A DNA stretch of 63,089 nucleotides from a virus. Taxonomy: Duplodnaviria > Caudoviricetes. The stretch spans positions 1-63,089 of the IMG/VR virus record IMGVR_UViG_3300044729_002069; one strand, written 5' to 3'. The notes beneath the pieces were generated by a model. That model did not search any database. It worked only from the letters and a program-made list of their open reading frames with translations, and was not told the DNA's origin. This document shows positions 1 to 63,089 of the stretch, in pieces. The position numbers and the translations under genes were made by a program. Every line of letters begins with the position of its first letter. Positions within the stretch are counted from its first letter, which is position 1.

Positions 1-1028
1 CCAAAACCTCCATTACTAACAGAGCTGATTACGACGTTTCTTACAGAACTAGCTGTTAATACATAGGCATCGCTGATGGACCCACTATCAAATCCAGCAA
101 ACCTTCCGTCAGCCGTGCCATATCTAGAGCCGCTTGCCAAAATTGTTCCCTCTGTCTGATTGTAAAACCCACTAAACGCACTGCCCGTGATACTCGCCAC
201 ATCTGCGCTGCGGGTGACGGCTGTGGCGGATGTGGGGATGTAGCTGGTGGGGAAGGCGCCGACTTCTACTTGGGCGCCCCAGAGGAATGCTTTGTCGCCC
301 GTTTGAGCATCCACAACTAAGCCACCTATCCTAAATTCCCACGCTGTATTGTTTCCGCTGGCAACGGTAATGTGAATACGAAACCAACCGTTGGCTAATT
401 CTTGAAAGGTAAATGTGCCAACACCATTAACGCCGGAAAAAGTCTTTGAGCTAAAATTGAAATTTGCAAAAGTATCAATTGTCGTTCCACCACTGAAAAA
501 AGCTCTTACCAAGACTCCATTGATATCATCCGATTTTGCAAATACAGAAAAAGTGTATGTTGTGCTTGTTGCTGCTATACCTGACTGAACTACTCGATTA
601 GGCCCCCCGGCCGCAACAGTAAGGCGATCTGCGGTTGTAGCTCCATTGGGGGCAACAGCTTGATTGGCAGCAATGCTGGCAGTGCCTGCCACTGTCCACG
701 TCGTCTGAAACTCCTCACTCCTGAGCAACAAATTCGTCCGCTGCTCCTCCACCAACAACCCCAAGCTCTCCAGCGTCACCGGGTCGTGATCAAACCTCGG
801 CACGTTCGCCGCAACAATCTCGATCTGACCAGCGCTGTTCACGAACGTTCCGTCGCTCGCCCTAGTGAACGTGATCAGTTGCTGCCCGCTGACCGCATCG
901 ACCAGCGATTTCGACTCAGCGAAGCGCAGGTCCAGGGATGGCACAGCACGGGCGCGGCGCCAGAGGTCGTTCTTGGCCCACGAAGGAACCGCAATCGCTC
1001 CTCTTAGGCTAGGAATGGCTATACTCAT
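1..1028 (-). CDS. Virion spike/fibre protein (head-spike/LamG-associated type), truncated by the window edge; not in the ORF track
   Basis: Manual translation from ATG at 1028 (ATGA overlap with upstream stop): MSIAIPSLRG...PSLDLRFA...ITFTRAS...PRFDHDPVTLESLGLLVEEQRTNLL...WGAQVEVGAFPTSYIPT...VTRSAD, hallmark motifs of phage fibre/spike proteins. Confidence 0.8.
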   Translation of the reverse strand, partial: MSIAIPSLRGAIAVPSWAKNDLWRRARAVPSLDLRFAESKSLVDAVSGQQLITFTRASDGTFVNSAGQIEIVAANVPRFDHDPVTLESLGLLVEEQRTNLLLRSEEFQTTWTVAGTASIAANQAVAPNGATTADRLTVAAGGPNRVVQSGIAATSTTYTFSVFAKSDDINGVLVRAFFSGGTTIDTFANFNFSSKTFSGVNGVGTFTFQELANGWFRIHITVASGNNTAWEFRIGGLVVDAQTGDKAFLWGAQVEVGAFPTSYIPTSATAVTRSADVASITGSAFSGFYNQTEGTILASGSRYGTADGRFAGFDSGSISDAYVLTASSVRNVVISSVSNGGF

Positions 1029-1420
1029 GCCGTCACCTCCCCGGAAAGGATATAAGCATCAGTGCCAATGGGAAGTAGGGTTGCCACCGCATACCGATAG
1101 GCAGTGCGAGTTGCGTTTAGCGCTGCGTTGATCGTCACCCCAGAAGCACCAGAGGCAATCACTTGCCCAGAACCAGTCTGGACAAACATGCAATCAAAGG
1201 TTGGCGTGAGTCCAGTGGGCACTGTGACGGTTACGTTGGAATTACTGGTAAAACACAGGATCTTGCTGCGGTCAGCTTCTGACAGTGCGTAACTGGTGCC
1301 AGAAATCGTGGCGAAACTGCTTGCGCCTGCAGCGCCTTGCACGCCAGGCAGCGCAACATTAACCTCGGTCTCCCCAGTTTCAATGATCGCTACAACTGCT
1401 TGCTGGAAACTCATGATCAA
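1025..1420 (-). CDS. Virion accessory/fibre-associated protein
   Basis: 131 aa, beta-rich, coupled overlaps with both neighbours; C-terminal pattern YTL...D...TVTVP...Q.G.GQV...L.G is common in fibre domains. Confidence 0.65.
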   Translation of the reverse strand: MIMSFQQAVVAIIETGETEVNVALPGVQGAAGASSFATISGTSYALSEADRSKILCFTSNSNVTVTVPTGLTPTFDCMFVQTGSGQVIASGASGVTINAALNATRTAYRYAVATLLPIGTDAYILSGEVTA

Positions 1421-2019
1421 TTCCTGGAGAACGTCCGTTGAACTGTTGCATCGCCTGAAAGCCAGTAATACCTTTCTCCTCCCGCGCTTGTCAGGCTTAC
1501 ATCATAAGAATAAGAACCCTGGCCAAGCCCAGAAGAAACAGCAGGAGCCATGCTCATTAGGATTTCACCGTTGGCCGCGTCCGTAATTGAGCAAGCAAAA
1601 GTTGCCACTTGCTGCTCGGTAATGGGATTGTAAAGGTCGGCATCAATAATATAGCCATTAAGATCAATGGGTTTGGCAACATAAAACTGCCCAGAAGCAG
1701 TGCCACTTACATTCAGCTCGGTTCCACTAATAGTGGACGCAACCTTGAAAGCGCTTGAGCTAAGCCCTGACGCAATCACAAAGTAAACGCGATTCAATTC
1801 CAGCCCGCAAGGCAATACAACATCTCCTGTCCCAATGGAATCCGCTGTAAATACCACTCGATCATTCGCTACGAGCTTGTGACAAGCCTTGGAAAAAGTA
1901 ACGCCAGAGCCACTAACGGTAACAGCAGTTAAGTCTTGTCGCTCGTTAGTCACACGAAGAGCAGCCTTCCAAGTGGAGTTCTGGAGGATGGTAATGTCGT
2001 AACTGGCTGGGTAGATCAT
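1417..2019 (-). CDS. Tail-fibre adaptor (BppU/LtfC-like beta-sandwich) with an inserted domain
   Basis: YDITILQNSTW...IDLNGY...GSYSYDVSLT...YYWLSG; paralogous to 3500-3838. Confidence 0.6.
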   Translation of the reverse strand: MIYPASYDITILQNSTWKAALRVTNERQDLTAVTVSGSGVTFSKACHKLVANDRVVFTADSIGTGDVVLPCGLELNRVYFVIASGLSSSAFKVASTISGTELNVSGTASGQFYVAKPIDLNGYIIDADLYNPITEQQVATFACSITDAANGEILMSMAPAVSSGLGQGSYSYDVSLTSAGGERYYWLSGDATVQRTFSRN

Positions 2020-2582
2020 GCAAGGCCCACCTCTAACGTGCTCATGCGCACTTGATAGGCAGTGCCACTGGCTGGCGTATATGCTCCTCTTGTCTCCAGC
2101 TCCGCAAAGATAGATGTTTGCCCGCTTGCCAACTTCAATTGACGACCAATGTAGTCCACTTGCGCGAAGAGCACGTCTCCCATGTCGATGGGCGTGGGAA
2201 AGTCAACATAGCCCATGTAGGCATTAATCTCTCCGCTTGCCACGTTGAACACTGCATTGTCGGCAACTGCACTGGGGCTGCTATTGAACAAATGCAATCG
2301 GAATCCTGCCATTCCCGATGGCACAACAGTTTTGCCAATCAGCAAAGAAGCACTTTGGGCTAACACTGAACCGCCACTAGGGCCAATTCCGCTGAAAGTG
2401 TGAATGGCAGAAGTCGCCCCACCAACCACGTCACCAGCAGTATATCCAGACGCATTGCCGGGACGATTGAAGCTCACCACTGAACGATATGCCCTGCCGT
2501 CTACACTGATGCTGGCTCCGTCTACATCTCCCCCCAGGAGTACGGCTTGGTACTGCTCACCATTGACAACTCTCTGGGCCAT
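2016..2582 (-). CDS. Hypothetical virion protein
   Basis: ATG at 2582 preferred over the ORF-track start; RP.NASGYTAGDVVG motif; structural-module context. Confidence 0.6.
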   Translation of the reverse strand: MAQRVVNGEQYQAVLLGGDVDGASISVDGRAYRSVVSFNRPGNASGYTAGDVVGGATSAIHTFSGIGPSGGSVLAQSASLLIGKTVVPSGMAGFRLHLFNSSPSAVADNAVFNVASGEINAYMGYVDFPTPIDMGDVLFAQVDYIGRQLKLASGQTSIFAELETRGAYTPASGTAYQVRMSTLEVGLA

Positions 2583-2621
2583 AATCAGCAAGCTCCTATC
2601 TTTTTATCTTAGTGGCAAAAG

Positions 2622-3497
2622 CTATGGAGAGACGATTGCCTCTAGCGCTGCCACTCTTTGTTCTAAGAGCGTAAGTCTGTCTGTTGGCTCCCAGCGGTTA
2701 ACAGAAGCGTTCCAAGCAAGAGCATCGCCGTCGTCTTTTGAGCCATTGGCTTCCACGTCGTGCAAGTCTTGAAGTCGCCTACCAGTGTCCCAGCGAACAA
2801 AAATGACGCCATTATTAGCTGCATTGACGACAGCAGCCACTGCCAGTTTCAAATTGGGAGCTTGCGGCTCCGTCTTCGTGAAGCCACCAGGAACGCTTGG
2901 GTTGCACCACAGAATGTCGCCGTCAACATAGCTATTAGTGTTGATGCCGCGAATCTTTCCAAACACTGTCACATAGCCATCGCCAGCCCCGCCAATCTCT
3001 TGGTCTGTTACGCCGAAAAAGACATAGCCAGGCAGCGTGCCATCTGCAATCATCGGTGCCACTTTAATGCGCCCACTGTTACCAACAGCTCCAGCAAACC
3101 TTACTGCCGTCCCCTTGGGAATAGGGACCGTATTGCTATTGTTGCGGCACCGCACCATCGTCTCTTGACCAATGTAGTTGCTAATGCCCCCTTTCCCTAG
3201 TTCAAGAGTGCCTTCGTCTGCGTTCCAAGTAATCTCGCCATTACCTACGGCCTCACCTGCCGTTAGGTCAAAACGCAGCTTATCAACGATGGGCTGATCC
3301 GTCCATTCGCTGTCATAATCCTGGCTTGAGCTTTTGACCAGCAGATCATTGGTGTTGCCGCCAGGCGCCATTCCAGGCGCCATTCCAGGCTGCCACACCT
3401 CTAAAGCAACGGGGGACGATGGGGAAACAACAAGGCTAGGTTGTTCCTCTCCAACAACCACTTGCGTTTGTTGCGTGGTTACTGTTACTTGCGTCAT
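2622..3497 (-). CDS. Fibre/decoration-like virion protein
   Basis: ATG at 3497; GGNTNDLLVKSS..DYD.EW, IPKGTAV..G and LQDLHDV motifs; C-terminal coiled coil. Confidence 0.65.
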   Translation of the reverse strand: MTQVTVTTQQTQVVVGEEQPSLVVSPSSPVALEVWQPGMAPGMAPGGNTNDLLVKSSSQDYDSEWTDQPIVDKLRFDLTAGEAVGNGEITWNADEGTLELGKGGISNYIGQETMVRCRNNSNTVPIPKGTAVRFAGAVGNSGRIKVAPMIADGTLPGYVFFGVTDQEIGGAGDGYVTVFGKIRGINTNSYVDGDILWCNPSVPGGFTKTEPQAPNLKLAVAAVVNAANNGVIFVRWDTGRRLQDLHDVEANGSKDDGDALAWNASVNRWEPTDRLTLLEQRVAALEAIVSP

Positions 3498-3499
3498 AG

Positions 3500-3838
3500 T
3501 CAGCGCCCCGTCAAGCCAGGGTTCCAAAAGGCTGTGCCTTCCAGAAGGTAAAACTTGTCCCCACTGGGCTTTGTCACTAAAATGTCATAGCGCCCTTGTT
3601 CTGTGATGCCACTGGTTACGGAAGCTGCCAGTCGGATCTTAAACATGCCGCTCGCTTGCACTGTCCACGGCAAGTCAAAAGTGGCAATTTTAGTCGTGCC
3701 TGTTCGGTTCCATAGAGTGCCGCTAGTGGTGTAGCCGCTCATGTTAACAGGCGAGCCAGTGCTGTCCTTGTACTGAACGGGCAGATCGAAAGTGGCCCCT
3801 TGGTAGATAACTATGTCGTACGCGCCAGGGGCTGTCAT
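3500..3838 (-). CDS. Tail-fibre adaptor (BppU/LtfC-like)
   Basis: YDIVIYQGATF...PVNMSGYT...GRYDILVT...YLLEG. Confidence 0.65.
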   Translation of the reverse strand: MTAPGAYDIVIYQGATFDLPVQYKDSTGSPVNMSGYTTSGTLWNRTGTTKIATFDLPWTVQASGMFKIRLAASVTSGITEQGRYDILVTKPSGDKFYLLEGTAFWNPGLTGR

Positions 3839-3863
3839 CCGTCACGCTACATTGACAATGCCC

Positions 3864-4118
3864 CTATTCTAAGGGTGCAGTGCTGACAACGATCTCGCGA
3901 CGGCGCAAGAAGCCATACTCTTCCTCCATTGCACCGAAGGCATTAAGGATGGTAACGGGCATATAGCCAGTGGCCATTGCAAAGCGAAAGAACGCTTCGC
4001 ACAATGCACGTGCATTGTCGTTGCTGACTGTCATGTTCACTTCCTCATAAGCAGGTCCCATATCAGCTTTTTCAGTGGAGAAGCGGTGGGCAAAGGAAAC
4101 AGTGTTAACGAAAGCCAT
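3864..4118 (-). CDS. Small hypothetical protein with its own sigma70 promoter (moron-like)
   Basis: 84 aa; pyrimidine-rich leader CTCTTTTCCCATG; upstream promoter. Confidence 0.65.
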   Translation of the reverse strand: MAFVNTVSFAHRFSTEKADMGPAYEEVNMTVSNDNARALCEAFFRFAMATGYMPVTILNAFGAMEEEYGFLRRREIVVSTAPLE

Positions 4119-4138
4119 GGGAAAAGAGCGGGCAGCCC

Positions 4139-4167
4139 ATCCTATCAGCCAGCGCTTGCCTCGTCAA
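4139..4167 (-). promoter_or_regulatory. sigma70-type promoter
   Basis: TTGACG-N17-TAGGAT on the minus strand. Confidence 0.6.
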
Positions 4168-6176
4168 TACTTCCTAGACACCTCAAGAGTCACGGTGCCG
4201 GTGGCGACGGTCGTTGAGGTAGTGGATTCATTCCGCAGCCACACGTCGATGGCGTCAGTGCGGCATTGACCAAACAGAAATGTAGCGTTAGTGGTGTTTT
4301 TGTCATAAGAAATCTTGTTGATAAAGTCTCCCAGTTTTACCCCAGGGGCTGAGATACTCAGGGTCGCCACATCGTTTGCGGCGATGGTGCCTGGGCTCCA
4401 TGCGGAAGTGAAGGTTGATGGGTCAATACCGGGGGAGTTACGGACCACCGGAGGGAAGTTGTGAGTATCGGAACTCCTTTCTATGATGTTTGTTGGGTTG
4501 TTTAGGGCGTTACAGCCGTCGATTACGACGTTTGTAGGGGTGGCGGCAACCTGAACACCGATACCTGGAATGCCCTCGAAGTCATCGTTATACCAGTCGC
4601 AGTTTCGGATTCGACCAGTGCCGATGGTTATGTCATCAGTTAATCCTATTGCCTCGACTCCAGTAGCTGGCTCAGTCCGTACTCGAATGCCGTACTGAGC
4701 GTTATTCCAGCCGTCGATTATGTAGTTATCAATTAGGATATTTTGTCCTCGCTCTATCAGGATGCCTCCGCGGCCCGAGTTTCTAGCTACGTTGGTGGCT
4801 ATGTTTAAGTTGGTTAGTTGGATGTTGCTTGTACGCAACGAGCTAACCCTAAGAGCGTCTAGCGTGTGACCACCGATTTGTCCTTTTATACTTACACCCC
4901 TTATCGGCCAGCTCTCTGTAGCAGTTGCTCCAGGGCCGGAAATATTGACTCCATACCCATTATTGATGATTTGGAAAGCCGCTCCGCTGAATGTGTATGT
5001 CACCGTGTAGGTGGAGCCCGTAGTTGGTTCGGCTCCAGCAGGCGACCAATCAATGCCGCTTGTTGTTACATTGTAGTCTACTCCTTCCGTGTAGATAGTG
5101 CTCCCTTGCTTGACCTCTTTGACAAGCGTAACCGAGGACTCTGTTAGTAAGTCTGTCCCACCAGATGCGCCTTTTGTAAGTGTATCTGTCTTCTCGTTGA
5201 TGGTCCTCGCTCCACCGCCGGAGATCCACCCATCCCAGAATACACTGGTGATGGTCCCGTTGGTTGCGCTAATGGCCAAGCCCGTCCCAACGCACTTGTC
5301 AGACATGCAGTTCACAAAGGAGACGTTGCCGATAAAGTCTCCGAACTGACTTAGTAGTTGATAGTTGGCATCCTGGGTTCCAGCGATGTGAGCTTGATTG
5401 ACCCAGAGGCCGTCACATCCGATGACCCGAAGACCTACAGACAAAGATGCCCCAGGGAATGGGTTGAGAGATGGACGACTTCCCCATAGGTTAAGGTTGG
5501 AAATATAGTGGTTGGCACCAGGGTAGAACCCAGCAGAGATGGCTCCAATTAAGATGCCAAACCTTCCAGATGGTAGGGCTGGTCTATCTTGAATATCAAT
5601 GTAAAGGTTGTCTGCACGCAGCTCTGCACAGCTCCTGACCTCAATTCCGGCGTTGCCATTTTCGATAAGTATGTCTTTAACATACGGCATCCATATGTGC
5701 CTAAACGAGATGTGGTAGCCGGTTGTCATGGTGTCGGCTGTGGCAACTATTTTGCCATTGATAAGGCCAGTGGGGGAGAATGTATAGCGATAGGTGTCAA
5801 GGCTGGTTATGTCGTAGCCAAAGGTGAACGTCGGTCCATAGTTCGTTGACCTTGCAAGAATTGCTTTGTTTAGGTCGATCAGGATATAGTTTCCTGGGAC
5901 GGTAATTGTTGCCGTTAAGTTGTAAGTGACGCCGTGTTCTAGTTTGACAATGGCAGGGCGGTTGAGTGCTGCCGCTGCATTCACTGCTGCCTGTAGATTC
6001 TGCGTGGGCGTGCCACCAGTGAAGTCCGTGATATTGATTTCTAGCTTGTCAAGGTTGATGTCAATTTCTGGAGTGACCACCTTATCGACAATAGGCTTCT
6101 TCCGCGGCCTTGAAGGTCGAGCATTGTTGTGAACGAAAAGGCTATTGATTGACGCTGGAGGATTAGTGCGGGCCAT
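4164..6176 (-). CDS. Right-handed beta-helix tailspike/depolymerase-like protein
   Basis: 670 aa; T.NLQAAVNAA...G.TYNL N-terminal pectate-lyase-like motif and I/N/G-rich beta-helix repeats; more AT-rich than neighbours. Confidence 0.7.
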   Translation of the reverse strand: MARTNPPASINSLFVHNNARPSRPRKKPIVDKVVTPEIDINLDKLEINITDFTGGTPTQNLQAAVNAAAALNRPAIVKLEHGVTYNLTATITVPGNYILIDLNKAILARSTNYGPTFTFGYDITSLDTYRYTFSPTGLINGKIVATADTMTTGYHISFRHIWMPYVKDILIENGNAGIEVRSCAELRADNLYIDIQDRPALPSGRFGILIGAISAGFYPGANHYISNLNLWGSRPSLNPFPGASLSVGLRVIGCDGLWVNQAHIAGTQDANYQLLSQFGDFIGNVSFVNCMSDKCVGTGLAISATNGTITSVFWDGWISGGGARTINEKTDTLTKGASGGTDLLTESSVTLVKEVKQGSTIYTEGVDYNVTTSGIDWSPAGAEPTTGSTYTVTYTFSGAAFQIINNGYGVNISGPGATATESWPIRGVSIKGQIGGHTLDALRVSSLRTSNIQLTNLNIATNVARNSGRGGILIERGQNILIDNYIIDGWNNAQYGIRVRTEPATGVEAIGLTDDITIGTGRIRNCDWYNDDFEGIPGIGVQVAATPTNVVIDGCNALNNPTNIIERSSDTHNFPPVVRNSPGIDPSTFTSAWSPGTIAANDVATLSISAPGVKLGDFINKISYDKNTTNATFLFGQCRTDAIDVWLRNESTTSTTVATGTVTLEVSRKY

Positions 6177-6212
6177 GGTGGTGACTAGGCCCGCACAGTG
6201 CGGGCGGGATGA

Positions 6213-6353
6213 TTAGCTGCCTTGTCCTCGGCTCAATTTCCTGCCGTGACTCGGTTTACTGTGGGCGCCATTGCCCTGTCGCGTCTTTTTAGGGCGGGAC
6301 ACTGGGCGCTGATTGCGCTGCCCACTGATGCCGGTTTTAGCCTTGACTGCCAT
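6213..6353 (-). CDS. Small basic protein (46 aa) of the cyanophage PKKTRQG...RGQG type; not in the ORF track
   Basis: Manual translation MAVKAKTGISGQRNQRPVSRPKKTRQGNGAHSKPSHGRKLSRGQGS; pyrimidine-rich leader TTTTCCCATG. Confidence 0.75.
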   Translation of the reverse strand: MAVKAKTGISGQRNQRPVSRPKKTRQGNGAHSKPSHGRKLSRGQGS

Positions 6354-6376
6354 GGGAAAAGAAAGAAAGCGACAGT

Positions 6377-9091
6377 CTACTGCTGCTCCAGGGCGGAAAG
6401 GCGAGCTTCAAGGGCTTCAATTTGCGCACGCTGCTCTTGCACTACGTTGACAAGGTGGACAACGTAGCGGTCGTATTGCACGCCATCAGGCGCTCCTTCT
6501 GCATTGTGATGCACAAGACGAGGATCAATCTCTTCCACTTCCTCGGCAATAAAACCCCAGTAACTATTTTCTTTTGGATCGCCCTCGCAAATAGAGCGAT
6601 ACCACACGGGCCTCGTCCCATAGACGATTTCCTCGCTCTGTTCTAGGTTGGCGGTTTCTACGTCTGTCTTGTAACGAATGGAGGAAGTAGAGCGCTGGAT
6701 GCGACCGCCTGAAGTGAGAAAGGCATTGGCCGCAGATGCTGTTGTGTCAGTGATCGTCGTAAGTAGGAACGTGTTGGAAGCCGCGTTCAAATAGAGGGCG
6801 CCATTGCTTGTTGAAATTTCTGTAGTGGCAGCAAACAGCATTCGTCGCCCGCCCGCCGACTGGGAATTACCAAAGTCAAGACGGAACATCTCCACTCCGC
6901 TTGCCGCAATCGCAGGCGTATTAGCAGCAGCCCTGAACATGCCAGTATCTGTGTCGTTCTGCCAAACGAACGACGGCAGTGCAGCAGTGTCAGCGCCTAC
7001 GCCATAGAAACGACTGTTCGTATTGGTTGACTGATCCAATACTTGCACCACGGCATCTTGCGTGTTGGTTGCAGTGATGGTTCCGCTGGGCACAAATGCA
7101 ACGGCAGAAGCAGTTTGCCCCACTGCAGCAGTGCTCAAGTCAATTTCATTCCAAGCGCTACCGTCGCTCAGGATCAAGTCGGGAGGCGCAAGCGCAACGC
7201 CAGGGGCGGGGGAAGTGCCGGTGCCGCCGCTTGATACCACAACATAGAAACCATTGTTTTGATCAGAAGCTGCAGGCAGGCCGCTGCCCACGATCAAGCC
7301 AATAGCATCACCCTGATCTGTGACGGTTGCGACTGTGTTATTGGCGGCGTTGTAAGTACCAGCAAAGATAATGCCTCCAACGCTGATACCAATGGGCTGC
7401 CAGACATTGCCGTCCCACATAAAGAAGCTGCGCTCTAGCGGGTTGAAGAAAAGCTGGCCGGTGTATTCAGCCTGTGGAGCCGTGTTTGCAATTTGAGCAG
7501 TGGAATAGTCAGCTAGTTTTGCGCCGTTGACAGAATCATCGGCAAAGCGTTCTGTCGGGAACTCGCCAGTCTCAATTTGGGAGGCATTAAGTGCTGGAAT
7601 GTCGAGAGTGGTAAGGCCAGTCGCAGCAGAAATATGGCCTTGGCTGTCAAAAGTGAAACCATTGATGGTCGTCCCAGAAACGCTATTAACGTGGTTAATG
7701 ACGCCGCTGGTTACGCTTAAGCCAGTACCAGGGCTCACTGCTCCAACCGTGCCGCTAGTCGCCAGAGGCAGGTCACTAGCCACAAGCGCACGGAACGTAG
7801 GGGCTACGCCACTGCCGCTAGTCGGCCCTGCCCAGACAGTGTTAGCAGACTGCGCACTGCTGCTGACAGTGATGGTGGAACTGAAATTATCTGGATACGA
7901 TGGGGAGAAGCTGAGGGGAGTGCTGCCAGAAAAAGCAAGCGTGGCAATTCCACTGAGGCGCTGCCAAGCAGAGCCAGTCCACGTATATTCAAGGCCCGTG
8001 TTGGTATTGACATGTTGCTGACCAATGAACGCACCACTGGCGACAGGCGCTGCAGTGCCAACTACAACGGCAGAGTTGTCATTGAGCTTGTCAGCCGTTA
8101 CGGCATTATCTCCAAGCTTTGCTACAGTAACTGCCCCGTCCGCAATCTTGGCGGAACTAACCACGCCGCTTGCAATGGTGGCAGCAAACGTGCCACTACC
8201 AGTGCCAGTTACGTCGCCCGTCAGCGTGATCGTTTGATCGCCCGTGTTCGTGCCAGTGCTGGTGCCAGCAAACGTGCTGCCATTTGTCCATGTGCCGTTG
8301 GCAGTGGCAAGCGTGCCCAGGCCGAGCGTTGCACGCTGCGTAGTGGCGTCTGCGTCGTCCAGCAAGGCCCTTCCCGCAGCCGTGCAGGCAATCTCTTCAA
8401 TGGTGCCGCTAGTGGCCGAGCTACGCCCCAGCAGGCGGTCCCCAGAGGACACTGCTTGAATGCGGTCGTAGTTGACAGTGTTAGCAGCCAGGCGAGTGCC
8501 AGTGATTGTGCCAGTGGCAATGTTGCCAGCCAAGATCGTGCCGCTTGCAATTTGCGCAGTCGTGATCGTGCCGCTTGCAATCTTCGCGGCAGACACACTG
8601 CCATCGGCATAGGCAGCAGTGTTCAAGCCAGAAGAAACAATTTGAGCCGTGGTGATCGTGCCACTTGCAATCTTCGTTGCACTGATCGACCCATCGCTAA
8701 TCCCTGAAGCGCCAAGCACTACTTGCTGGTAGCTCGTCCCATTGAAAACTTGCAGGTTGCCAGTGGAGCTATTGAAAAAGCCTCTCCCTTCAAAGTTATC
8801 CCCGCTAGGCGCCGTGGTCTGCACGGCAATGGAACTGTCGTTTGCCAGCTTTGCTGCCGTAATGGCATCATCGGCAATGGAGGCAGTGCCGAGCTTGGTA
8901 GTGCTGTTCTGGTTGAACAGGCCAAGGTTGAGAGTGCCGCTAGGGACCAATGCCACGCCAGCAGCAACCAGCTCGCTAACAGTGGTCTTCTTGGTTTGTG
9001 ACGCCGAAACATCAACAACCGCCAATAAGTCTCCAGATGCTATTGCTGCTAATGGCAGCGCTGGCAGTTGTGAGATTCTTTGGTCAGCCAA
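6377..9091 (-). CDS. Long tail fibre with C-terminal intramolecular chaperone (peptidase S74-like)
   Basis: Repeats of [S/A]VTAAKIA[D/S]G; C-terminal SSIRYKTDVE...WGFIAEEV...P.LV...VQYD plus coiled coil; TTG start. Confidence 0.85.
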   Translation of the reverse strand: MADQRISQLPALPLAAIASGDLLAVVDVSASQTKKTTVSELVAAGVALVPSGTLNLGLFNQNSTTKLGTASIADDAITAAKLANDSSIAVQTTAPSGDNFEGRGFFNSSTGNLQVFNGTSYQQVVLGASGISDGSISATKIASGTITTAQIVSSGLNTAAYADGSVSAAKIASGTITTAQIASGTILAGNIATGTITGTRLAANTVNYDRIQAVSSGDRLLGRSSATSGTIEEIACTAAGRALLDDADATTQRATLGLGTLATANGTWTNGSTFAGTSTGTNTGDQTITLTGDVTGTGSGTFAATIASGVVSSAKIADGAVTVAKLGDNAVTADKLNDNSAVVVGTAAPVASGAFIGQQHVNTNTGLEYTWTGSAWQRLSGIATLAFSGSTPLSFSPSYPDNFSSTITVSSSAQSANTVWAGPTSGSGVAPTFRALVASDLPLATSGTVGAVSPGTGLSVTSGVINHVNSVSGTTINGFTFDSQGHISAATGLTTLDIPALNASQIETGEFPTERFADDSVNGAKLADYSTAQIANTAPQAEYTGQLFFNPLERSFFMWDGNVWQPIGISVGGIIFAGTYNAANNTVATVTDQGDAIGLIVGSGLPAASDQNNGFYVVVSSGGTGTSPAPGVALAPPDLILSDGSAWNEIDLSTAAVGQTASAVAFVPSGTITATNTQDAVVQVLDQSTNTNSRFYGVGADTAALPSFVWQNDTDTGMFRAAANTPAIAASGVEMFRLDFGNSQSAGGRRMLFAATTEISTSNGALYLNAASNTFLLTTITDTTASAANAFLTSGGRIQRSTSSIRYKTDVETANLEQSEEIVYGTRPVWYRSICEGDPKENSYWGFIAEEVEEIDPRLVHHNAEGAPDGVQYDRYVVHLVNVVQEQRAQIEALEARLSALEQQ

Positions 9092-9121
9092 GGTGGTATC
9101 CTCTCAACAGTTATGCTTAGT

Positions 9122-9997
9122 CTAATCTTCCACTTCTTGCAAGAGGAAGTCTAGCGACTGTTCAAGGCCAATCAAGCCAGCATCTTCTTTCAGGATGTAA
9201 CCCGAAGGCTGGCCAACAAGAAGCTTGATTTCGCCAGTGCTTACGAAGTCAATAGTGCAAGAGACAATGGAGCTATCCTCCACTGTAATTCCTGCCCTTG
9301 TCACCATCGCCCCCACTTCGTAGAAGACGCTACTTGCGCCAGGGGTGGATGTGCCGTCAGTTAAGTAAAGCGCAAGGTCAAACTCGCTGCCAATGTCTAG
9401 TCGTTGAATGAGTTGAAGCATGAGCAAGGGCATTTCCTTTGCTCCGCTGGTCTTGTAGTCAAACAAGCAATCAATGGTGCCATTGCCGCTGATTAAGCCA
9501 GCCGTGTACTGGCTGCGAAACTTGTCCGCAAGACTGGTGGTGTCAATGGCCTCGCGGTCGGTGTTGAACGTATAGCTAGTGACATTGCCAAGCACGTTAT
9601 AGGCCGTGTCCTTCACTTGTATCTCAATGTCAAGAGGCGCGCCAGTAAAAACCTGTAGAGGCACTTCTCTGGCCCTTACGTTGTTTACGGCATCCTCAAA
9701 GCTGCGGAAGAATCGCAAACCGCCTGCTGCGTTCACATTGATGTAGAGGCTCACTTCATCGTTTAACTGGTTGTCAAGCCAAGTCGATGGAGGAAAGCAA
9801 ACGAGCTTTCGCGGATCGCTAGTGAGCATCTCTAGCCGGTCGCCAGTGAGAAGATTGTCAATGGCGCTGTCAAAGCTAAGGCGATTCAGCGACAGATTCA
9901 CGTCGTCTGGTACTATCTGCTCACTCAGTCGCCCATAGCTCAGCTTTAGTCCACGCCGAAGCCGGATGTTCCCTTTGTGCCCAACGAATACTGTCAT
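9122..9997 (-). CDS. Tail protein with tail-tube-like C-terminal domain
   Basis: VTSYTFNTDREAIDTTSL...GLISGNGTI...CTIDFVSTG resembles a tube fold; tail context. Confidence 0.6.
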   Translation of the reverse strand: MTVFVGHKGNIRLRRGLKLSYGRLSEQIVPDDVNLSLNRLSFDSAIDNLLTGDRLEMLTSDPRKLVCFPPSTWLDNQLNDEVSLYINVNAAGGLRFFRSFEDAVNNVRAREVPLQVFTGAPLDIEIQVKDTAYNVLGNVTSYTFNTDREAIDTTSLADKFRSQYTAGLISGNGTIDCLFDYKTSGAKEMPLLMLQLIQRLDIGSEFDLALYLTDGTSTPGASSVFYEVGAMVTRAGITVEDSSIVSCTIDFVSTGEIKLLVGQPSGYILKEDAGLIGLEQSLDFLLQEVED

Positions 9998-10005
9998 GCT
10001 GTTCC

Positions 10006-10437
10006 TTATTCAATCACTTCAACAAAATCACCATCCATCGTGAACTGAATGGAAACCGTACTGAGTTCTCCAGTGCTGGAGCCAACCTGCGCAGATGTAA
10101 TGTATGCGTCCAGCTTAATATCATCTTCGTCCTTGTTGCCCACATTGAGGATCAAGCGCACTCGATGATTGGTGTTAATCTCACCAATCCTCATGATATT
10201 CCCAAGAAGTTGCGTAAATTGTGTGTACTGACTACTTTCGCCGCTCTCCAGTCGATAGTAAAGCAGTGTTGCGCTACCAGTGGCTCCTTTTACGCCAGGA
10301 GTGAATGTGTTGGCGACACTGCTAATGTCATTAGTGGAAAGAAGCTCTACCGTTGTCTCAAGCGACCAGTCACGGATTTTGGCCACTGAACTGCCGTTGT
10401 ACCTCAGCGATCCAGTGCGGCCAGTATAGAAGCCCAT
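10006..10437 (-). CDS. Tail-tube-like protein
   Basis: VAKIRDWSLE...GVKGATGSA...AYITSAQ...VSIQFT.DG. Confidence 0.65.
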   Translation of the reverse strand: MGFYTGRTGSLRYNGSSVAKIRDWSLETTVELLSTNDISSVANTFTPGVKGATGSATLLYYRLESGESSQYTQFTQLLGNIMRIGEINTNHRVRLILNVGNKDEDDIKLDAYITSAQVGSSTGELSTVSIQFTMDGDFVEVIE

Positions 10438-10485
10438 ATCACCTATTGTTTTCTATCAGCTTAGCCACTAAGCATCACCAATGCC

Positions 10486-13400
10486 CTATAGCACCTTGAA
10501 TAGGTCGTTGGAGAAATTAGCCACCCTGCTCAGCAGCTTCCCTCCAGAATCCTGGCAGGGGTGCTCCATGGCCTTAACAGTCACTTCTCCTTCCTCGTCC
10601 ATCGCCACCTCTGTCACCCTGAACACACGCTTTCTGTTGTTCTTCACGCCCAGTACGAACATGGCGCCCTCTTTGCTTGAAAGGGAAGCTGCGCTAATGA
10701 CGCCGGTTGTGGCATTATTCACCACAGCCACGCCAGACAAGCTCTCGACTTTCTTCCCTGCTTGATACACAAGCATGTCATAGTTGCTGCTAACGATGGA
10801 GGAGCGTAAGGGGATGTTCAGTTCACCATCCTGCATCACCATGCCAGAGGATATGCGGTCCCAAGTGTTGAGGCCAATGTCCACGTAGATGTAGCTACCA
10901 GGCGACACGGGAGAATCAGTGGGGAATGTCTTGAACTCAACGCCCCGTCTCATCCATCGCCGCTGGTTACACAGCAACTTGCCAAACAGAATCGCTTGGT
11001 CTCGTTGGGTGACAAACTGCGACAAGTCAAGCGTTTGCCTGATTGCTGCGCCTTCTTGCGCGTCGGCCAAGCTCACTTGCACGCTTGCATTGCGTGGAAA
11101 CACGTCTTGTACTTCCGTGTCTCGATAAATGATGGTTGCAATGAGGTCTTGCGAACTGTCGCCATAGTCCACAAACTCTTCCTTGTAGCTGCCTTCAAGG
11201 ATGTTGCCTGCCGTGAACATGGCAGAAATCGTCACTTCCCGATCAGTCTCTCCCCTTCTGTTGGTTGGCACTGCAGGGATGAGGGTTTCCTTGCCGCCAA
11301 TCCTTGCAAGCTCCAGCAGGCTGTAAGGAGCCACTTCCGCCCAGAACTGCCGCCACGATGACAAGTCGGCAATCACGCCGTCCATGAACAAGCGGACGCC
11401 TAAACCATTGTTCTTGCAAAACCGCTTAGCAAGCGCCAAGCTTTCCCAGTCAATGCCTTCTGGCTTGGCATATTTACCAATGCCATTGTCTGTATCAAGA
11501 ACAGTGTCGGCAAAAATGTCAGGCGCATAGCTTGTGGAATTGGCGCTCCTGCTGCGCGTGCCATCTTTCTCGTCTACCACCCAACTTTCCTTGCCTTCTG
11601 TCACATAGGCGGTGATAGATCGCAAATCCTGTACGCCTTTGCCTGAATACACGCCAAGCGCAGCCATGCTCATAGCTTCATACTTACCGCTTGTACCGCC
11701 CACTTGCTGTTCCGTAACAGCAGTAATCTTGAACTCAGGCCCGCCTTCAAAGCTGAATTGTGTGCTGGTATCAGACCGCACAGAGAACAAGTCCCATTCG
11801 TTGGTGTAGAGAGGGCCTCGCTCCTCCAGGGCGTCCTTATTGAGCAGGCCAGCATTTACCAACGATCCTGTCCATTTAATCCTTCCCCCATCGCCCAGCC
11901 CATAACTAGAACGCTTGCCGCTGTTTTCAATGAAAGCAAACTGCGACTGACCGCTATCTTGCGTTTCTGCGCCAATATCACCAATGGGTTCCATCTTGAA
12001 CTCCCACTTAGCTGTAGACGGAGCCTTGAAATCTAGGCCAACGAAGTTGTCTTGATCTGCTGCGCGTCTTACGGCAAAGACAATGGGAATGGCAATATAA
12101 TCACGATTGCCAGTCTTTCTGTAGCTAACAGTGAAGAATGCCATTCGCCCTTGAATGCCATTGTCACTCATCTTGTAACCATCGGGAGCATCCTTCTCTC
12201 CATATTTCTTCTGTCTCCCCTGGATGCGCCGGAACAGTTTGCAGCGCAATGAAAACTTCACATAGTCACAAGCAGTGACAGTTTGATAGGCAGCAGAGTC
12301 TGCCTTGACGAGGCATTTGGTATAGAAGTTATCATCGGCAGCGCCTTGCAAGTCTTCCCAGTTTTTAAGGGCGTAGTCGAGAAAGTTGATCGCTTCTTCT
12401 TTCTCTTTAATTAGGGAGTCCATATAGCCTTTGACGGCTTCTGTACCAATGGCATCAGTGGTGAACTCTCCCTTCAAGTCGGCAACGCGCCTCTTGATAG
12501 CGACAATGCCACCAGTACCATAGCGATTGCCGTCAAGACCAACGAATGGGCTAGTAGTTCTACGAAGGAATTGTGAATAGGCTTTACGTCGCTCAGCAAT
12601 GCTGTCGCTCAAAATGTCGTCTTTGATTTCCCTGCGGCGTTCAATTTGCTTTTCTAGCTCCGCAATTCGCTTGCCACCTACCTCTAGCTTTGTTCCATCA
12701 GTCAGCACTTGAGTGCCGCTAATCTTGGCTGTCTCTGGGGAGAGCTTGTACGCTTCTAAGATGCGCTTTTCCAACTCTTCCTTGAGGCTGTCAATATCTT
12801 TCTTGACAGCTTGAAATGCGGCATTGTTCTTCGCCTCTTTGCGCAATTGCTTGTCGTAGTCGCCTGCCAGTACATCGTCCCTGAGCTGGCGGACTTTCTC
12901 TAGGTCGTCGTCAAGCTCCTTTCGCAGCTTTGCAACAGACAGGCGAGGTTTGTCTGACAAGAAGCGTTCAAGCTCTTTCTTGCTGTTTGCCAGCGATCCT
13001 CCGCGAGTGACAATGTAAGACTGCCTCTCGTCTAGTTCGTCTCTCCATTGGATGGTTTCCGTGCCTTGGAAGGAATAACGCTTGCCTAGAAAGCGAAACT
13101 CAACGTCACCGGATTGCTCCGTGGTGGTGTCATAGTCGTCGCTATTGGTGACCCTCCTGAGGAACGTGGGGATGGCATCGGCGCGAGGGGCCTCGTCCAA
13201 AAGCTTGGGGCCTGTTGTTTCCGCGTCAGAAGCTTTTGCCTTTAGCACCTCTTGAGCGGTTTCTAGGTCTTCTCTGTCCTTGTCATCCCACGTTTTAGCT
13301 TTCGTTTCGTCGTATGGCGTGAGTGGCCTGCGGCCAGGCTCCACACATTCAAAGACGGCCTCCACTTCATTCTTGTCTAGGTTGGTCTCATCACTCACGC

Positions 13401-14382
13401 CAACCAGCTTGAACTTTGCGCTGCCAAGCTTGTAGACAGCAGCTTGGTCAAGTGACGACACCATTTGATAGCGCAAGTTCTTAGCGGCTTCTTGAGCCAC
13501 CTTGTCTTGTCGCCTAAATGCTTTCTCAAAAATAAGCGTGAGCTTATCGCCTTCTTTGTAGCGCACATCGCTGCCCGACTGCCAGCTCCCTCCCTTAATA
13601 CGAATGCCCAAGTCTGCCCAGTCTGGCCGCCCTGACGTGCGACGCTCCTGAATCTCCACGTTCACTGGAATGGGATCGTAAACGCCAATGGAAGTGAGGC
13701 TGCTAGGCGTGAAGGCTTGGCTGTAGCCCTCTAGGCGCTTGTCACCATCTCGCAATTGGCATACGTCAGAAGACGATGGGGCTCCGTCCCTAGTTGGATC
13801 TTTGCCATCACCCAGCACTTTATTGTTGTAGCTGACATTGCCGTTTTGGTTGTAGTAGAGCCAAGTGTTGGCACCACTGAACTGTCCTAATGGAAGCTGG
13901 CCAAATGCCACTCTGTCAAAGTCAATCGTTTTGACTTTCGCTGCGCCTACCAACAAAAGCAGTTGCATGAACTGACTACTGCCATAGCTTTCCACGGCAG
14001 ACCATACGAGCGACGTGGCAACACGCACTGAACCACGGGCGTTGTCTTTGGAGCAGTAGACGAGGTTGACTGGTTGGCCGTATTGCGCAAGCTCTTGGGA
14101 GGAATTGAAGCCAAAGCGTGGACTAAAGCGCTGCTCTCTGGGGCGTCGTTGATTCTGTTCTTCCGGCTTTGGCGCTAACAACGCTGCCGCCACCTGAAAG
14201 ACAATGCCAACAATGGTGAGGATCAGTGCTACCTCGGCCACCCCGTTCTGCGGCTTCTCCAGAATCTGCTCAGGAGACTTTTCGCAGTCTCTCGTTGCCA
14301 TCAAGAAGTCAAGATACTCTTGCTTCGTAATGCCAAGGGCTTCCACCAGTTGGTGTTCGTATGGCAGCAGCGGACGATTCAT
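10486..14382 (-). CDS. Tail tip / central fibre (lambda J-like) protein
   Basis: 1298 aa; position after the K/L/M-like genes; IDWESL..A..FC...LFMDGV and F..GNILEGSY motifs. Confidence 0.75.
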   Translation of the reverse strand: MNRPLLPYEHQLVEALGITKQEYLDFLMATRDCEKSPEQILEKPQNGVAEVALILTIVGIVFQVAAALLAPKPEEQNQRRPREQRFSPRFGFNSSQELAQYGQPVNLVYCSKDNARGSVRVATSLVWSAVESYGSSQFMQLLLLVGAAKVKTIDFDRVAFGQLPLGQFSGANTWLYYNQNGNVSYNNKVLGDGKDPTRDGAPSSSDVCQLRDGDKRLEGYSQAFTPSSLTSIGVYDPIPVNVEIQERRTSGRPDWADLGIRIKGGSWQSGSDVRYKEGDKLTLIFEKAFRRQDKVAQEAAKNLRYQMVSSLDQAAVYKLGSAKFKLVGVSDETNLDKNEVEAVFECVEPGRRPLTPYDETKAKTWDDKDREDLETAQEVLKAKASDAETTGPKLLDEAPRADAIPTFLRRVTNSDDYDTTTEQSGDVEFRFLGKRYSFQGTETIQWRDELDERQSYIVTRGGSLANSKKELERFLSDKPRLSVAKLRKELDDDLEKVRQLRDDVLAGDYDKQLRKEAKNNAAFQAVKKDIDSLKEELEKRILEAYKLSPETAKISGTQVLTDGTKLEVGGKRIAELEKQIERRREIKDDILSDSIAERRKAYSQFLRRTTSPFVGLDGNRYGTGGIVAIKRRVADLKGEFTTDAIGTEAVKGYMDSLIKEKEEAINFLDYALKNWEDLQGAADDNFYTKCLVKADSAAYQTVTACDYVKFSLRCKLFRRIQGRQKKYGEKDAPDGYKMSDNGIQGRMAFFTVSYRKTGNRDYIAIPIVFAVRRAADQDNFVGLDFKAPSTAKWEFKMEPIGDIGAETQDSGQSQFAFIENSGKRSSYGLGDGGRIKWTGSLVNAGLLNKDALEERGPLYTNEWDLFSVRSDTSTQFSFEGGPEFKITAVTEQQVGGTSGKYEAMSMAALGVYSGKGVQDLRSITAYVTEGKESWVVDEKDGTRSRSANSTSYAPDIFADTVLDTDNGIGKYAKPEGIDWESLALAKRFCKNNGLGVRLFMDGVIADLSSWRQFWAEVAPYSLLELARIGGKETLIPAVPTNRRGETDREVTISAMFTAGNILEGSYKEEFVDYGDSSQDLIATIIYRDTEVQDVFPRNASVQVSLADAQEGAAIRQTLDLSQFVTQRDQAILFGKLLCNQRRWMRRGVEFKTFPTDSPVSPGSYIYVDIGLNTWDRISSGMVMQDGELNIPLRSSIVSSNYDMLVYQAGKKVESLSGVAVVNNATTGVISAASLSSKEGAMFVLGVKNNRKRVFRVTEVAMDEEGEVTVKAMEHPCQDSGGKLLSRVANFSNDLFKVL

Positions 14383-14765
14383 TTGCGCAGTCTAAAATAG
14401 TGGCCAATGGTAGGAGGCATGGGAGCAATCACCACGCCATTCTTTTTGTGAATGTGCAAGATTCGCCCATCATCCATTACTGTCCCCATCGCTCCTCCAT
14501 TCTGCCCCTCCATGAGCACCACGGCATGAGGCTCCGGTCCTTCTAGGCGAGTGCCATTCTTTAGCAGCCATCGAGCCATGAACCACGATGGCAGAGAATC
14601 GTCAGTGTATTGCTCAAACACCCAAGCAAAGTCTGGCGCGTAGTCGTGGTAGCCAAGTCGCTTATGCACTTCCGCAGCGAGCAGGCAGCAATCCACAGTG
14701 CCGCTTCCATCGCCAGGTACTGCGGCCCATGCCCGATTAAGCCCAATCAAGTCGTGGAAGCTCAT
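14379..14765 (-). CDS. NlpC/P60-like tail assembly protein (lambda K-like)
   Basis: DLIGL..AW...DCCLLA motif; syntenic position. Confidence 0.6.
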   Translation of the reverse strand: MSFHDLIGLNRAWAAVPGDGSGTVDCCLLAAEVHKRLGYHDYAPDFAWVFEQYTDDSLPSWFMARWLLKNGTRLEGPEPHAVVLMEGQNGGAMGTVMDDGRILHIHKKNGVVIAPMPPTIGHYFRLRK

Positions 14766-15229
14766 TGCAGATAGAGTTCGGCATTGAGAGGCAAGATGCC
14801 CACATTGTCCACGCTTAGCGTGCGAGCAGGGAACGATGCTCCTACGCTGTCCATTGCGCTCCTGAAGCGAAGTTCCACGGTTTCGTCGCTATAGCTTGCA
14901 CCAATGCCAATGTAGTAGTCAGAGAAGCCTGGTACAAGCTGATCAGAGGCTGTCACCCATGCCGTTGTCAGCTCTAAGGCGCTGAGGCGGTTTCCGTCAG
15001 AAGCTTCCACCATCCGCACGATGATTTCCTCTGCAGGAAACAACACGCGGAATTGTTGGTTTTCGCCATTGAGACTTGCCATGGCGCCGTCCGCTTGGAA
15101 TGGCGCGAAAGTGTAGCCTCGCCCGTTAAAATTTTTGCTCTGGCCAATGAAGTAGTTTTGCAGTCGATATGTAGCAGTTTTGTCTGCACTTGTGTAGTCA
15201 AAGAACTGGCAAAGGCGAATAACTGTCAT
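14762..15229 (-). CDS. Minor tail protein (lambda L-like)
   Basis: F.GRGYTFAPF and VELRFRSAMD motifs; synteny. Confidence 0.6.
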   Translation of the reverse strand: MTVIRLCQFFDYTSADKTATYRLQNYFIGQSKNFNGRGYTFAPFQADGAMASLNGENQQFRVLFPAEEIIVRMVEASDGNRLSALELTTAWVTASDQLVPGFSDYYIGIGASYSDETVELRFRSAMDSVGASFPARTLSVDNVGILPLNAELYLQ

Positions 15230-15615
15230 AGGTCAATGTCACCCTGCAATTCAATGGTTACATTGCTGATTTCTCTATACACTGACTGAATGGTTGGAGG
15301 TCCAACGTATTCCCATTGAATGTCATAGGGAGACTGAATAAAACCCTGTAAATTGTTTGTCATTCCAGCAAAAAGGCCGTTAGGAAGCCTGAAGCGCTCA
15401 AAGCCTCCCGATGTGTCCCTGTAATGACGCAACAATTCAACGGTATCAGGATCGTGGAGGTTCTGGTAGAAAAGGGAGAGCTTGTAGCTGTTGGGCTTAT
15501 TGCCAAAGCTGCGCTTAACTGTCGCACCAGATAGCGCCCGATACGTCTTAATGGGAAACTGCCCAAGCGTGAACTCGCGCTGGGAGGGAACGATGGAGGG
15601 GAATGTTTGACTCAT
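15226..15615 (-). CDS. Distal tail / minor tail protein (lambda M-like)
   Basis: Immediately downstream of the tape measure; FPSIVPS.R...LSLFY.NL...W.Y..PP. Confidence 0.6.
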   Translation of the reverse strand: MSQTFPSIVPSQREFTLGQFPIKTYRALSGATVKRSFGNKPNSYKLSLFYQNLHDPDTVELLRHYRDTSGGFERFRLPNGLFAGMTNNLQGFIQSPYDIQWEYVGPPTIQSVYREISNVTIELQGDIDL

Positions 15616-15617
15616 GA

Positions 15618-18600
15618 TCAGCGCCCTCTCATGCCAATGCGGCTTCTAGTAGCAGGGCTCTGTTGAATCTTATCGAGAGTCATGTTCATCCCACGAAGAG
15701 CACCGTCTTTTGCAGCCTGGCGACGAGTGGAAGCCATTGCTGCCTCTAGTTGATCCCTGCTGACGTATTCTACGCCGCCAATGTTGGTGCTCTCAAACTT
15801 CATGGAAAGAATAGGCGCCATCGCCTGTATTGGGCTCATGGTGTTCATTGCTTCGCGCAGGGAGGCTGATTGATCGTTCATTTTCACGGGGATGGAGCGA
15901 CCGTCAGGCAGGGGCACAATGGCTTCGTTGTAACGACCTTCTCCAACCATTCCGAGCGTGGGGCCATTCACCACTCCACCATTGGCAAAGAACTTCAGTC
16001 CAGTATTGAAGTTCCAAGGAATGCCACTTCCGCCGCTCATCGCAGCAGCACCTCCGCCACCACCAAACAAACCGCCAAGGCCGCCCAGAGCGCTAAAGCC
16101 GCCCAATGCACTGCCCAGGCTCATGGCGATAGAGCCAATGCCGCCAAGCACGCCAGACACGCCACCTTCCTTGATTTGGCTGATGCCTGCCGTAATGCCG
16201 ACAATGGAACTGGCCGCAATGCCCACCGCAGAGACGGTCTTGCCAAGGTTTTGCTGCCAAGTGGTTGTAGCAGTCGCGCCTTTGCGGGCTTCCTCGACAA
16301 GCGATGAAGTGACTGCAGACGTGTTGGCATTGAATTGCTCCATTGCCTGTCCCATGCCTCCCAGTGAATCTGGGAACTGCCATGCCTGTTCAGACGCTTC
16401 TTGCATAGCCTTTCCGCTCATTTCAAAGGCTGGCGCATTTAGTACATCGCCCATCAAAGGCGATGGCAGAGAAGCGTTGCCTCCAAAGGCTTGTCCAGAG
16501 GCGCCAGCAGGGGTGCCTTGCAGTGCTGCCGTATTACGATCAAGGGCTGCAATTTGACGCTCCATAGCTGCAATGGTTTCAGCTCTCTGCTCTTCTTCGT
16601 TGGGCAGGCCAAAGACGTTGAGCAGTTGATCTTTGAAGAACTTTTCAACTGGCTTCATCGAGAAGTCGATGAACATTGTGAACACTTGCTTAGACAGACT
16701 TTCCTGCATCCGCTTAGCAGCTTCTTTAATGTCACCTCCGCTCATAATGTCAACGAACAAGCCCTTGTAGCTTGACAGCACGCCATCAACGGCATCATTC
16801 ACTAAGGCGGCGGCTTCTTCCATAGCCTTCATCGCGTCAGCGTTTTTCAACGCCAAAAGCGAAGCCTCCAGTACTTCTGCGTTGTATGCGGCTTGCTGCG
16901 TCGTTACGGATTCCAGCGCTTTTGTGTGTAACGCGATTCGATCCTGTACTCCCTTTAACTCGGCCTCGTAGAGAGCCTGCATTTCTCCTCCTTTCTTGAC
17001 CTGCTCTGCAAGCGTCTTCTCTTGAACTTCCAACTCTGTAATTTTCTGCCTATAAGTTTCCGCTTGCAATGTGCCAGCAATGTCGGCTCGCGTGATTTGC
17101 TCGCGAGCTTGGATGTACTCCTCTGGAGCGCCTTGCAGAAGGAGGGCATTGCGTTCTTTTAGCAACTGCGCATCAAGACGCAGTTGTTCAACGGGGAAGA
17201 TTTCTCCCACTTGTTGCGCAAGAAGTGCGCGGGTTTGCTCAAGGTCAACCCTCGCCCCATTGACAACTTTCCCTAGCTCAATGGCTAAGACGTTTGCCCT
17301 CTCCATTTCGGCCAGTTCAACGCTGAACTCAGCACCTTGTTCGGCCCTAGCAATAGACTGCCTAGCACCAGAGGCGGGCCTCTTCATGCCACTAAACTCA
17401 ACGTGGCCGCCGTGAGAGCCTGGGTAATCGTGGATGTTCCAGCCATACTGGGCGCCATGTCTTTTAATCCATTCCAAAGACCGCCCATGTATGTCCATTG
17501 CAGTGCCGGCTAGGTGTCGAGAACCCGTGGCACCTCCAACCGCTGCATTTTTACGGGCCGAGCGCTGGGAGCTGGCAATGTCACTTCCCCTTACCTGTCC
17601 ACCGGACGCTGTAATCATCGCCGCAAAGGCTTCTGCTGCCTCCCTGCTGAATACAACAGGACGACCCTGCGCATCTTTAACACCTGGCACCGTATAGCCG
17701 CTTCCCGTTTCAGGATGGATCACTGGCACCGCTACTCCCAGCGTGGCCACAGAAGCAGGCGGGGCTGCGCCAGTCACGGAGGGAAGCACTGGAGCTGCGG
17801 GAGGCGTCAAGAACTGCCTTGCTTGACGTTGAATCTCGGGAGGCTGCGCCTGGCTACCGCCTGGCAGCGATGGCCAAGTGCCTTGGCTCAGGATCGCGTC
17901 AGCATCATCAAACCTTCCCGCGACAATCGCCTCATAAGCGCGTGGCCGATGCCGCTTGATCCACCCTTCAACTGCAGCAGCCGACTCGCTGTAGTTTGCC
18001 GATCTTGAGTTTTTCCCTCCAGAAGCAGCAAGGGCTTCTTGATGGAATGGTCCCTTTGTCTGGAAGTAGCCCATTGCTCCAGACCCTTCCGCATTGGGCA
18101 CGTTCCTGATGCGTGTCTCAAGGAAAGCAAGTCGCCTTAGGTAGTTCTGAACATTACCCTGTCCGCCCATCGCCGCCGCACCTTCTGCGGGCAGCAGTGC
18201 CGCCGCTTGTTGACTTGCCGCCCGCAGCGCCTTGGCCGCATTGATTTTCATGCCAGCTTCCGTGACGCGAGCAGTGGCCTCAGAAAGACGCCTGGTGCTA
18301 CGCATTTGTATTTCAAGAAGCTCTTTTTCATTGCGCTTATTCTTGGCATGTATTTCATTCATGCCAGCCATTTCATAATCAAACTTTGCATCCATGAGCG
18401 ATTTTTCCAGCTCAAAACTTTGCTCTGCTAGTTCGCGCATTTGCTCGTAGCGGAGCTTGTCTTTATCGTTCTGGAACTCAGCAGTTGCAGTGATTAGCTG
18501 TCCTTGTTGTCGAGCATATTGCTCCGCAAGGCGCTGTTGCTCTGCGGCAAGTTTTGCGCGATCTTCTTCAGCTTTTCTGGCTGCCTTGTCTGGATCACCA

Positions 18601-21600
18601 GAAGGCTGTAGGTCAATGGGGGTGAGGGCTTGCTGTTTGCTTTGATTGGCCACTTGAACGGCGGTTTTCAACTCATCCGCTGCGTTTCCTGCGTCACTTA
18701 ACGCTTCACGCCAAGCAATTTCAGCTAGTTGTAAATTGGCACTAGCCTGCTGTTGTGTGATGTCAGGCGATGCCCCGACAAGAGGAACGCCTCCTGCAGC
18801 CCGTTGCACAAAACCGCCGGGGCCACGGGCTAGTCCTGCGGCTAATCCACTGCGTTGAAGCCTGGCGAAATCCTCTTCCGATACCTGCTGAGGGCCTTTC
18901 GCGGCAATCGTCGCCAAGATGTCGCGTGACCTCTTGAAGGACTGCACTCTCTCTTCCGCTTCACCTAGCTTCCGTGTTATAGGCTCAGTCATGCCAGCAA
19001 CGGCCATCTCGTTCAATTCATCACGTGCCTTCCTAGCCCTTGCCGCAGACTCTGCCAGCTTTTGATTTACTCTGTCAATCGAATTGGCGAGTATTTCAAA
19101 AGCAGTCCACACGGCCGCTACGACAATGCCAGCAAGAGCCGCCTTTGCAGCCGCAGACGTGGCAATAAGAACTCTGAGCTTCACAATGGTCGCTTGAGTT
19201 TGAGTGGCAAGCAGGACCAATCCTCTCACCGCTGCCACGATTCCAGCCTTCGCCATAAGCTGAAGTGCGGCAGTTACAAGCGCAACCTTCGCGGCAAAGT
19301 TGGCCAAGAATCCACCAACGGGAGTATTGATGAATCGAGCAATTTGCTCCAATGCGAACAAAATGAACCTGCCCAGCTCCGCAAATGTTGGCGCCAGGCT
19401 CATAATCACATCGCCTAGCGCCCTGCCAATTTCAGTGATCTGCTGGAACACCGTATAAATGGCTAGTGCTTGCCCGCTCAATGCGCCAGCGGGGCCAGCG
19501 TTGCCTTGCGCTGCAGCAGCGAATGCTTGCACTGCTTGCGTTGCACTTGCAACAGCCTCAGAGATCAATGGGAAAGCCTGTTGTGCAACAATGTTTACAA
19601 GCGGCTCAAATGCCTCGTACAGCCTCAGCACGCTATTCTGCATGTCATTCAGCGCACCACGAAGAGTTTTGGCAGCACCAGCCGCACCTTGAGAAAAGTC
19701 TCGATTTAGCAGAATGCCTACATTATTAAGCACTTGCTGCATTGCCTTGCCCCTGAAAGCTCCGTCCTCCATCGCCTTGGAGAACTCAGGAATGTCCATT
19801 TGCGCTGCTTCTGCGAAAAGCGCCAATGCTCCAGGCAGCACGTCGCCCAACTGCCCACGCAGCTCTTCTGCCGTGATCTGCCCCTTGCTCGCCATCTGAG
19901 AAAGGGCGTATGTCACCCTGTCTACCTTGTCGGCACTCAAGCCGAATGTGGCAGCAGCCTTTGACACACCAGTGAACAGGTTTTGGATTTCTTCCGCGCC
20001 AAACCCTGCAGGCGCCATCGAGGCGTACATGCGGGCAAAGCCTTCCCTGATACTTGCCAATGGCACGGCAAAGCGATCCGCCAAATTGTCTAAGAAGGCA
20101 AAGGAACGGTCAGTCTCCGCAGCGGAGCCAGTGATGGCATTGAGCTGGTTGCGGATAGACTGCAGGGCGCTAGAAGCATCCAGCGCCTGACGCGGCAAGT
20201 CCATGATGAACGCCAAGCCCTTGTAAGCAGCGCCATACAGCAACACTTGTTTCGTAGCTTGCCCGAACTCTCCAGCAAGCTCCTCAATAGCACCAGCAAG
20301 CGGCACTCTTGCTTGACGAAGGTAACGGTCAGCTTCTCCTAGCGACTTGGCGAATCGACCACCAGCGAGGTAGCCAGAGGGAAGTGCGGTAGAAGGTCTT
20401 TCCCCGCCTCCTCCGTAAGGCGCAGGAGTCCGACCAACACCAGGGGGAAGTTGAGGTGGGCCGCCTCCACCAACGCCTTCTGCCATCACTGACAAGCCAC
20501 GCGCCGCTGATCTTTGATACGCCTGTGCAATGCGATCTTGCACGGACATACCAGTAGCGGAAGGCAGTAATCCTGCGATCTGCCGACCACCCAACGCTGC
20601 CTGCATGGAAGTGCCAAGATCACGCACGTTTACGGAGCGCACTGCAGCATTCAACTCGGCTTTTATTGAATCGACAAAAGCATTGGCGGCTCCGCGTAGA
20701 GCTTCTTTTAGAGATGGGGAAAGAATGTCGCCAACAAGTCGCTTTTGCTCTGCGAATGACGTGCCGGGTAGTGCTGCAAAGTTTGCGCCAGGCGGCAGCG
20801 CCCTGCCAGTAGAGGATGGGCCAATGGGAGGGCGAGAGCTTGGCGGCACCTGAGCAGGCCAGTTGATCGCAGGAGGGGCAAGCCTCGCTCTTCGTTGTGC
20901 CGCAACCTGCGCCGGGTCCATGCCCAGCATGTGGAAGACGCCCCTGGCAAACGTATCCAACACTCGCTGCACGCCGCTCCTGTCTGGATTGCGCATCACA
21001 GCCTGAGGATCAAGAAACTTCTTGATCATCTCCACCGACGCATCGGCAACAATCTTTTGAATGATGTTGCCCTTGTTTAGTTTGCTAACGCCAGATACAT
21101 TCATCTGCTTAGCAATCTGCCTCAGTTGCTCATTCGTGAAGCCACCAGTCTCTAAGCGGGATTGAAGCTGGGAACGTCGAGCGGCTTCCGTGACGCCGCC
21201 GCCAGCCATTCGTGCCGCACCCATTGCGCTAATGGTTTGCATTCCACGCGCTACCTCGGCATCAATTTCTGCTTGCGTCTTGGCGCCGCCACGAATTGCC
21301 GCTGATTGCAGATTGGCCTTTACGTCAATAGTGGTAGAACCAAGCTTTCTAACTACATCTGCCTTGAACTTGCTCGCGGCACTATCGGACAGTGGCTGCA
21401 GTCCCACGGGAAGCAGTATCTTGCCCCCTTGAGCCATGATGCCTCTGTAGACATCAGCGCGAATCTTGCGGGCTTCACGCTGACTGACTGCTGCCCTGCC
21501 ACTAACAGGAATCTCTAGCTTTGTATCTTGCAGTGCCTCCAGCCTGTCTTTCAGTTTTTCTGCTTTCGCTATGGAAGCGTCAAGCTGAACGTCTTTAATT

Positions 21601-21788
21601 TTCAGCGTGAACGTTTTGCTGTTCAGAAAACGATCAAGAGCCTTGTATTGAGTGACAATCAGGCGCCTGTCAAATTGCGTGCGCAGCGTAATTGGTTGCC
21701 CACCAAGCTGCGTGCCAATGGTTGAAATTTGCTGCCTGAGAAGAGCCAGGTCAAGACCAACTGATAGCCTTAGCTCAGGAGCGGCCAT
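15618..21788 (-). CDS. Tape measure protein with embedded lysozyme-like and M15-type peptidase domains
   Basis: 2056 aa Ala-rich helical protein; ALSQMASKGQITAEELRGQLGD tape-measure motif; FANGGVV.GPT..MVGEG..EAIVPL near the C-terminus; TWPSLPGG and SRH..G.A.DI...H.EF motifs. Confidence 0.92.
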   Translation of the reverse strand: MAAPELRLSVGLDLALLRQQISTIGTQLGGQPITLRTQFDRRLIVTQYKALDRFLNSKTFTLKIKDVQLDASIAKAEKLKDRLEALQDTKLEIPVSGRAAVSQREARKIRADVYRGIMAQGGKILLPVGLQPLSDSAASKFKADVVRKLGSTTIDVKANLQSAAIRGGAKTQAEIDAEVARGMQTISAMGAARMAGGGVTEAARRSQLQSRLETGGFTNEQLRQIAKQMNVSGVSKLNKGNIIQKIVADASVEMIKKFLDPQAVMRNPDRSGVQRVLDTFARGVFHMLGMDPAQVAAQRRARLAPPAINWPAQVPPSSRPPIGPSSTGRALPPGANFAALPGTSFAEQKRLVGDILSPSLKEALRGAANAFVDSIKAELNAAVRSVNVRDLGTSMQAALGGRQIAGLLPSATGMSVQDRIAQAYQRSAARGLSVMAEGVGGGGPPQLPPGVGRTPAPYGGGGERPSTALPSGYLAGGRFAKSLGEADRYLRQARVPLAGAIEELAGEFGQATKQVLLYGAAYKGLAFIMDLPRQALDASSALQSIRNQLNAITGSAAETDRSFAFLDNLADRFAVPLASIREGFARMYASMAPAGFGAEEIQNLFTGVSKAAATFGLSADKVDRVTYALSQMASKGQITAEELRGQLGDVLPGALALFAEAAQMDIPEFSKAMEDGAFRGKAMQQVLNNVGILLNRDFSQGAAGAAKTLRGALNDMQNSVLRLYEAFEPLVNIVAQQAFPLISEAVASATQAVQAFAAAAQGNAGPAGALSGQALAIYTVFQQITEIGRALGDVIMSLAPTFAELGRFILFALEQIARFINTPVGGFLANFAAKVALVTAALQLMAKAGIVAAVRGLVLLATQTQATIVKLRVLIATSAAAKAALAGIVVAAVWTAFEILANSIDRVNQKLAESAARARKARDELNEMAVAGMTEPITRKLGEAEERVQSFKRSRDILATIAAKGPQQVSEEDFARLQRSGLAAGLARGPGGFVQRAAGGVPLVGASPDITQQQASANLQLAEIAWREALSDAGNAADELKTAVQVANQSKQQALTPIDLQPSGDPDKAARKAEEDRAKLAAEQQRLAEQYARQQGQLITATAEFQNDKDKLRYEQMRELAEQSFELEKSLMDAKFDYEMAGMNEIHAKNKRNEKELLEIQMRSTRRLSEATARVTEAGMKINAAKALRAASQQAAALLPAEGAAAMGGQGNVQNYLRRLAFLETRIRNVPNAEGSGAMGYFQTKGPFHQEALAASGGKNSRSANYSESAAAVEGWIKRHRPRAYEAIVAGRFDDADAILSQGTWPSLPGGSQAQPPEIQRQARQFLTPPAAPVLPSVTGAAPPASVATLGVAVPVIHPETGSGYTVPGVKDAQGRPVVFSREAAEAFAAMITASGGQVRGSDIASSQRSARKNAAVGGATGSRHLAGTAMDIHGRSLEWIKRHGAQYGWNIHDYPGSHGGHVEFSGMKRPASGARQSIARAEQGAEFSVELAEMERANVLAIELGKVVNGARVDLEQTRALLAQQVGEIFPVEQLRLDAQLLKERNALLLQGAPEEYIQAREQITRADIAGTLQAETYRQKITELEVQEKTLAEQVKKGGEMQALYEAELKGVQDRIALHTKALESVTTQQAAYNAEVLEASLLALKNADAMKAMEEAAALVNDAVDGVLSSYKGLFVDIMSGGDIKEAAKRMQESLSKQVFTMFIDFSMKPVEKFFKDQLLNVFGLPNEEEQRAETIAAMERQIAALDRNTAALQGTPAGASGQAFGGNASLPSPLMGDVLNAPAFEMSGKAMQEASEQAWQFPDSLGGMGQAMEQFNANTSAVTSSLVEEARKGATATTTWQQNLGKTVSAVGIAASSIVGITAGISQIKEGGVSGVLGGIGSIAMSLGSALGGFSALGGLGGLFGGGGGAAAMSGGSGIPWNFNTGLKFFANGGVVNGPTLGMVGEGRYNEAIVPLPDGRSIPVKMNDQSASLREAMNTMSPIQAMAPILSMKFESTNIGGVEYVSRDQLEAAMASTRRQAAKDGALRGMNMTLDKIQQSPATRSRIGMRGR

Positions 21789-21826
21789 ATCGCAGCAACA
21801 TGCCTATTATCACTTAGCTTAACGAA

Positions 21827-22300
21827 CTATTCTGCATTCTCACGCGAGGATGCAGTCTTGATCTCTTCTGCCAACATACCAATCAGTCTTCCATCCATCC
21901 GTCGAGTTTTGAGCAATTGACGCAAAATACGCAGGCTCTCTTCCGTCACGCCCGTATCCTTCTGCATCTTGCGCGTATCAAACGGCAGGAAGTCAGCAGG
22001 GCTCACTCTTGCCTTCTTGCCACCCAGCGCACCAACCACCACTGCGCCAAGTTTGGCAGTAGCAATGTTGTCGATGTTATGGCGATTCACGTCATGGCGC
22101 TCAATCCACTTCAGCGCCTTCACCACGTCCTTAGTTCTTTGCAAGCCAAAGTTACGCGCTGACCAACGATCATCCCGGTATTCCGATGCGGAAAGTCGGA
22201 AGTAAATGTCGTCCCAGCGCGTAAGATTCTTTAGCGTGCGTCTAGCTTGCTTTTCTAAGCGTTCGACGGGGCTTAAGCCTTCGTCGTCTTCGCTTTTTTT
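21827..22300 (-). CDS. Tail assembly chaperone GT extension (reached by -1 frameshift)
   Basis: The -1 frame from the slippery A-run reads SEDDEGLSPVERLEKQARR...NFGLQRTKD and is continuous with ORF 21827-22144. Confidence 0.8.
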   Translation of the reverse strand, partial: KKSEDDEGLSPVERLEKQARRTLKNLTRWDDIYFRLSASEYRDDRWSARNFGLQRTKDVVKALKWIERHDVNRHNIDNIATAKLGAVVVGALGGKKARVSPADFLPFDTRKMQKDTGVTEESLRILRQLLKTRRMDGRLIGMLAEEIKTASSRENAE

Positions 22301-22800
22301 GCTGCTCCAGCCTCCGCGAGTTCAGCTTGCTGCTCGTCAGCAATAAACTCAAGCGTGGCAGCAATCAGCTTGCGCCCCATTGCCTTTGTGTCGTCCAGCG
22401 ACCAGTCTTCAGTGCGCTGCCACTCGCCGTCCATCATCGCCTCACCACGGCACCGCATGAAAGTGGTGACAATGCGAGCATTGCTCACTTCCACGCTGCC
22501 CACGCTGTTCAGCATCCCCAGCGTCTCTTCCGTGAAGTCGCTGAGCAAATCCATCTCTCCCATGCTTGCACCGCCCTGCAGCATGTCAAAGGCTTCCTCA
22601 AGGCTCACGCCTTTACTGGCGGAAATCTTCTTGGCCAGTTGCACAGCGCGGATGGTGGCCTGTGACTGAGCACGGCTTGCTTCCTCTTGTTCAATGGATT
22701 CGGCAACAAGCCAGCCGCCATACTTGCGCAATCGCAACCCAGGCAGCAGCTCAAAGTATTCAGGCTCTTCCCCTTGAAGCAGGAAACTATACTTGCTCAT
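22273..22800 (-). CDS. Tail assembly chaperone G
   Basis: 175 aa acidic protein upstream of the tape measure; ends GCA AAA AAA GCG AAG ACG ACG AAG GCT TAA. Confidence 0.8.
   Translation of the reverse strand: MSKYSFLLQGEEPEYFELLPGLRLRKYGGWLVAESIEQEEASRAQSQATIRAVQLAKKISASKGVSLEEAFDMLQGGASMGEMDLLSDFTEETLGMLNSVGSVEVSNARIVTTFMRCRGEAMMDGEWQRTEDWSLDDTKAMGRKLIAATLEFIADEQQAELAEAGAAKKAKTTKA
22294..22300 (-). other. Programmed -1 ribosomal frameshift site A AAA AAA
   Basis: T7 run on the + strand, correctly phased as X XXY YYZ, joining two open frames. Confidence 0.8.
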
Positions 22801-23026
22801 GACTGAGGATGTTCAGGGTAACGTTGAAAGCCTTGACGCGCTCACTAGAGGAACGACATTCAGGAGGCACTTCCACCAAGAAACGGTGGCTGTCATTGCA
22901 GATTGTAGCCGTGTCGCCATGAAAGGAAACAAGACAGAGAATACCCGCTTCTAAGCTTGCCGCCTCTTGAGTGCAGTTAATGGCATGAACCCTGCCATCT
23001 TCGCTGGCCAAGTAATCAACGTGCAT
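22787..23026 (-). CDS. Hypothetical protein
   Basis: 79 aa, overlaps both neighbours in the operon. Confidence 0.55.
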   Translation of the reverse strand: MHVDYLASEDGRVHAINCTQEAASLEAGILCLVSFHGDTATICNDSHRFLVEVPPECRSSSERVKAFNVTLNILSHEQV

Positions 23027-23477
23027 TGATCTTGTTCAGCTCATCCTGTACTCGCAATTGTAAAGCCTTGCCAGGCGCCTTTCTGAAGAATGACGATGCA
23101 ATAGAAATGTCATCAGTGAATGGCCTTCCTGGCATCTTCCTTGTGCCTTCATGCACATACCAAGCGTATTCTTCACCACTGCTGTTCGTTGCGTCCCAGT
23201 GCCAATTAGCCTCAGCTCCGGCAGTTGTACGATTGAGCTTAAAGCTCTTTACGCCACTTTCGTACAGGTCGCCAAGGTCGTAAATGTCTCGCGGACTACC
23301 GACCACTTCGCCATTTTTTCGCCTCGTCTCTCCATCCCATTCCCATTGTTCCATGTCGCGGAACTGATCATCCCAGTGGGCATCGTTAATATCCTCTTCG
23401 GCCCACTTCTCAAAAGCATCAAGCAATGCCTTCTCAATTTGCTTCGCGCCAATGATCCTCGCGGAAATGATTGCCAT
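23016..23477 (-). CDS. Tail completion / neck protein (HK97 gp10-like)
   Basis: SPRDIYDLGDL..S...YAWYVHEGT..MPGRPF. Confidence 0.7.
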   Translation of the reverse strand: MAIISARIIGAKQIEKALLDAFEKWAEEDINDAHWDDQFRDMEQWEWDGETRRKNGEVVGSPRDIYDLGDLYESGVKSFKLNRTTAGAEANWHWDATNSSGEEYAWYVHEGTRKMPGRPFTDDISIASSFFRKAPGKALQLRVQDELNKINAR

Positions 23478-23881
23478 TATCGAATGATGGTGCGAACTTC
23501 TCTGTCGGGAATGATGACACGGCAGCGCTCATAAGCCACGTCGTTTCCAGGTAGGTAGCGGAAAGTCGCATCAGGAAAACGTCTCGTCATTCTCTCCATT
23601 GCCTCCGCAATCTGTCTTCCATCAGGATTGTATTGCACTAGCACTACTTCCCATTGCTTCAACAGGTCAACAATGCCCACGCCTGCCGTTGGTAACAGTT
23701 CGGGATACTGGCGCATTGTCACTTCCAGCCCATCGGCTTTCCATTCACTAGGCACGCCTGTCTGTCCTGCCACGTACACGGCAGGAATAGTCTTGCCATC
23801 AGGCAGTGTATAACTGCCAATCAAGTCGGGCTGCGTTGTCAGCAGCGTGGTAATAATGTCGCGGAGTTGAGCGATGTTCAC
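23477..23881 (-). CDS. Putative tail terminator
   Basis: 134 aa; position next to the tail tube and neck genes. Confidence 0.5.
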   Translation of the reverse strand: MNIAQLRDIITTLLTTQPDLIGSYTLPDGKTIPAVYVAGQTGVPSEWKADGLEVTMRQYPELLPTAGVGIVDLLKQWEVVLVQYNPDGRQIAEAMERMTRRFPDATFRYLPGNDVAYERCRVIIPDREVRTIIR

Positions 23882-23884
23882 AAT

Positions 23885-23910
23885 AAAAAGCCTCCCCGTA
23901 AGGAGAGGCT
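23885..23910 (-). terminator. Intrinsic terminator after the major tail gene
   Basis: AGCCTCTCC-TTAC-GGGGAGGCT followed by TTTT. Confidence 0.75.
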
Positions 23911-23932
23911 AACAGAGCTATGGGAGAGAAGG

Positions 23933-24511
23933 TCAGTTGGGGGCAACAGGAATGATGCTGCCAGAACTGGTGGCACTCTGATGGATGCCAATGCGGCTGC
24001 GGCTGACGAGATCAAAGGTGACTTCCACAAGGTTGTCAGCAGGGTAGTTCTCGTTGTAGTTCATCACGGCAGCGCAGAAAGCCACACGGTCGTAATAGAA
24101 AGTGGTGCCACTCACGCCAAGCTGCTTGTTGATTTCGACATACACCTCATGGGTCTTGTCGTAACGTGAAGCGCTGATCACTTGGAACGCTTCATCAAAG
24201 CTGTTGGGCAGGAACACCGTGCCATCAACGTCCTTCTGGAAGTAGGAGGTAATAGAGGCAGTGGCTTGACTGGTGACGATCACGCTGTCAGCGAAACCGC
24301 CGCCGCCAAGCAGGTAGAACTCTTGGTTGCCATCGTTGAAGGCCACAGAAGCCGTGGTGGCAGCCTGCAGGGTGAAGAGGGTGGGAGCCCCGCTCACGGT
24401 GAACGTAGCGCCGCTCTGCGTGATCACAGGACGACCAGAGGCCAGGGGAATAGCGCCAACACGTACGATAACGTCTTGGCTCTTAACCAATTCAGTGGGG
24501 TGGTAGAGCAT
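23933..24511 (-). CDS. Major tail (tube) protein
   Basis: 192 aa, codon usage like the capsid gene, followed by a terminator; V.NY.E..PADNLVEVTFDL C-terminal motif. Confidence 0.7.
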   Translation of the reverse strand: MLYHPTELVKSQDVIVRVGAIPLASGRPVITQSGATFTVSGAPTLFTLQAATTASVAFNDGNQEFYLLGGGGFADSVIVTSQATASITSYFQKDVDGTVFLPNSFDEAFQVISASRYDKTHEVYVEINKQLGVSGTTFYYDRVAFCAAVMNYNENYPADNLVEVTFDLVSRSRIGIHQSATSSGSIIPVAPN

Positions 24512-24548
24512 TTGAAAATCCTCAATGGAAAGAGAAAGTGGTTAAGCG

Positions 24549-24938
24549 TCAGACGTTCTGTACGCTTCCTTTGCCAACCAGTCTAAAAATGCCCCTGATT
24601 GGCGTGCCCAAGAACTGCCAGCAGTGTTCGGCAATGTGTTCATTGGGCAATAGCTCAAACCGTCCTTCCCTTCCATTGATCGTTGCAGCAGCCGAACTCC
24701 CAGGAGTGATGCCAGACAATGCCAGAGGCCCTGTCAGCCTGCCTTCCATGTACACTGCCGTATTGTCAGCGCCTAGAAGGTAGTCATACCGTGGATTGTT
24801 CTTTTGCTTGAGACTGGCATAGTACGTGACGCCTGATGACAGACCAACGTAGTTGCCAGTTTCTTCGTCCAGAGCATAGCCCGAAGCCACTTGCCAAACC
24901 AGGGTGGCATTAGCGAGTGGCGACAGACCGTTGATCAT
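24549..24938 (-). CDS. Head-tail adaptor/stopper
   Basis: Synteny; D.ETGNY motif. Confidence 0.5.
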   Translation of the reverse strand: MINGLSPLANATLVWQVASGYALDEETGNYVGLSSGVTYYASLKQKNNPRYDYLLGADNTAVYMEGRLTGPLALSGITPGSSAAATINGREGRFELLPNEHIAEHCWQFLGTPIRGIFRLVGKGSVQNV

Positions 24939-25249
24939 GCGACGAAGCCAATAGAAGTGGAACCAGCGACGGTTTCAAGCATTCGTTTGAACTCTTGGCC
25001 ATATTGCGTGGCCTCAAGCCCTTTGCCATAAACCTTGCCTTCAGTGGCACCAATTTGGATGCCCATTTGCGCAAGTTGAATGGCAATAATGTGAGCCGCA
25101 AGGTGCTTGATGGCGCGGTCGGTTTGACTGCCAAAAATGTCCTCGCTTACATCCGCCGATGCTTCAGTAATGGCTCCATTAACGATCCCCGATGGATGGG
25201 GTTCAAACTCAGGAAACCGCTCCAAAAAGCCAGATGCAGTGACGGCCAT
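24935..25249 (-). CDS. Head-tail connector (DUF4054-like)
   Basis: F.ERFPEF...LAAH...L.AT.YGQEF. Confidence 0.8.
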   Translation of the reverse strand: MAVTASGFLERFPEFEPHPSGIVNGAITEASADVSEDIFGSQTDRAIKHLAAHIIAIQLAQMGIQIGATEGKVYGKGLEATQYGQEFKRMLETVAGSTSIGFVA

Positions 25250-25251
25250 GG

Positions 25252-25638
25252 TTATGCCTTCCCTGTTTTAATGGCTTCGATGCGGCGGGCGATGGCGTTG
25301 CGGATGCGGATGCGGCCTTCAATCTTCTTCCAGTCAAGAAGTTGCTCTTCGTCGTGCATAATCTCGATCATGCTGAGAGCATCGCGCTGTGCAAGCTGAG
25401 ACAGGGTTTCCACGCTTTGCGGAATGTCTTGCACAGTAGGCATGTCCTTCATCTCTTCAATGGCACCAATGGCCATCAAGCGCTTCACTTGTCGGTTTTG
25501 ACGAGCCTCTGCCCATTTGGACTCAGGCACGTCTGCATTGACGCCAGGAGTGAGCTGAATAATCCCGGCATTGGTGATCACGCCAAAGCCCCCTTCACGC
25601 GGCGGATTTTCCAGTTCAGGGCGATAAGCAATAAGCAT
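25252..25638 (-). CDS. Hypothetical head-associated protein
   Basis: L.PGVN.DV...W; directly downstream of the capsid gene. Confidence 0.65.
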   Translation of the reverse strand: MLIAYRPELENPPREGGFGVITNAGIIQLTPGVNADVPESKWAEARQNRQVKRLMAIGAIEEMKDMPTVQDIPQSVETLSQLAQRDALSMIEIMHDEEQLLDWKKIEGRIRIRNAIARRIEAIKTGKA

Positions 25639-25689
25639 TGGTTCAACTAGGAACTGCCGCCAAGCCTAACGCCCTAAACTTTCTCATCC

Positions 25690-26595
25690 TCAGTTGTTTT
25701 GAACGTAGATGACGCTCTTGGGGAAGTAGATGGCCACACCACCCACGCGAGCGTGAGCAGGCACCACGAACTCCAGACCACGTTGCTGAGGCGGGAACAG
25801 CTCAAGCGGTTGCGGAATGTGCAGTTGCACCTTCTGCGGGTCACGCTTGTAAACCACCATGCGATTGGTGTTCAGTACGCTGTTGTCTGCATCGAGCTGA
25901 TTGATCGGCTCAATGGATGTGATGTAGGGGTTGGTGCGCAGGAAGTATTCCAGCACAGTCACGTCCGAGGAATCGGAGTTGCGCTGGGTGGAGATCACGC
26001 GGAAGTCCTCATAGGCAATGAGGATGGTGTCAGGCGTTTCCTTCATCTTGGAGCCGTTGACAATGGCAGTCACGCCATAGTTCAGCAGCTCAAGCATTTC
26101 CTCAGAAGTGGTGCCGGAGTCGGTGAACCACTTGTCAGCCTGCAGCACGTCAACCGTGGAGTTGTTGAAGAAACCAGCCAGCGAAGCAGAAGCCTCACCG
26201 AACATGGCAATCTCTTCTACTTTCTCCTCGTAGGCACGACGCACGGCAGCAGCACGACGCTGCTCCAGGGCGATGTTGGCCATTTGAGCAGCCCGCAGTT
26301 CCTGCACGGTGTAGCCGAAGCTGCCACCAAAGGAGCGGATGTTGATGCTCTTCTCCACTTGGCTAATGTCAGCCCGTGGCAGGTCATCAGCAGCGTCGGC
26401 CAGCAGGCGGAAGTCGCCAGTGCTGTTCATCACGCGGTAGGTGAAGGTTTGCGCTGCGTTACCGGCTTCGGCAGTCACAGGCAGAATGGTGGGGTATTTG
26501 ATGTCCGCGTAGACGGTCTCAAACACTTGGGGGCGGATGTACTCAAGCTGACGCTCAAGAAACAGGCCCGCCTCATCCATACGAAATTCAGACAT
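25690..26595 (-). CDS. Major capsid protein (DUF2184 / HK97 fold)
   Basis: FLERQLEYI...Y...A.DLP..D...GY..QELRAA...RM.VY..DP...IP.P...P.Q...L...VP...R.GGV...P. Confidence 0.9.
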   Translation of the reverse strand: MSEFRMDEAGLFLERQLEYIRPQVFETVYADIKYPTILPVTAEAGNAAQTFTYRVMNSTGDFRLLADAADDLPRADISQVEKSINIRSFGGSFGYTVQELRAAQMANIALEQRRAAAVRRAYEEKVEEIAMFGEASASLAGFFNNSTVDVLQADKWFTDSGTTSEEMLELLNYGVTAIVNGSKMKETPDTILIAYEDFRVISTQRNSDSSDVTVLEYFLRTNPYITSIEPINQLDADNSVLNTNRMVVYKRDPQKVQLHIPQPLELFPPQQRGLEFVVPAHARVGGVAIYFPKSVIYVQNN

Positions 26596-26610
26596 TGGTA
26601 GGGCCTCCTA

Positions 26611-27177
26611 TCAAGCAGTGGTGGTGTCAGCGGTGAGCGTGAACGAGGGACCGTTCAGCTCAAGGATTGCCAGCCCCGAAGCAGCGCTAGTCAGATAGCG
26701 AGCATTGGAGAGCACAGCAGTACGGCCAGAGATGGACGTGGCGTGGAACTGACCGGCATACTTGACGCCAGTAGCAGTGTGAATCACGCGCACAGCCGAG
26801 GCAGGGGTGACAGAACCATGCACGTAGACGGCCACAGCGCCTTCGTTCATGACGTTGAGAGCTTGGTTGACTTTCACGCCAGGACGGCTGTTACCATCAA
26901 GCGCAGTCTCGTCAACGTAGGTGAGGACATTGATGCCCACCACGGTTTCAGAAGTGCCAGAAATGGTCTTGGCAGAGTTGTCAACAGTGCCACCGCTGGC
27001 GTAGCTGAGCACGTTGCCGAAAGCAAGCACGCCAGCAGTCTCATTGACATAGGTGCCAATGGTGTTGTCGCGCATGTCGGAAAGCTGGCCTTCCAGCAGG
27101 GGATCATGCTGCAGGGCATAAGCCTGCTGCACGCCACCAGTGACGCCAGTTGCAGTTTGAGTGAAGGTGACGGCCAT
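26611..27177 (-). CDS. Capsid decoration/cement protein
   Basis: Lies between protease and capsid; G.L.D...FG...VM.EG.V.V pattern. Confidence 0.7.
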   Translation of the reverse strand: MAVTFTQTATGVTGGVQQAYALQHDPLLEGQLSDMRDNTIGTYVNETAGVLAFGNVLSYASGGTVDNSAKTISGTSETVVGINVLTYVDETALDGNSRPGVKVNQALNVMNEGAVAVYVHGSVTPASAVRVIHTATGVKYAGQFHATSISGRTAVLSNARYLTSAASGLAILELNGPSFTLTADTTTA

Positions 27178-27179
27178 GA

Positions 27180-28370
27180 TCAGCGCTTCTCCTTAGTAAC
27201 GGAAAGGGGGGTTTTCCAACCGTTCTGCAGACGCTCCATGTAGGAAGACGGTGCAGCCACAGGCGCGGCGATAGAAGCCACAGCCTTGCGGAGGTTGTCA
27301 GTCGAAGCCGAATCCTTGCGGGCGGTTTCCGACAGGGTGTCGAACATGGCCATCACGTAATCGTCGGAACGCTCCGACAGGTCAGAATCGCCACGTACAG
27401 CCTTGATAGAGGCTTCCATGATTTCCCGAGCAGTCTTGCCGGAGAAGTCAAACTCGCTGTCCAGGGTGGTGCGAGCCTTGTCGATGAGAGCGATGCGCTC
27501 GTCTACAAGCGAATCAACGTTCACTTGCTTGGCGGCTTCAAGATCAGCCTTGGCGGCTTCAAGCTCTTGGGCAAGGGCATCGGCGCGGCCTTCGGCAGCG
27601 TCCATCTTCCCTTTCATCTCCTTCTCCATTGCGTCCATTTCTTCTTTCATCTTGGACGCTTCGGCCATCATGCCGTCGTGCATCTTCTTCATATCCTCGT
27701 AGGACTTCTTGGCATCCTCTCGTTCTTTGGTGACCGCCAGAGCAACGCTCTCGCTCACCTCAAACTCAGCGCCATCGAAATTGACTTTCGCAGTCATAGA
27801 TGGTTCCTCGTAATTGAGTAGGGTTGGGTTTGCTGCATCAAGGCGATCAAGATGCAGCTTCACTTGCGGGCCTGCGCGGCCACGCCTGACAACGGCCACA
27901 TGGTTGCCACTAATTGAACGTTGAACGCCGTCATAGTGCTCGCCGTCGTCGGTAACGCCAGGTGTCGAGTCGTATTCAACCCTGTAACCCGCGCTCACCT
28001 CTTGAACATCTTTCCGCAGGATCTTCTCAATGGCATCTTTGTCAGTGATAGTCATGACAGCACGGACAAATCCGTTGTCATAAACCACTTTTGTACCAGT
28101 GAAACCAATTTGGTGTTCTTTGGTATTGTTGCTATCAAGAAGGACGGATGGGTGTTCAAACGTGATTGCCTTGCCCGCAAATGAAGCAAGGCTTTCTGCT
28201 GAGCCAACTTCTTCCGCTGGACGATATTCCTTACGAATGGAACCATCGGCGTCAGTGTACAGTTGCACACCAGTACGCGCAATGGTCGCCCAAGCACGAA
28301 GGTAGCCTTCCGGCGTCACCTCGTACTTGTCAATGGGGGATACGTCGTAACGAAAAGAAGTTTCGCTCAT
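27180..28370 (-). CDS. Prohead protease/scaffold (DUF2213-like)
   Basis: TPEGYL...IARTGVQ.Y...EYRP.EEV...SLASF.G..IT.EHP...EVSAGY...NHVAVV..GRAG; coiled-coil C-terminus. Confidence 0.9.
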   Translation of the reverse strand: MSETSFRYDVSPIDKYEVTPEGYLRAWATIARTGVQLYTDADGSIRKEYRPAEEVGSAESLASFAGKAITFEHPSVLLDSNNTKEHQIGFTGTKVVYDNGFVRAVMTITDKDAIEKILRKDVQEVSAGYRVEYDSTPGVTDDGEHYDGVQRSISGNHVAVVRRGRAGPQVKLHLDRLDAANPTLLNYEEPSMTAKVNFDGAEFEVSESVALAVTKEREDAKKSYEDMKKMHDGMMAEASKMKEEMDAMEKEMKGKMDAAEGRADALAQELEAAKADLEAAKQVNVDSLVDERIALIDKARTTLDSEFDFSGKTAREIMEASIKAVRGDSDLSERSDDYVMAMFDTLSETARKDSASTDNLRKAVASIAAPVAAPSSYMERLQNGWKTPLSVTKEKR

Positions 28371-28431
28371 GAAACAACACTAACGAATGGAGCTGTCTAT
28401 ACTGCAATTCTTGTGCCAGAGATGAAACACC

Positions 28432-28734
28432 ATGCGCTACCTAGTTAGCAGCACAATTAGCGCTGCACGGATGCCCCATCACCAGCGCAAGCTAGTCGTT
28501 GCGGAAAGAATGAAAGAAGCCCGCCTTAATAGCGGGCTCAGTCAGCGTGACGTTGCCAAAGAGCTGCACATAGGGGCTTCCACTTATTGCCGCATGGAAA
28601 GAGCCGAAACAGAACCATCCGCAGTGCAATTGGCAACACTTAGCGGACTTTACACCCTTTCCGTGCTTTGGTTTTTAGGGATACCTAGTTATGTCGTTGA
28701 TGCTCAATCGTCGTCATCATCGTCCATACCCTGA
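28432..28734 (+). CDS. XRE-family helix-turn-helix regulator
   Basis: RMKEARLNSGLSQRDVAKELHIGASTYCRMERAETEP. Confidence 0.85.
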   Translation: MRYLVSSTISAARMPHHQRKLVVAERMKEARLNSGLSQRDVAKELHIGASTYCRMERAETEPSAVQLATLSGLYTLSVLWFLGIPSYVVDAQSSSSSSIP

Positions 28735-29027
28735 CCCCTGATTGCCCTCACCTGGCTTTCCACGCCAGCCATGACATACGCCTTGGCAATAGCCTCCGCT
28801 TCAAACACCAGCATCTTCACAGGCACGCAGTCCTCATGCGGCTTCTCGTAGTAGTTTTCTACGAACATGTGGGTTTCGTCGTGCCGCCCATTTTTGAAAT
28901 GTTGCCGCTCAACTAGCCGCCAATGGGGAGTGTCTCGATGCTCATGCGCCGACAGGATGGAGAGGGCTTGCATGATGCCAATGCCATCATCATCCTCGTC
29001 TTCCATCGTGTGAACGTGCTCGTTCAT
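28704..29027 (-). CDS. Hypothetical acidic protein
   Basis: 107 aa, ATGA-coupled to the upstream gene. Confidence 0.6.
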   Translation of the reverse strand: MNEHVHTMEDEDDDGIGIMQALSILSAHEHRDTPHWRLVERQHFKNGRHDETHMFVENYYEKPHEDCVPVKMLVFEAEAIAKAYVMAGVESQVRAIRGQGMDDDDDD

Positions 29028-29605
29028 TGCTTTTTGCGGCGACTCTCAACCATCTTAATGATGCGACTTGCCCACGCCCTACCCGCGTCCGATCCCCAGA
29101 GCAACCAAGCGATTCGGCCAGCATCATCCTCGCCTCCGCTCTTGTTCTTTTCGTGCCGAGAGAAGAATGCCGCCATGCGCTTGATCGTTTCGTAGCTCAC
29201 TGCCTCTCCGTTGGCCAAGCTTGTCGCCCTAGCCACACCACTACCAATGCCTTGCTTGCCTGCCTCTTGCGTGGTCAGACCACCTTTACCGTGCTTCTTG
29301 CGCAGCTCCAGTCCTCTGCGAGCAGCAGAGCGAACAGACGATGGAGGGGAAAATGATTCAGAGTCGCCCCTGCCGTCTTCTTCATAGTCATCATCTCCGC
29401 CAAGCTCCTTCATGAAGGCGAGGTAGTATTCATCGCCCATGTCTTTTTTGGACTTGCGCGACATGCCAGCTTCTGAGAGGGCAATGGCGAGAGCGCGTCG
29501 GGGGTCAACAACCTTCTCCCCACTGCTGCTTTTGAGCTTGCCGCTTTTGAACTCACGCAAAACAAGCCGAATCTTGGCTTGCTGCTTTTTGTCAGCCATT
29601 GTCAC
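29024..29605 (-). CDS. Two-domain basic protein (DUF6496-like N-terminus plus a phage head-module domain)
   Basis: KI..V.REFKSGKLKSSSG.KV......AIALSEAG; then AARRGLELR...GVARA..LA...TIKRM..FF.RH...IAW.LWG. Confidence 0.7.
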   Translation of the reverse strand: MTMADKKQQAKIRLVLREFKSGKLKSSSGEKVVDPRRALAIALSEAGMSRKSKKDMGDEYYLAFMKELGGDDDYEEDGRGDSESFSPPSSVRSAARRGLELRKKHGKGGLTTQEAGKQGIGSGVARATSLANGEAVSYETIKRMAAFFSRHEKNKSGGEDDAGRIAWLLWGSDAGRAWASRIIKMVESRRKKQ

Positions 29606-30228
29606 ACCCAGTCATAAAGCGCCACCTTTGACCTGGCGCAGTCTTCCACAATCGTAGCTTTGGTCTGCAGAATCTCGTTGTGACGTGACTTACCTTGCCA
29701 GAAGCGATCATGCCACTCAACATAAATTGTTTTCACCCATCGCCCCACATTTTCGACTTCCAGCAAACGCGGCAATACAGTAAACTCTGCTCCCTCAATG
29801 TCGCACTTGATATAGATGGTCGCTTCGTCGTCCGCGTCGATGATTTCTTGCACCACTCGCTTTACGTCCATTGACTCCACGTAAAGCTCTTGGCATTGGT
29901 GCCGCTCGATTTCCGCCAGTGGCTCCATCACGCAAGTAGACGCAGCGCTATAACCAGGCAGCCACTTGAAAGTGATTAGGGCATCTTCTGTGCCAATAGC
30001 AGCATGAAAAGCCTGAAACGAAAGAAAGCGTTTTTCAAGGGAGGGAATGGCGGACTTATTTGCCTGTACTGCATGAGCAGACGGCTCAAACGTGAGAACA
30101 TGCCAGTCATAGGGAGGCTCCTTGCCAAAAAATAGTTGCTTTTCAAACGTAAGCAAGCCGCTTTCGCAACCTGAATACTTCCCGCCATTGTCTAGGTAGT
30201 GGGTGCCAAGGTCCAGAAAGTATTTCAC
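29602..30228 (-). CDS. FkbM-family SAM-dependent methyltransferase
   Basis: FLDLG, FEPS, YIKCDIEGAEF.VL, IYVEWH. Confidence 0.85.
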   Translation of the reverse strand: MKYFLDLGTHYLDNGGKYSGCESGLLTFEKQLFFGKEPPYDWHVLTFEPSAHAVQANKSAIPSLEKRFLSFQAFHAAIGTEDALITFKWLPGYSAASTCVMEPLAEIERHQCQELYVESMDVKRVVQEIIDADDEATIYIKCDIEGAEFTVLPRLLEVENVGRWVKTIYVEWHDRFWQGKSRHNEILQTKATIVEDCARSKVALYDWV

Positions 30229-30941
30229 TGGTAAATCTGCCGATCTTGCCAGAGTTGATTGTAGTTGTTCGTACCCTTAGCCCCAAAAGCGGACAAGTCG
30301 CCACCTCCCGCAGGTTTGCCCCATGCAAGAATAGTTCCGTCTGGCAGAACGAAAGCAGTGTTCGTCTTGCTGTGAGTGGGTGTTAGCTGCAGGAAGTCGC
30401 CATAGACAAACGATGCCTGCTCGCCATTTTTTGCCAATGCTTGCCCTAGCACGGGAGTAGCAGTAGGGGACAATGGCGTGATGCCATAGTACCTGGTGGC
30501 CCAATTCTCCACCACTTGATCAATGGCATTAAGAAGCGCAGGATTGCCAGGCTTGGAAAACAATACTGCAGTCATGCACGCCCAGCAAGTGCCAGTAAAC
30601 TTCTGAATCTCGCGGAACGCAAGGAAGTCAATGCGGTCGGCAAGCTCCACTGGTGAATGGAGCCTGATGGCAATGTCAAAGTACCAACCACCAACTGCGT
30701 AGAGGATGCAATAACGGCCAAGGTCAGCCTTGTTGGAATAGGAGCGAAGGCCGTCATAAGCCTTGACAACATTCCCTCCAAAGCGCTTAACAATGAACTC
30801 TCTCAGTGTTTCGTTGTTGTAGCGAACATAGTCCGCACCAAGAAAGCCCTGTTGAACTGTGCTTGTCAATTGCTCCAGCGCAGGAGGCAGTTCTTTGCCG
30901 CCTTCATCAGTCAGAAAGATTTGCGAAACCTGCATGATCAA
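30225..30941 (-). CDS. Glycosyltransferase, GT32/OCH1-like sugar-binding type
   Basis: KADLGRYCILY..GGWYFDI. Confidence 0.8.
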   Translation of the reverse strand: MIMQVSQIFLTDEGGKELPPALEQLTSTVQQGFLGADYVRYNNETLREFIVKRFGGNVVKAYDGLRSYSNKADLGRYCILYAVGGWYFDIAIRLHSPVELADRIDFLAFREIQKFTGTCWACMTAVLFSKPGNPALLNAIDQVVENWATRYYGITPLSPTATPVLGQALAKNGEQASFVYGDFLQLTPTHSKTNTAFVLPDGTILAWGKPAGGGDLSAFGAKGTNNYNQLWQDRQIYQ

Positions 30942-32161
30942 TTCACCTTCACTGGAGCGCCAAAACCTTTGAACTCAGGAGCTGCAACGGCAGGCTTGAG
31001 CAATTCATTGATATAGCCCAGCATCTTGTTAGTGACATGCTCCCAAGAGAATTGATCCTCATGAATGCGTGAATAGCACCACGCGCCATCATCGTTCATC
31101 TTGTCTCGATCTTCGTAGTATTCCGTGAGCAGTTCGGCAAGGTGATTGGGTGATACTTGCCCGCGCTCCAGTCCATAGTTCCTGTCGGTTTCCCAGCTTT
31201 CAATGCGAATGCGAGGCACGTCGCTAAAGATTTCCTTCAGGCTTGTGTGGTCTGGCACTAGCTGCGGACGGCCAGTGGCGGCATGTTCAGTGTTGACCAA
31301 GCCCCAGCCCTCACCCAAGCAAGTGTTGATACCCACGTCCACTGCGTTATACACCTTGTTGAGCTGCTCAATGGGAAGACAGTTATGCGTGGAGAAATTC
31401 GGGCTGGTGAGAATGAGCTTGCCCGCAGGGTCGTAGCCTGCGTCCCTAGCCACACGTTTGAACAAAGGGATCAGTTCCCAGCCCATATCTTTGGCTCCCA
31501 TGTTGAGCCACAGGCGAGCATCAGGCTTGTCTTTTGCAAACTTGATAAAGCCCTTGATGGTCAAGTCAATGCGTTTACGAGGCTGGTTCCTGTTGCCATT
31601 GAATACAATGAACGCATCATCTGGCACGCCAACATCCTTCCGGCATTGCTGCTTGTCAATGGGGAAGAACTTGGTAAAGTCCGTGCCATGGCCCACAATT
31701 CCAACGGGACGCTCATAGCCCATCTTCACAATTTCGCCCTTGGCAAACTCTGTGTAGGTGACGAGCTTTTCCCATTTGTTCAGGGCAGGAAGTAGCTCAG
31801 GGAATAGTCCGTAGGAGTCGATGGGAGTGTAGACGCAGGTTTTGAAGCCTAGCTTCTCTTTCAGTGGCTCGATCTTATCAACAAGCGTGACCGCCACCCA
31901 AATGTCATTGACAATAAACACCACGTCAGGCTGAATGGTTTGCACCAGTTCAGCAATGCGATGGGAACCGAATGGGTCGGAGCCATGCGCCATCGCCGGA
32001 AACATCTGACAATGCTGCTGCATTGGGGAAGGGTCCCCGTGATGATTGACGCACAGTGCAAACACGTCATGATCTTTGGCGAGGGCGGGAATGAGATATT
32101 CGGCCACCCTGCCGAAGCCCGTCTGTACGCCAACGTCTCCGCAGTAGAGGATTCGTGTCAC
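30938..32161 (-). CDS. Glycosyltransferase family 4 (GT-B fold)
   Basis: TGFGRVA...HG.D...F.P...NRNQPRKRID...YNA.DV.INT..GEGWGL...E. Confidence 0.9.
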   Translation of the reverse strand: MTRILYCGDVGVQTGFGRVAEYLIPALAKDHDVFALCVNHHGDPSPMQQHCQMFPAMAHGSDPFGSHRIAELVQTIQPDVVFIVNDIWVAVTLVDKIEPLKEKLGFKTCVYTPIDSYGLFPELLPALNKWEKLVTYTEFAKGEIVKMGYERPVGIVGHGTDFTKFFPIDKQQCRKDVGVPDDAFIVFNGNRNQPRKRIDLTIKGFIKFAKDKPDARLWLNMGAKDMGWELIPLFKRVARDAGYDPAGKLILTSPNFSTHNCLPIEQLNKVYNAVDVGINTCLGEGWGLVNTEHAATGRPQLVPDHTSLKEIFSDVPRIRIESWETDRNYGLERGQVSPNHLAELLTEYYEDRDKMNDDGAWCYSRIHEDQFSWEHVTNKMLGYINELLKPAVAAPEFKGFGAPVKVN

Positions 32162-32196
32162 TGAAAGAAAGAAGCTCGCTAGATACTAGGGCCTCT

Positions 32197-32874
32197 TCAC
32201 ACGGGAGCATTAGGCGCTTGCTGACGGTAGAACTCCACTCGGCATTTGCACCGTGCCCTGCATTGACAACGCTGCCCTGGCATCGGGAGGGTGCCGATGG
32301 GGACAAGGCCGCGAGCTGCGTAGGCTGGGCAATCAGCGCAGTGCCGGGCTTGTGGGTCGAGGATGCGGCGCATCAGTCCATAGCCTTCCGCTTGCTTCCG
32401 AAGCTCCAAACCCTGCCAGTAAGAGCCACGTACACTTTCAGCGTACAAGCTGATACGAGCAACAGCCATGGCAGGACTAGCGCGGCCAGCCAGAACGTCA
32501 TTAGCAAAGTCCTGTAGATAAGCGTATTCTGCACGAAGCCTTTGACCGATGCGGCCATATTCGACACTGCCCATACTGTCCTTTCCGCCATGGCCAATGA
32601 TTGCTGTCTGAATGTGAGCTGCCTTGATGGCTTCCCTGACGCTGCCTTGCCATTGCTCCAGCGTGATGCTGCCATCGGCCATCATCTTTGTAACGCGCCT
32701 GAGCGTAGTGTCCAGCCTGCCAATGCGGCCATCTACTAAGGCTTCAACAGCCTTCTGGCTCATGAACCGTCCTTTCTCGTTGCGGTAGCGTCCAGTACGT
32801 TGGTCGTAAGCCCACGCAGCGTCCAGCCTAGTGGCCAGCACGGCTTGAGACAGCCCGCTTAGGTCATTCAGCAT
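32197..32874 (-). CDS. Minor head / morphogenesis protein (Mu F-like)
   Basis: Downstream of the portal; C-terminal HC.DC...P.PG..C.C...CKC. Confidence 0.7.
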   Translation of the reverse strand: MLNDLSGLSQAVLATRLDAAWAYDQRTGRYRNEKGRFMSQKAVEALVDGRIGRLDTTLRRVTKMMADGSITLEQWQGSVREAIKAAHIQTAIIGHGGKDSMGSVEYGRIGQRLRAEYAYLQDFANDVLAGRASPAMAVARISLYAESVRGSYWQGLELRKQAEGYGLMRRILDPQARHCADCPAYAARGLVPIGTLPMPGQRCQCRARCKCRVEFYRQQAPNAPV

Positions 32875-34693
32875 TGTCGGCCTCTAGCAGCTCTTTGAAC
32901 TGGGCTGGAGCCTCTGCTTTCCATTGCTGCAGGGCCTCGGCAATGTCCTCTTCAGAAATGAGAGCCGCTTCGTCAACGCCGCCCAGTACCAAGCCACTTG
33001 CCTTGATTGCTTCTGCATCTTCCTTGAAATACTCGGCAGTGGTCTTCTTGCCTTTGAAAGCTTTTTCCATGGAGCCGTGCTTGCGCTTGTAAAGCTCCTT
33101 GTACTTGCGCGTCACATAGGCTCCCGCCACTGCGCTGGGCCAAGTCTTGAATTTGCTCTTGGCGGCGGCAATCGCCTGTTGGTGAAGCTCTTTGTCCGTA
33201 AATTCCACGTCGCCGCGTTCATGCTCTAGGTCGCCTTCCAGAAATAGTCCAGCAGCGTCTTGGACTTCTCTGGAGCCGTCCATTGGCAGTGTGCCATTCT
33301 CTTGATTTAATGGATCGCGTCCGCCAGGAGGCACAGCACCTCCCACTTTGGGAGCAAGCATTGCATCGTTGGCCTTGAGCGATGGGTCAAGGGCGGTTTC
33401 CATTGACCACTCAGAGCCCCCGTAACGTGCCTCTCGCACTTCTTGTGGATGGAGCACTCCCAGTTGCAGCATCCTGCCGTCCACGGCTGCCACGCGGGCT
33501 CTCACGTCGGCCTTTTCACGCTCATTCAGTTCAAACAAGTCATTGAAGGAGATTCTCCACGATTCGGGCAGTTCGCCATTGGTCGGCCCATTCTTGCTCA
33601 GCATGATCATTTCCATCAGCTTCTGCAAAGGCCGCTTGTAATGCGCTGCCTGGTAATCACCAAGGAACTTTGCAAAGTCTCGCTCTTCGCTTCTACCAGT
33701 GGCACCAAGGCCGCTTGGGCTCTCGCCAAAGAGAATCGTATGGGGAATCTGTGAGGCGCCAATAATGTCAATGCGCAGCTTTTCCAGCACGTCGCCAATG
33801 CCGCTTAAGTTGCGTGTAACGTAATCAAGTTCCTCGCGCTCGGCGTCAATCGCATAGCCGCGATAGATGCTCTTGCTCATGTCATTCAGCACTAAACGCT
33901 GCCTGACATCACTCTCCTTTCCCGCAGCAAGCATTGTGCTCAGGCCGCGCAGCTTATGCACAAACACGTCAAACTCAACCAGCACTGTCGCCGCAGAATT
34001 GAGGCCAGTCCAATAGTGCCGGAAGCTGTCGTAGATGGTCTGCAAGCTGCTCATTCCCCACCCATAGTTCCTTTGCCTGATGCGATAGGGCAACCATTCG
34101 CCGTCGAAGCGCAGAATCCTATCCTTGTGGATCTTTTGCAACTGCGGCTGTTGAATGAGATCACCTGAGATGATTTGGTAGTACGTCGCCTTGGAGTAGT
34201 CGTATAGGTTTTCCTCGCTGATAACTGGCGCAATCTGCCAGCGATCAAGCACTTCCATTCCTTCAATGGCGCGAATGTTGCGCTTGTCTACTGGCTGATT
34301 CTCCTCTCGCCCATCGTCAATGTAGAGCAGAATCACCGAGCCGCCATACAGCCTGGCGTTCTTGCTGGCAAGCATGAAGTGCTCAAGAATGTAAAGGTCT
34401 TCGATGGTTTGCTCGATGCCCGCTACTTCCTCTGCTCTAGCGCCATCACCACCAAACAACACTTTGTAGCCTTTGCGCGTAGATTGCTCTGCTACTACGT
34501 CAATGACGCGCCTGCATATCCACTCTCCATAGAGATTTTCTAGTTCCTCCTGTGCGAGGAATACGATGGGCTGGGTAGAAGTGTGGCGGCTTTTATCTCG
34601 GCTCGTCCCCATCCCAGTTAAGACGTTCGCCAGTGAATCGGCCCTAAGCCCGTTTTCCGTGGCGTGTCCAAGATCAACTACGTCGTCTGCCAT
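32864..34693 (-). CDS. Portal protein (DUF1073-like) with C-terminal extension
   Basis: ARLYGGS, IH.DRILRF, GWG.S.L, IP.TILFGESP.GL.ATG..E. Confidence 0.9.
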   Translation of the reverse strand: MADDVVDLGHATENGLRADSLANVLTGMGTSRDKSRHTSTQPIVFLAQEELENLYGEWICRRVIDVVAEQSTRKGYKVLFGGDGARAEEVAGIEQTIEDLYILEHFMLASKNARLYGGSVILLYIDDGREENQPVDKRNIRAIEGMEVLDRWQIAPVISEENLYDYSKATYYQIISGDLIQQPQLQKIHKDRILRFDGEWLPYRIRQRNYGWGMSSLQTIYDSFRHYWTGLNSAATVLVEFDVFVHKLRGLSTMLAAGKESDVRQRLVLNDMSKSIYRGYAIDAEREELDYVTRNLSGIGDVLEKLRIDIIGASQIPHTILFGESPSGLGATGRSEERDFAKFLGDYQAAHYKRPLQKLMEMIMLSKNGPTNGELPESWRISFNDLFELNEREKADVRARVAAVDGRMLQLGVLHPQEVREARYGGSEWSMETALDPSLKANDAMLAPKVGGAVPPGGRDPLNQENGTLPMDGSREVQDAAGLFLEGDLEHERGDVEFTDKELHQQAIAAAKSKFKTWPSAVAGAYVTRKYKELYKRKHGSMEKAFKGKKTTAEYFKEDAEAIKASGLVLGGVDEAALISEEDIAEALQQWKAEAPAQFKELLEADNAE

Positions 34694-34757
34694 TGATTCC
34701 CGCGGCTAGTCTCCCCATTCTAATAGTGGTTATCATGGCGACGATACCCACGCTTTT

Positions 34758-35246
34758 ATGGCCCCCACTCCCATTCTTTTCACATTCACTGGCGAAGAGC
34801 GGCAACTAGCGATGGAGGAAGGCCATCGCAGGCAGGCTGTGAACGAAGCAAAGGGGCTGAGAGGCCGGAACAAGGGGCCAAGGCTTGGCGATGAAGCATT
34901 GAAAGTGCATTTGCTTGGTGCGGCAGGGGAAGTCGCAGTGGCCTCTTTCTTAGGGCTAAAGCATGAGCTGTTCAAAGAGACTGAGGCAAAGCGCGGCAGT
35001 GAGGATCTGCCAGGTATAGATGTCAAAACCCGGTCGAAAAGTTATTACGATTTGATTGTGCAAAAGGGAGAATGCCCTGAGCGAAAGTTTGTGCTTGTGA
35101 CTATTGATAGTGGCGAGACGCTGCTTCATGGCTGGTGCTATGGAGAAGAAGCCATGCAAGATAAGTTTTGGGCTGATCCTGCGCGAGGCAGGCCAGCTTT
35201 TTTTGTACCCCAGTCGTCGCTGCGACCTATGAAGACCCTGCGATGA
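34758..35246 (+). CDS. Hypothetical protein, possible PD-(D/E)XK nuclease fold
   Basis: GAAGE.AVA...D...IDVKT...GW; ATGA-coupled to terL. Confidence 0.65.
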   Translation: MAPTPILFTFTGEERQLAMEEGHRRQAVNEAKGLRGRNKGPRLGDEALKVHLLGAAGEVAVASFLGLKHELFKETEAKRGSEDLPGIDVKTRSKSYYDLIVQKGECPERKFVLVTIDSGETLLHGWCYGEEAMQDKFWADPARGRPAFFVPQSSLRPMKTLR

Positions 35247-36619
35247 CGCTTTCTTGTTCAGATTTTGCGCAGCACGCGCTCGGCCTTTCTCTTTGGGACA
35301 AGCAAAAAGAAATCCTTGACGAGCTGTTTGAGGATAAGATCAACCATGCTGTCTGGTGTCTCGGCAGGCGCAGCGGCAAATCGACCATGGCGGCGGTTGC
35401 GGCTGTCTATATGGCGCTTTGCCAAGATGACTACTTCAAAAAGAGGGTTCGTAAAGGCGAAAACTACTACGTGGTGACGATTGCCAACGACCTCAAGCAG
35501 GCAAAGATTGCTCTTGACTTTATCCGACAGCTCTTAGTCAACAGTCCATTCGAGCAAGAGATTGTGAGAGAAACAGCCCTAGAGATTGAGCTGTCAAATA
35601 AGTGTATCTTCCAGGCAATCCCTGCTTCTGCAAGGGCTTCGCGGGGTAAGGCTGTGGCCTTGGCAGTTTTTGACGAAGTTGCCTTCAGTTTAGATACAGA
35701 CGCCAATAGAGGCGCAAGGGCGCTATTTGATGCCCTTTCTCCTGCCATTGCTCAGTTTGCTCCTTATAGCAAAATCCTTGAACTTTCTTCCCCTTGGCTC
35801 GCAGATGGCGTCTTTCATGAACATTTTATGCAGGCCAAAAGCGGCGAGTTTAAGGGCATGGCGGCGCGCCAAATTCCCACATGGGCTATAAACCCAGGGC
35901 TCAAGTGGGGCTGTGATTTTCTAGAAAATGCACGCAAGAAAGATCCTGAAACGTTTGCTGTAGAGTTTGGCGCCGAGTTCAGGAATAACAACTCAACGCT
36001 CGTTGCCCCAGAAGTGATTGATGCCGCAGTCAACAAGGATCGCACTACGCTCGTTCCCCAGCGTGAACTGATGGGGACTTACGTGTTGGCCCTTGACCCG
36101 GCGCGAGGAGGCAAAGGGCGGGATGACTACGTGGCTTGCATTGTTCACTATGAAGGCGACAGACTTGTAGTTGATAAATTCCACGAATTTGAAGCCAATT
36201 TTGAGATTGCAGGAAAGATGGAAGTAAACATTGCGGAAGTGGAGTATTGGATTGCTGAACAACACAGAATGTACGACTTTGAAAGCATTGCGCTTGACCA
36301 ATACAACAGCGCATCAACCATTCAATCTCTATCTAAGTCATTCCCAATCTGCGAGCTTACGTGGAGTGTTTCAACAAAAATGAAGGCTTTTGGTAAACTA
36401 AAAGAACTGCTAAATTCTGGCCTAATTGAATTGCCCAACCACAAGAAAGCTATTTCTCAGCTCAAAAACCTGGGAGTAATTTACAGGGCAAGTGGACAAT
36501 GGACGGTGACTGGTGGTAAAGAATCGAGCATTGATGACTATTGCTTCTGCCTGGCCGCTGCTATTCTTCAGGCAACAAAAGAGGATTCCATCGACTGGTT
36601 AAACTCGCTTATCCGATAA
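35243..36619 (+). CDS. terL: Terminase large subunit
   Basis: Walker A GRRSGKS, Walker B AVFDE, coupling motif SSP, nuclease ALDPA...D and terminal DD. Confidence 0.9.
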   Translation: MTLSCSDFAQHALGLSLWDKQKEILDELFEDKINHAVWCLGRRSGKSTMAAVAAVYMALCQDDYFKKRVRKGENYYVVTIANDLKQAKIALDFIRQLLVNSPFEQEIVRETALEIELSNKCIFQAIPASARASRGKAVALAVFDEVAFSLDTDANRGARALFDALSPAIAQFAPYSKILELSSPWLADGVFHEHFMQAKSGEFKGMAARQIPTWAINPGLKWGCDFLENARKKDPETFAVEFGAEFRNNNSTLVAPEVIDAAVNKDRTTLVPQRELMGTYVLALDPARGGKGRDDYVACIVHYEGDRLVVDKFHEFEANFEIAGKMEVNIAEVEYWIAEQHRMYDFESIALDQYNSASTIQSLSKSFPICELTWSVSTKMKAFGKLKELLNSGLIELPNHKKAISQLKNLGVIYRASGQWTVTGGKESSIDDYCFCLAAAILQATKEDSIDWLNSLIR

Positions 36620-36675
36620 CCTCCGCTACAATTTTCACAAATGCGCCTTTTTCGCTTTTCCTGAAAATCCCAGCA

Positions 36676-36840
36676 ATGAACATCTCTCTTTCTCTTAAAG
36701 AAGCAACCTTTCTGGTTGCATTGCTGGAAGCGGACAGGCAGACTGCCTTGCAGCTCTTGGCTGCAGAGCACTTTTACCAGCCAGAATTGCTACCGAAACT
36801 GCGCAAGCTAGAACGAACGCTAAAGAAAGCGGAAGGCTGA
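36676..36840 (+). CDS. Hypothetical protein (54 aa)
   Basis: ATG at 36676, MNISLSLKEA...; same strand as terL. Confidence 0.55.
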   Translation: MNISLSLKEATFLVALLEADRQTALQLLAAEHFYQPELLPKLRKLERTLKKAEG

Positions 36841-36968
36841 TGGTCAAGCTTTGTTTTTCCCGGTGCGGCATTTGTCGGGAAATCGTTGTGCCTTTTGTCG
36901 AGGCCAGGCGCGTAAACAAGAGGCTATGGGAAGAGGGCGCAGCAGTGTTCTGGACGGAAAGACTGTGA
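36840..36968 (+). CDS. Hypothetical 42 aa protein; not in the ORF track
   Basis: TGATG coupling; MVKLCFSRCGICREIVVPFVEARRVNKRLWEEGAAVFWTERL. Confidence 0.5.
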   Translation: MVKLCFSRCGICREIVVPFVEARRVNKRLWEEGAAVFWTERL

Positions 36969-37147
36969 TATGCTGACGAGGCTTCCTGCAGGAGCCCGTT
37001 GGCCAACGGTTAAGGGATTCCGTTCCCCAGTATCAAGAGGGAGCAGGGCCAACCCTGCTTTAATCGTCGTACAAAGAGGCTTGAAGAACCTCTCGACACC
37101 CTTTTGCTCTGCTGCCATTGCTCGCCATTCGCAAACAGCGAACAGCC

Positions 37148-37348
37148 CTATTGTCTTTCCTGCTCGATCAGCCAGTCTTTCAGCTCTGCAACGTAGGCCC
37201 TGAGCACAGCAGCCTTCTGCTCATGCCACTGCAGTCCCGTTTGTACGTACAAGGCAGTGTGATTATCAATGGCACGAAGGCATTGATGAATGCAGGCGTT
37301 CCATGGCTCCCTAAGGGGAGTATTGAAAGTGCGCCTTTCGGAAGTCAC
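37148..37348 (-). CDS. Cyanophage-type hypothetical protein
   Basis: NTP.REPWN..IH..L.AIDNH; coupled to the upstream gene. Confidence 0.65.
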   Translation of the reverse strand: MTSERRTFNTPLREPWNACIHQCLRAIDNHTALYVQTGLQWHEQKAAVLRAYVAELKDWLIEQERQ

Positions 37349-37863
37349 TGCCCAAAGTAAGCCCTGATCTTCTCCAATGGTACAGGGGTGAAATCGTTGC
37401 GCTCCAGGCAGCTATTAAAAAACCGCCTGTCTACTTGCCCATCGTCCGTGTAAACCAAATGGCTATGCAAGTGGCCATGTACGTTGCCGACGTAACGCCC
37501 AGACAGGTTGCACGGATGCACGGGAATATGCGTATAGATCAAGCCTTCACGAAAGAATGCTCCGCGAATGTCGTGGAAATACGGCAAGTAGTCCTGAAGA
37601 CGGTAAATGTCGTGATTACCGCGCACCAATACCTTGCTCCCATTGAACCGATCTAGGAGCTTTAGCGCTGAACGAGGGATTGCCACGTCGCCCAAGATGT
37701 AAATGCGATCCTTTGTGTTGACCATTTTGTTCCAGCGATCAATCAAGGTTTCGTGCATTTCTTCAAGTGAAGAAAACGGGCGCACCGAAGATCCATCAGG
37801 ATTGATAAACTCAAGAATCTTGGAATGGCCTAGATGAAGGTCTGATGTGACAAAAGCGCTCAT
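37345..37863 (-). CDS. Calcineurin-like metallophosphoesterase
   Basis: SDLHLGH, LGD, GNHD, THIP, HGHLH. Confidence 0.9.
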   Translation of the reverse strand: MSAFVTSDLHLGHSKILEFINPDGSSVRPFSSLEEMHETLIDRWNKMVNTKDRIYILGDVAIPRSALKLLDRFNGSKVLVRGNHDIYRLQDYLPYFHDIRGAFFREGLIYTHIPVHPCNLSGRYVGNVHGHLHSHLVYTDDGQVDRRFFNSCLERNDFTPVPLEKIRAYFGQ

Positions 37864-38093
37864 GGGTTGCGAGGTGGTGGGTTGGGCATGCCTTGCTGCG
37901 AAAGTGGCTGATAGCCGGAGCGCCGGAGCTTAAGCGGCGGCGGCCCGCTCGGCCTCTTGGTGTTTTCGTGGTTGAAGCTGCGGCGCCAGTCAGGATCTTG
38001 GTCACGAGGAAGAGGTTTGCCGAGGATTCGCCCCCAGAACATGCCAACGCCTAGTCCAATAGCAAATCCAGAGAAGTAAGACGAAACGCTCAT
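37860..38093 (-). CDS. Hypothetical membrane-anchored protein
   Basis: N-terminal hydrophobic segment; ATGA overlaps. Confidence 0.55.
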   Translation of the reverse strand: MSVSSYFSGFAIGLGVGMFWGRILGKPLPRDQDPDWRRSFNHENTKRPSGPPPLKLRRSGYQPLSQQGMPNPPPRNP

Positions 38094-38398
38094 GACAGTT
38101 TGCTAGAAAACTTGTAACGGCCTCCGTTCATGCGTTTAATGAACTCTCGGCTAGGAATGAAGGATGGCACCACATGCGCGGGCACTTTAATGATGCGTCT
38201 TGTGACGGGCAGTTCGTACTGCCTTGGTTGATGAAGGCGAGGAATGAACGAGCCAAAGCCAGGAAGGCTCACGCGATGCTCTTTTGCCATCATCGCCTCA
38301 ACAATCACTTCAAAGAACGTGTCAGTGATCAGGATGGCACGATGGTAGGGAATGTCGCATCTTGCAGCGACGAGACTAGCCACTCTTGTCCTGTTCAT
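38090..38398 (-). CDS. HU/IHF-like DNA-binding protein
   Basis: Start MNRT at 38398; V.LPGFGSF..R...R...P.T...I.VPA..VP.F.PS. Confidence 0.8.
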   Translation of the reverse strand: MNRTRVASLVAARCDIPYHRAILITDTFFEVIVEAMMAKEHRVSLPGFGSFIPRLHQPRQYELPVTRRIIKVPAHVVPSFIPSREFIKRMNGGRYKFSSKLS

Positions 38399-38604
38399 CG
38401 CTCGCTCTCCCACACCACTTCTCGCTTGATTGGAGGCATGTCCTCTTTTTCCTTGCACTCGTCAACGTAAGCCTTGGCACCTTCAAGAGTCAAGTAAACG
38501 TTAACCCATGTCCAAATAAATGGCCACGAAAAGCGCTCTACGTCGTAAGTGGCTGTCTCGGGATACTTGACACTTGGACGACGAACAATGCGGTAGCGGG
38601 CCAT
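38395..38604 (-). CDS. Hypothetical protein
   Basis: MARYRIVRR...; coupled to the HU-like gene. Confidence 0.6.
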   Translation of the reverse strand: MARYRIVRRPSVKYPETATYDVERFSWPFIWTWVNVYLTLEGAKAYVDECKEKEDMPPIKREVVWESER

Positions 38605-38637
38605 GATGAGGGTCTGGTTGCTGCCACTATACCAGAA

Positions 38638-38718
38638 GGGGAAAGGACGGAATCGAACCGTCTACGCTAAGGAGATTTAGCCCCCTCAGCAGCCAGAGCC
38701 CGGTCTGGCATCTTTCCC
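38638..38718 (-). ncRNA. Atypical tRNA-like RNA A
   Basis: Acceptor GGGAAAG/CTTTCCC; T-arm GACGG-TTCGATT-CCGTC; 6-bp D stem; 9-10-bp anticodon stem with loop CTAAA; no encoded CCA. Confidence 0.7.
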
Positions 38719-38721
38719 GAA

Positions 38722-39100
38722 GGCCCCAAGTTTGCGCATCGTTGAGAGGCGCAAACCTGGGGCGCCGCAGGAGGCGATCAACCCTCCTGGCCTGCCGAAG
38801 CAGGACTTGAGGCCCGATGCCGAAGCAGAGCGGGATCCGATGCCGAGGCAGAGCGGGAACACAACCCGGAGATTCCTACTATCGCGTCTAGCGCGGATTC
38901 AGAACCAAAGAAAGGGTTGTGGGCGAGGGTGGGTAGCCCGAAAGTGGCAATTTGAAATTACCGGACAGGCATCCACCCCCATTTCCGACGTTTGCTAGGT
39001 TTTCCGGTTGCAACGTTGGCCAACTCCCCGGAAACCGCCTTGCTGCTAGAGCAGGGGCTTGCGACAGTACCGGCAGGCAAGCCCGTCGCATCTGTCGCTT
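38722..39100 (-). ncRNA. Highly structured putative ncRNA(s) between two tRNA-like elements
   Basis: Continuous run of hairpins including two C-TTCG-G tetraloops; G-U wobble supports the minus strand. Confidence 0.6.
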
Positions 39101-39114
39101 GAAACTATAGCACA

Positions 39115-39215
39115 AAGCCCAGGAGGGACTTGAACCCCCATCGCTGTCAGTACTTCCACTAGCGTCCTAGGGAGAGGTGCTGGAGCCGCCTTATCCAATT
39201 GGTTCGCACTGGGCT
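39115..39215 (-). ncRNA. Atypical tRNA-like RNA B
   Basis: Acceptor AGCCCAG/CTGGGCT; T-arm GGGGG-TTCAAGT-CCCTC; D-loop-like CAATTGGATA; long irregular hairpin in place of the anticodon arm. Confidence 0.65.
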
Positions 39216-39245
39216 GGAAGCCCTGCAAAGTAGGGCGCGGCCTAT

Positions 39246-39974
39246 TCACCTACCGTAGGCAGGCAAATTTAGCGCATTCGTTTCAAAGAAACTTGGCATT
39301 ACGCTTGCTTTCGTCTCATTCAATTCAGGCGCTTTTCCATGGAAGAATAGGCTATCGCTTTGACGAAGCCAGAAGTCTTTGTCCAAGTATTTGTTGGACG
39401 ACTTGCCTAGCTTGTCGTAAATCCACAATGCAGTCATCTTGCGGAGCTTGTTCAGGCTTTCGCCATACTTTTCTCCTGCTTCTTTGCAGATTTCCGTATG
39501 ACAGAAAGCGTGACAAATCTCATCTCTTGAAATGTCGGACGCAACAGTTCGCAGCCCTTTGTCACCATTGAAACGAAAGAACGGCAGGATCGTGAAGAAC
39601 AAGCTCCGCTCAAGAACAGCCACCTTGGCAATGGGGTGGGCAGGATGATCAATCCATGCTTGACGAATCTTCATCGCCTCTGCTTCAGCTTTCTCGTCCA
39701 CGCCATGTGCAGCGGCCACGTAATTCAACGCAATGTCATGGCGCTCCTCGTCGAGAATGTTGCTCTCAATGCTTTCAATAAGGCCAGGCGTGCTCGGCAG
39801 ATCGCGGTTGAGTCCTTCCAAGAGCATGTCCTTCACGGGAAGCTCTAGGTGGCGGATTGCAAGGGCACGGAAGATGGTTTCTTCAGAGCCAGGTACAAGA
39901 TTGCCTTTGGTAACGGGCACGGCCTGCCAGGGGCGCTTGCGGGCAACGGCAGAGAAGTAGTCAAGAACGGCCAT
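39246..39974 (-). CDS. nrdB: Ribonucleotide reductase small subunit-like (ferritin fold), cyanophage short type
   Basis: LELPV, DEERHD, LE...FF..LPFFR, DISRDE..H diiron ligands; adjacent to the large subunit. Confidence 0.75.
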   Translation of the reverse strand: MAVLDYFSAVARKRPWQAVPVTKGNLVPGSEETIFRALAIRHLELPVKDMLLEGLNRDLPSTPGLIESIESNILDEERHDIALNYVAAAHGVDEKAEAEAMKIRQAWIDHPAHPIAKVAVLERSLFFTILPFFRFNGDKGLRTVASDISRDEICHAFCHTEICKEAGEKYGESLNKLRKMTALWIYDKLGKSSNKYLDKDFWLRQSDSLFFHGKAPELNETKASVMPSFFETNALNLPAYGR

Positions 39975-40058
39975 CGTTAATCAATGCGAGGAAAAGAAAA
40001 GACAGAAAACAAAGGGCCGACACTTCGGCCCCATGGTCATTGAGAAGGTGGTTGAAGA

Positions 40059-41492
40059 TCATTCTGCGCAACTCGCGCAGAAACCTCCGTCAATCGAGCA
40101 AGATGCTTGCTCCTCTTCACTGTCCAAGCTAAAGAACTCGGTCAGACTCTCTTCCAAGTCTACTCCAACATCATCCTTGGCTTGAGTGCCACTTTGCACT
40201 TGCAAGGCGTAGTAGAGAGAGGTTTGCGGACTTTCCAGCCATTCCTTCAGGAAGTCTTCGTCGCAAACCACCATGTCAGACCACCAGTTAAGGGAGTAGC
40301 CGTGCAGGAGGCCAGTGCGCTCCATGAGTCGCATGATGCCATCTGCCACTTTGCGGAAGGCTTCCCAGCCCACTTCCTCGGCAATCTCCACTTCACCGTA
40401 GTAAAAACGCTCTACACCCATCGTTTCGCTGTCACGATCAACGACACGGGCAATAGGAGGAGCAATTTCAGGGGCGGTGGTAAAGCCGCGAGAGTCGAGG
40501 TAGCGGTAGGAGCAAGAGGCGGTGGGAGCAATGGCAAAGGCGCGTTCCATATTGTACGAGCGTGCCACCTCTGCAGCAGATTCAATTGCATTGTCAAAGG
40601 CGCTTACGGCATCGCCAGCCTTTGTCTCATACCAATAATCCCATTGCTCCGTGCCAAGCGTGTAGCTCTCTAGGGCGTTACCAAAATCTTCGTAAGAAAT
40701 GCCATGAATGGAAAGGAAGTTGGCAAGGCCAAGAATACCTAGGCCCACCTGTCTGTCCTCTTCAGGCGGGAGATATTCACTGGTGCGACCCACTCCAGTA
40801 CGAGCATGAAGCTCGCAAACCTCTTTCATGCCAGCAGTAAACGCCTTCTCTAAATCATCAATGCCACATGCACCTGCGTTAATATGTTCAAGGAGGCAAG
40901 TTCCCCGAGACGGCATAGCCACTTCGAGACAAACCTGGAAGAAAACTCTACTCCCAAAACGATCATACTTCTTTTTGACAAGCCACACGTCCCCATTGGA
41001 GATCGCCTGAATTAGTTTAGTTCTAAACTCAGGCGTGGTGCGCTCAAAAAAGTACTCGTCTACGTTGATCGCACGTTTTGCCCATTGCAGCTCTTGTCGT
41101 GTCATGGAAATAAATTCCATAGCATCGGGATGGTCGTAGTCAAGATGAAGCACTACAGCCCCATTCTTAAACTTGCCACCGCGACGAAGAATCTCATTGA
41201 GCGTTGAATAGATTTTGCCAAAAGAGCATGGTCCTGAAGCAGTAAGCCCTTTGCCGTTCTGTTCACCTCGCGGACGCAAGTTAGACAAATGCACTGCCAC
41301 GCCAGCGCCATTACGAAGACCATGGGAAGTGAATCGCCAAGATGCTTCAATGCCATCACGGCCTTCCATTGAATCTTCAACGACAATTACTGCACAGCTA
41401 ACCGGCAAGCGCCCCTCAGGGTCTTCCATCCAGCTTTCCACTCGTCCAGTGCGGGCAATCTTGTCGCAACGTGCCTTGTCCTTTAGCGCCAT
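40059..41492 (-). CDS. nrdA: Ribonucleotide reductase large subunit, short cyanophage type
   Basis: RLPVSC, VCLEV, TCLLEH.N, RQVGLG.LGLAN, AIAPTASCS, TSLYY, C-terminal CASCAE. Confidence 0.88.
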   Translation of the reverse strand: MALKDKARCDKIARTGRVESWMEDPEGRLPVSCAVIVVEDSMEGRDGIEASWRFTSHGLRNGAGVAVHLSNLRPRGEQNGKGLTASGPCSFGKIYSTLNEILRRGGKFKNGAVVLHLDYDHPDAMEFISMTRQELQWAKRAINVDEYFFERTTPEFRTKLIQAISNGDVWLVKKKYDRFGSRVFFQVCLEVAMPSRGTCLLEHINAGACGIDDLEKAFTAGMKEVCELHARTGVGRTSEYLPPEEDRQVGLGILGLANFLSIHGISYEDFGNALESYTLGTEQWDYWYETKAGDAVSAFDNAIESAAEVARSYNMERAFAIAPTASCSYRYLDSRGFTTAPEIAPPIARVVDRDSETMGVERFYYGEVEIAEEVGWEAFRKVADGIMRLMERTGLLHGYSLNWWSDMVVCDEDFLKEWLESPQTSLYYALQVQSGTQAKDDVGVDLEESLTEFFSLDSEEEQASCSIDGGFCASCAE

Positions 41493-41565
41493 AGACGAAA
41501 AAGCCCGCGCAAGCGGGCGAGAATCAACAGAGGCAGACTAGCGCAGGACAGGGCTTCTTAACGGC

Positions 41566-41760
41566 TCAATCGCATAAGCCTTCACGATCTTCGACAGAGC
41601 AGCGGTCTTTCGCAAACAGGATGGCATCGTTGCGACTGCGGAAGTAGTGCGGGCGTCCTTCCCAAGCGATGAACCATTGAAAACCAGGCCGACTGGCGCA
41701 AGGCCACACCTTGATCGCAGACACCATAAATGGCGCGGGAAGGTCATCAAACATGCCCAT
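41566..41760 (-). CDS. Hypothetical protein
   Basis: 64 aa; co-oriented with the RNR genes. Confidence 0.6.
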   Translation of the reverse strand: MGMFDDLPAPFMVSAIKVWPCASRPGFQWFIAWEGRPHYFRSRNDAILFAKDRCSVEDREGLCD

Positions 41761-41761
41761 A

Positions 41762-41794
41762 AAAGAAGCCCCTAGTCAGTTAAGGCTAGGGGCG
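41762..41794 (-). terminator. Intrinsic terminator
   Basis: GCCCCTAG...CTAGGGGC stem followed by TTCTTTT on the minus strand. Confidence 0.6.
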
Positions 41795-41823
41795 ATGGAA
41801 GGGAAGTGGTTGTTCGTTGTGAG

Positions 41824-41922
41824 CTATTTGCGTCTAAGACGATGAGGAGAACAAATGCCGCCGTTGCCGTAGCCGTAGCCGGAGCCGTGGCCGTAGCCTA
41901 CGGGACGAAATATAGCGGTCAT
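41824..41922 (-). CDS. Gly/Tyr-repeat micropeptide (32 aa); not in the ORF track
   Basis: TGATG-coupled; MTAIFRPVGYGHGSGYGYGNGGICSPHRLRRK. Confidence 0.65.
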   Translation of the reverse strand: MTAIFRPVGYGHGSGYGYGNGGICSPHRLRRK

Positions 41923-42242
41923 CACAGCCCCCAGTTGTCGCTTACCGGCACGCAGAAAATTTCTGCGCCTTCGGGCATGTCCACATCCGCCATTGGGCGA
42001 ATGTCGGCGTTGCTGGGGTTTTCAATGACCTTGGCAAAGCCGCAGCTTTCCCAGCGGAACACCCACACAGCACGACTGATCCTGATGCGGCCATTCTCAC
42101 GGGTGATGTCACCAGCAAAAATCCAACCACGATCAACAACAATTACAGCGCGGTTGCCATTGGGTTTGGCTGCAGGAATAGAATCGGCCCTGACGTATTC
42201 CACGCCATTAACAGAAATGGAAGGCAGTTCAGCGGAAGTCAT
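41922..42242 (-). CDS. Small beta-rich hypothetical protein (DUF6948-like)
   Basis: Start MTSAEL at 42242; VIV..DRGW.F.G......I.I..A..V.RW...G. Confidence 0.65.
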   Translation of the reverse strand: MTSAELPSISVNGVEYVRADSIPAAKPNGNRAVIVVDRGWIFAGDITRENGRIRISRAVWVFRWESCGFAKVIENPSNADIRPMADVDMPEGAEIFCVPVSDNWGL

Positions 42243-42274
42243 GAGAAAAGAGCGATGGGGAATGAGGCAAGGCA

Positions 42275-42303
42275 AGGATAGAGCAGGCTTGTTGCCTTGT
42301 CAA
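42275..42303 (-). promoter_or_regulatory. sigma70-type promoter
   Basis: TTGACA-N17-TATCCT. Confidence 0.65.
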
Positions 42304-42674
42304 GCGTCCGTTGGCGGAAGATAACTGGAGAATGCATCACTGAGGGCTTCATGGCCAATGCCAGGTACTTTCTCCAGCCATTGATAAACTGCTCCAAAGA
42401 GCTTGTCGGCAGAATGTTCAAGATCATGCACGCCTTCGGAGTAGCCTTCAAGAACAGTGCATACGTCATCGTAGATGGTGGGAGGCTGTTCCCAAGGTTC
42501 CTTTTCTTTGGCTTCTTCTTTTGCAAGAAGATAACCAAAGGCTGCAGCAGCACTTTTCGTTGCGCATAGATCAAAAGGCTCAAAGCGCTCTACAAGCAGC
42601 TTGAACTCTGGCAATGGCGCGTGCTGCATGGCGAGGCCGATTAGACGGTTTTTGGTGGAGAAATGGTCAGTCAT
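42300..42674 (-). CDS. Hypothetical protein
   Basis: Start MTDHF at 42674 overlapping the upstream stop. Confidence 0.6.
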   Translation of the reverse strand: MTDHFSTKNRLIGLAMQHAPLPEFKLLVERFEPFDLCATKSAAAAFGYLLAKEEAKEKEPWEQPPTIYDDVCTVLEGYSEGVHDLEHSADKLFGAVYQWLEKVPGIGHEALSDAFSSYLPPTDA

Positions 42675-43005
42675 TGGGCAAAGCCTCCAATGCGCGGCGG
42701 ACGGTGTCAACATGCGCCTTTAGTTCATCGTGGACAGTGTATGCTTTGAGTTGGTCAATAGCGTAGCCGTCGATTTCATCGAGAGCGGACAACGCCTGTT
42801 GTTTTACGCTTGGCGGCTTGGGGCGGCGGGTGGCGCGGAGGTGGTTGCTTGTTTGATAGAAACCGCAGCGATTGAGCCACTCACAGCACGCCTCCAGCTC
42901 CTGATCTGCGCCAGCTTGGAATGCCGTTTCTATCGCGCACATTGGAGGCAGTCCGTTCAATTCCTTTATCAGCTCTGCTTGCATTTTCGCAGGATGATCA
43001 GTCAT
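42667..43005 (-). CDS. Cyanophage-type hypothetical protein
   Basis: Start MTDHP at 43005; GADQELEACCEWL...LR..RRPKPPS.K.QAL...RRALE.LP. Confidence 0.7.
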   Translation of the reverse strand: MTDHPAKMQAELIKELNGLPPMCAIETAFQAGADQELEACCEWLNRCGFYQTSNHLRATRRPKPPSVKQQALSALDEIDGYAIDQLKAYTVHDELKAHVDTVRRALEALPND

Positions 43006-43462
43006 TATTCTTCTCGTAGTAGCCAGCGGCATCCACCCAGCCCAGCAGGAGATCACTGTCGGACGGTGAAAGATCAATGGTTCCATTGCTGCGCTTTTTC
43101 CAGTAAGCAACTCCTTGATCGGTTTCACTCCAGGCAAATGCTCCCATAAGTTTGTAGCAGTCACCGTTAAGAGCTTCCACTGTGGCGGCCTTGTCAAATG
43201 CAATTTTGTTCAAGAACTTTTCAGTCACTGCAGGCTTGAAAGCCTCCTTCTTTAACGCTCTATTTGCAAGCAGCCTTTCCACTGCCTGGACAATCAGAGG
43301 CCACTCTTCAATGTCAATGGGAAGTTCGGTGTCAATTTCTTCAACTCGTAGCAAGATACATTTATCTTCTCCCCCCTCGTTTTCAATGGTGACGCGGGTG
43401 GAATAGGAGTGTTCGTCGCTGGGTACGGTTTCGTAGCCAAGGTTGCGAAGCGTGTAAGGCAT
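42998..43462 (-). CDS. Hypothetical protein
   Basis: 154 aa; AF.W..T.QG..YW motif; upstream TTGACG-N16-TATGCT promoter. Confidence 0.65.
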   Translation of the reverse strand: MPYTLRNLGYETVPSDEHSYSTRVTIENEGGEDKCILLRVEEIDTELPIDIEEWPLIVQAVERLLANRALKKEAFKPAVTEKFLNKIAFDKAATVEALNGDCYKLMGAFAWSETDQGVAYWKKRSNGTIDLSPSDSDLLLGWVDAAGYYEKNND

Positions 43463-43574
43463 GGTTGAGCCTTAAGGAACCTGCCTAGCATAAGCCTCTG
43501 CCTGCCCTCGTCAATCAGTCTCAACTGTCGCTTTGAGACTCAGCACGACAGCATTCCCTTGACTGCGCCAGTAG

Positions 43575-43811
43575 TCACCATTCCGGCCAGGAGCCATCTA
43601 GGTCTAATTCTTCCATGGAAGTGCGTAGGACTGTGGCAGCATGGCCAGTCTTGCCCGTGAGCGTAGGAGCGTAGCTGCCTTTCACGGAAGGCTGGAGCAA
43701 AGCCTTGAGCTTGCGGACTAGCTGGTTGTGCGTGCGCTTCTTGGCAATAGTGACTGACCAAATGGCTTCAAAGCGAAGCAAGGTGCGGGAAGGCTCAGAG
43801 CGTACGGTCAT
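43575..43811 (-). CDS. Hypothetical protein
   Basis: ATG at 43811, just after the upstream stop. Confidence 0.5.
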   Translation of the reverse strand: MTVRSEPSRTLLRFEAIWSVTIAKKRTHNQLVRKLKALLQPSVKGSYAPTLTGKTGHAATVLRTSMEELDLDGSWPEW

Positions 43812-43815
43812 GGGG

Positions 43816-44433
43816 CTACGGGCGAAGAGATCGAACGCTTTTACGAGGACGAGGCTGCGCTGCAAGCTTCCTGTAGAGAGTCATGCCAGCTTCCGTGAGT
43901 GCATACAGCCCTCTCTCTGGGCGCCAAGTCAAACCTTCATTCGCCATCCTGCTCAGCGTGTTGTAGATGGTCTGCTGAGGAATGGTAACGCTAGGCAGTC
44001 GGTGGATGCTTTCAGGAGACAGTGGCACAGGCGATGATCCCAAGGCTTCAATGATGATTTCCCTGGCGGGGCGTGAACCGTTGCTGCCAATCCTCCAAAG
44101 CAAGCGATTCTTGTAGTTGCCAATGGCGCACCGAGCTTCTCTTGTCTGACAAGGCAATCTCCTGACGAACTCCCGCAGCAGTGCATTGTTTGGCCTCCAT
44201 GAAGGAGCTGACAATGTGGCCATGGGAGCAATGGCGTCCAGGCGGGCAGTGATGGCCAGTTCGTCGTTGACAGACGCTGCTACCACCTTGAGCACAACAA
44301 GACGATGGGGAGAGTACCAGAGGAGGTCGAGCAAGCCCTGCTTAAAGGCTTCTGGAGTGGTTCGCCATGAGCAGTAGACAAAATCTGGATCGTTTTCCCA
44401 TTGAGCGACAAAAAAGCGACCGTCGTAGTCCAT
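43816..44433 (-). CDS. Protein with a C-terminal winged helix-turn-helix
   Basis: IIEAL....PLS...I......TIYNTLSRM..EGL..R.ERGLYALT. Confidence 0.7.
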   Translation of the reverse strand: MDYDGRFFVAQWENDPDFVYCSWRTTPEAFKQGLLDLLWYSPHRLVVLKVVAASVNDELAITARLDAIAPMATLSAPSWRPNNALLREFVRRLPCQTREARCAIGNYKNRLLWRIGSNGSRPAREIIIEALGSSPVPLSPESIHRLPSVTIPQQTIYNTLSRMANEGLTWRPERGLYALTEAGMTLYRKLAAQPRPRKSVRSLRP

Positions 44434-44439
44434 GAAAGA

Positions 44440-45430
44440 CAGGATTGACTTACCAGAAGCACCTTACCACTTACCACTTTTGCTTGCAAGCCCTGTCGTA
44501 GCAATGCCCTCGCACTTACCACCACCCATCGTTTACAATAGCGTTATGCGCAGCGTGTGTCTACGAGCAGTTGACGTGCCAACGCGCAGTGGTGCGAGCT
44601 GAACTGAGCGGTTACGAGCAGTTCAGGAACCTCCGCGAGCCGCTACGAGCGGGAGCCCCAAGCGTTCCTGACTAAGCGGCTCTGCTCTACCACTCCCTCT
44701 CAACTACCTTCTTCTTCCAGAAGCAGAAGGACGCGGCGAGAGGGAAGCCCCAAAGCGAACGTTCTTAAGCGTCCTTCTTTACGATGCTTTCCTAAGTAAC
44801 CTTCGCTAGGAGCCGAACGAGCAGAGCCACCAGCGTTTCGTACATAAGGCTCCCTCTCCACCACCAATCATCAATCTTCCTTCTTCTGGCGTGAGCGTTG
44901 AGTCTATGGGGAAGGTGTGCTTGCGTGGGGCTGGATAAAGAAAAGAGTTCAATACTATACAAAGAAGAAGAAAACAGCACCGTACTGATCAACGCTCTTG
45001 GGGAGCTACCCGCTCAAACGGTGCTTCCTGCGCGAGAGAACAATGGGAAAGGAAAGGCGGCAAGACATCCCTAATTCCAGAACAAAGCCTTTTCTTAGAG
45101 CGTATATACAACGTATCTACACAATAACTATCAGGAAAACAACTAACTGGTAATTATCAGGAATGCAACTAAAAGAAACAATCGGCCTCTTGAACAATCG
45201 CTAGGGCTACTTCTCGTTCGGCCTGCTACGAACAATCTTATGACCTCACTCCAGCTCGCTCATTGAAGATCGTTCGGTCAGTGACGACTAGCTTCTGACG
45301 GAGTATTGGCACGATGGGCAATGCTTGCTCAGTATTGGCTCTTTCCCATGGTCAGGCAATACTTCATTGTGGGGATGAACCTAGCTATTCCTTTCACTTG
45401 AGAGGGGATTAGCATGTGACATTGACAATT
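44440..45430. other. ~1 kb non-coding region with short repeats (candidate origin/control region)
   Basis: CTTACCA x4 (44449, 44463, 44470, 44515); TACGAGC x3 (44562, 44613, 44644); TATCAGGAA..CAACTA x2 in an A-rich tract; divergent flanking genes. Confidence 0.5.
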
Positions 45431-45438
45431 CAAAAGCT

Positions 45439-46008
45439 ATGGAAAAGCAGTGCTCCAAATGCCGTCTCGTAAAACCACATGAGCTTTTCTCCTTGAACAA
45501 AAGGTCTCATGATGGTTTTAACAACTGGTGTAAAGAGTGCTACAAAGAGTACTACTACGCCAATGCTTCCAAAATCAATAATCAGGCTAAAGCAAGAAGA
45601 CTAACAAATCTGCAGCCCTATACTGAATACCGCCGTCAATACGACAAAGAAAGAGAGAAGGGAGTAACGGGAAAGCTGAGGTCTATGTTGCGATCATCTA
45701 GGAAAAGAGCCAAAGAGAAAGGGCTTGAACATACCCTTAAGCTTGAAGACTTACAAGGATTGATGGTCTCTCATTGCCCCATCAGGCTCAAGAAGTTGTC
45801 ATGGGAAGATTCGGGCACTCAACTGCGCCAGTACGATCCTGATGCACCTTCACTAGACAGGATTGACTCCGCAAAAGGATACATACAAGGTAACGTCCAA
45901 ATTATTTCGCACCAAGCCAACACATGGAAAAATAGCATGACATTGGAACAGGCTCGCATGATTGTCAGATACATAGAAGCTCACTGCGACTGTGGGGATG
46001 AAGATTGA
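45439..46008 (+). CDS. HNH homing endonuclease with N-terminal Zn-finger
   Basis: KQCSKC..K....F......DG....CKEC; PSLDRIDS.KGY..GNVQII...AN..K. Confidence 0.85.
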   Translation: MEKQCSKCRLVKPHELFSLNKRSHDGFNNWCKECYKEYYYANASKINNQAKARRLTNLQPYTEYRRQYDKEREKGVTGKLRSMLRSSRKRAKEKGLEHTLKLEDLQGLMVSHCPIRLKKLSWEDSGTQLRQYDPDAPSLDRIDSAKGYIQGNVQIISHQANTWKNSMTLEQARMIVRYIEAHCDCGDED

Positions 46009-46091
46009 AAACTGCATCGAAATCCCGTTCCGTTTGGGAGGAGATACCCCGAGCAAACCAGCGCGAGGCTGGCTGTTACTGCTCCCTACGC

Positions 46092-46167
46092 TGTAGCGTG
46101 TGATACAGTTTCACACTTTGTAACGTAGATACATTGTAGATACGGGCGAAAATGAGAATGATTCTCC
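46092..46167. promoter_or_regulatory. Cluster of host TF-like sites: NtcA box, HLR1-like repeat, Fur-like box
   Basis: TGTA-GCGTGTGA-TACA (46092-46107); minus-strand GTTACAAA-GT-GTGAAACT-GT-ATCACACG; TGAGAAT-G-ATTCTCC (46153-46167). Confidence 0.6.
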
Positions 46168-46225
46168 CTTTCCCAAAAGAAAAAGCCCACCAACACTCAG
46201 TCAGCAGGCAGGCAAGCACTAACGG

Positions 46226-46417
46226 TCAGAAGCCCTGAAAGCCCTTCCTAAGGGCTTCCGTTGCGCTTCTGAAAGGGGAGCAAGGGGAAGCTTGGCAAAG
46301 CTTGCCAGAAGCGCTGCTAAGGGCTTCCTGCAGGCTTTCGGGAGCTTCTTCCTGCAGGCTTTCTGCAGCAAGCAAAAGAGCGAAAGCCTCAGAAGGGCTA
46401 AGGGAAAGTTTGATCAA
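46226..46417 (-). CDS. Hypothetical protein (compositionally biased island)
   Basis: 63 aa, L/S/A/E-rich; TTGA overlap with the upstream gene. Confidence 0.55.
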   Translation of the reverse strand: MIKLSLSPSEAFALLLAAESLQEEAPESLQEALSSASGKLCQASPCSPFRSATEALRKGFQGF

Positions 46418-46851
46418 GCTTCCCCTTCTGCGGACTTCCTGTTAGGAAGAGAAAGCCATAGGCTTTTGCCTTCATAGTGTTCACTGTATGGGAGACAAGA
46501 AGAAAGGAAGCGTTCTTCCCCTAGGCTTTCCGCAAGCGGGAAAGCCTCACAAAAGAAAGGGAAAAGCCAGGACAGAAGCTCTTTCTGGAAAACCTCAAAA
46601 GCTTCCAAGCGTTCCCAACCTTGCGGCATCTTGTCTAAGCTTTCAGGCCGATAGAACGTTTCAGGATAGACAAAGTAGCCTTGTTGGGAGCAAAGCGAAA
46701 CAAGATGAGAAGCCCTTAAGGTTTCAGGTTTTCTGAAAAGAAGCCCGAACGTAGCACCGCCACCAACAAAAGGGGACAATGTGGCAAGGGCTTTCACTGA
46801 GGGAAGCTCAGCAGAAGCGAAAGAGGGAAGCGAAAGAGAAGGGGAAAGCAT
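46414..46851 (-). CDS. Hypothetical protein (compositionally biased island)
   Basis: Probable start MLSPSLSLPSF at 46851 after a pyrimidine-rich leader. Confidence 0.65.
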   Translation of the reverse strand: MLSPSLSLPSFASAELPSVKALATLSPFVGGGATFGLLFRKPETLRASHLVSLCSQQGYFVYPETFYRPESLDKMPQGWERLEAFEVFQKELLSWLFPFFCEAFPLAESLGEERFLSSCLPYSEHYEGKSLWLSLPNRKSAEGEA

Positions 46852-46882
46852 GGCAGAAAAGAGGGAAAGGAAAAAGGGAAGC

Positions 46883-47050
46883 TCAGCGAGAAAGACAGAA
46901 AGCCTGGAAAGCGTCAAGAAAGAGGAAGAAATCTTCTTCTGACTGATGATTTCCGGCACTTTCAGCGAAAGCATTAAGGGCCTGCAAGGCATATTGCGCT
47001 TCCTTTCTATTGAGAAAAGAGAAGGAAGCGGGAAAGCCGGGATCTTCCAT
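46883..47050 (-). CDS. Hypothetical 55 aa acidic/Phe-rich protein; not in the ORF track
   Basis: MEDPGFPASFSFLNRKEAQYALQALNAFAESAGNHQSEEDFFLFLDAFQAFCLSR; leader CTTTCCCCATG. Confidence 0.55.
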   Translation of the reverse strand: MEDPGFPASFSFLNRKEAQYALQALNAFAESAGNHQSEEDFFLFLDAFQAFCLSR

Positions 47051-47098
47051 GGGGAAAGAAAGAGGGAAAGAGGGAAGCCCGAAAGCTTCCCCATAGGA

Positions 47099-48430
47099 TT
47101 ACTTGCGCTTCTGTACTGGCATCAACAAAGCTCTTTCCTTTCCTTCTGAAAAGGTGATAGGAGCAATGCTATAGGTCCATCCCAGTTCAATCCTTTCCCC
47201 TGAAAAGCTTTTAAGAAGCTTCTCCAAAAAGAAAGCGTTAACCACAAAAGCGCTTTCTTTTTCGCAGGCTTCCTTTGCCGCTTCCTGGTCCTTTTCTTTC
47301 AGCTCCCAGAAGCCGTCGGAAAGCTCGGGCTTTTGCGGGAAAGCCCGAAAGGAAGCCCTTACGCTTGCTTCCTGGCTTCCTATGGGGGCAAGGTCTGGAC
47401 TGTACTTGCTTCCCTTGCCAGTATCTGCCATCAACTCAGCAGAAAGGAAGATTTCCCCTATGGCGCCGTCTGTTGTGATCTGGACGTGGGGATTTCCAGC
47501 GCTTCCTTTCAGGGCAGAAAGCAAAGGGGAAAGAGCAGACAGAAGGGCTTTCCTGTCAACTGACAGTTTGTGCTTTTGTTCAGGGAAGAGCTGTTGATAG
47601 TTGGGGAAGCTTCCGCAAAGGGGAAAGCGCAACGCTACGAAAGAAGAAAGCCCGAAAGAGAAGCGCAAGAAGCCCGCTTCCCGCTTTTCTTGCCAGAAGC
47701 CCAAAAGCTTTTCCCGCTCTTTCTTGACTGTGCAAGCTTCCAGCAAGGGAAGAACAAAAGCGGGAAGCCAGGCAGAAGCCGGGAAGCTTTCGGCTTTCCA
47801 ATAGGAGGGAAGGTCTGCGGGAGCTTCCCTCAGACAGAAACCATCAGTAGCGCAAAAGCTCTTCTCAGAAAAGCCAATCCCACTAAGAGCAAGCTTTGCT
47901 TCGTCTCTTGAGGGAAGCCCTTTCAGGCTGAAAAGCGGAGCAAGCGGGAAGCCTTCCAAAAGCCCTTCCGCTTTCAGGAAAGGAAGCAAGGGAAGCTCTT
48001 TCTCATACAGTTCGTCCTGTTCTGAAAGCTCAAAAGCTTCAGCAGAAAGCGCAATCTTCCCGCCCTTGTCATCACAAAAGCTTTCACCGTTGAAAGATAC
48101 TGTCCCTTTTCCTTTTGTGGCTTTCAGGAAAGAAAGCAAGGGGAAGAAGGGAAAAGAAAGCCGTTTGGCTTCTCCATGGAAAGGAGATAGTTCAGTAGGA
48201 AGCCAGGCAGCGAAAGCGCTTTTGCCTGCAAAAGCTTCCACCAAAAGCCCGGCGCCATCAGCAGAAAGGAAAAGCCGGTCGCCAGTGATCCCGTAAGTTT
48301 GAGCTTTTCTGAAAGCTTCTGCCGCTTTTGCCACGGCCAGAAGCTCAAAAGAAGAGGCAACAAAAGAAAGCATGGGAGCAGAAGCGGGGGAAGCGGGAAG
48401 TGTGGAAAGGGAAAGAGAAGGGGAAGCCAT
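47099..48430 (-). CDS. Divergent DNA polymerase III beta sliding clamp-like protein
   Basis: S.DE.K..LSGI......ATDG..L, G.FPNYQQLFP, V.RK.LL.AL, N..FL...L, ALLMPV all match DnaN motifs. Confidence 0.75.
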   Translation of the reverse strand: MASPSLSLSTLPASPASAPMLSFVASSFELLAVAKAAEAFRKAQTYGITGDRLFLSADGAGLLVEAFAGKSAFAAWLPTELSPFHGEAKRLSFPFFPLLSFLKATKGKGTVSFNGESFCDDKGGKIALSAEAFELSEQDELYEKELPLLPFLKAEGLLEGFPLAPLFSLKGLPSRDEAKLALSGIGFSEKSFCATDGFCLREAPADLPSYWKAESFPASAWLPAFVLPLLEACTVKKEREKLLGFWQEKREAGFLRFSFGLSSFVALRFPLCGSFPNYQQLFPEQKHKLSVDRKALLSALSPLLSALKGSAGNPHVQITTDGAIGEIFLSAELMADTGKGSKYSPDLAPIGSQEASVRASFRAFPQKPELSDGFWELKEKDQEAAKEACEKESAFVVNAFFLEKLLKSFSGERIELGWTYSIAPITFSEGKERALLMPVQKRK

Positions 48431-48468
48431 GGGAAAAAGGGAAAGAGGGAAGGAAGGGGAGAGAAGCC

Positions 48469-48660
48469 TTAAAAGGGGTTACTCCAGTTAAATGCTTGCG
48501 TATCGGTTACTAGGCCCGATTTATTTAAGGCATCCACGTAGTTGTTAAAAGCCTCCCTTTTGGCAGTGACATCCCCTCTCCACTGAGGGGCATTCTCTAA
48601 GTGTTCCCTCCATGCTTGGCGGAAGTTTGCTAACACTTGGGCTTTAGTTAGTTTTTTCAT
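48469..48660 (-). CDS. Hypothetical early protein
   Basis: TKAQ....FR..W......D..AKREAFNNY.D.L.K.G..T..Q...W.NPF. Confidence 0.7.
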   Translation of the reverse strand: MKKLTKAQVLANFRQAWREHLENAPQWRGDVTAKREAFNNYVDALNKSGLVTDTQAFNWSNPF

Positions 48661-48693
48661 GATGGGAGGCCAAACAGGATAAATAACAGCGAT

Positions 48694-49062
48694 CTAGCAA
48701 CAGGCAAGCGCCACACTTGAATAACACTGGTCAATAGGGAACCCGCGACCGGCCAAGTCCGATTCGCGGTAAAAATACAACGCGCAACCCCTAGGGTCGG
48801 CTTGGTGATAGATTAGCCCGCCGCACTTAGCGGCTAAATCTGCCGCTTCTTTAAGTAGCTTTGCCTCCTGATTGGAGATAATGCCACCTTTAAGAGTGCA
48901 GTTGCCGTAACGGTCAAGATAGTAACGGCGAGGGATTGTGCATTCTGCATCGTCCCATTGGATAGCGCCGTTGCATTCAGCCTCTGCCCACTTATGCAGA
49001 CGGCGTTGGATGGCGCACAAGCGGCTGAAAACGGAAGCCGGTAAATCTTTTTTTGTTGTCAT
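48694..49062 (-). CDS. Hypothetical early protein
   Basis: LH.WAE.ECNG...YHQ.DPRGCALY. Confidence 0.75.
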   Translation of the reverse strand: MTTKKDLPASVFSRLCAIQRRLHKWAEAECNGAIQWDDAECTIPRRYYLDRYGNCTLKGGIISNQEAKLLKEAADLAAKCGGLIYHQADPRGCALYFYRESDLAGRGFPIDQCYSSVALACC

Positions 49063-49107
49063 GGAAAAGGAAGAGAAGGGAAAGCCTCACGGTCGCCCGT
49101 GAGGGAA

Positions 49108-49159
49108 GCCGTCGCCCGGGATCGAACCGGAACAAAGCGCCACCAAGCGCAACGACAGG
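49108..49159 (-). ncRNA. Mini tRNA-like element lacking an anticodon arm, in a 5' leader
   Basis: CTGTCG/CGACGG stem; GCGC-TTGGTG-GCGC D-like hairpin; CCGG-TTCGATC-CCGG T-arm. Confidence 0.5.
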
Positions 49160-49313
49160 AAAAAGGGAAAGGCTTTCGCCTTTCCCCCTGGAAGTCGGTT
49201 TATCAAGTTTTCTAGGTTCGCTTGCAAGCGTACCACCGATAAAGGCCATCGCCAGCCCATCGGCTCCACTGATCAGCAGCTCCGATGGGAACGGCCAAAA
49301 TCGCCGCATTCCC

Positions 49314-49825
49314 ATAGGCTGAGCTTGTGCATTAGCTGAGCTTCTGTGATCTGCGCGTTCTGGGATTTTATGATCAGCCTGGCTTATGGGAGCCTGGCAA
49401 GCGTTGGCCACCTAGCATGGCCTGGCGACGTTTCGACGTTCCGTTACATTCCGTCACAATGCGCAGCCCATAACGGCAGCATCATATGGGCATGGCTGAC
49501 GCAAGCGTTCGTTACGTTCCGTCACATAACAGCAGCATGTTATGGGCATTGCCAGGTCAAGCCTGCTGTAACATTCCGTAACATTCCGCCCGATAGTACG
49601 CCTGTACTGCAGTACACCTGTACCATCAGCCAGGCTTATGGCAAGCATAAGCTTCCCTTATGGTACGCCTGTACTATAGGCTCGGCTTATGTTACAGATA
49701 GGCTCAGCTTATGGTACGTCTGTACGCTAGTACGCTTGTTCCATGGTACGCCTGTACCATTAGCGCAGCTCATGGGAGGCATAAGCCAGGCTTATGGTAC
49801 GCCTGTACTAGAGTACGTCTGTACT
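49314..49825. promoter_or_regulatory. Tiled array of cyanobacterial LexA boxes, LysR-type boxes and RpaB HLR1 repeats
   Basis: RGTAC-N3-DGTWCB x8; ATNAG/ATAGG-N5-CTTAT-like x9; GTTACATT-CC-GTCACAAT-like x3. Confidence 0.75.
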
Positions 49826-49879
49826 ATTATGCGGCTTAAAGCATATGCCGATAAAGAAATATGCCGGTAGGAGCATAAA

Positions 49880-50105
49880 AAGCTGGTTCTAGCCTGTCCT
49901 CAAGAAGCTGGTTCTGGCCGGTTCTGAAAAAGCTGGTTCTGGCCTGTCCTCGACAAGCTGCTTCTGGCCGGTTCTAAAAACGATCTTGCCCTGCCCTGTC
50001 CTCAGCCAGTTCTCGTTTCAGCCTGTCATCAAGAAGCCGCCTCTGGCCGGTTCTGAAACGATCCTGTCCTGTCCTGTCCTTAACAAGCTGGTGCTGGCTA
50101 GTCCT
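49880..50105. repeat. 25-bp tandem repeat (4 clear copies plus degenerate ones)
   Basis: AAGCTGGTTCT(A/G)GCC(TGTCCT/GGTTCT) starting at 49880, 49905, 49930, 49955. Confidence 0.85.
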
Positions 50106-50680
50106 CAGCTTCCCCATTGTTCTGCCATTGCTTGAGCAATGCCAAGGTAAGTTGCGCTTCTTATCTTCCACCTATCCTCACTTGGCCCCAGTTTATTTTG
50201 CCCGCTTGGTGTTTGATTGTTCCATCTTCCCGATGGTGACAATTCAAGAATGTCAGTAGGTTGAAGAAGAGGGAGATTCTTTAACCACAGACAAGTTGCT
50301 TTTGCTTCAGCGTGACCAAACTGCCAAGGTTGCACAATTTGATCTGGCTTTCTGATGCGAGAGGAAATAATGCTCACTGGATTTTCTAGGGCAATGCGTT
50401 CAATGGGAGCATTAAGCAGTAGCCGCACAAATTCAAGAGCTTCTGCCTGCTCTTTTTGCTTGTCCTTAAACCATCGTGCTCCACTAACGGCCAAGTGCGT
50501 ACATGGAGGATGAGCAATCATTAAATCCCACCCATCGCTCAAGATGTCGCACACATCTCCTTGATAGTGCGGCCCAGGCTTGTCAGTAGGCAACAAATCA
50601 CAGCTCATTGCTTCGTGACCAGCCGCAATAAAAGCATCACGAACAGTGCCAGAATACTCGCAAGCAACCAATACTTTCAT
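50105..50680 (-). CDS. Short phage C5 cytosine DNA methyltransferase-like protein
   Basis: Start MKVLVACEYSG at 50680; SCDL, DL.IAHPPC, ENPV, QPWQFG, RS.T..GIA.AMA.QW. Confidence 0.8.
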   Translation of the reverse strand: MKVLVACEYSGTVRDAFIAAGHEAMSCDLLPTDKPGPHYQGDVCDILSDGWDLMIAHPPCTHLAVSGARWFKDKQKEQAEALEFVRLLLNAPIERIALENPVSIISSRIRKPDQIVQPWQFGHAEAKATCLWLKNLPLLQPTDILELSPSGRWNNQTPSGQNKLGPSEDRWKIRSATYLGIAQAMAEQWGS

Positions 50681-50819
50681 GGGAAGGGAAGATAGTTGTT
50701 CAACAAGAAAAGGTATTTGCAAAGAGCAATAGGCATCAAACAAGCCATTTCTTTGCTCAGTGGAACTGGCGTAATCTTCTGTGCCATCAGGCAAATGAAA
50801 AGTGCCAAAGCATTGTCAC

Positions 50820-51026
50820 TTAGCTTTTTTGGATTGCGTAGGCATCTTTGACAAAGGTTTTGATAGTGGTGAGGCTGGAGTCAATAATAGTGCCGCCACC
50901 GCCAAGAGCATCAGTTGTCCACCCATAGCGCAAGTGACAGCACCATTCTTTGCTGAATGGTTCACGTTCTAACGACTTCACTCCAGGGAAGGAAAGAATG
51001 GCCTGAGCGAGCTTAGGGAGAGGCAT
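50820..51026 (-). CDS. Hypothetical protein
   Basis: Start MPLPK at 51026. Confidence 0.55.
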   Translation of the reverse strand: MPLPKLAQAILSFPGVKSLEREPFSKEWCCHLRYGWTTDALGGGGTIIDSSLTTIKTFVKDAYAIQKS

Positions 51027-51076
51027 GGCTGTGGAGAGCGAGTTGCAAGCAAGAATAGCAGAAGATTGGTTAGTCC

Positions 51077-51331
51077 TCAAAAGCAGTCGAAGGTGTCCTC
51101 CACTGTCCACTCAGGCCCATAGTCTTCCAGCCATTGCTTCTGCTCTGTTTCCGTCTCTGGCCAGTCCTCAGGCTCTGTGAGCACCACGGCAGTACATAGT
51201 GCTGGAGCCCATTCCTCAGGTTCCCAGCGGCTTGCGGGGCACACACAGCGCATGTCATCAACAATGGCCTCCACGCGCACGGTGCCCCTGTCTGGGTTGC
51301 CTTGCCAACTTTCAATGGAGAGAATCGCCAT
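51077..51331 (-). CDS. Cyanophage-type acidic hypothetical protein
   Basis: ILSIES...V.A.VDD......S..EP.EW.PALC. Confidence 0.65.
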   Translation of the reverse strand: MAILSIESWQGNPDRGTVRVEAIVDDMRCVCPASRWEPEEWAPALCTAVVLTEPEDWPETETEQKQWLEDYGPEWTVEDTFDCF

Positions 51332-51333
51332 CA

Positions 51334-51639
51334 TCAAGCCCTCTTGAACTTGGAAAGGCACAGTTGCCACAATTCTTCGCTCATGCTGCCAGGGCGATAG
51401 AGCCTGTAAGCCCGTGGCGCATAAAACCAGCCGCCTTCGCCATCAGGCTCTGGCTCTCCTTCATCCTGCCAAATGCCTTTACATTCTCCATTGTCGTCAA
51501 ACAAGCCGATTTGATACTCACCATCGGCCATACATTGACGAATGTGGCGAATTGCATCAGTGAGAGAATTGGCTTGATACACGCCTTGCGTGGGTGGGAA
51601 GTAGGGACCGTTGCTGTCGTAGCTGCGGATGATTGCCAT
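51334..51639 (-). CDS. Hypothetical protein
   Basis: Start MAIIRSY at 51639 after a pyrimidine-rich leader. Confidence 0.65.
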   Translation of the reverse strand: MAIIRSYDSNGPYFPPTQGVYQANSLTDAIRHIRQCMADGEYQIGLFDDNGECKGIWQDEGEPEPDGEGGWFYAPRAYRLYRPGSMSEELWQLCLSKFKRA

Positions 51640-51687
51640 GGGGAGGAAAAGAGGGGCAGAAGAGAGGCCCTGGCGGACCATGGAGAA

Positions 51688-51903
51688 TCAGGTTTTAGAC
51701 CAGCGGATCAGTCGGTCCACAATGTCATCACTGGTTTCATTAAACAGGGAAGTGGCAATGCCATTGTGCTGGAGGTGCAGCCTGCCGTTCTCGTCTTTCC
51801 AAAGATCAGTGCAGAAAGGCAATGCAAGCGACTGGCCAGGAGTGGCACGAACAAAGAACCGAGCAATGGTAGAACGCAGGGCTTCAGCTTGAGAAGTGGT
51901 CAT
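51688..51903 (-). CDS. Hypothetical protein
   Basis: Start MTTSQ at 51903. Confidence 0.55.
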   Translation of the reverse strand: MTTSQAEALRSTIARFFVRATPGQSLALPFCTDLWKDENGRLHLQHNGIATSLFNETSDDIVDRLIRWSKT

Positions 51904-51987
51904 GGCTAGTAGCGAAGGAGAGGCTCTCGCCCCGTTGAACCAACAATACAGTACTTCCTCCCCACCATCGCCTCTTGTCACAAGCGT

Positions 51988-52200
51988 TCACAAAACAGGC
52001 TTCCACGGGGGAGGCTCCAGCCCATCCACCACGGCAATGCGCCTGCGGTTGACGGCTCCAATGCGCAAAAGCGACCGCGCCTGGCGTTCTAGCGCTTGCC
52101 TGTCCGGTCCTGAGTCAAGCAGCTCCCAGTGAGCAGCGGGATCAGGCAAGAGCCTGCTCAGCCACAAGCTATGACCCAACGGGCGCTCAACGATGGCCAC
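51988..52200 (-). CDS. Hypothetical protein
   Basis: Co-oriented and overlapping the upstream gene. Confidence 0.5.
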   Translation of the reverse strand: MAIVERPLGHSLWLSRLLPDPAAHWELLDSGPDRQALERQARSLLRIGAVNRRRIAVVDGLEPPPWKPVL

Positions 52201-52387
52201 GGGCCTGCTCCTGGGCGACGGTGGCTGGAAGGTGCGTTAAACGGCAGTATTTTTGCGGATGGAGCTTTATGCAGGCTGCGTAGTCTGTTCGCCTATCTTC
52301 TGCAACAGGCGAATAGACGACAATAGCAATGGCTGCCAGCCAAGGAGCGATGGCAGCAGCAATAGTGAGAAAGCGAAGGGGGTGCAT
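52187..52387 (-). CDS. Small membrane-anchored protein
   Basis: N-terminal hydrophobic helix; Y.AC...HP.KYC.L.H. Confidence 0.6.
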   Translation of the reverse strand: MHPLRFLTIAAAIAPWLAAIAIVVYSPVAEDRRTDYAACIKLHPQKYCRLTHLPATVAQEQARGHR

Positions 52388-52417
52388 GGACTTGAGGGCG
52401 AAGGTGAGTGAACAAAA

Positions 52418-53011
52418 TCAGACCAAGGATTCGCGCAACGCTTTCACCCAGGCCGTTTGCTCAGCAGCCCGTTTCACTTCCTTTGCATAGTGCTCTCTGT
52501 GGTAAGAAAGAGCACCCTCGCAACCTTTGATTTTCCGCTGTAGCCATTCTTCTCCAGACAATCGCTCACAAGGCTTGCTGCAATGCTCTGTTGAGCAGTC
52601 AAAACGGATGCTTTCTGTGATTTGCTCACGCATAAACTTCTTAAGCTCATGGTGATCGTCTGTGGGCGGATTCCATCGCTCCACTTGGTTAAGCATGTCT
52701 TCATAAGAAGCCCGCAATGCAAGTGCCCTTTGCAGACGCTCCAATCGGCTTACTTCAGCCTGTTCCCATTCTTGATTGGCTGCACGGGTGCAGTCTGCTG
52801 CAGACATCTTGGAAAGGCGTTCCAGTTCAGTCCTGGTGCGGTCAATGGCCTTAAGGTGATAGTCGCTGGGCTCAAAGGCATCAGGAATTTGCTCACCACC
52901 GCCGGGCTCATCCCTCAAGGTGATGCAGGCGCCAAAAGCGCGAGCGCAATCAAGGGCGAACTGCTGAAAGGTGATTCTTTTTGCAATAGGGGCAGTGTAT
53001 CCAGAAGGCAT
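52418..53011 (-). CDS. Conserved phage hypothetical coiled-coil protein
   Basis: MP.GYTA.I...ITF.QFAL.CARAFGA.I..RD...W.PPT..H..LK.FM..QI..SI..D. Confidence 0.8.
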   Translation of the reverse strand: MPSGYTAPIAKRITFQQFALDCARAFGACITLRDEPGGGEQIPDAFEPSDYHLKAIDRTRTELERLSKMSAADCTRAANQEWEQAEVSRLERLQRALALRASYEDMLNQVERWNPPTDDHHELKKFMREQITESIRFDCSTEHCSKPCERLSGEEWLQRKIKGCEGALSYHREHYAKEVKRAAEQTAWVKALRESLV

Positions 53012-53037
53012 GGCGTGATAGAGGGATCAACAGGGCC

Positions 53038-53089
53038 ACAATAGCCTTACGAGCCTGGCCTGTCCAGCTCTGTGACAATGCTTCACAAG
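53038..53089 (-). promoter_or_regulatory. Promoter with an upstream HLR1-like repeat
   Basis: TGGACA-N17-TATTGT; GTGACAAT-GC-TTCACAAG at 53072-53089 on the + strand. Confidence 0.55.
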
Positions 53090-53120
53090 CCTGTGTCCTG
53101 CGCTACAGTTGCGCCAAGGC

Positions 53121-53147
53121 AAGAAAAAGCGCCCCTTGCGGAGCGCC
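53121..53147 (-). terminator. Intrinsic terminator
   Basis: GCGCTCC-GCAA-GGGGCGC followed by TTTTTCTT. Confidence 0.7.
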
Positions 53148-53229
53148 TTGAACTGTTCTCTCCCCTATCTTGCCTGCCCCATTGCCCCTTGTGAAGCCTT
53201 TGTCAGCAAAGGCGGATAGGCACTTACGC

Positions 53230-53439
53230 CTAGGGCTTCAGGCTTGCAACGGAGAATTGCGGCAGCCTGCCCATACGCAAGCGACTAGGACTGACAAATT
53301 GCTGCGAGCCAGTCTTGAGGTTTTTGATCTTGACCAGTTCTGTTTGCACCTTACTGGCCACTACGACGTAGCTTCCTCGCCAGCCAAACAGGGCATCGTT
53401 CAAATCAACAACTGCTCCTGGCGCCCATTGCTGCAGCAT
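53230..53439 (-). CDS. Small SH3-like hypothetical protein
   Basis: 69 aa beta-rich W.PG..V...W.G.Y.V.......VKI. Confidence 0.5.
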   Translation of the reverse strand: MLQQWAPGAVVDLNDALFGWRGSYVVVASKVQTELVKIKNLKTGSQQFVSPSRLRMGRLPQFSVASLKP

Positions 53440-53538
53440 TTTCTGACGATTATGGTTCAGCTTTAATTATAGCTGGCTCCTAAGCGCAATAAAAAAGGCG
53501 CCAATGGCGCCCTCTTGTGTTCCTCACACCATCAGACT

Positions 53539-53895
53539 CTACACCAGCCGGTAGCACACCCTAGCAATGCCTTGAGACGGGCTTGCAATGCGACTGAATG
53601 CACCAGCACTCAGGTCGAGAATGCGCCCACCGGCATAAGGCCCGCGATCAGTCACAACCACTTGTATGCTCCGGCTATTGTCTTGATTGACAACCAGCAA
53701 GCGGGTGCCAAAAGGCAGCGAGCGATGGGCAGTGATCGAAGCGGAAGGATTCATTGGCTGGCCATTCGCCATTGTTCGGCCTGCAAAACCATCCCCGCGC
53801 CCATAGAAGCTGGCATCACCACAACGAGCAGCGTGAGCAGGAGCAGGAGCTGCGGCAAGGGCAGCAATGGTCAAAAAAGAAAGGAAACGAAGCAT
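53539..53895 (-). CDS. RlpA-like double-psi beta-barrel (lytic transglycosylase family) with signal peptide
   Basis: ASFYG...G..MANG.......TAHRSLPFGT.L.V......V.V.DRGP...RILDLS..AF. Confidence 0.9.
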   Translation of the reverse strand: MLRFLSFLTIAALAAAPAPAHAARCGDASFYGRGDGFAGRTMANGQPMNPSASITAHRSLPFGTRLLVVNQDNSRSIQVVVTDRGPYAGGRILDLSAGAFSRIASPSQGIARVCYRLV

Positions 53896-54004
53896 CAGAA
53901 AGAAAGTAAGTAGCTAGAGGGGCCAGTCGCCTGGCAGGCTCAGGATTGAGCAATGCCCACCGTAGCAGAACGAACAATGCCCTTGCGTCGTGGTATGCTT
54001 TGTA

Positions 54005-54197
54005 GGCAATTCGCCCCTGAGGCTTAATCGCCTCCATCGCTGATGCCGTGAGGGTGGGAGAGTCCGGTTGGTTTTGCACTATCGAAAGAAGTGCAGCCGA
54101 GCGCATGGGTCGGTGAGGGCGACCAACCAGCTTCGGGAATGAAGCAGGGCTTATCGGAGGATTGCAAGAGGAGAGCCCCGTAAGGGGCTTTCTTTTT
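54005..54197 (+). ncRNA. Putative ~190 nt structured sRNA with its own promoter and terminator
   Basis: Extended -10 TGGTATGCT (53991-53999); nested stems; terminator AGCCCC-GTAA-GGGGCT-TTCTTTTT. Confidence 0.55.
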
Positions 54198-54284
54198 GTC
54201 TATGCTTGTAGCGGGATGTAGGGCGAGTGTTTCTTCGCGCTTGTGAGCAATCAGCTCTCTGCCCGCTAGGCGATTCTCGTCATT

Positions 54285-54306
54285 AAAAAGGCCCCGAAAG
54301 GGGCCT
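54285..54306 (-). terminator. Intrinsic terminator, possibly bidirectional
   Basis: AGGCCCC-GAAA-GGGGCCT preceded by an A-run on the + strand. Confidence 0.7.
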
Positions 54307-54323
54307 GTTCTTTTGCTTGTTGT

Positions 54324-54488
54324 TCAATCTATCGCTCCTGCGCAGTACGCGCCATTGCCCCAGGCGATGGCGCACATGCGCCGAACGTGCTCAGCATGGT
54401 CTTCTTCTTTGCGGGGAGGCATTCCACTTCCCTCGTTAAACCACCAGCGATCAAACGCTTCCATGGCTTCCTTTTGTGTTGTTTTCAT
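54324..54488 (-). CDS. Hypothetical 54 aa protein; not in the ORF track
   Basis: MKTTQKEAMEAFDRWWFNEGSGMPPRKEEDHAEHVRRMCAIAWGNGAYCAGAID. Confidence 0.6.
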   Translation of the reverse strand: MKTTQKEAMEAFDRWWFNEGSGMPPRKEEDHAEHVRRMCAIAWGNGAYCAGAID

Positions 54489-54516
54489 TTAAGGTTTCCA
54501 GGGTAATGATGAAATG

Positions 54517-54660
54517 CTACCAATCGCCTTGTCTGGCAATGCGCAACACTCTTGCGCCAGGGCCTGCCAGCTCAAGAGCAGTCGTAACGGCTTGAGCGGC
54601 GCTGATTGCCATTACGGTCCATGGGCCAAGCGTTGTATGCACAATGTAAGCACAGGGCAT
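54517..54660 (-). CDS. Hypothetical 47 aa protein
   Basis: TAATG-coupled start at 54660; A.S.AQA..TALELAGPG. Confidence 0.6.
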   Translation of the reverse strand: MPCAYIVHTTLGPWTVMAISAAQAVTTALELAGPGARVLRIARQGDW

Positions 54661-54983
54661 TAGCGAGACACGCGGACAATGGCTAGAGGATGTTCCGTGC
54701 AAGCCTTGAGGTAGGAGCAACAGAAATCATACAGGGCTTCCCAATCGCCCCAACCATTAGGCGGGTTGTCTAGTTCGCAGATGTGGCGGTGCATCGCTAA
54801 GAATGCAATGCCCTTTGAGATCGGTTCAATTAGCTGGTGAGCAGTTGTAATGCCAATCTCTTCAAGACGCCATAAGCATTCGTAGATTCCAGCGGTGCCA
54901 GCCATCTTGTTTAGGTTGTGGGTGATGTTGCGCCAGTAAAGATCATTGCCGTTTTCGTCTTCAAGGTGAACGTCAAGACTCAT
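54660..54983 (-). CDS. Conserved phage hypothetical protein
   Basis: MSLDV.L......NITHNL.KMA..AGIY..LW...NPPNGWG. Confidence 0.8.
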   Translation of the reverse strand: MSLDVHLEDENGNDLYWRNITHNLNKMAGTAGIYECLWRLEEIGITTAHQLIEPISKGIAFLAMHRHICELDNPPNGWGDWEALYDFCCSYLKACTEHPLAIVRVSR

Positions 54984-55183
54984 TAGTGGTTCTCCAGTTC
55001 GGTGGCGATGTCATCTAGCCAGTCGTCAGCGGAATCAACGTATTCTTCGTTGGCATATGCTTCGCGAAGCTGATCCGCTGCAGCGATTAGCACAGCTACT
55101 CCTACATCTACAAACGAGTTCCCGTCTTGAGCGTCAATGGCATCCATCACCGCCTGCGCGGCGGGGGATAGGGGTGTGGTCAT
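54983..55183 (-). CDS. Hypothetical protein, MTTPLSPAAQAV family
   Basis: LSPAAQAV.DA...AAADQ...IATELE. Confidence 0.7.
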   Translation of the reverse strand: MTTPLSPAAQAVMDAIDAQDGNSFVDVGVAVLIAAADQLREAYANEEYVDSADDWLDDIATELENH

Positions 55184-55190
55184 TGCGGGA

Positions 55191-55430
55191 TTAGAGGTGC
55201 TTGAGGTGTTTTTTAAGCGTTTGCATTAGCCGTTTGCGGGCACGGTCACGCTCGGATTCGGTGATTACGCCTCGGATGGCGAGGCGCGTAACTTCGTCAA
55301 TGTCACGCTGGAGAAGCTGCCTGCCCATGGGGTCGAGGTCGAGGTTTAAGCCTTGATTGCGGAGTTGCTCACCTAAGGGTGGGCAGAGGGCGCCGAATTT
55401 GATATTGAAGGATTTGGACTTTGGGGTCAT
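55191..55430 (-). CDS. Hypothetical protein
   Basis: FGAL.P.L.EQL..QG...G.IT.SE...AR.RL. Confidence 0.7.
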   Translation of the reverse strand: MTPKSKSFNIKFGALCPPLGEQLRNQGLNLDLDPMGRQLLQRDIDEVTRLAIRGVITESERDRARKRLMQTLKKHLKHL

Positions 55431-55621
55431 GGTGTGGGGTCCAGTTCGGTGGCGATGGCAGCGAGTTGGCGGCGATCGTGTGTCAGATGATGCGCAGCGG
55501 CATGAAGGGCGGCGGTGATGCAGACTTCCTGCCAGTTGTCCTCCAGGGGACCCAGCAGCTCGTAGCGATCGTCGAACGCGGCCACGACGGCCTGAGCCGC
55601 TGGGGTGAGTGGTGTGGTCAT
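55427..55621 (-). CDS. Hypothetical protein, MTTPLTPAAQAV family
   Basis: Paralogous to 54983-55183. Confidence 0.7.
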   Translation of the reverse strand: MTTPLTPAAQAVVAAFDDRYELLGPLEDNWQEVCITAALHAAAHHLTHDRRQLAAIATELDPTP

Positions 55622-55827
55622 GGGACTACCTCGTTATGTTTCTTGGCATGTTGTTTGCAATACAAGCCATCAGGCCCGTGCCCTCGCTTGCGGCAGCATT
55701 GATGAGGGATCCATGCGCTCGACGTTGGCCAGACTTCTTCGATGCACTTAGTTGCATCTTCTGCAGTTCCGTTTGGGCAGCCCCCCCAGCAGCCGTAGAG
55801 ACGTTCTCCATTGATGGTGCGTTTCAT
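55618..55827 (-). CDS. Small Zn-finger-like protein
   Basis: C.E.V......QC.RK.G.GP.GLYCKQH. Confidence 0.7.
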   Translation of the reverse strand: MKRTINGERLYGCWGGCPNGTAEDATKCIEEVWPTSSAWIPHQCCRKRGHGPDGLYCKQHAKKHNEVVP

Positions 55828-56171
55828 GGTGTGGGGTCGAGTTCGGCGGCGTCCAACGCAATCAGCCGGTCGAGCTTGTCTTGCTGGGCGGCTTCTAGCG
55901 CTTCAATTCGCTCGCGAAGTGCGTGCATTCCAGAACGGACCATCGCCCAGCAGTTTGCGTCTTCTTTGTCGTATGCCTCCAGCGTCTCCACCCGCCGAAC
56001 GATGGCATCAGTGCAGAACCGACCGCTCTCGGCTTGCTCTAGCTGGTCGGCCTCTAGGGCTTCGATGCGGTCGCGGAGTTCGAGGATGCAGGAAGTCATC
56101 TCCAGCCCTGCTTCTGTCCGTTCGTGCATGTAAGCCCACTGTTCAGGCGTGGCGCGGTGTGGTGTGGTCAT
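55824..56171 (-). CDS. Coiled-coil hypothetical protein
   Basis: Start at 56171; HRATPEQW...CILELR.R.EALEA with internal repeats. Confidence 0.7.
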   Translation of the reverse strand: MTTPHRATPEQWAYMHERTEAGLEMTSCILELRDRIEALEADQLEQAESGRFCTDAIVRRVETLEAYDKEDANCWAMVRSGMHALRERIEALEAAQQDKLDRLIALDAAELDPTP

Positions 56172-56941
56172 GCCGCCTCCTGTGCAACAGACTGCAGCCA
56201 CGCAATCGCATCATCATTGCTGTCGTAAAAGTGCGCAGCAGCATTAGCGCCTAACAACAGCAATCCAGCCATGTATGGGCCATGAAGTTTCTCCAAGACT
56301 TCACCTAATGTTCCAGCCTGGTGAATAGCCCACCCTGCCAAGCAATGAGTAGTACCGCACTCGCTATGCCAGCTTTTCATCTGCAGGATTTGGGGGTGAT
56401 CCAATACATGGCTGGCAACCGCACGCAGACGTTGCTGGGCATCTGCAGCAATTGGCAACCCGTTGGCGCCGTCCAGAATGGCGTAGCTCAGAATGGCGCC
56501 GTGCAGAATGGCGCCGCGCAGAATGGCGTAGCTCAGATTGGCGCCGCGCAGATTGGCGCCGTTCAGAATGGCGTGGCTCAGATTGGCGCCGCTCAGATTG
56601 GCGCCGCGCAGAATGGCGTAGCTCAGATTGGCGCCGCGCAGATTGGCGCCGTTCAGAATGGCGCCGCGCAGATTGGCGCCGCGCAGATTGGCGCCGCGCA
56701 GATTGGCGTAGCTCAGATTGGCGCGGCTCAGAATGGCGCCGTTCAGAATGGCGCCGCGCAGATTAGCGCCGCGCAGATTGGCGCCGTTCAGATTGGCGCC
56801 GTGCAGATTGGCGCCGTGCAGATTGGCGCCGTGCAGATTGGCGTAGCTCAGATTGGCGCGGACGCCAGCAGGATCGCCGGCAAGCCATAGCGTGTGCAGG
56901 CGAAGCGTCTCGCTGATGTTGACTGTTTGGCTGTCAGTCAT
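56168..56941 (-). CDS. Pentapeptide repeat protein
   Basis: Long A(N/I)L(H/R/S/N)(G/Y) array encoded by 15-bp DNA repeats; C-terminal WH..CGTTHC.AGW. Confidence 0.92.
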
Positions 56942-56976
56942 GGACGTGTCTCTGTGGTGGGGGGGGGGAGTGTTAG

Positions 56977-57369
56977 TCAGAAATCCTGGTCTTGCAGGTC
57001 TTCAAGCTGTTGCTTCGTGTGCGCCAGCTCAGTTCGCAGGCGCTTGATCTCGGCGTCCTTCGCGTCGATCATCTTTTTGTTGGAGATCCTGACTTCAGGC
57101 GCCTCCTTCACAAACGAGTCGTCGAGAACACTGGTGCTGTCTGGCACCAGGATCACCAACTCGCCATCGCCGTTTTCCATAGAGATTTTGTCGCCTAGCT
57201 GGATCGACATCTCAGGCACACGGGTTTCAAGCGTGCTGTAACCCTTGCTGACGAATACTGCGTTTTTCTCAAGCATCCCCACAAGCGCGGGAATTGTCTT
57301 GTCAGCCCCGTCGTGGGGGATGTTGGTGGCGATGTAGGTGGCGCCTTTGGTGTCGATAAGAGCGAGCAT
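56977..57369 (-). CDS. Hypothetical protein
   Basis: 130 aa with a C-terminal coiled coil. Confidence 0.7.
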   Translation of the reverse strand: MLALIDTKGATYIATNIPHDGADKTIPALVGMLEKNAVFVSKGYSTLETRVPEMSIQLGDKISMENGDGELVILVPDSTSVLDDSFVKEAPEVRISNKKMIDAKDAEIKRLRTELAHTKQQLEDLQDQDF

Positions 57370-57448
57370 GGGCGTTGAAGTGGGGATCAGTGAAGGGGTG
57401 CTGCCGGATTGGGTGCGGCTCCGGCGGGCCGTGGCGCTCAGGCTGCTA

Positions 57449-57844
57449 CTAGCCGTCGCGCCGTGGTCTGCGAGCAGCCGAGGCGCTCAGCAATGGCGCG
57501 GTGTTGGTTGGCCATGCCAGCCCTCCATTGCCAATGGCAGCAGCATAAGCAGCCAGATAGGCAATTTGGTCGTCAGCAGTAGGAGCTTCAGTCACCACTT
57601 CATGGTGCTGTTCAACGTGGTGGCCATGCGCGGCTTTCAGCGAACAGAGCAAACAAATAAGATCGCTGCAATGAGGATTGCCGGGATTCTCGTCTAGCAC
57701 CGTCTCAAGCGTTGTCATCCAACGCTCCAAATCAACAATGCGAAAAGACCACGCAACAGTTGGCTGGTTCATAGTCATCACCAAGCGGCCTTCCTTGGTG
57801 AAAGCACTGGTGCCAAGCGAATCGCGACTGATGGAAGCAGTCAT
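57449..57844 (-). CDS. Hypothetical protein
   Basis: Probable start MTASIS at 57844. Confidence 0.55.
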   Translation of the reverse strand: MTASISRDSLGTSAFTKEGRLVMTMNQPTVAWSFRIVDLERWMTTLETVLDENPGNPHCSDLICLLCSLKAAHGHHVEQHHEVVTEAPTADDQIAYLAAYAAAIGNGGLAWPTNTAPLLSASAARRPRRDG

Positions 57845-57919
57845 GGTTACTGTCTGAGGGACTCCTCCATTGTGGGGACGATGGCGGCAAAGGTCAATGG
57901 GAAAGGCCATTAGCGCTGC

Positions 57920-58348
57920 TTATACCAGCAGCTTCCCGCCTCCGCTTACCACCTTCCCCATGCCAAGCCTTGTCTGCCGCCAGCCGGAGGCAATGATGTG
58001 GCACGGCCCCAGAGGCTCCAGAATGGCCCATTGAGCGGCCCTAGCGACTACTGCCTGATAGCCCTGCCGCTGTGCTTTCGTGAGCGGTCCTGGGGGCTCC
58101 ACTAGGGCTGTTCTAGCCCAGTCAGCCACCTCCTCAATGTCCTCCAGTTCGTTGGTGGCAATGACAAAATGCCTGCCTCGCTGCTCCAGTTTGCGCCATG
58201 CAGGGTGAGGGCATTCTGCAGCAGTGGCTTCAAATGCCTCCCTAAGGATAGGCGGCAGGCAAATCCGCACTTTTGGCGGAAGCCTGGGTTCCGCTGGAGG
58301 CAGCATTTGTTCAATTCCAACAGAAAGCTGGATCATCTTGATGCTCAT
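57920..58348 (-). CDS. Hypothetical protein
   Basis: Probable start MSIKM at 58348 (uncertain). Confidence 0.55.
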   Translation of the reverse strand: MSIKMIQLSVGIEQMLPPAEPRLPPKVRICLPPILREAFEATAAECPHPAWRKLEQRGRHFVIATNELEDIEEVADWARTALVEPPGPLTKAQRQGYQAVVARAAQWAILEPLGPCHIIASGWRQTRLGMGKVVSGGGKLLV

Positions 58349-58486
58349 AGACAAACAAAATGGACGTTCCATCAGGAAGCTGCCGCTGAAACAATAACCA
58401 AGCAAGGTTAAGGCTTGTGGCGCTCAGGCTTGTCTGTCTACCATCGCTCAGTCGTGCGTGGTACAAGCTCATTGCGTTACCCCTTA

Positions 58487-58942
58487 TCATCCTTCTGCTC
58501 CATGAAGAGGGTCGTAGCCAAGCTCCTCCATGTCTTCTAAGACAGCCTGTCCCAAGTCTTTTTTGAGCATGGCCCGCCAGTCATCATCACCCCCGAAACT
58601 GCCCACGTCTGCAATGGTGCGCAGGCCAGTGGCAAGCTTTGCCAAGTCGCCAGCAGTGAGGGCAATGGAGTGGGCGTCGTTGGTGATGAAGCGCTGGTCA
58701 AGAATACGCTGATGGATTTGTGTCCACCGGCCAATAGCCCATAAAGCAATGGAACGGAGAGCTTCATCGCCATAGCGTTCAATCAAACCGTCAATAGTTC
58801 GGGACAGCTCTGCAGGGATGCCAATGCAATCAGGATCTTCAAGGTGATCTTTTAGGTCGTCGTCCACGGCTTGACGCTTACTTGCCTTTGCCTCGCGTAC
58901 GGCTTTCAGGAAGTCGTTAACGCTGTCAGAAGAGAAGGTCAC
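58487..58942 (-). CDS. Hypothetical helical protein
   Basis: 151 aa; GTG start after a pyrimidine-rich leader. Confidence 0.7.
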   Translation of the reverse strand: MTFSSDSVNDFLKAVREAKASKRQAVDDDLKDHLEDPDCIGIPAELSRTIDGLIERYGDEALRSIALWAIGRWTQIHQRILDQRFITNDAHSIALTAGDLAKLATGLRTIADVGSFGGDDDWRAMLKKDLGQAVLEDMEELGYDPLHGAEG

Positions 58943-58977
58943 AATGGGAAATGAGAGACAAGAGAAGTCTGCTCGTT

Positions 58978-59065
58978 CCCTTTGCCATTGTCAACCCTCC
59001 CCTTTGCCATTGTCAACCCTCCCCTTTGCCATTGTCAACCCTCCCCTTTGCCATTGTCAACCCTC
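58978..59065. repeat. Perfect 22-bp tandem repeat x4, each containing TTGACA on the minus strand
   Basis: CCCTTTGCCATTGTCAACCCTC with period 22. Confidence 0.95.
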
Positions 59066-59830
59066 GTCGTCTTGCTCTTCATCGTCAGTAGCAGGCAGCA
59101 TTGGCCTGCTATTGCCAACAGGTTCGCCATTGTCGTCCAGTTCTGCCTCTGCAGTGGTGTCGATGGCTCCGGCACGGTCTTGAGCAGCAGCTTCCGCCTT
59201 GCCAATCTTCTTCACCTCTGCGCTCAAATTGGCGAGGAATTTCTTGTAGCTCTTTTCGTCGTTGTCGTCGTTCTTGGGCTTGTTATCAAACAAGCCAAGC
59301 AGGCGAGCTTGCTGCTCCAAGCAGCCTTTGGCAACAGTGAGAAAACTGCTTTCACCAGCAGAATTGTATTCTTCAACGGTGATAACATCCTCTCCGTGAC
59401 GCTGCTGCACACGCTTGACAGTGCGTCTTTTGCTTTGTTCAAAGCTTTCCATCGCCTTTGCCTTTAGCTCACCTTGCTCGTCTAAGAGCTTGGCTCGCCA
59501 TTGGTCTGCAGTGGCGAGAATGCCGTCCACGTAGGCTTGCTTGATTAGCTGTCTGTCAGCATTCACTACAGCCTTGCTCTGCTTAAACACCTTGGCAATT
59601 TGCGAGTTGCTAAGGTTGGCAGCAAGAAGCTCAGCAGTGGCATAGCGTCTAAGACGAGTGCTTTCCTTGTCAAACATCTCGCCTGGCTCTGCCCTATTGC
59701 GAAGCCTGTCCACTTGCTCAACAGTTAAACCTGCTTTGGTCAATACTTCCAAGCCATATTTCAGCAAGCTTGCTTCGTCCTCAAAGCTATGCTCAGGGAC
59801 ACTGCGGTTCTTTCTATGAGAAGGAGCCAT
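59057..59830 (-). CDS. HTH protein, candidate terminase small subunit
   Basis: S..QIA.......V..D (HTH), then helical region and G...FL......C.EQ.ARLLGL. Confidence 0.55.
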   Translation of the reverse strand: MAPSHRKNRSVPEHSFEDEASLLKYGLEVLTKAGLTVEQVDRLRNRAEPGEMFDKESTRLRRYATAELLAANLSNSQIAKVFKQSKAVVNADRQLIKQAYVDGILATADQWRAKLLDEQGELKAKAMESFEQSKRRTVKRVQQRHGEDVITVEEYNSAGESSFLTVAKGCLEQQARLLGLFDNKPKNDDNDEKSYKKFLANLSAEVKKIGKAEAAAQDRAGAIDTTAEAELDDNGEPVGNSRPMLPATDDEEQDDEG

Positions 59831-60144
59831 TAGCTTTTAGGAAGAGAAAACACAATGCTTGCTTTCTGAGACAGCACAGTAAAGTCTCCCATGTCGTCAG
59901 CTAGCTTCTTGCGTTCTTTAAGAGCAATCTCCAACTCCCTGATTTCTTCCCCATAGTCCTTCTCTGCACGCTTTTGAATGTGAGCCTTGCCCTCGTCAAG
60001 GGAAATGCTTTCTAGTCCTTCATTGCGCATTGCTTCTATCAGGGTAGCCTTCAGCTCTTCTTCTTGAGCTTCAAGCTTTTTCTTCTGTGCAACGATTTGA
60101 GACAGCTCGTTCATCAAATCGTAAATGATGCTAGTGGGTTCCAT
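59830..60144 (-). CDS. Coiled-coil hypothetical protein
   Basis: Probable start MEPTS at 60144; promoter TTGACA-N17-GATAAT upstream. Confidence 0.65.
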   Translation of the reverse strand: MEPTSIIYDLMNELSQIVAQKKKLEAQEEELKATLIEAMRNEGLESISLDEGKAHIQKRAEKDYGEEIRELEIALKERKKLADDMGDFTVLSQKASIVFSLPKS

Positions 60145-60163
60145 GGGAGAAAGAGGAAGTCCG

Positions 60164-60400
60164 TCAATTATCGCCTGTAGCGAAGCCCTTGTCAATAAGG
60201 CTCACCATTTCTTCGTAGCTGCCTCGCCAGTGGCGTTCACCATCAGCAGGATTCCTGGCGCCATAGAGCATACGGGCCTGAGGGAGAGGGCCTCTTGCTG
60301 GGGTAACGAAGCCGTGATGCTGCAACACTTCAATGAAGATGTCGTTGTGCTCCAAGGAGGGAAGCCTGTCGGGAGCGTGCGGACGGGAAGGCTTGAGCAT
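60164..60400 (-). CDS. Hypothetical protein
   Basis: 78 aa, co-oriented. Confidence 0.5.
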   Translation of the reverse strand: MLKPSRPHAPDRLPSLEHNDIFIEVLQHHGFVTPARGPLPQARMLYGARNPADGERHWRGSYEEMVSLIDKGFATGDN

Positions 60401-60424
60401 GAGCCGAAATTATACCCCTGCAGT

Positions 60425-61117
60425 TTAGAGGGCTTCTAGGGCAATGGCAAAGTCACGAAAGTCAGTCTTAATGCCTCCTAGGGCATTGCCATAGAAACCA
60501 AACTTTGGCTTGACGGTATCAGCCAGTGTTTGTCCTGCTTGTGATCCTGCATTTATTGTTCCATTCCTTGAACCAATAAGCTTGCCAGTAGTATCATCAA
60601 TAATGCGAATGAAACCATTGTCCCCTGCCTTGAATTGCAATTGCCAATCGTACCATTTCCTCTTCTCTAGTTCCATTGACAATGCACTTCCAGCACTTCT
60701 TGATACTACTGCCAGTGTTCCATTTTGTATGCGAATACCAGCAATAGGGCTAACAATTGGCTGCCAGAATTGCAAAACATAACCAGTTACTTTGTCATAG
60801 TTCCTTCCTTTTACGCGAAATTCTAAGTCAATGTTAATCTGTCTTCCAAAGGCAAAGTTCTTCGGTACTGCTAATTCTGAGCGGTCAGGATAACGAGGAT
60901 CATCAGTTGCGAAGAAGTTAATAAAGTCTTTGCGTTGGCGAATGAAGCTTCCCTCTGTTGCTTTTCCACTAAGTCGTGGAAATAGCATTTTCTCCCTATC
61001 TTTCTTTGCGGGAATATAGTTACCACCTTCGCCCATGCTATTTGTTGCGTCACCAACGATTCTTCCCGTGATGGGGTCGAGATCAAACACTGGACGCATA
61101 CGTGGCTTTTTACTCAT
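60425..61117 (-). CDS. Polysaccharide-lyase-like beta-jelly-roll protein
   Basis: RSEL...VLQFWQ...W.D.......G.I.I...PKFG.Y; AT-rich relative to flanks. Confidence 0.55.
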   Translation of the reverse strand: MSKKPRMRPVFDLDPITGRIVGDATNSMGEGGNYIPAKKDREKMLFPRLSGKATEGSFIRQRKDFINFFATDDPRYPDRSELAVPKNFAFGRQINIDLEFRVKGRNYDKVTGYVLQFWQPIVSPIAGIRIQNGTLAVVSRSAGSALSMELEKRKWYDWQLQFKAGDNGFIRIIDDTTGKLIGSRNGTINAGSQAGQTLADTVKPKFGFYGNALGGIKTDFRDFAIALEAL

Positions 61118-61195
61118 GCCAAGAATCCTTTATAGGACGCCGTTGGATGGTGTCTTAAAGAGTCTAAGCAAAGGAAAGTGAAAGAAAGCACCGTC

Positions 61196-61313
61196 GAAAA
61201 AGCTCGCTTGGGGCTCGCCTGCGCGTCGGTGCTTTCTTTGCGAAGGTTTATGAAGAAAGTAGTTTGTAAAGTATGGTTAAGAAGCGCTCTGAAAAAGCTC
61301 GCTTGGGGCTCGC
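61196..61313. repeat. 23-bp exact direct repeat x2 in a divergent intergenic region
   Basis: GAAAAAGCTCGCTTGGGGCTCGC at 61196 and 61291. Confidence 0.9.
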
Positions 61314-61617
61314 TTGCTCGTATCGCGCTTCTGCGAAAGGGCATGGTGAACTGCTGCTCAACATTCCCTTTCCCATCGAAGCCACCTTCTCGTCAGGAGC
61401 GCCGCAGGGCGTAGATGCCTGAGCTGCTCGTTGACGTTCCGCAGTCCCCCAGGCGCGTTTCTGTGCGAGGGCCTGCTCAGGAAGAGGGTAAAGGGGTGGA
61501 GAGCAAAAGTCAATGGGGTCGTCCACCACTTTGATGACTGTCACCACTAGAGGAAAAGGAGCGGTTGGCAATGGGCTGGTTTGTGGGTATGATGCTCAAG
61601 TCCCTCGACCAGTCCCC

Positions 61618-61878
61618 ATGCGCTTCATGCTTCTGGCCCTTGCCTTGGCCCCTCTAGGGGCCTCTGCTCAGACCATCCTTCCCTACTCAGCAGCCAACAC
61701 CTACTGCGCCCTCAGGAACGGTGGAGCATCGTCTGAGAGCGCCCTGCGCGTTGCCTTCTACGACTCTTACGTGAGGACAGCGCCAACAATGGTGGAAATC
61801 AATGGCAAGCAAGTGGACAGCAACCTTGTGCTGTTCCACAATGCTGCTCGTTCCCTTTGCCCTTCTCTTCTGCCATGA
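61618..61878 (+). CDS. Secreted hypothetical protein
   Basis: Signal peptide MRFMLLALALAPLGASA; YC.LR..G...CP. Confidence 0.7.
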   Translation: MRFMLLALALAPLGASAQTILPYSAANTYCALRNGGASSESALRVAFYDSYVRTAPTMVEINGKQVDSNLVLFHNAARSLCPSLLP

Positions 61879-62168
61879 CACAAGCATCAGCCCACCAATG
61901 GGAGCGCGTGCAAAGCGTTGCTGGTAATGCAGCGCATCCCGATAATTACCTGGCAGCCTGCCTGCTGGAGCTAAGGGAAAATGCCGTCTCTAAGCAGCAG
62001 CTCCCTGCAAGCCCATGCCGCGAGTCGGTTGACATTGCTAAACAACCTCCTCTCCCCATCGCTTCTGACGATGAAATCCACGCCGCTTACAACAACCCGT
62101 ATATCAGCACCACCACGGAAGCCCTCAGGACCGTCTACCTCCTCGGGAGATATCATGGTTCTCTCTGA
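61875..62168 (+). CDS. Hypothetical protein
   Basis: ATGA-coupled; AS..QW...CLLELR resembles 55824-56171. Confidence 0.65.
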   Translation: MTQASAHQWERVQSVAGNAAHPDNYLAACLLELRENAVSKQQLPASPCRESVDIAKQPPLPIASDDEIHAAYNNPYISTTTEALRTVYLLGRYHGSL

Positions 62169-62286
62169 CTGCTGCAAGGCGCCATGCTCTGTTGCAGGCC
62201 GCACCACGCACTACTACGTTTGCAAGACTTACAACAAGCCTTGTGACACGATCCCCGCTAGAGAGGAGGACTACGACTGTGGCTGA
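62155..62286 (+). CDS. Small Cys-rich protein (43 aa)
   Basis: MVLSDCCKAP...YYVC...KPCD. Confidence 0.55.
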   Translation: MVLSDCCKAPCSVAGRTTHYYVCKTYNKPCDTIPAREEDYDCG

Positions 62287-62506
62287 GATTATTCGGCGGC
62301 ACGCAATGGATGACTTCTGCGCTCTGATGACTGCGGAAGGCATGGAGGCCGCAGGTTGCTACGTCTTCTCCATCACTTACGTCTCTGACGCTCATCCCAT
62401 GCGACGTTGGATCGTTTGGGGACGCTTTCACCCAACCGAGGCAACCATCGAAGAAATTGACAAGAGCATAGCAAGACGAGTGTTCCCCACAAGTGAAGGA
62501 GACTAA
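62279..62506 (+). CDS. Hypothetical protein
   Basis: GTG start preceded by GAGGAGG; start uncertain. Confidence 0.5.
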   Translation: MAEIIRRHAMDDFCALMTAEGMEAAGCYVFSITYVSDAHPMRRWIVWGRFHPTEATIEEIDKSIARRVFPTSEGD

Positions 62507-62512
62507 TCACCC

Positions 62513-62791
62513 ATGAAAATTTACTGCCTGTTCGCCCAGCAAAAGTGCTCCTACAAGGATGAGTACGCTCCTGATCTCAGGGCTGCCATTGATGAGTGGG
62601 GCAATAGCGACAACCCTGATTACCTGAACGAAGAAGAAGACAAACTGCGAAAAGACGGCAGCATTGCATTCTGGCGGCGCATCACCATTGACGTTGACGA
62701 TGCCCAATTTGATCGCCTTTTCTATCCGCCTTCAGAAATGCTCAAGCCTACAAACCTCAGCCGCACAAGTGAAGGAGACTTAGATGCCTGA
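62513..62791 (+). CDS. Hypothetical protein
   Basis: MKI..LF.Q.K..Y..EYAP.....DE.....NP.YL; AAGGAG ribosome-binding site. Confidence 0.7.
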   Translation: MKIYCLFAQQKCSYKDEYAPDLRAAIDEWGNSDNPDYLNEEEDKLRKDGSIAFWRRITIDVDDAQFDRLFYPPSEMLKPTNLSRTSEGDLDA

Positions 62792-63089
62792 CCCCGACTA
62801 CCGCGCCCTGTGCGCTGAGCTGCTGACCGCAATTCAGCTCTACACAAAGCTGAATCCTGCGTCTAGCGAAATGTCAGCCTTTGAGCTAACGGAGAAACTA
62901 ATGGACGCTATGGCTGCGACTAATGCCGCCCTGGCCCAGCTCGAACCGGAGGGGGATGAGGGAATAGATGATCTGGTTGCCTGGCTGTGGTCAATGCGCG
63001 ATCTGGCGGGGGAATGCAACCCTGATGAGCAACGCCGGTATGGACTGGCCGCCACATTGCTGGGGCAGAAAGCCGCCGAAACTACTCAC
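62784..63089 (+). CDS. Cyanophage-type hypothetical protein, truncated by the window edge
   Basis: MPDPDYRALCAEL...AALAQ.EPEG, open to the end of the window; AAGGAG ribosome-binding site. Confidence 0.7.
   Translation, partial: MPDPDYRALCAELLTAIQLYTKLNPASSEMSAFELTEKLMDAMAATNAALAQLEPEGDEGIDDLVAWLWSMRDLAGECNPDEQRRYGLAATLLGQKAAETTH

Follow-up and report, generated by a model that had tools for sequence, protein, structure and literature searches.

In the S-CBS4-like group of phages, a putative regulatory hub and a recoded island of genes, the latter bound to a position and not to particular genes, recur in related phages. The genome in which we describe them (the window, 63,089 nucleotides analysed at full length) is that of a whole phage of 63 kb, circularly assembled from a lake metagenome and kin to the Synechococcus siphovirus S-CBS4. 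Its hub is a non-coding stretch of about 1 kb (49.07–50.10 kb) within a co-directional array of minus-strand genes, directly after the marker gene p115 and ahead of an operon whose cargo varies. Directly established are the sequences and their statistics, as well as their conservation and the exchange of modules. What might such a hub be for? Judging from sequence, we would give about an even chance to the best explanation, namely that it is a host-regulator-gated control region of a variable early/replication operon, and possibly also an origin. An earlier note on this DNA had read the region as a first-entry module like that of phage T5, with host transcription factors that might report host status. 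Most of the parts on its list are present, although its tRNA-like and C5 labels find no support; of its interpretation, the co-location is real and the host-status idea reasonable, whereas the T5 analogy does not hold.

Table. Features of the hub, the island and their surroundings (positions in the window; +, plus strand; -, minus strand)
Feature	Position	Strand	Basis
HNH / endonuclease VII-type homing endonuclease gene, mobile insertion	45439-46008	+	phrog_1035, E 1.9e-27
Second small box cluster, NtcA-type and Fur-family-type sites	46092-46167		pattern match
Terminator-like hairpin with T run, end of island operon	46185-46209	-	hairpin search
Compositional island	46200-48468	-	dinucleotide observed/expected ratios, tract statistics
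Putative 63-aa ORF, TTG start overlapping the preceding gene's stop	46226-46417	-	ORF call
226-aa ORF, travels with clamp gene	46414-47094	-	homologs in L001, L002
Beta sliding clamp-like (DnaN-like) gene	47099-48430	-	phrog_947, E 4.6e-12
p63, 63-aa gene	48469-48660	-	PHROG match (phrog_336)
p122, 122-aa Cys-rich gene, first after hub	48694-49062	-	ORF call, homologs
Structured leader	49063-49200	-	hairpin/fold search
Three HLR1-type (RpaB-box-like) direct-repeat sites	49443-49585	+	match with at most 2 mismatches
Eight LexA-box-like palindromes, GTAC-N4-GTAC cores	49595-49825		pattern match and printed consensus
Most AT-rich hub stretch, two ATATGCCG repeats	49822-49876		direct reading, composition
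25-nt iterons, CTGGCCGGTTC core	49877-50106		repeat search
DNA methyltransferase gene, probable start 50683; accessory cassette	50105-50794	-	phrog_757, E 5.8e-74
p115, conserved marker gene preceding hub in relatives	51334-51681	-	153 relatives in viral_contigs

All eight genome matches to RGTACNNNDGTWCB lie inside a single tract of 231 nt in the hub, against 0.2 expected, and there they alternate with palindromes of the type ATAAGC-N3-GCTTAT. In PMC3091678 this pattern, also given as AGTACWNWTGTACT, is the consensus of the cyanobacterial LexA box, a 14-bp pseudo-palindrome; the hub units agree with it. Thirteen of their 14 bases recur in the LexA box predicted there for recA of Synechococcus WH8102, and because of this match it is a reasonable idea that host regulators could report host status here, as had been proposed. 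The LexA part of the LexA/LysR tile described earlier is thus real, with all eight pattern matches in the hub. Eight tandem boxes exceed the need of a simple operator.

Beside them stand sites of a second kind. HLR1, as described in PMC6525291, consists of two (G/T)TTACA(T/A)(T/A) octamers 2 nt apart, and cyanophage genomes are reported there to contain it. With up to two mismatches the genome holds four such sites (0.68 expected; four was reached in none of 100 shuffles), and three of the four fall in the hub, at 49443, 49511 and 49568 with 1, 2 and 2 mismatches, respectively, which bears out the repeats seen earlier. Among the relatives, at the same threshold, HLR1 is about equally dense upstream (0.464 per kb) and downstream (0.427 per kb) of p115 and is therefore not hub-specific across the group.

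The second, smaller cluster lies near 46.1 kb. A perfect TGTA-N8-TACA occupies 46092–46107 (two in the genome, 0.23 expected), and direct reading places a TAN3T-type hexamer 24 nt downstream on the plus strand. NtcA sites have the form GTA-N8-TAC with a -10 box some 22 nt downstream, and by that consensus the site is a candidate of the NtcA type. The palindrome GAGAANNATTCTC at 46154–46166 is the sole copy in the genome; read directly, the surrounding 7-1-7 palindrome at 46153–46167 agrees with TGAGAATNATTCTCA at 13 of its 14 specified positions. Boxes of the Fur/Zur/PerR type are 7-1-7 inverted repeats, and on this scheme the palindrome is a candidate Fur-family site. The E. coli-type Fur consensus matched nowhere in the window with up to three mismatches, and an HLR1-like site was not found in the cluster with up to two, so that of the NtcA/HLR1/Fur-like cluster claimed earlier the TGTA-N8-TACA and the 7-1-7 palindrome stand, and the HLR1 site and the E. 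coli-type Fur match do not. In relatives, palindromes of this type adjoin LexA-like boxes. The matches listed for the palindrome in bacterial genomes span many phyla and are uninformative on cyanobacteria. Transcription does converge at 46.0–46.2 kb, where the plus-strand HNH gene faces the minus-strand island genes.

Are these arrays peculiar to one genome? Relatives were sampled through p115 (153 found, 80 fetched, 46 after dereplication), and the sample is therefore independent of the boxes. Within 3 kb downstream of p115 (67 loci) the density per kb is 0.364 for LexA boxes and 0.255 for those of Fur type, and upstream (63 loci) it is 0.0 for both. Dereplicated relatives carry LexA boxes downstream of p115 in 30 of 46 cases, Fur-type boxes in 19 and either in 32; in the remaining 14 of 46, LexA/Fur-type boxes are missing within 5 kb. 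CTRGCCGG repeats in at least two copies were found downstream of p115 in 13/67 relatives and upstream in 0/63. S-CBS4 itself has no hub. The co-location of the module's parts is borne out, since box arrays (32/46) and island (11/46) share their place in relatives; as regards synteny, it is position that links them, and the named genes are unlinked (clamp 0/80 fetched loci, methyltransferase 3/80, p122 and p63 2/80).

In its smallest form, the hub of relatives has four iterons and a single Fur-type box, followed after 13 nt by a single LexA box. This layout is operator-like, and some lineages have expanded it: L129 carries five strict and further visible Fur-type boxes upstream of p122, in the same place as the eight LexA boxes here. 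Such numbers could also mean that the arrays are decoys, on which the multiplying phage genomes would soak up host repressors at LexA, Fur-type and HLR1 sites and so switch on the SOS, metal/oxidative-stress and high-light regulons of the host, from which the phage would gain. The copy number above one operator's need (eight LexA here, at least five Fur-type in L129) would suit this, as would arrays of 4–13 boxes in 32 of 120 viral contigs, which were fetched by their tandem-box pattern, and the near-perfect agreement of the boxes with operators predicted in hosts. Most relatives, however, hold one or two boxes (at least two LexA boxes in 15/67 loci of the p115 sample, at least two Fur-type boxes in 9/67), and a constant place right before an operon suits cis-regulation better than titration. 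We regard decoys as improbable.

Under the preferred explanation, the gated operon would here consist of p122, p63 and a cassette of the clamp-like gene with one or two ORFs, and the cassette would stop at the 46.19-kb terminator, where it meets the mobile HNH gene. The two small genes noted earlier, p63 and p122, are confirmed; p63 has homologs of 69% in L004 and 84% in L129/L130, and p122 of 66% in L004, immediately upstream of the clamp gene, and 90% in L129/L130. The clamp-like product has 24 homologs. Of its ten profile hits in the PDB, eight are to beta clamps, the best at E 2.2e-5; it scores 24.5 and 21.4 bits against NCBIfam DnaN models, far below their cut-offs of 443 and 137.65, and has no Pfam match. 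It shows profile similarity to domain III and the middle of bacterial DnaN, and its PHROG family is annotated 'DNA polymerase processivity factor'; unlike DnaN, it is about 443 aa long with an extra Ser/Pro/Leu-rich N-terminus, and its composition is forced by the constraint on the DNA. The 30 ORFs of the window that were compared with PHROGs include no polymerase gene. In L001 and L002, too, a homolog of the 226-aa ORF stands behind the clamp gene (61% over 157 aa and 49% over 202 aa, respectively); this ORF gave no Pfam, PHROG or Atlas lead, and the 63-aa ORF behind it no PHROG match.

Ahead of p122 lies a structured leader (fold z -2.1) with a GNRA-loop hairpin (49085–49104), a T-arm-like stem-loop (49116–49130) and a terminator-like hairpin with a T run (49165–49186), followed by a CT-rich stretch before the ATG. 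The hairpins and the T-arm-like stem-loop of the earlier description are there, but its mini tRNA is not supported: ARAGORN reported none, no Rfam family reached its gathering score, and none of the Rfam hits with E up to 10 was of tRNA type. In L129 the leader is swapped for a different sequence and the tRNA-like element is not kept. At the other end of the hub, the gene described as a C5 methyltransferase is a DNA methyltransferase, but searches for the C5 class drew no match from Pfam (E up to 1), NCBIfam or the PDB. Some GenBank records name its homologs cytosine methyltransferase.

The clamp-like ORF lies in the island, as had been claimed of a set of ApY-depleted genes. Long purine and pyrimidine tracts joined by GpC, with a pyrimidine-rich coding strand, characterize the island, in which the steps AC, GT, AT and TA occur at 0.31–0.46 of expectation on both strands (46.2–48.46 kb); windows of 500 nt contain 29–56 of them, where the genome averages 90.7 (sd 15.5). 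The constraint is present at all three codon positions and includes the CT-rich leader at 48431–48468. Both amino-acid and codon use of the clamp gene are strongly skewed, and its forbidden steps number 87 per kb, where its protein written in the phage's own codon usage would have 137 +/- 7 (z -7); for the clamp gene of L004 the two values are 169 and 156. mRNA folding is slightly stronger in the island than in controls (z -1.06 versus -0.11 to -0.78). Islands of this type also occur in L001–L003, L005, L006 and 10 other dereplicated relatives. Mean purine/pyrimidine runs are 2.7–3.6 long in islands and 2.04–2.13 in the flanks. The syndrome was seen downstream of p115 in 11/46 dereplicated relatives and upstream in 0/46, and in those 11 the island sits just beyond the box arrays. 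Relatives' islands carry other genes (GP88-like, PF17338), always downstream of p115. The constraint thus acts on DNA or RNA and not on protein, and it is bound to the post-hub position and not to genes.

That the island property tracks position and not gene identity would also fit a hub that is mainly a replication origin, a possibility compatible with the best explanation though unlikely to be the main role. A phage initiator would bind the 23–25-nt iterons, the adjoining AT-rich DNA would melt, the palindromes and host-factor boxes would build or regulate the initiation complex, and the tract island would belong to the initiation zone, perhaps by forming R-loops or triplexes. The 25-bp repeat reported earlier is confirmed, and these direct iterons adjoin the 40 nt of the hub that are richest in AT (67.5%), a layout repeated in relatives; GATC is denser in the hub (5.76 per kb) than genome-wide (3.14 per kb), the genes downstream include one for replication, the clamp, and G runs concentrate on the template strand in 8/10 islands. 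Against this, a search of the hub for DnaA boxes came out empty, and the 30 window ORFs compared with PHROGs yielded neither an initiator nor a helicase nor a primase; at 57–67% AT the AT-rich stretch is a modest one, and cumulative GC skew turns near 34–35 and 57–58 kb, away from the hub. Pyrimidine-rich sense transcripts disfavour R-loops, and those of the island are of this kind; an antisense promoter would be conjecture. Lambda ori and plasmid oriV are iteron-type origins, which the hub resembles in its several direct repeats of 20–25 nt by an AT-rich stretch near a replication gene; it differs from them in having no DnaA boxes, no initiator among the scanned ORFs and a moderate AT content.

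Could the hub instead govern the entry of the DNA? In T5, a first-step-transfer (pre-early) region is accompanied by injection-stop repeats. By analogy, island and hub would enter first and the repeat-rich region would pause entry, with host factors on the arrays gating, pulling or shielding the incoming DNA. As in T5, a repeat-rich non-coding stretch adjoins a deviant block of presumably early genes, and this arrangement recurs in relatives; box clusters flank the island on both sides here and in L268, L324 and L331. The premise of a restriction-site-poor segment fails, however, because 6-mer palindromes are enriched in 10/11 islands (4-mers are reduced in just 3/11); here they reach 15.5 per kb against 7.1 elsewhere in the genome, and AAGCTT occurs 17 times in the island where the rest of the genome predicts 0.8. 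T5 pre-early functions (host shut-off, second-step transfer, dNMPase) had no PHROG or Pfam match among the ORFs of 45.4–50.8 kb, and, unlike the T5 block, this one varies in its cassettes between relatives, among which the named genes are unlinked. In the contigs, no terminal position or long terminal repeat appeared at the hub: an ORF spans the junction of the circle, and comparison of the ends of the 63-kb record showed no overlap of 10–200 nt. One point in favour of the model is that the GenBank record of S-CBS4 and the 98%-complete relative G001 have an end right at the hub position, but assembly breaks in repeats explain this equally well. The 'direct terminal repeat' of a further relative, G002, is an assembly overlap of 127 nt, with the hub mid-record, and contigs end within 2.5 kb downstream of p115 in 20/80 loci, versus 27/80 upstream. 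The first-entry model is unsupported for this DNA, and we think it highly improbable.

The same two record ends, together with the iterons and the TGATCA motifs found in the hub and in relatives, might point to a packaging site (pac or cos), at which the small terminase subunit would bind the iterons and TGATCA clusters would modulate cleavage, as clusters of this type do at the pac site of P1. But the terminase genes (34758–36619) lie about 13 kb away, and repeats and population heterogeneity suffice to break assemblies at the hub, where many alternative joints exist; of the explanations considered, we find this one the least probable. That heterogeneity is directly seen in lake contigs, in which each cassette has been exchanged independently: 49065–51112 is substituted, 50081–51078 deleted, 45380–48468 exchanged for 1863 other letters, and the number of 25-nt repeats varies. 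In contigs from two other lake runs the HNH gene is absent and 45379 adjoins 46034, and the main population of run X4 lacks the methyltransferase (joint 50080 to 51079).

How, then, would a host-regulator-gated control region work? It would offer operator-like sites for host regulators, eight for LexA and three for RpaB (HLR1) here, with Fur-family sites in relatives and at 46.1 kb, to which the hub would add iterons and palindromes specific to the phage group. These sites may be bound by the host's LexA and RpaB and by one of its Fur-family proteins, which would then tie transcription of the operon to DNA damage, light/redox and metal or oxidative status; a second role, that of replication origin, may fall to the iterons with the neighbouring AT-rich stretch. 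A simple scan of 44.5–52 kb for sigma-70-type promoters gave four, no excess over the 3.9 expected. Host LexA directly controls lytic or accessory genes in CTXphi, GIL01 and coliphage 186 (tum). As in those phages, operators for host LexA, here predicted, stand in a phage regulatory region and would couple it to the SOS response; unlike them, this phage has up to eight tandem boxes together with iterons and with boxes of the RpaB and Fur types, and comparison of 30 window ORFs with PHROGs showed no integrase. Boxes for CtrA in alphaproteobacterial phages are linked to 'lytic deferment' in PMC9437464. Compared with those phages and with the HLR1 cyanophages of PMC6525291, as described there, the hub differs in combining several regulators with sites expanded into arrays, in box types that vary at the same position among close relatives, and in its link to a recoded gene block; it would resemble them in that sites for host global regulators may time the phage programme.

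How are genes and non-coding elements arranged between 45.4 and 51.7 kb? Read along the - strand, from 51.7 down to 45.4 kb, the features follow the order listed in the table; they include a non-coding hub with look-alikes of host regulator boxes. Transcription converges near 46.05-46.2 kb, as the earlier note had described, with the HNH gene on the + strand meeting the - strand genes. Two of its labels found no support: the methyltransferase is not upheld as a member of the C5 class, and the tRNA-like element in the leader is unsupported, although the leader does hold strong hairpins. Atlas searches with p122 and the 226-aa ORF returned no usable match.

Order of features along the - strand, from 51.7 to 45.4 kb
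Feature	Position	Strand	Family
p115, conserved small gene	51334-51681	-	
Two small ORFs	between p115 and methyltransferase		
DNA methyltransferase	50105-50794	-	phrog_757
Non-coding hub, 1,042 nt	49063-50104		
p122	48694-49062	-	
p63	48469-48660	-	phrog_336
CT-rich leader	between p63 and clamp gene	-	
Beta-clamp-like gene	47099-48430	-	
226-aa ORF	46414-47094	-	
Possible 63-aa ORF	46226-46417	-	
Terminator-like hairpin	46209-46185		
Small box cluster	46092-46167		
HNH endonuclease gene, convergent	45439-46008	+	

The LexA and HLR1 boxes seen by the earlier note cluster in the hub. All eight genome matches to the LexA pattern lie within 49595-49825, where they alternate with ATAAGC-N3-GCTTAT-type palindromes (0.2 expected). 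Three of the four genome matches to HLR1, the RpaB site, fall at 49443-49585; 0.68 were expected, and four were reached in none of 100 shuffles. The 25-nt repeat is likewise present, as iterons at 49877-50106, and the hub also contains an AT-richer stretch with ATATGCCG repeats. Both the LexA consensus and the tabulated predictions of host boxes come from excerpts of PMC3091678; several hub LexA units match the predicted Synechococcus WH8102 recA box in those excerpts at 13 of 14 bases. The HLR1 consensus comes from excerpts of PMC6525291, where HLR1 occurrences in cyanophage genomes are stated as reported. The 46.1-kb cluster includes a perfect TGTA-N8-TACA (2 in the genome, 0.23 expected) and the single genome copy of GAGAANNATTCTC. 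A scan of bacterial genomes for the Fur-type 7-1-7 palindrome was uninformative, the matches listed alone being spread over many phyla.

Is this arrangement conserved? A pattern of two tandem boxes was matched by at least 120 viral contigs, a sample biased towards boxes, and at least 32 among the viral contigs listed carry four or more LexA-pattern boxes inside 400 nt. Many of the box-pattern contigs are related to the window (ribonucleotide reductase [RNR] 59-88% and methyltransferase 77-83% identity, p115 homologs). These relatives have the hub in the same modular form, built from iterons, ATGCGCAT-type palindromes, LexA boxes, Fur-type palindromes, GCTTAT palindromes, HLR1-type repeats and TGATCA clusters. 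Because this sample was selected for boxes, a second was drawn with a p115 profile, which found 153 relatives, of which 80 loci were fetched. Over the 3 kb downstream of p115 (67 loci), the density per kb is 0.364 for LexA boxes and 0.255 for Fur-type boxes, and it is 0.0 for both over the 3 kb upstream (63 loci). The 60 loci with at least 2.5 kb downstream were reduced to 46 by dereplication, the window counted. LexA boxes are present in 30 of these 46, Fur-type boxes in 19 and either in 32, leaving 14 with neither. The common minimal hub comprises four iterons, one Fur-type box, 13 nt and one LexA box.

The same 46 loci were scored for an island, a stretch poor in AC, GT, AT and TA steps (four-step mean o/e of 0.5 or less in at least three 400-nt windows). 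Islands were called downstream of p115 in 11/46 and upstream in 0/46. Linkage of the module in relatives, a check proposed in the earlier note, is seen for the position of boxes and island and not for the genes: the clamp is present at 0/80 loci, the methyltransferase at 3/80 and p122 with p63 at 2/80. Islands of other relatives encode other genes, such as GP88-like proteins (PF17338, phrog_1617). A second LexA-like and HLR1-like cluster, placed past the far end of the island like the 46.1-kb cluster of the window, was seen in three relatives, at about 4440-4480 in L268 and 0.5-0.7 kb past the island in L324 and L331.

HLR1 behaves differently from the other boxes. Its density upstream of p115 equals that downstream, with perfect upstream sites on the antisense strand, and HLR1 use is therefore group-wide and not hub-specific. 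In relatives L259-L328, the sequence up to 3 kb upstream of the p115 homologs has dispersed intergenic HLR1 sites (0-2 mismatches); all those shown are antisense, and their spread suggests that RpaB-type boxes are widely used in this phage group.

How stable is the hub between near-identical phages? The closest relatives, L129 and L130, have flanks 96-100% identical to the window; in them, five strict and further visible Fur-type boxes replace the LexA/HLR1 arrays and the methyltransferase, and p122 and p63 follow, then very different cargo. The L129 leader also has a small helix-turn-helix-like ORF before p122 (5601-5726). Contigs from four lake runs were compared with window 44.5-51.5 kb. 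Some lake populations lack the HNH gene (joint 45379 to 46034, with 31 other nucleotides at the joint), consistent with a homing element that inserted next to the box cluster at 46.1 kb. Elsewhere the island and HNH gene are replaced (45379 to 48469, 1863 other nucleotides between), or the leader, arrays and methyltransferase (49064 to 51113). The methyltransferase is missing at the joint 50080 to 51079 or 51081, a form that predominates in run X4, and the joint 49850 to 50025 reflects variable iteron number. p122 and p63 are common to several lake populations. These separate joints indicate cassettes that are exchanged independently.

The depletion of ApY steps in genes including the clamp, also claimed earlier, is real: AC, GT, AT and TA occur at o/e 0.31-0.46 over 46.2-48.46 kb, with AA, TT, AG, CT and GC enriched. 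Eight 500-nt island windows contain 29-56 depleted steps each; the genome-wide average is 90.7 (sd 15.5). The depletion is equal on both strands. Amino acids that cannot be encoded without a depleted step (I, M, T, V, Y, N, D, H) account for 15% of clamp residues versus 33% in the portal protein, and synonymous choice in the clamp lowers depleted steps further, from 137 +/- 7 to 87 per kb (z -7). What unifies the island is its long runs of purines or of pyrimidines: the mean run is 3.19 versus 2.04, and runs of at least 8 occur at 26.5 versus 5.9 per kb. The pyrimidine-rich strand is the coding strand.

What could impose such a composition? A cause at the level of codons or tRNAs is out, since the depletion is present at codon positions 1-2, 2-3 and 3-1 and also in the non-coding leader. 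Highly structured mRNA gave a weak signal (z -1.06 versus -0.11 to -0.78 in controls) that does not explain the composition, and for a tandem-repeat origin TRF shows two short low-score arrays only. Avoidance of restriction sites is likewise out, as palindromes are not depleted. The earlier note had likened the region to the restriction-site-poor first-step segment of phage T5, but this premise fails: in the island, six-base palindromes reach 15.5 per kb versus 7.1, and AAGCTT occurs 17 times versus 0.8 expected. Across the 11 islands, six-base palindromes lie above the flanks in 10 and four-base palindromes below the flanks in just 3. No pre-early-type genes were found among the ORFs of 45.4-50.8 kb, which speaks against a pre-early module.

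Do genome termini lie here? The terminal repeat of the relative G002 is a 127-nt assembly overlap, and the end of G005 is an imperfect end redundancy (95-96%, wrap-around) inside the RNR region. The records of G003 and G004 end in tail and head genes. All four of these record ends are uninformative. In the record of Synechococcus siphovirus S-CBS4, the p115 homolog (69192-69383) stands at one end and the homolog of window ORF 41566-41760 (27-209) at the other; the record thereby ends at the exact position of the hub and cargo in the window, and S-CBS4 has neither. Its 27-209 homolog is unannotated in the GenBank record. G001, a 98%-complete relative, likewise breaks at the hub position. Both breaks could be physical ends, or repeats may have interrupted the assembly there. 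Less than 2.5 kb remains downstream of p115 at 20/80 loci and upstream at 27/80 (counted from coordinates); contig ends are no commoner downstream than upstream.

The protein collection contains 24 clamp-family members, and the skewed composition is kept in the 11 aligned homologs, down to 40% identity. A tblastn search with the clamp found no match in the named-phage collection or viral_contigs. The DNA of six metagenome relatives was compared, and five (L001, L002, L003, L005, L006) share the same island. The sixth, L004, is another phage type without the island; its clamp, 34% identical, is flanked by p122 and p63 homologs (66% and 69% identity). At L004 9567-12099 the order is p122, a clamp of normal composition and p63, the portal belongs to a different family (phrog_145), and the ORF between clamp and p63 is bracketed by perfect direct repeats of 41 nt (11487 and 11874). 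In L001, an ORF at 368-631, directly before the island, resembles the helix-turn-helix-like ORF of L129; neither ORF has a window counterpart.

Position dependence and strand asymmetry together suggest that the island recoding serves a structural role of the DNA or RNA adjoining the hub. The constraint, at the level of DNA or RNA, tracks genome position and not gene identity, and it is strong enough to reshape the amino-acid make-up of a sliding clamp. We consider it a long shot that throughout this phage group the first 2-3 kb past the hub are forced into long purine/pyrimidine tracts whatever genes they carry (here a clamp, in others GP88-like proteins), for a structural purpose (for example an R-loop or triplex replication start, or a special entry or first-transcription segment) gated by the flanking, swappable LexA, Fur-type and RpaB operator arrays. 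Purines would then lie on the template strand, with amino-acid composition and synonymous codon choice both overridden. If true, the recoding would be of a new, position-specific kind that is coupled to host-state sensing.

The window's 63,089 bases are the entire record, in one contig. An end overlap of 10-200 nt is absent and ORF 3-1028 (-) continues across the junction, so the window is a circular assembly. It is present in 24 coded runs with lake or freshwater metagenome labels. Its portal protein shares 66.8% identity with the S-CBS4 portal, with no other named phage above 60%, and the two genomes are collinear in head, tail, terminase and RNR genes. A named-phage DNA search for close relatives gave the methyltransferase as sole match. 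Nearly every gene is on the - strand. The 30 window ORFs scanned against PHROGs include RNR, clamp, an RNase E-labelled family and glycosyltransferases, and none annotated as DNA polymerase, primase, helicase or integrase. ORF 56168-56941 has a 15-nt period repeated 26.5 times (56463-56859), its PHROG matches all being of unknown function. At 58978-59065, between - strand ORFs, a 22-nt unit is repeated perfectly four times in tandem, perhaps a further set of iterons or operators.

Boxes nearly identical to predicted host operators, their constant position and an operator-like minimal form argue for a hub that would act as the control region heading a variable operon. Judged from sequence, the repressors or co-regulators acting there would be LexA, RpaB and a Fur-family protein of the host, and the downstream operon, here with replication cargo, would answer to DNA damage, light/redox, and metal or oxidative status. 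Where arrays are expanded, cooperative repression or host-factor titration may come on top. The iterons, with the AT-richer stretch beside them, also make an origin function plausible; neither a DnaA box in the hub nor an initiator among the 30 scanned ORFs was found.

Phages are known to time their programme via host regulators, and LexA control of phages is of a known kind. Host-regulator boxes are also known in kind from CtrA-box phages (PMC9437464) and, as HLR1, from cyanophages (PMC6525291). A conserved hub that stacks and expands the operators of several host regulators, and swaps them between close relatives, would go further. Among the top-ranked full-text literature matches, we found none that describes stacked, swappable LexA/Fur-type/HLR1 arrays in cyanosiphoviruses, or islands of purine/pyrimidine tracts in any phage. 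If the hub is a conserved multi-regulator control, it would open a direct way to study how cyanophages of fresh waters and estuaries sense DNA damage, light and metal status in picocyanobacteria, and such host-state sensing bears on light-dependent infection and delayed lysis.

Follow-up and report, generated by a model that had tools for sequence, protein, structure and literature searches.

A sliding-clamp operon of lake cyanosiphoviruses written in a restricted vocabulary of short DNA words

The resistance of T5-like phages to R-M, CRISPR and Ssp depends on a first-step-transfer region devoid of sites (PMC10644984). The island described here resembles that pre-early region in being a defined segment, and in one related locus (L002) it lies where a cos phage would have its first-injected end. 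However, the T5 regions lack particular sites and not a dinucleotide class, their proteins are not recomposed, they carry host-takeover genes and their stepwise injection has been demonstrated, whereas the island encodes a sliding clamp and three proteins without a family. Phage-wide avoidance of restriction-site palindromes likewise selects words regardless of the reading frame and is strong in the backbone of the phage studied here; the rule of the island differs in that it is local, acts on dinucleotide steps and 4-mers, alters amino acids and brings no extra palindrome avoidance.

At the RNA level, mRNAs that lack ACA or are otherwise site-free escape MazF-type endoribonucleases, and there too a short word is removed by synonymous and conservative changes across the coding sequence. 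Such avoidance is strand-specific and concerns one word, whereas in the island complementary steps behave alike. GC-biased gene conversion and extreme GC or AT mutation pressure also reshape proteins, but they affect genomes or recombination hot spots and change the base content. They share with the island a nucleotide-level force that overrides amino acid preference and leaves directional replacements; the island differs in its unchanged G+C content, in being confined to one operon and in rare variants that run against a biased input. The portions of the literature consulted contain no description of such a phenomenon, nor of the S-CBS4 termini.

Extent of the island and layout of the operon

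The window (the whole stretch of 63,089 nucleotides that was analysed) is a linear fragment, 88% complete, whose ends are not physical ends. Two-state segmentation, sliding counts and odds ratios delimit within it a compositional island at 46226-48475 (no strand assigned), with an AC+GT+AT rate of 0.067 per step vs. 0.158 in the flanks. A preliminary description of this DNA had placed the end near 48470, and its hand counts of AC/GT/AT steps (none in 46261-46380, 3 in 47641-47760) were reproduced exactly, while 120-nt windows outside the island (n = 6039, overlapping) have a mean of 18.1, an sd of 3.5 and a minimum of 8. In 100-nt windows the score is mostly 0-7 within the island vs. a genome mean of 15.0 (sd 3.6), and no window with a score of 6 or less lies beyond 46000-48600. 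The depletion is extreme, and the rest of the 63-kb phage record holds nothing near it.

The odds ratios in the island vs. the rest of the record are 0.32 vs. 0.74 for AC, 0.36 vs. 0.93 for AT, 0.47 vs. 0.88 for GT and 0.30 vs. 0.59 for TA. The largest single change concerns the switches between purines and pyrimidines, which constitute 31% of the steps in the island vs. 49%; the share of GC among purine-to-pyrimidine steps rises from 38% to 56%, the loss of TA is roughly proportional to the general drop in pyrimidine-to-purine steps, CG is also depleted, and the G+C content is unchanged. The tightest single description of the rule is that AT, GT and AC are exactly the steps at which, on one strand or the other, a T follows a purine. 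The AC and GT depletion is limited to adjacent bases, the odds being about 1 at a gap of 1. Both edges are sharp, with the stop codon of a neighbouring gene on one side, a terminator on the other and no gradient from either. The upstream gene, which adjoins without a gap, shows no bias at all, and this fits a property of the cassette better than one of its position.

The island is one minus-strand operon that encodes three small proteins besides a DnaN-type sliding clamp and is closed by an intrinsic terminator; the four genes with their spacers had been correctly recognised in the preliminary description, and all lie on that strand. The clamp leader (48431-48468, minus strand, 38 nt, 95% pyrimidine, 0 AC/GT/AT) starts directly behind the stop codon with which the unbiased upstream gene ends and is devoid of a Shine-Dalgarno-like purine run. 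It precedes the gene for the 443-aa beta clamp (47099-48430, minus strand), assigned from PHROG 947, AlphaFold2, Foldseek and composition. The spacer after the clamp stop (47051-47098, minus strand), read by eye, contains a hairpin with the arms GGGAAGC / GCTTCCC and then a pyrimidine tract leading into the next gene; a similar hairpin, also read by eye, is found in the same place after the clamp in both L002 and L003, the two related loci compared at the DNA level.

The second gene (46883-47050, minus strand) encodes an acidic protein of 55 aa (pI 4.3), for which BLASTP revealed an 86-aa relative in the same place in L003 (E 3e-5), no relative in L002, and for which there was no Pfam family. 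A leader of 31 nt (46852-46882, minus strand, 94% pyrimidine, 0 AC/GT/AT) separates it from the gene for a 145-aa protein (46414-46851, minus strand), which is kept beside the clamp in all three loci and is 60-61% identical to its L002 and L003 relatives. The relatives begin at an internal Met of the 226-aa ORF in the ORF list, which is an upstream read-through of this gene. The AlphaFold2 model of the 145-aa protein (pLDDT 76) has no match among PDB folds, and there was no usable protein-atlas hit; in the searches, the 226-aa form fell into no Pfam or PHROG family, and the L002 relative matched no PHROG. The final gene (46226-46417, minus strand) encodes a 63-aa protein, also the last one of the operon in L002 (E 1e-13), with a single, sub-threshold Pfam match (HTH_PafC, 21.7 bits vs. 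a cut-off of 32) and no PHROG. The 3′ edge of the island is formed by an intrinsic-terminator-like hairpin of 10 pairs plus TTTTTCTTTT (46175-46209, minus strand).

Every gene of the operon is preceded by a pyrimidine leader of 24-61 nt without a purine-rich ribosome-binding site, and ordinary genes of the same phage also have pyrimidine leaders. No recognisable anti-defence or host-takeover genes are present in the island, and no phage tRNAs were found. It is well supported that uncultured cyanosiphoviruses of lakes carry the island as a self-contained accessory operon, with its own pyrimidine-tract leaders and terminator.

The clamp and its reduced amino acid alphabet

The clamp matches PHROG 947, 'DNA polymerase processivity factor' (E 4.6e-12) and, with E values up to 1 admitted, no Pfam family; the profile of the clamp family finds ordinary DnaN only at E ~5e-9 and weaker. 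When its AlphaFold2 model (pLDDT 81, pTM 0.74) was submitted to Foldseek, every listed match was a solved DnaN clamp, with a best E of 1.2e-18, alignments of 440-478 columns and a target TM of 0.67-0.77 among the best 30 matches listed. In the model, the three-domain beta-clamp fold is retained. The protein thus shares its predicted fold and its family with bacterial DnaN, but the latter comprises ~365-380 aa, whereas the island clamp has 443, belongs to a separate phage-only clade and is unusual in composition: phenylalanine accounts for 8.8% of its residues, and I, V, T, D, N, H, Y and M together for 15% vs. 37% in ordinary DnaN.

Two relatives from the clamp family, P0031 and P0033, have a normal composition (fractions 0.32 and 0.36), so that the trait is not needed for the clamp protein. 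They contain 272 'banned' residues, to which only 51 correspond at the counterpart positions in the biased majority. Compared to these relatives, the biased clamps have exchanged I/V for L/F/A, T for S, D for E and Y for F, and this bears out the earlier proposal that the bias reshaped the proteins through directional replacements. The conclusion that the grammar forced these conservative replacements, including H for F, in a clamp that still folds is well supported. The force was strong enough to rebuild a replication protein from ~12 favoured amino acids with its predicted fold kept; whichever explanation holds, the clamp family provides a natural experiment on the tolerance of the beta clamp to a reduced alphabet.

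A strand-symmetric grammar at the nucleotide level

The codon junctions of the clamp gene contain 20 AC/GT/AT steps vs. 52.8 ± 4.2 under permutation of its own synonymous codons (z −7.9). With this synonymous-permutation null, the junction ratios of the three island ORFs tested are 0.38, 0.48 (the 226-aa read-through form) and 0.22 vs. mostly 0.7-0.95 (range 0.57-1.44) in 19 background genes. Pooled over 10 island genes from the three loci, the ratios are 0.17 for AT, 0.30 for GT, 0.40 for TA and 0.45 for AC, while AA (1.87), GC (1.56), TT (1.46), AG (1.26) and CT (1.20) are enriched. Complementary steps act alike at the junctions, so that the rule is roughly strand-symmetric. The depletion is strongest in the spacers, ten of which contain 13 AC/GT/AT in 487 steps, or 2.7 per 100 vs. 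about 15. These data clearly show that the bias acts at the nucleotide level, as had been suggested, and that amino acid composition alone, the explanation which the preliminary description had set against its own, does not account for it; amino acid or codon usage as the sole cause is ruled out by the codon junctions and spacers. Such junction-aware dinucleotide statistics can be used on all viral contigs.

Word counts confirmed the dominance of AAGC, GCTT, AAGCTT and GGGAA in the island, and GGCC (3 copies) and CCGG (5 copies) are still there, as stated earlier. The vocabulary requires ~4-mer statistics for its description, as from dinucleotide frequencies alone 12.2 copies of GCTTCC and 6.6 of GGAAGC would be expected, whereas 77 and 52 were observed, respectively. 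GCTT and AAGC are over-represented in each of the three frames; there is no long recognition motif around them, the information being gone within ~3 nt, and no 10-11 bp periodicity or phased A-tracts were detected in the island. It is well supported that the duplex follows a grammar of short oligopurine/oligopyrimidine blocks, in which the purine-to-pyrimidine joins are almost only GpC and the reverse ones mostly CpA/TpG, so that A:T pairs almost never occur at a purine-to-pyrimidine step. Pyrimidines prevail on the coding strand (T 0.29, C 0.27, A 0.20; 57-60% pyrimidine in all three loci), largely as a consequence of the genetic code: with ATN, GTN, ACN and NAY disfavoured, hydrophobic residues have to come from YTN codons. 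Long alternative ORFs are present because stop codons are scarce; their position and length are not conserved between the loci, and overlapping or antisense genes were discarded as a cause.

These features may also be viewed from the RNA side. A CU-rich mRNA free of AC, AU, GU, UA and GAG might evade one or more endoribonucleases, either of the toxin type or cutting at Shine-Dalgarno sequences, or might recruit ribosomes via protein S1 on its pyrimidine tracts. The island coincides with the operon and stops at its terminator, all of its genes have pyrimidine leaders, the coding strand is pyrimidine-rich in all three loci, and ACA (0.25) and GAG (0.32) belong to the most depleted trinucleotides in the coding sense, all in line with selection on the transcript. 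We nevertheless consider it rather unlikely: complementary steps are symmetric where the protein constraint is absent, while a force acting on RNA alone predicts otherwise, pyrimidine leaders also precede ordinary genes of the phage, and the pyrimidine excess can stem from the code once RY codons are banned. There is no excess of RNA structure, the mean z being −0.65 in 15 island windows vs. −0.59 in 22 background windows.

Two narrower variants were rejected. An mRNA that evades a strand-specific nuclease with a single target word disagrees with the equal depletion of complementary steps at codon junctions. The signature of cyanobacterial RNase E is an A at −3 and a U at +2 (PMC8682795), and A(N)3T, with odds of 0.85-0.95 in the three islands, is not depleted.

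Alternatively, the operon could be kept 'blank' for an agent that acts on the duplex with true dinucleotide specificity, since a T after a purine is equivalent to an A before a pyrimidine. Base modification by the phage or host directed at such bases, including context-specific thymine or adenine hypermodification, and a small-molecule or low-specificity nuclease defence acting at these steps, perhaps as a chemical or enzymatic immunity of cyanobacteria, could be candidates. The banned set corresponds to T after a purine on either strand, the odds of ~1 at gap 1 suit a 2-bp reader better than protein sites of 4-8 bp, and chemical anti-phage defence by DNA intercalators reportedly exists (PMC13250531). 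Still, such an agent leaves the TA and CG depletion and the 4-mer vocabulary unexplained and gives no reason why the clamp operon alone should have to be blank, and the record, which covers 88% of the genome, revealed no genes for DNA hypermodification; we regard this explanation as unlikely. If a dinucleotide-specific modification or immunity did operate, it would mean new biochemistry, and the island would be the genomic footprint of an undescribed DNA-recognition system, others of which could be found by the same scan.

Maintenance of the grammar, defence sites and genome position

The same grammar and vocabulary (GCTTYC, AAGCTT) recur in two other loci with DNA, where the clamps are 41-42% identical, and the top hexamers are common to all three; this comparison covers the window, L002 and L003, two of which fall in one clamp subgroup. 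All three have bounded islands of 2.3-3.6 kb in ordinary sequence. The biased composition was found in 24 of 24 clamps, at 39-100% identity (fractions 0.135-0.19). Two mutually unrelated backbones carry the operon, one like that of S-CBS4 and one with a GpA terminase; S-CBS4 itself has neither the island nor the clamp. A scan of metagenomes returned at least L003, a short L004 and ten island-free loci with an ordinary DnaN; one contig with a relative was found in the viral_contigs collection and none in genome_contigs, and the phage isolate collection has no match to the clamp, P0031, P0033 or the island DNA. Selection on DNA steps can thus stay confined to one operon while the proteins diverge to ~40% identity.

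An assembly or sequencing artefact can practically be dismissed, as contigs from independent metagenome assemblies carry the island. Contigs of four other runs were compared: the X3 contigs are identical over 46129-48378, and the X8 contig (2672 bp) covers 46069-48740 with 26 differences. Half or more of the sampled words are present in 24 runs, with no RNA run among those listed; moreover, the reading frames are intact, and the product is predicted to fold as a clamp.

In the group of clamps with 83-100% identity, 18 rare derived variants lead from allowed to banned residues and 4 in the opposite direction (218 and 35 polarisable columns, respectively). Most rare variants thus give rise to banned residues, so that no bias is visible in the mutational input, and this favours upkeep of the grammar by selection over upkeep by mutation. 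That purifying selection on the nucleotide sequence itself upholds the grammar is well supported. These counts argue against a local mutational or repair drive in which selection only rescues essential residues, such as template switching between the numerous short direct and inverted repeats, or biased gene conversion by a recurrent double-strand break, be it at cos or at the site of a homing endonuclease. The signature is, as such a drive would have it, symmetric and strongest at unconstrained sites, the island lies beside a homing-endonuclease gene and in L002 beside the presumed cos, and it contains weak tandem arrays and slightly more repeated 8-mers than a third-order Markov model predicts (z 1.5-3.1). 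On the other hand, the edges are sharp without a gradient, G+C is unchanged, and short-range repeats do not seem to cluster locally beyond what the global vocabulary yields, as cryptic simplicity by replication slippage would require: the three islands contain 52, 81 and 83 direct 8-mer repeats spaced by up to 60 nt vs. 31, 49 and 52 expected (z 2.3-2.6), with distant repeats raised about equally. To our knowledge, no repair bias yields such a spectrum, and we hold this drive to be distinctly unlikely.

Very doubtful is a recent and repeated import of the cassette from genomes written wholly in this grammar. The sharp edges and the distinct, symmetric 'genomic signature' would be expected from it, and the net flux of rare variants from allowed to banned could reflect amelioration. 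But all three loci are bounded islands, the bias is equally extreme in clamps 39-100% identical, and the island of the window follows the palindrome purge of its own backbone; no genome written in this signature was seen.

The explanation that we tentatively favour, as one possible cause, is duplex-level selection for a word-poor 'stealth' cassette. By removing A/T-containing purine-to-pyrimidine steps, the cassette would show fewer different short words on either strand and would thereby offer no target to most DNA-targeting defences that recognise specific sequences at non-palindromic or bipartite sites. As a nuclease needs just one site, the concentration on a few tolerated words (AAGCTT, GCTTYC) would cost nothing. 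The benefit would fall to DNA that must work before, or independently of, the carrier's own protection, either as the first DNA to enter the cell, as the position by the presumed cos in L002 suggests, or as a cassette that moves between phage backbones with differing hosts. Were this true, the operon would illustrate how low word diversity provides stealth in nature, and such an island could mark DNA that a phage must keep safe.

The island lacks 24.2% of all 5-mers vs. 6.3 ± 2.0% (maximum 11.1%) and 61.2% of 6-mers vs. 40.9 ± 2.3% in 200 same-sized controls, as well as 52.6% of the bipartite 3-N7-3 words vs. 38.5 ± 2.1% in 60 such controls; the figures for the L002 island are similar. The preliminary proposal of a stealth segment therefore holds in that the short-word repertoire is smaller than in same-sized pieces of the phage, but not in that GATC is kept and palindromes are not rarer. 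GATC, one of the Dnd motifs said earlier to be avoided, reaches 7.8 copies per kb in the island of L002 and 5.3 in that of L003, and accounts there for 25 of 78 and 16 of 80 AT steps, respectively. Its retention or enrichment there speaks against the stealth cassette, as do genes not recognisable as anti-defence. Furthermore, a cut anywhere kills the phage, so that a site-poor stretch of 2.3 kb helps only with stepwise entry or selection at the cassette level, and the backbone achieves equal avoidance of 6-bp palindromes without low complexity.

In this backbone (60.5 kb), 22 of the 64 six-base palindromes are absent and 40 have two copies or fewer; none of these 40 occurs in the island, although 12 would fit its grammar by our reading of the list. 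Restriction pressure on this phage is plainly strong. The fraction of absent 6-bp palindromes is 0.828 in the island vs. 0.844 ± 0.041 in 200 controls: the island is no stealthier in this respect because the whole phage has already been purged, and palindrome avoidance was rejected as its cause. A few palindromes even saturate the islands: 57 copies of AAGCTT were counted over a pooled length of 8.5 kb.

The L002 island is closed by terminators that lie ~200 bp ahead of terS and a GpA TerL of the lambda type. Should the rules of lambda hold, this would be the spot of the last-packaged, first-injected end. The earlier suggestion that the island is the first DNA to enter the cell fits this position, but lacks support from the window, where TerL (35243-36619) is of a type other than GpA and lies ~9.6 kb from the island. 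The homing-endonuclease gene adjoining the island is present or absent across the population. The clearly mobile cassettes of the same window (an HNH gene, a methyltransferase) have an ordinary composition, and hence becoming word-poor is not a general fate of portable cassettes.

Extent of the island and its place in the phage genome

Recounting reproduced exactly the hand counts of the preliminary description (0 AC/GT/AT steps in the 120 nt of 46261-46380 and 3 in 47641-47760), while the 6039 windows of 120 nt outside the island gave a mean of 18.1 (sd 3.5, minimum 8), and no 100-nt window scoring 6 or fewer was found outside 46000-48600. The best two-state segmentation set the island bounds at 46226-48475. 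The odds ratios within the island were 0.32 for AC, 0.36 for AT, 0.47 for GT and 0.30 for TA. Only 31% of the island steps switch between purine and pyrimidine vs. 49% outside, and GpC is the favoured step, making up 56% of the purine-to-pyrimidine steps vs. 38%. The depleted coding island described initially is thus fully confirmed and extends to a broader loss of purine/pyrimidine switching. Its vocabulary becomes visible only from about 4-mers upward: GCTTCC was observed 77 times (pooled) vs. 12.2, 50.2 and 64.2 expected from dinucleotide, trinucleotide and tetranucleotide models, respectively.

The record is linear, 63,089 bp long, with an estimated completeness of 88%. It belongs to an uncultured freshwater cyanosiphovirus, since the DNA of the portal region is 74% identical to that of Synechococcus phage S-CBS4, the phage gene content includes a terminase and a ribonucleotide reductase, and at least half of the sampled words of 45000-50000 are present in 24 lake/freshwater metagenome runs. 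The island is part of a 9.7-kb block (41755-51452) that is accessory relative to S-CBS4, in which neither the clamp nor any island was found. The flanks of this block match S-CBS4 at about 26-202 and 69342-69400, so that the insertion point coincides exactly with the opening point of the linear S-CBS4 record, which is not necessarily a physical genome end.

All island genes lie on the minus strand, and the island begins where an unbiased upstream gene (48469-48660, PHROG 336) ends, immediately past its stop codon. The first gene (47099-48430) encodes a 443-aa clamp matching PHROG 947, DNA polymerase processivity factor (E 4.6e-12), whose predicted model (pLDDT 81) superposes along its length on DnaN clamps of solved structure (E ~1e-18). 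Three small genes follow, at 46883-47050 (55 aa, acidic product), 46414-46851 (145 aa) and 46226-46417 (63 aa), and after them a terminator-like hairpin with a T-run (46209-46175, minus strand). A listed 226-aa ORF was rejected as a read-through form because its relatives begin at an internal Met. Immediately 3′ of the clamp stop codon, at 47051-47098, there is a hairpin with the arms GGGAAGC(C) and (G)GCTTCCC. It is kept in all three loci studied, i.e., also in two other loci with a clamp relative and an island of their own, L002 (7297-7357) and L003 (2693-2740), and the change in L002 retains the pairing.

A probable constraint on the DNA duplex

An assembly artefact, envisaged in the preliminary description, is rejected because contigs from other metagenome runs carry the island: those of run X3 are identical to the window across 46129-48378, and a 2672-bp contig of run X8 holds the island with 26 differences. 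Contigs of these runs also bear on two neighbouring genes. Just downstream of the island, the gene for an HNH/EndoVII-type homing endonuclease (45439-46008) is absent in X3 and X8 contigs, where 45379 is joined to 46034 with about 31 other bases instead, so it is a present/absent mobile gene in the population. Likewise, the block of about 1 kb (50080-51081) that includes a DNA methyltransferase gene (50105-50794, PHROG 757) is skipped in contigs of X3, X8 and a third run, X19, which have 11-18 other bases there.

The bias is also present at synonymous and intergenic sites, which excludes protein composition as its cause. When synonymous codons were permuted so that the protein and the own codon usage of each gene were kept, the clamp gene showed 20 AC/GT/AT steps at codon junctions vs. 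52.8 +/- 4.2 expected (z -7.9). The junction ratios for the three island ORFs tested were 0.38, 0.48 (for the 226-aa read-through form) and 0.22, as compared with mostly 0.7 to 0.95 (range 0.57-1.44) for 19 background genes. Pooled over 10 island genes of the three loci, the ratios were reduced for AT (0.17), GT (0.30), TA (0.40), AC (0.45) and CG (0.74) and raised for AA (1.87), GC (1.56), TT (1.46), AG (1.26) and CT (1.20), while the 10 intra-island spacers contain 13 AC/GT/AT in 487 steps, i.e., 2.7 per 100. GCTT and AAGC reach about twice their synonymous-permutation frequency and are found in every frame. Since complementary steps behave alike at the junctions, the data point to the duplex as the target of the constraint.

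The same symmetry at free positions argues against selection at the RNA level on the operon mRNA, which we regard as unlikely. A pyrimidine tract (77-96% Y) does precede each island gene, with no purine-rich ribosome-binding site, but pyrimidine leaders are also found ahead of some ordinary genes of this phage; moreover, no unusual RNA folding was seen, and the cyanobacterial RNase E signature is not depleted. The richness of the coding strand in pyrimidines can be a consequence of the genetic code: with ATN, GTN and ACN disfavoured, hydrophobic and small residues have to come from YTN, YCN and GCN codons. AC and GT are depleted as neighbours only, with odds of about 1 at a one-base gap, and the mutual avoidance of A and T reaches up to three positions. 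A dinucleotide-specific agent, such as one modifying T after a purine, is a less likely source of the constraint than RNA-level selection, and there is an equally slender chance that the island reflects a novel type of recognition system.

Conservation of the skew and its maintenance

The island is real and conserved. All 24 clamp relatives, from 100% down to 39% identity, have the composition skew. The clamps of an IMG/VR contig, L002, and of a metagenome contig, L003, are 41-42% identical to that of the window; each lies in a bounded island of its own, measuring about 3.3-3.6 kb in L002 and roughly 3 kb in L003. The phage of L002 is of another kind and has a terminase of the lambda GpA type. 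These islands share with the window the base composition of the coding strand (T 0.29-0.31, C 0.27-0.29, A 0.17-0.20), the top hexamers, the gene order (clamp, ~145 aa, ~60 aa) and the amino acid shifts (F ~9%, L 13-15%, S 12-13%, P 7%, and N 0.3-1.0% vs. 4.3%). That the skew is the signature of a donor appears very improbable.

Some features are peculiar to the other loci. Upstream of the clamp gene, L002 (5128-5325, 65 aa) and L003 (681-896, 71 aa) encode a small basic hydrophobic protein (pI ~9.2) that the window lacks. With about 20 AC/GT/AT per 200 nt, a DUF7447 gene inside the L002 island (5368-5706) shows only intermediate depletion (10-14 in the island, 32 outside it); it may have been inserted later and now be acquiring the grammar. 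The cyanobacterial HIP1 palindrome GCGATCGC occurs three times in the L002 island (4780-8000), and no HIP1 is present in the 9.2 kb of its flanks.

When 1.84 billion representatives were searched with a profile, a narrow clamp family emerged, with 13 representatives at E <=1e-10 and then a gap before ordinary DnaN; the tree supports its monophyly vs. DnaN (100/100) and leaves the family backbone poorly resolved. The I+V+T+D+N+H+Y+M fraction is 0.135-0.19 in full-length biased members and 0.22-0.26 in three others, as compared with 0.32 and 0.36 in P0031 and P0033, the family members of normal composition, and 0.372 +/- 0.038 in 126 distant DnaN. Compared with P0031 and P0033, the biased members have L or F in place of I, L or A for V, S for T, E for D, and F for both Y and H, in the directional pattern predicted earlier; of 272 disfavoured residues in P0031 and P0033, the biased majority retains only 51, and the reverse is seen at 21 of 518 positions. 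The skewed composition is thus derived and not required by the clamp protein.

Within the group of 83-100% identity, polarised with the clamp-family proteins P0013 and P0014, the rare derived states comprised 18 replacements of a favoured by a disfavoured residue, on 218 polarisable columns, and 4 in the opposite direction, on 35 (proteins only, modest numbers), which means that new variants freely recreate the disfavoured codons. Since the composition nevertheless is stable down to about 40% identity, we read it as maintained by purifying selection and not by biased mutational input. Consequently, a local mutational or conversion drive seems improbable, and slippage gains little support because repeated 8-mers are only slightly above a third-order Markov model and not specially clustered.

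Word avoidance and a possible escape from defence

Strong pressure against palindromes acts on the entire phage. In the backbone (1-46000 and 48600-63089, 60.5 kb), 22 of the 64 six-base palindromes are absent and 40 have at most 2 copies vs. about 15 expected for each at uniform composition, while AAGCTT is tolerated (21 copies); this purge implies that the hosts possess many type II restriction systems. The island has no copy of the 40 rare palindromes, including GAGCTC, CAGCTG, AGGCCT and CTCGAG, which are compatible with its grammar as read from the palindrome list, and the phage-wide pressure accounts for its otherwise puzzling avoidance of GAG/CTC and CGA/TCG.

The island is also far poorer in different words than any phage piece of equal size: it lacks 24% of 5-mers vs. 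6.3 +/- 2.0% in same-sized phage pieces, 61% vs. 41% of 6-mers, and 53% vs. 38.5% of 3-N7-3 words. Confinement to a few tolerated words could make the cassette invisible to most non-palindromic systems, and such packing would be workable because a nuclease needs one site only. DNA-level selection for a word-poor cassette escaping defence systems is therefore our tentative reading, possible but short of an even chance. It would be a variant of sequence-word avoidance; a survey-level literature search found neither an explanation of the island nor a comparable phenomenon. A known parallel is offered by T5-like phages, in which defence is effective only with sites in the first-step-transfer region (PMC10644984). 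In L002, a pair of terminators closes the island, with terS and the GpA terminase about 200 bp further on; this position would be the last-packaged, first-injected end if the rules of lambda hold.

We keep this reading tentative because that position concerns L002 and not the island of the window, palindromes are not additionally avoided in the island, the nearby mobile HNH and methyltransferase cassettes are ordinary in composition, and the island genes are no known anti-defence genes. Furthermore, GATC, named in the preliminary description as an avoided Dnd motif, is in fact kept, with many copies in the L002 island. The stealth interpretation proposed there is partly supported: the reduced word repertoire and the L002 position speak in its favour, but the palindromes and GATC do not.

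Tandem repeats occur in both phages. Clusters in non-coding DNA upstream of the clamp operon, at 49469-49980 in the window (units of 56, 22, 16 and 25 bp) and at 4200-4780 in L002 (three arrays), could represent an origin or have a regulatory role. Elsewhere in the window, a 15-bp unit (super-unit of 45 bp) is repeated 26.5 times at 56463-56859 within a gene (56168-56941) matching several PHROGs without known function, and a 22-bp unit present in four perfect copies (58978-59065) lies partly in the start of the gene 59057-59830, which matches PHROG 645, named 'Rnase E', and partly in the spacer ahead of the next gene.

Follow-up and report, generated by a model that had tools for sequence, protein, structure and literature searches.

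A gene-free region tiled with LexA-type boxes and further repeat families in a freshwater S-CBS4-like cyanosiphovirus: a possible switch bound by host regulators

The 63,089 bp analysed here, the window, form a single IMG/VR virus record that is classed as linear and about 88% complete. ORF maps place nearly all of its genes on the minus strand. The recognised products comprise portal, terminase, ribonucleotide reductase, phosphoesterase, an endonuclease VII/HNH protein, a clamp-like protein and a methyltransferase; an ORF of 2,056 aa has the size of a tape-measure gene. The portal is 67% identical over its full length to that of Synechococcus phage S-CBS4, the closest isolate, whose host is Synechococcus sp. 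CB0101, and 17 and 3, respectively, of the 55 window proteins tested match two S-CBS4 loci. The window stretch also occurs in 24 lake or freshwater metagenome runs. Given the S-CBS4-like portal and proteins and the origin of these runs, the phage is most likely a freshwater S-CBS4-like cyanosiphovirus with a presumptive host, in keeping with the cyanophage nature assumed in a preliminary description made from the sequence alone. ARAGORN found no tRNA, and the reading of a tRNA-like piece as attP was rejected because neither an integrase nor a resolvase was found. Compared with isolated phages, the 40–60 kb region gave a single 35-base match.

Between the methyltransferase gene and the replication-side operon lie 1,042 bp without a credible gene, the largest non-coding gap of the window, which we refer to as the hub. 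Its DNA has no match among isolated phages. The expanded core of the hub is a 231-bp block of two interleaved motif families, A and B; the preliminary description did not report the gap around this block or its four further repeat families. Read on the plus strand, the hub runs from B-like sites through double octamers and palindromes (C/E) to the A/B array, F and D. On the minus (gene) strand the order is methyltransferase, D, F, A/B, C/E, two terminator-like hairpins, and then the 122-aa, 63-aa and clamp-like genes. The features are as follows.

48694–49062, minus strand: gene for a 122-aa protein of no family, next to the hub on its downstream side; a 63-aa gene (phrog_336) and a 443-aa clamp-like gene (phrog_947) come after it
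49063–50104, no strand: the gene-free hub, with at least six repeat families (from ORF maps, repeat analysis and colinear motif sets in relatives)
49075–49104, minus strand: T2, the other terminator-like hairpin, directly preceding the 122-aa gene's start codon
49160–49189, minus strand: T1, terminator-like hairpin (9-bp stem, GAAA loop, T run), downstream of the hub motifs on the gene strand
49314–49387, no strand: three B-like sites at 49314, 49331 and 49373, each with one mismatch to the B pattern
49346–49870, plus strand: 174-aa ORF across the array, judged spurious
49443–49585, plus strand: three HLR1-like (RpaB-type) double octamers (C) at 49443, 49511 and 49568 (consensus from PMC6525291)
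49466–49496 and 49525–49552, within the preceding stretch, plus strand: two E palindromes interleaved with the HLR1-like sites
49595–49624, plus strand: A1 and A2, LexA-type, 16 bp apart (pattern match)
49625–49661, no strand: B1 and B2, 15-bp dyads whose starts are 22 bp apart, leaving a 7-bp spacer (pattern match)
49662–49675, plus strand: A3, LexA-type (pattern match)
49676–49712, no strand: B3 and B4, dyad pair with the 7-nt spacer GTTACAG, a spacer also found in relative L431
49713–49758, plus strand: A4, A5 and A6, LexA-type, in 16-bp steps, the second arm of A5 being GTTC (pattern match)
49759–49795, no strand: B5 and B6, dyad pair (pattern match)
49796–49825, plus strand: A7 and A8, LexA-type, A8 running into TAYYAT (pattern match)
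49826–49876, plus strand: F segment of about 50 bp with GCATATGCC-type words and the lowest GC of the hub (0.42–0.43)
49877–50106, plus strand: D, about nine direct 25-mers that resemble iterons and have the core CTGGCCGGTTCT; the series reaches to the stop codon of the methyltransferase gene
50105–50794, minus strand: DNA methyltransferase gene (phrog_757), transcribed towards the hub

The A pattern, RGTACNNNDGTWCB, has nine matches in the 63,089 bp, which correspond to eight sites (one matching on both strands), against an expectation of 0.31. A count of nine was reached in none of 100 shuffles, and the same pattern read backwards gave no match, so that the LexA-type pattern is present far beyond chance. 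All eight sites lie in 49595–49825 and none elsewhere in the window. The positions assigned to them earlier (49595, 49611, 49662, 49713, 49729, 49745, 49796 and 49812) proved exact, as did the 16-bp steps between neighbours. The array has the order AA-BB-A-BB-AAA-BB-AA, part of which stems from duplication of an 89-nt AA-BB-A unit (49591–49679 versus 49725–49813, 78% identity). GTAC was also considered as a restriction target, a reading that we rejected; its depletion outside the hub (0.69) is no stronger than that of other 4-mer palindromes.

The cyanobacterial LexA consensus is given in the available text of PMC3091678 as RGTACNNNDGTWCB, or AGTACWNWTGTACT, and all eight A boxes fit it. All eight also have a conserved T before the second GTAC arm, as host sites do, and RYY at positions 6–8, as do predicted picocyanobacterial recA boxes; the T recurs in the boxes of relatives, read in one orientation. 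Five of the boxes (A1, A3, A7, A8 and A2) share cores of 12–13 nt with boxes that Table 1 of PMC3091678 predicts for Synechococcus WH8102, Prochlorococcus NATL2A and Nostoc punctiforme. The boxes with matching cores are those of recA in WH8102 and NATL2A, plus Npun_F1842, all of them published predictions from marine or other strains. In sequence, the A boxes fit the cyanobacterial LexA box, as the preliminary description had proposed. According to the available text of PMC3744912, the putative LexA regulon of marine picocyanobacteria includes recA, lexA and umuDC, its expression is raised in WH7803 under oxidative stress, and a UV study of Prochlorococcus reported E. coli-like repair pathways with putative LexA sites upstream of the same three genes. 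The operators described for cyanobacterial recA, lexA, ssb and umuDC have the same 14-bp pattern and the same asymmetric T before the second arm. As presented in the available portion of PMC3091678, however, host LexA operators are single boxes 16–172 bp upstream of a gene, whereas here eight boxes are tiled with a second dyad in phage DNA. Eight boxes and nine dyads exceed the number of sites in known SOS promoters.

For the six B dyads, the sequences, coordinates, arrangement as three pairs at 22 bp and zero spacer to the A boxes were all as first described. Their designation as LysR-type sites is unsupported: all six dyads fit T-N11-A, but this pattern is generic and too loose to discriminate, and neither a LysR gene nor LysR-type promoter geometry was found, although such a regulator could be encoded by the host. 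The family reads ATMRGC-N3-GCTTRT and is a phage-lineage motif found together with A boxes. Searching for ATWRGCNNNGCTYAT with at most one mismatch gave 22 strand-wise matches versus 2.28 expected, a count attained in 0 of 100 shuffles. Fifteen of the 22, representing nine sites, fall in 49314–49795, which adds three B-like sites to the left of the block. Variants in the B arms are non-compensatory (C opposite T, T opposite C), which argues for degenerate protein half-sites rather than hairpins.

PMC6525291 gives the HLR1 consensus as two octamers (G/T)TTACA(T/A)(T/A) 2 nt apart and mentions reports of HLR1 in cyanophage genomes. To this consensus the three C sites have 1, 2 and 2 mismatches, all within 49443–49585; the whole window has four matches to the HLR1 pattern versus 0.68 expected. 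Together, the HLR1-like sites and E palindromes form a 56-bp tandem unit in which the octamers are 10 bp in register. The B, E and F families appear to match no verified host motif.

A scan for consensus promoters found two sites versus 2.1 expected, hence no enrichment, and none within the array; promoter and terminator scan counts were both at chance level. A −10-like TAYYAT is present where A8 meets F and is retained at the A/F junction in relatives, where it may be a promoter element. Hairpins comparable to T1 are likewise present in relatives.

The palindromes could form hairpins, and gene-strand RNA from 49063–49320 (258 nt) folds better than shuffles (z = −3.3); in some relatives, moreover, the arrays lie at contig ends. 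These observations would suit an element acting at the RNA level or at DNA ends, i.e. a non-coding transcript with hairpins, or a signal for packaging or for stopping injection, but we consider such a function very improbable. Besides the non-compensatory B arm variants, the A stems are just 5 bp long, and Rfam returned nothing credible for 48500–51000 (two matches, E = 0.28 and 0.44, far under gathering scores). The terminase genes are 13 kb from the array, which is internal to the window contig, and one array-bearing relative (G003) has a contig that ends within a repeat region continuing at its other end, like an assembly cut. In L431 the A boxes are flipped relative to B, as expected of a symmetric protein site.

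The hub was also found in contigs from other lake samples. One contig (X4, covering 48805–50080) has no difference from the window in 1,276 bases, and another of 10.6 kb (X3, which covers 48700–50080) has two; because both diverge to the right of 50080, the methyltransferase side is mosaic. A variant strain in two runs (X2 and X6) has 16 changes in 49164–49771, none of which damages a conserved arm. Eight changes fall within annotated boxes, and all of them are either towards the family consensus or at degenerate positions: two turn the second HLR1-like site into one with no mismatch, one makes E2 equal to E1 at that position, two restore the consensus arms of B3 and B5, and three are in the variable centre or R position of A4, A5 and A6. 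Five changes cluster in 49552–49566, four of them in the 15-bp spacer 49553–49567 and one (49552) on the last base of E2, and three are to the left of the hub's boxes. The pattern of changes in the boxes is that of selection on sites and not of slippage, as had been proposed from the conserved arms.

Conservation of the overlapping 174-aa ORF in place of the motifs would have spoken against a binding-site array. The natural changes in this ORF are 3 synonymous versus 10 non-synonymous, and among 321 viral loci it has one weak tblastn match (E = 6e-4, 26% identity). Weaker matches from an unfiltered search (E from 0.001 up) are spread over both strands and several frames, a scatter to be expected of DNA motifs; the A and B boxes themselves read in all three frames. 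Since the substitutions are mostly non-synonymous and the matches weak, this objection fails.

Scanning viral contigs for two A boxes 16 bp apart gave 113 stretches, of which 22 share at least one protein with the window. The two-box pattern also matches 8-bp microsatellites; filtering classed 59 stretches as microsatellites and 54 as not, and wrongly removed three (L143, L171 and L177). Matches to the same pattern in genome contigs (at least 120) were nearly all 8-bp tandem repeats and are uninformative about hosts; among the matches listed, the 80 with a title included no cyanobacterium, and phycobilisome genes were present in none of five genomes tested from these matches. A scan of viral contigs for the B–A junction gave, among the matches listed, mostly chance hits, with 2 of 114 new loci (L349 and L431) being hubs.

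The hub families recur in L088, L152, L154, L115, L141, L130, L136, L102, L171, L143, L177, L091, L124, L349 and L431. Their elements are paired A boxes, pairs of ATAAGC-N3-GCTTAT dyads with a 7-bp spacer that abut an A box, GTNAC repeats phased at 10 bp, F words of the type TATGCGCATA directly after the A pair, and D repeats sharing the core CTNGCCGG. Five of these relatives (L088, L152, L154, L115 and L141) have the window's order C/E, B, A, F, D, and the other hub-bearing ones mostly have the same; in L431 the arrangement is A-BB-A-x-A-BB-A, its A boxes being inverted relative to B. The search for equivalent arrays in related phages, which the preliminary description had proposed, therefore found the same motif families, mostly in the same order. 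Most relatives have two to four A boxes versus eight in the window, which differs from them mainly by expansion of A and B.

The families are concentrated at the A pair. Of the 54 loci, 15 have B within 700 bp of it, 16 have F, 19 have D and 11 have a Fur-like palindrome, versus 1 B, 1 F, 15 D and 2 Fur-like matches in the other 316,528 bp of these loci. Six relatives have the hub in the window's orientation (L088, L152, L154, L115, L141 and L136); in these, the upstream genes point into the hub at its D side and the downstream genes point out of it at its C side, with a terminator-like hairpin between. The upstream gene at the hub is a methyltransferase or an HNH endonuclease, and the downstream operon holds a gene of the GP88 family (PF17338, a family of no assigned function) in five of six relatives tested. 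In two further loci (L008 and L009), GTAC-N4-GTAC boxes mixed with other repeats lie downstream of a methyltransferase homologue. We tentatively regard the 231-bp block, with a little less than an even chance of being right, as the enlarged centre of a multi-operator control region, non-coding and conserved among freshwater S-CBS4-like cyanosiphoviruses. The module is dispensable for this phage type because S-CBS4 itself is without all of it: S-CBS4 has three A-like words at scattered places, and the B, C, D and Fur-like patterns find no match there.

The Fur-like palindrome adjoins A boxes in many relatives and occurs once in the window, at 46154. It resembles what we take to be Fur-family boxes. 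The available text of PMC8634477 and PMC3323870 contains no Fur/Zur box sequence.

As stated at the outset by the preliminary description, LexA and LysR genes are absent from the window: a six-frame search found no LexA_DNA_bind, Peptidase_S24 or LysR HTH_1 (PF00126) domain. Arrays of A boxes are also present in phages whose only proteins in common with the window are those of the tail. Three such array-bearing records (G001 and G003, both rated 100% complete, and G002) have 6–10 A boxes at one locus each (9 + 1 in G001, 6 in G003 and 6 in G002), and an S-CBS4-type portal was found in none of five records searched, these three included. At the level of BLAST, what G001–G003 have in common with the window is limited to tail or structural proteins, or to a single small protein that does not look DNA-binding, and no non-structural protein is common to the window and G001 or G003; BLAST may overlook a shared protein that has diverged, and the window lacks 12% of its genome. 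The single XRE-type HTH (HTH_3) protein of the window has a homologue in array-free S-CBS4 and none in G001–G003. Because these phages share arrays but no candidate binder with the window, a ligand common to them would more easily be a host protein than a phage protein.

The same comparison bears on whether the hub holds operators of one or more phage-encoded repressors, forming an immunity or early-switch region, with A resembling LexA boxes through convergence or mimicry. A classic phage operator has its dyad sites in phased pairs, a design that the hub resembles, B, E and F match no verified host motif, and a repressor gene could lie in the missing 12% of the genome. The lack of LexA-like, S24 and LysR domains in six frames, the failure of the HTH_3 protein to co-occur with arrays, the absence of integrase and resolvase, and the BLAST-level lack of a shared non-structural protein with G001 and G003 nevertheless make this explanation distinctly improbable. 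A small conserved protein family encoded at 42667–43203 occurs in 12 loci. It was dropped as a binder, a DNA-binding signature being absent.

The strongest rival to control by host regulators is a replication origin, with the D 25-mers as iterons for a phage initiator, F as the unwinding region, and A/B as accessory organising or licensing sites. D comprises about nine direct 25-mers of period 25 with a core common to relatives, and iterons are defined as at least three tandem direct repeats of 17–25 bp. Beside D lies the stretch of lowest GC (0.42–0.43 versus about 0.52), although this AT-rich stretch is short and mild. Many repeat families within 1 kb are typical of plasmid and phage origins, and the hub is located among replication and nucleotide-metabolism genes; since DNA polymerase was absent among the proteins scanned, the host replisome would need recruiting. 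Against an origin, no recognised initiator gene adjoins the hub, its flanks being the methyltransferase, the 122-aa protein, phrog_336 and the clamp-like protein, and where the window has the 122-aa and clamp-like genes downstream, relatives have the GP88 family (PF17338). No relatives of the clamp-like protein were found among viral contigs. The DnaA box (TTWTNCACA) is absent from the hub, with two matches elsewhere in the window versus 4.45 expected, and GC skew has no turn at the hub. G001, G002 and G003 have A arrays but zero or one D core nearby. Plasmid and phage iterons and E. coli datA are dense repeated protein-binding arrays, datA working by titration through site number. The hub is likewise a dense non-coding repeat array, with D being iteron-like, but here an initiator gene and DnaA boxes are absent and the most repeated element matches the operator of a transcriptional repressor. 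An origin therefore seems unlikely to us, though it deserves to be taken seriously, and the origin and host-regulator readings are compatible rather than exclusive.

Density alone suggests another function. If the array served primarily as a sponge, growing numbers of phage DNA copies would draw LexA and the B factor away by titration, which would derepress the host SOS regulon or time copy number without control of a local promoter. The site density is far above that of known promoters, the array contains no promoter recognised by the consensus scan, duplication has enlarged it in this phage although it is intact across samples and years, and arrays occur on unrelated phage backbones. A pure sponge is poorly supported because most relatives have only two to four A boxes, few for titration; moreover, the fixed family order and fixed position between gene blocks suggest local action. 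We accordingly find titration as the primary function hard to credit. For the sponge, the protein coat against nucleases and the injection stop suggested in the preliminary description alike, the internal position of the array in this contig and, in relatives, its location between two co-directional gene blocks suit a switch or an origin at least as well. A broader idea, to which we would give slightly more weight while still judging it rather improbable, is that the hub is a portable operator cassette for several host global regulators (LexA, RpaB, a Fur-like factor in relatives, and others yet to be named). As its copy number rose with phage replication, such a cassette could act as a protein-free sponge and timer, stripping repressors from the host chromosome, reprogramming DNA-damage, light and metal regulons, and timing phage middle genes.

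The explanation that we favour, though at somewhat less than even chances, is that the hub is a switch region bound by host regulators. We read it in this way because its dominant motif is the operator of a repressor, a second motif matches the site of a light/redox regulator, and its position is constant. The hub stands at the boundary of two co-directional blocks, with the methyltransferase upstream and the replication-side operon downstream. The A boxes would be operators of host LexA, and LexA dimers on boxes 16 bp, or one and a half turns, apart would occupy opposite faces of the helix; because of this placement, side-by-side packing of dimers is possible. The B dyads, paired two turns apart, would bind a second dimeric or tetrameric factor of host or phage origin, and the HLR1-like sites would bind the host response regulator RpaB. 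The bound proteins could then form a continuous repressing nucleoprotein stretch that blocks transcription through or out of the hub, and possibly the firing of the iteron-like segment. Cleavage of LexA after DNA damage would lift the block, as would an excess of replicating phage copies over the repressor. The result would be expression of phage middle or replication genes coupled to the DNA damage and light/redox state of the host. The anatomy of the hub, its conservation, the selection on its motifs and their agreement with operator consensus sequences from the literature are direct findings, and each binding event and the regulatory outcome are inferred. Against this switch stands the array's lack of an established promoter for the boxes to control, the consensus scan being at chance, and so do a number of sites above that of known SOS promoters and the absence of the module from S-CBS4. 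In addition, the accessible part of PMC10976474 describes the prediction of host-factor boxes in phage genomes as unreliable.

The use of host LexA as a phage switch has precedents. CTX phage and coliphage 186, through tum, are known to employ it, and Bacillus thuringiensis phage GIL01 reportedly has host LexA as its repressor. In GIL01-type systems, a phage without a classical repressor of its own puts host LexA boxes at its switch, and DNA damage triggers phage genes. Such systems have one to a few boxes at defined promoters, whereas here there are eight boxes and a second dyad in a multi-family hub. We know of no GIL01-type system with eight boxes interleaved with a second dyad or placed in a conserved multi-family hub. 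A literature search of openly accessible main texts found no description of LexA-box arrays in cyanophages.

Operators of other host regulators in cyanophage DNA offer a second parallel. Binding of PhoB to cyanophage promoters was demonstrated by gel shift, according to the available text of PMC10976474. The Pho boxes of S-PM2d and P-SSM2 and the phage HLR1 sites embody the same principle, phage DNA carrying operators of host stress regulators. As far as the accessible sources describe them, these are scattered single sites upstream of individual genes in myoviruses, whereas here several operator types are gathered in one kb of a siphovirus lineage. Host LexA as a phage switch and cyanophage promoters bound by host PhoB were thus known already; what is new is that several operator families directly adjoin one another in a single cassette, conserved and free of genes, across a lineage of uncultured lake cyanophages and on other backbones.

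If host regulators do bind the hub, these phages would read DNA damage, and probably light/redox state, via host repressors without having a regulator of their own. This would matter for the gating of cyanophage infection in lakes, and for the question whether repressor titration by replicating viral DNA is a real takeover strategy. The element itself is short and well defined.

Contigs from other lake samples match the window up to 50080 (0-2 differences), and to the right of that position the same contigs carry unrelated sequence in place of the methyltransferase gene. Because of this switch past 50080, the right edge of the hub, the gene-free region that holds the A boxes (LexA-type boxes), is a recombination junction between phage genotypes. 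In a second variant, 49851-50024 is exchanged for 109 different nucleotides. The hub's D edge (the side with the iteron-like 25-mers) carries an HNH homing-endonuclease gene in several relatives, in the place of the window's methyltransferase gene, as at these loci in related viral contigs:

L136, 9629-10429, HNH homing-endonuclease gene at the D edge
L115, 2612-3313, HNH homing-endonuclease gene at the D edge
L008, ~1056-1760, HNH homing-endonuclease gene at the D edge

Between the hub's two terminator-like hairpins there is a tRNA-like piece, and a palindrome termed Fur-like for its resemblance to Fur-family boxes occurs outside the hub:

49108-49158, minus strand, tRNA-like piece
46148-46166, single copy, Fur-like palindrome GAGAATGATTCTC

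In the tRNA-like piece, a canonical T arm (stem of 5 bp, loop TTCGATC) precedes the 7-nt 3' strand of an acceptor, whose complementary 5' strand, 6 nt long, is found 20 nt upstream; neither ARAGORN nor Rfam called the piece. Candidate readings are a degenerate tRNA, the tRNA-like end of an RNA, and a remnant of attP type. The window's copy of the Fur-like palindrome is separated from the hub by 3.4 kb and falls in the gap that has the endonuclease VII/HNH gene on one side and a 63-aa gene on the other. In many relatives this palindrome stands beside A boxes.

Three further reading frames of the window have the following positions:

56168-56941, minus strand, 257-aa ORF built of internal repeats
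42667-43203, minus strand, small protein, motif GADQELEACCEWL...RRPKPPSLKEQAL...IRRALE
28432-28734, plus strand, the window's only XRE-type HTH gene

The 257-aa ORF is matched by several PHROG families of unknown function, each in two to three stretches, and its DNA contains four near-identical ATTGGCG-N2-GCTCAG words spaced about 120-135 bp apart. The small protein, whose true start is probably near 43005, was found again in 12 hub-bearing loci (L335 of record G002 included), in some as two tandem copies. The XRE-type HTH gene runs antisense to the structural genes; S-CBS4 has a 'transcriptional repressor' gene at the equivalent place, in the same antisense arrangement.

The cut in G003, a phage record of 56 kb that is rated complete, falls within a repeat region of >1 kb, which contains six A boxes together with six or more further families of tandem repeats:

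L324 (G003 1-500) and L123 (G003 end), the two parts of the cut repeat region

Assemblies are likely to break at hub-like regions.
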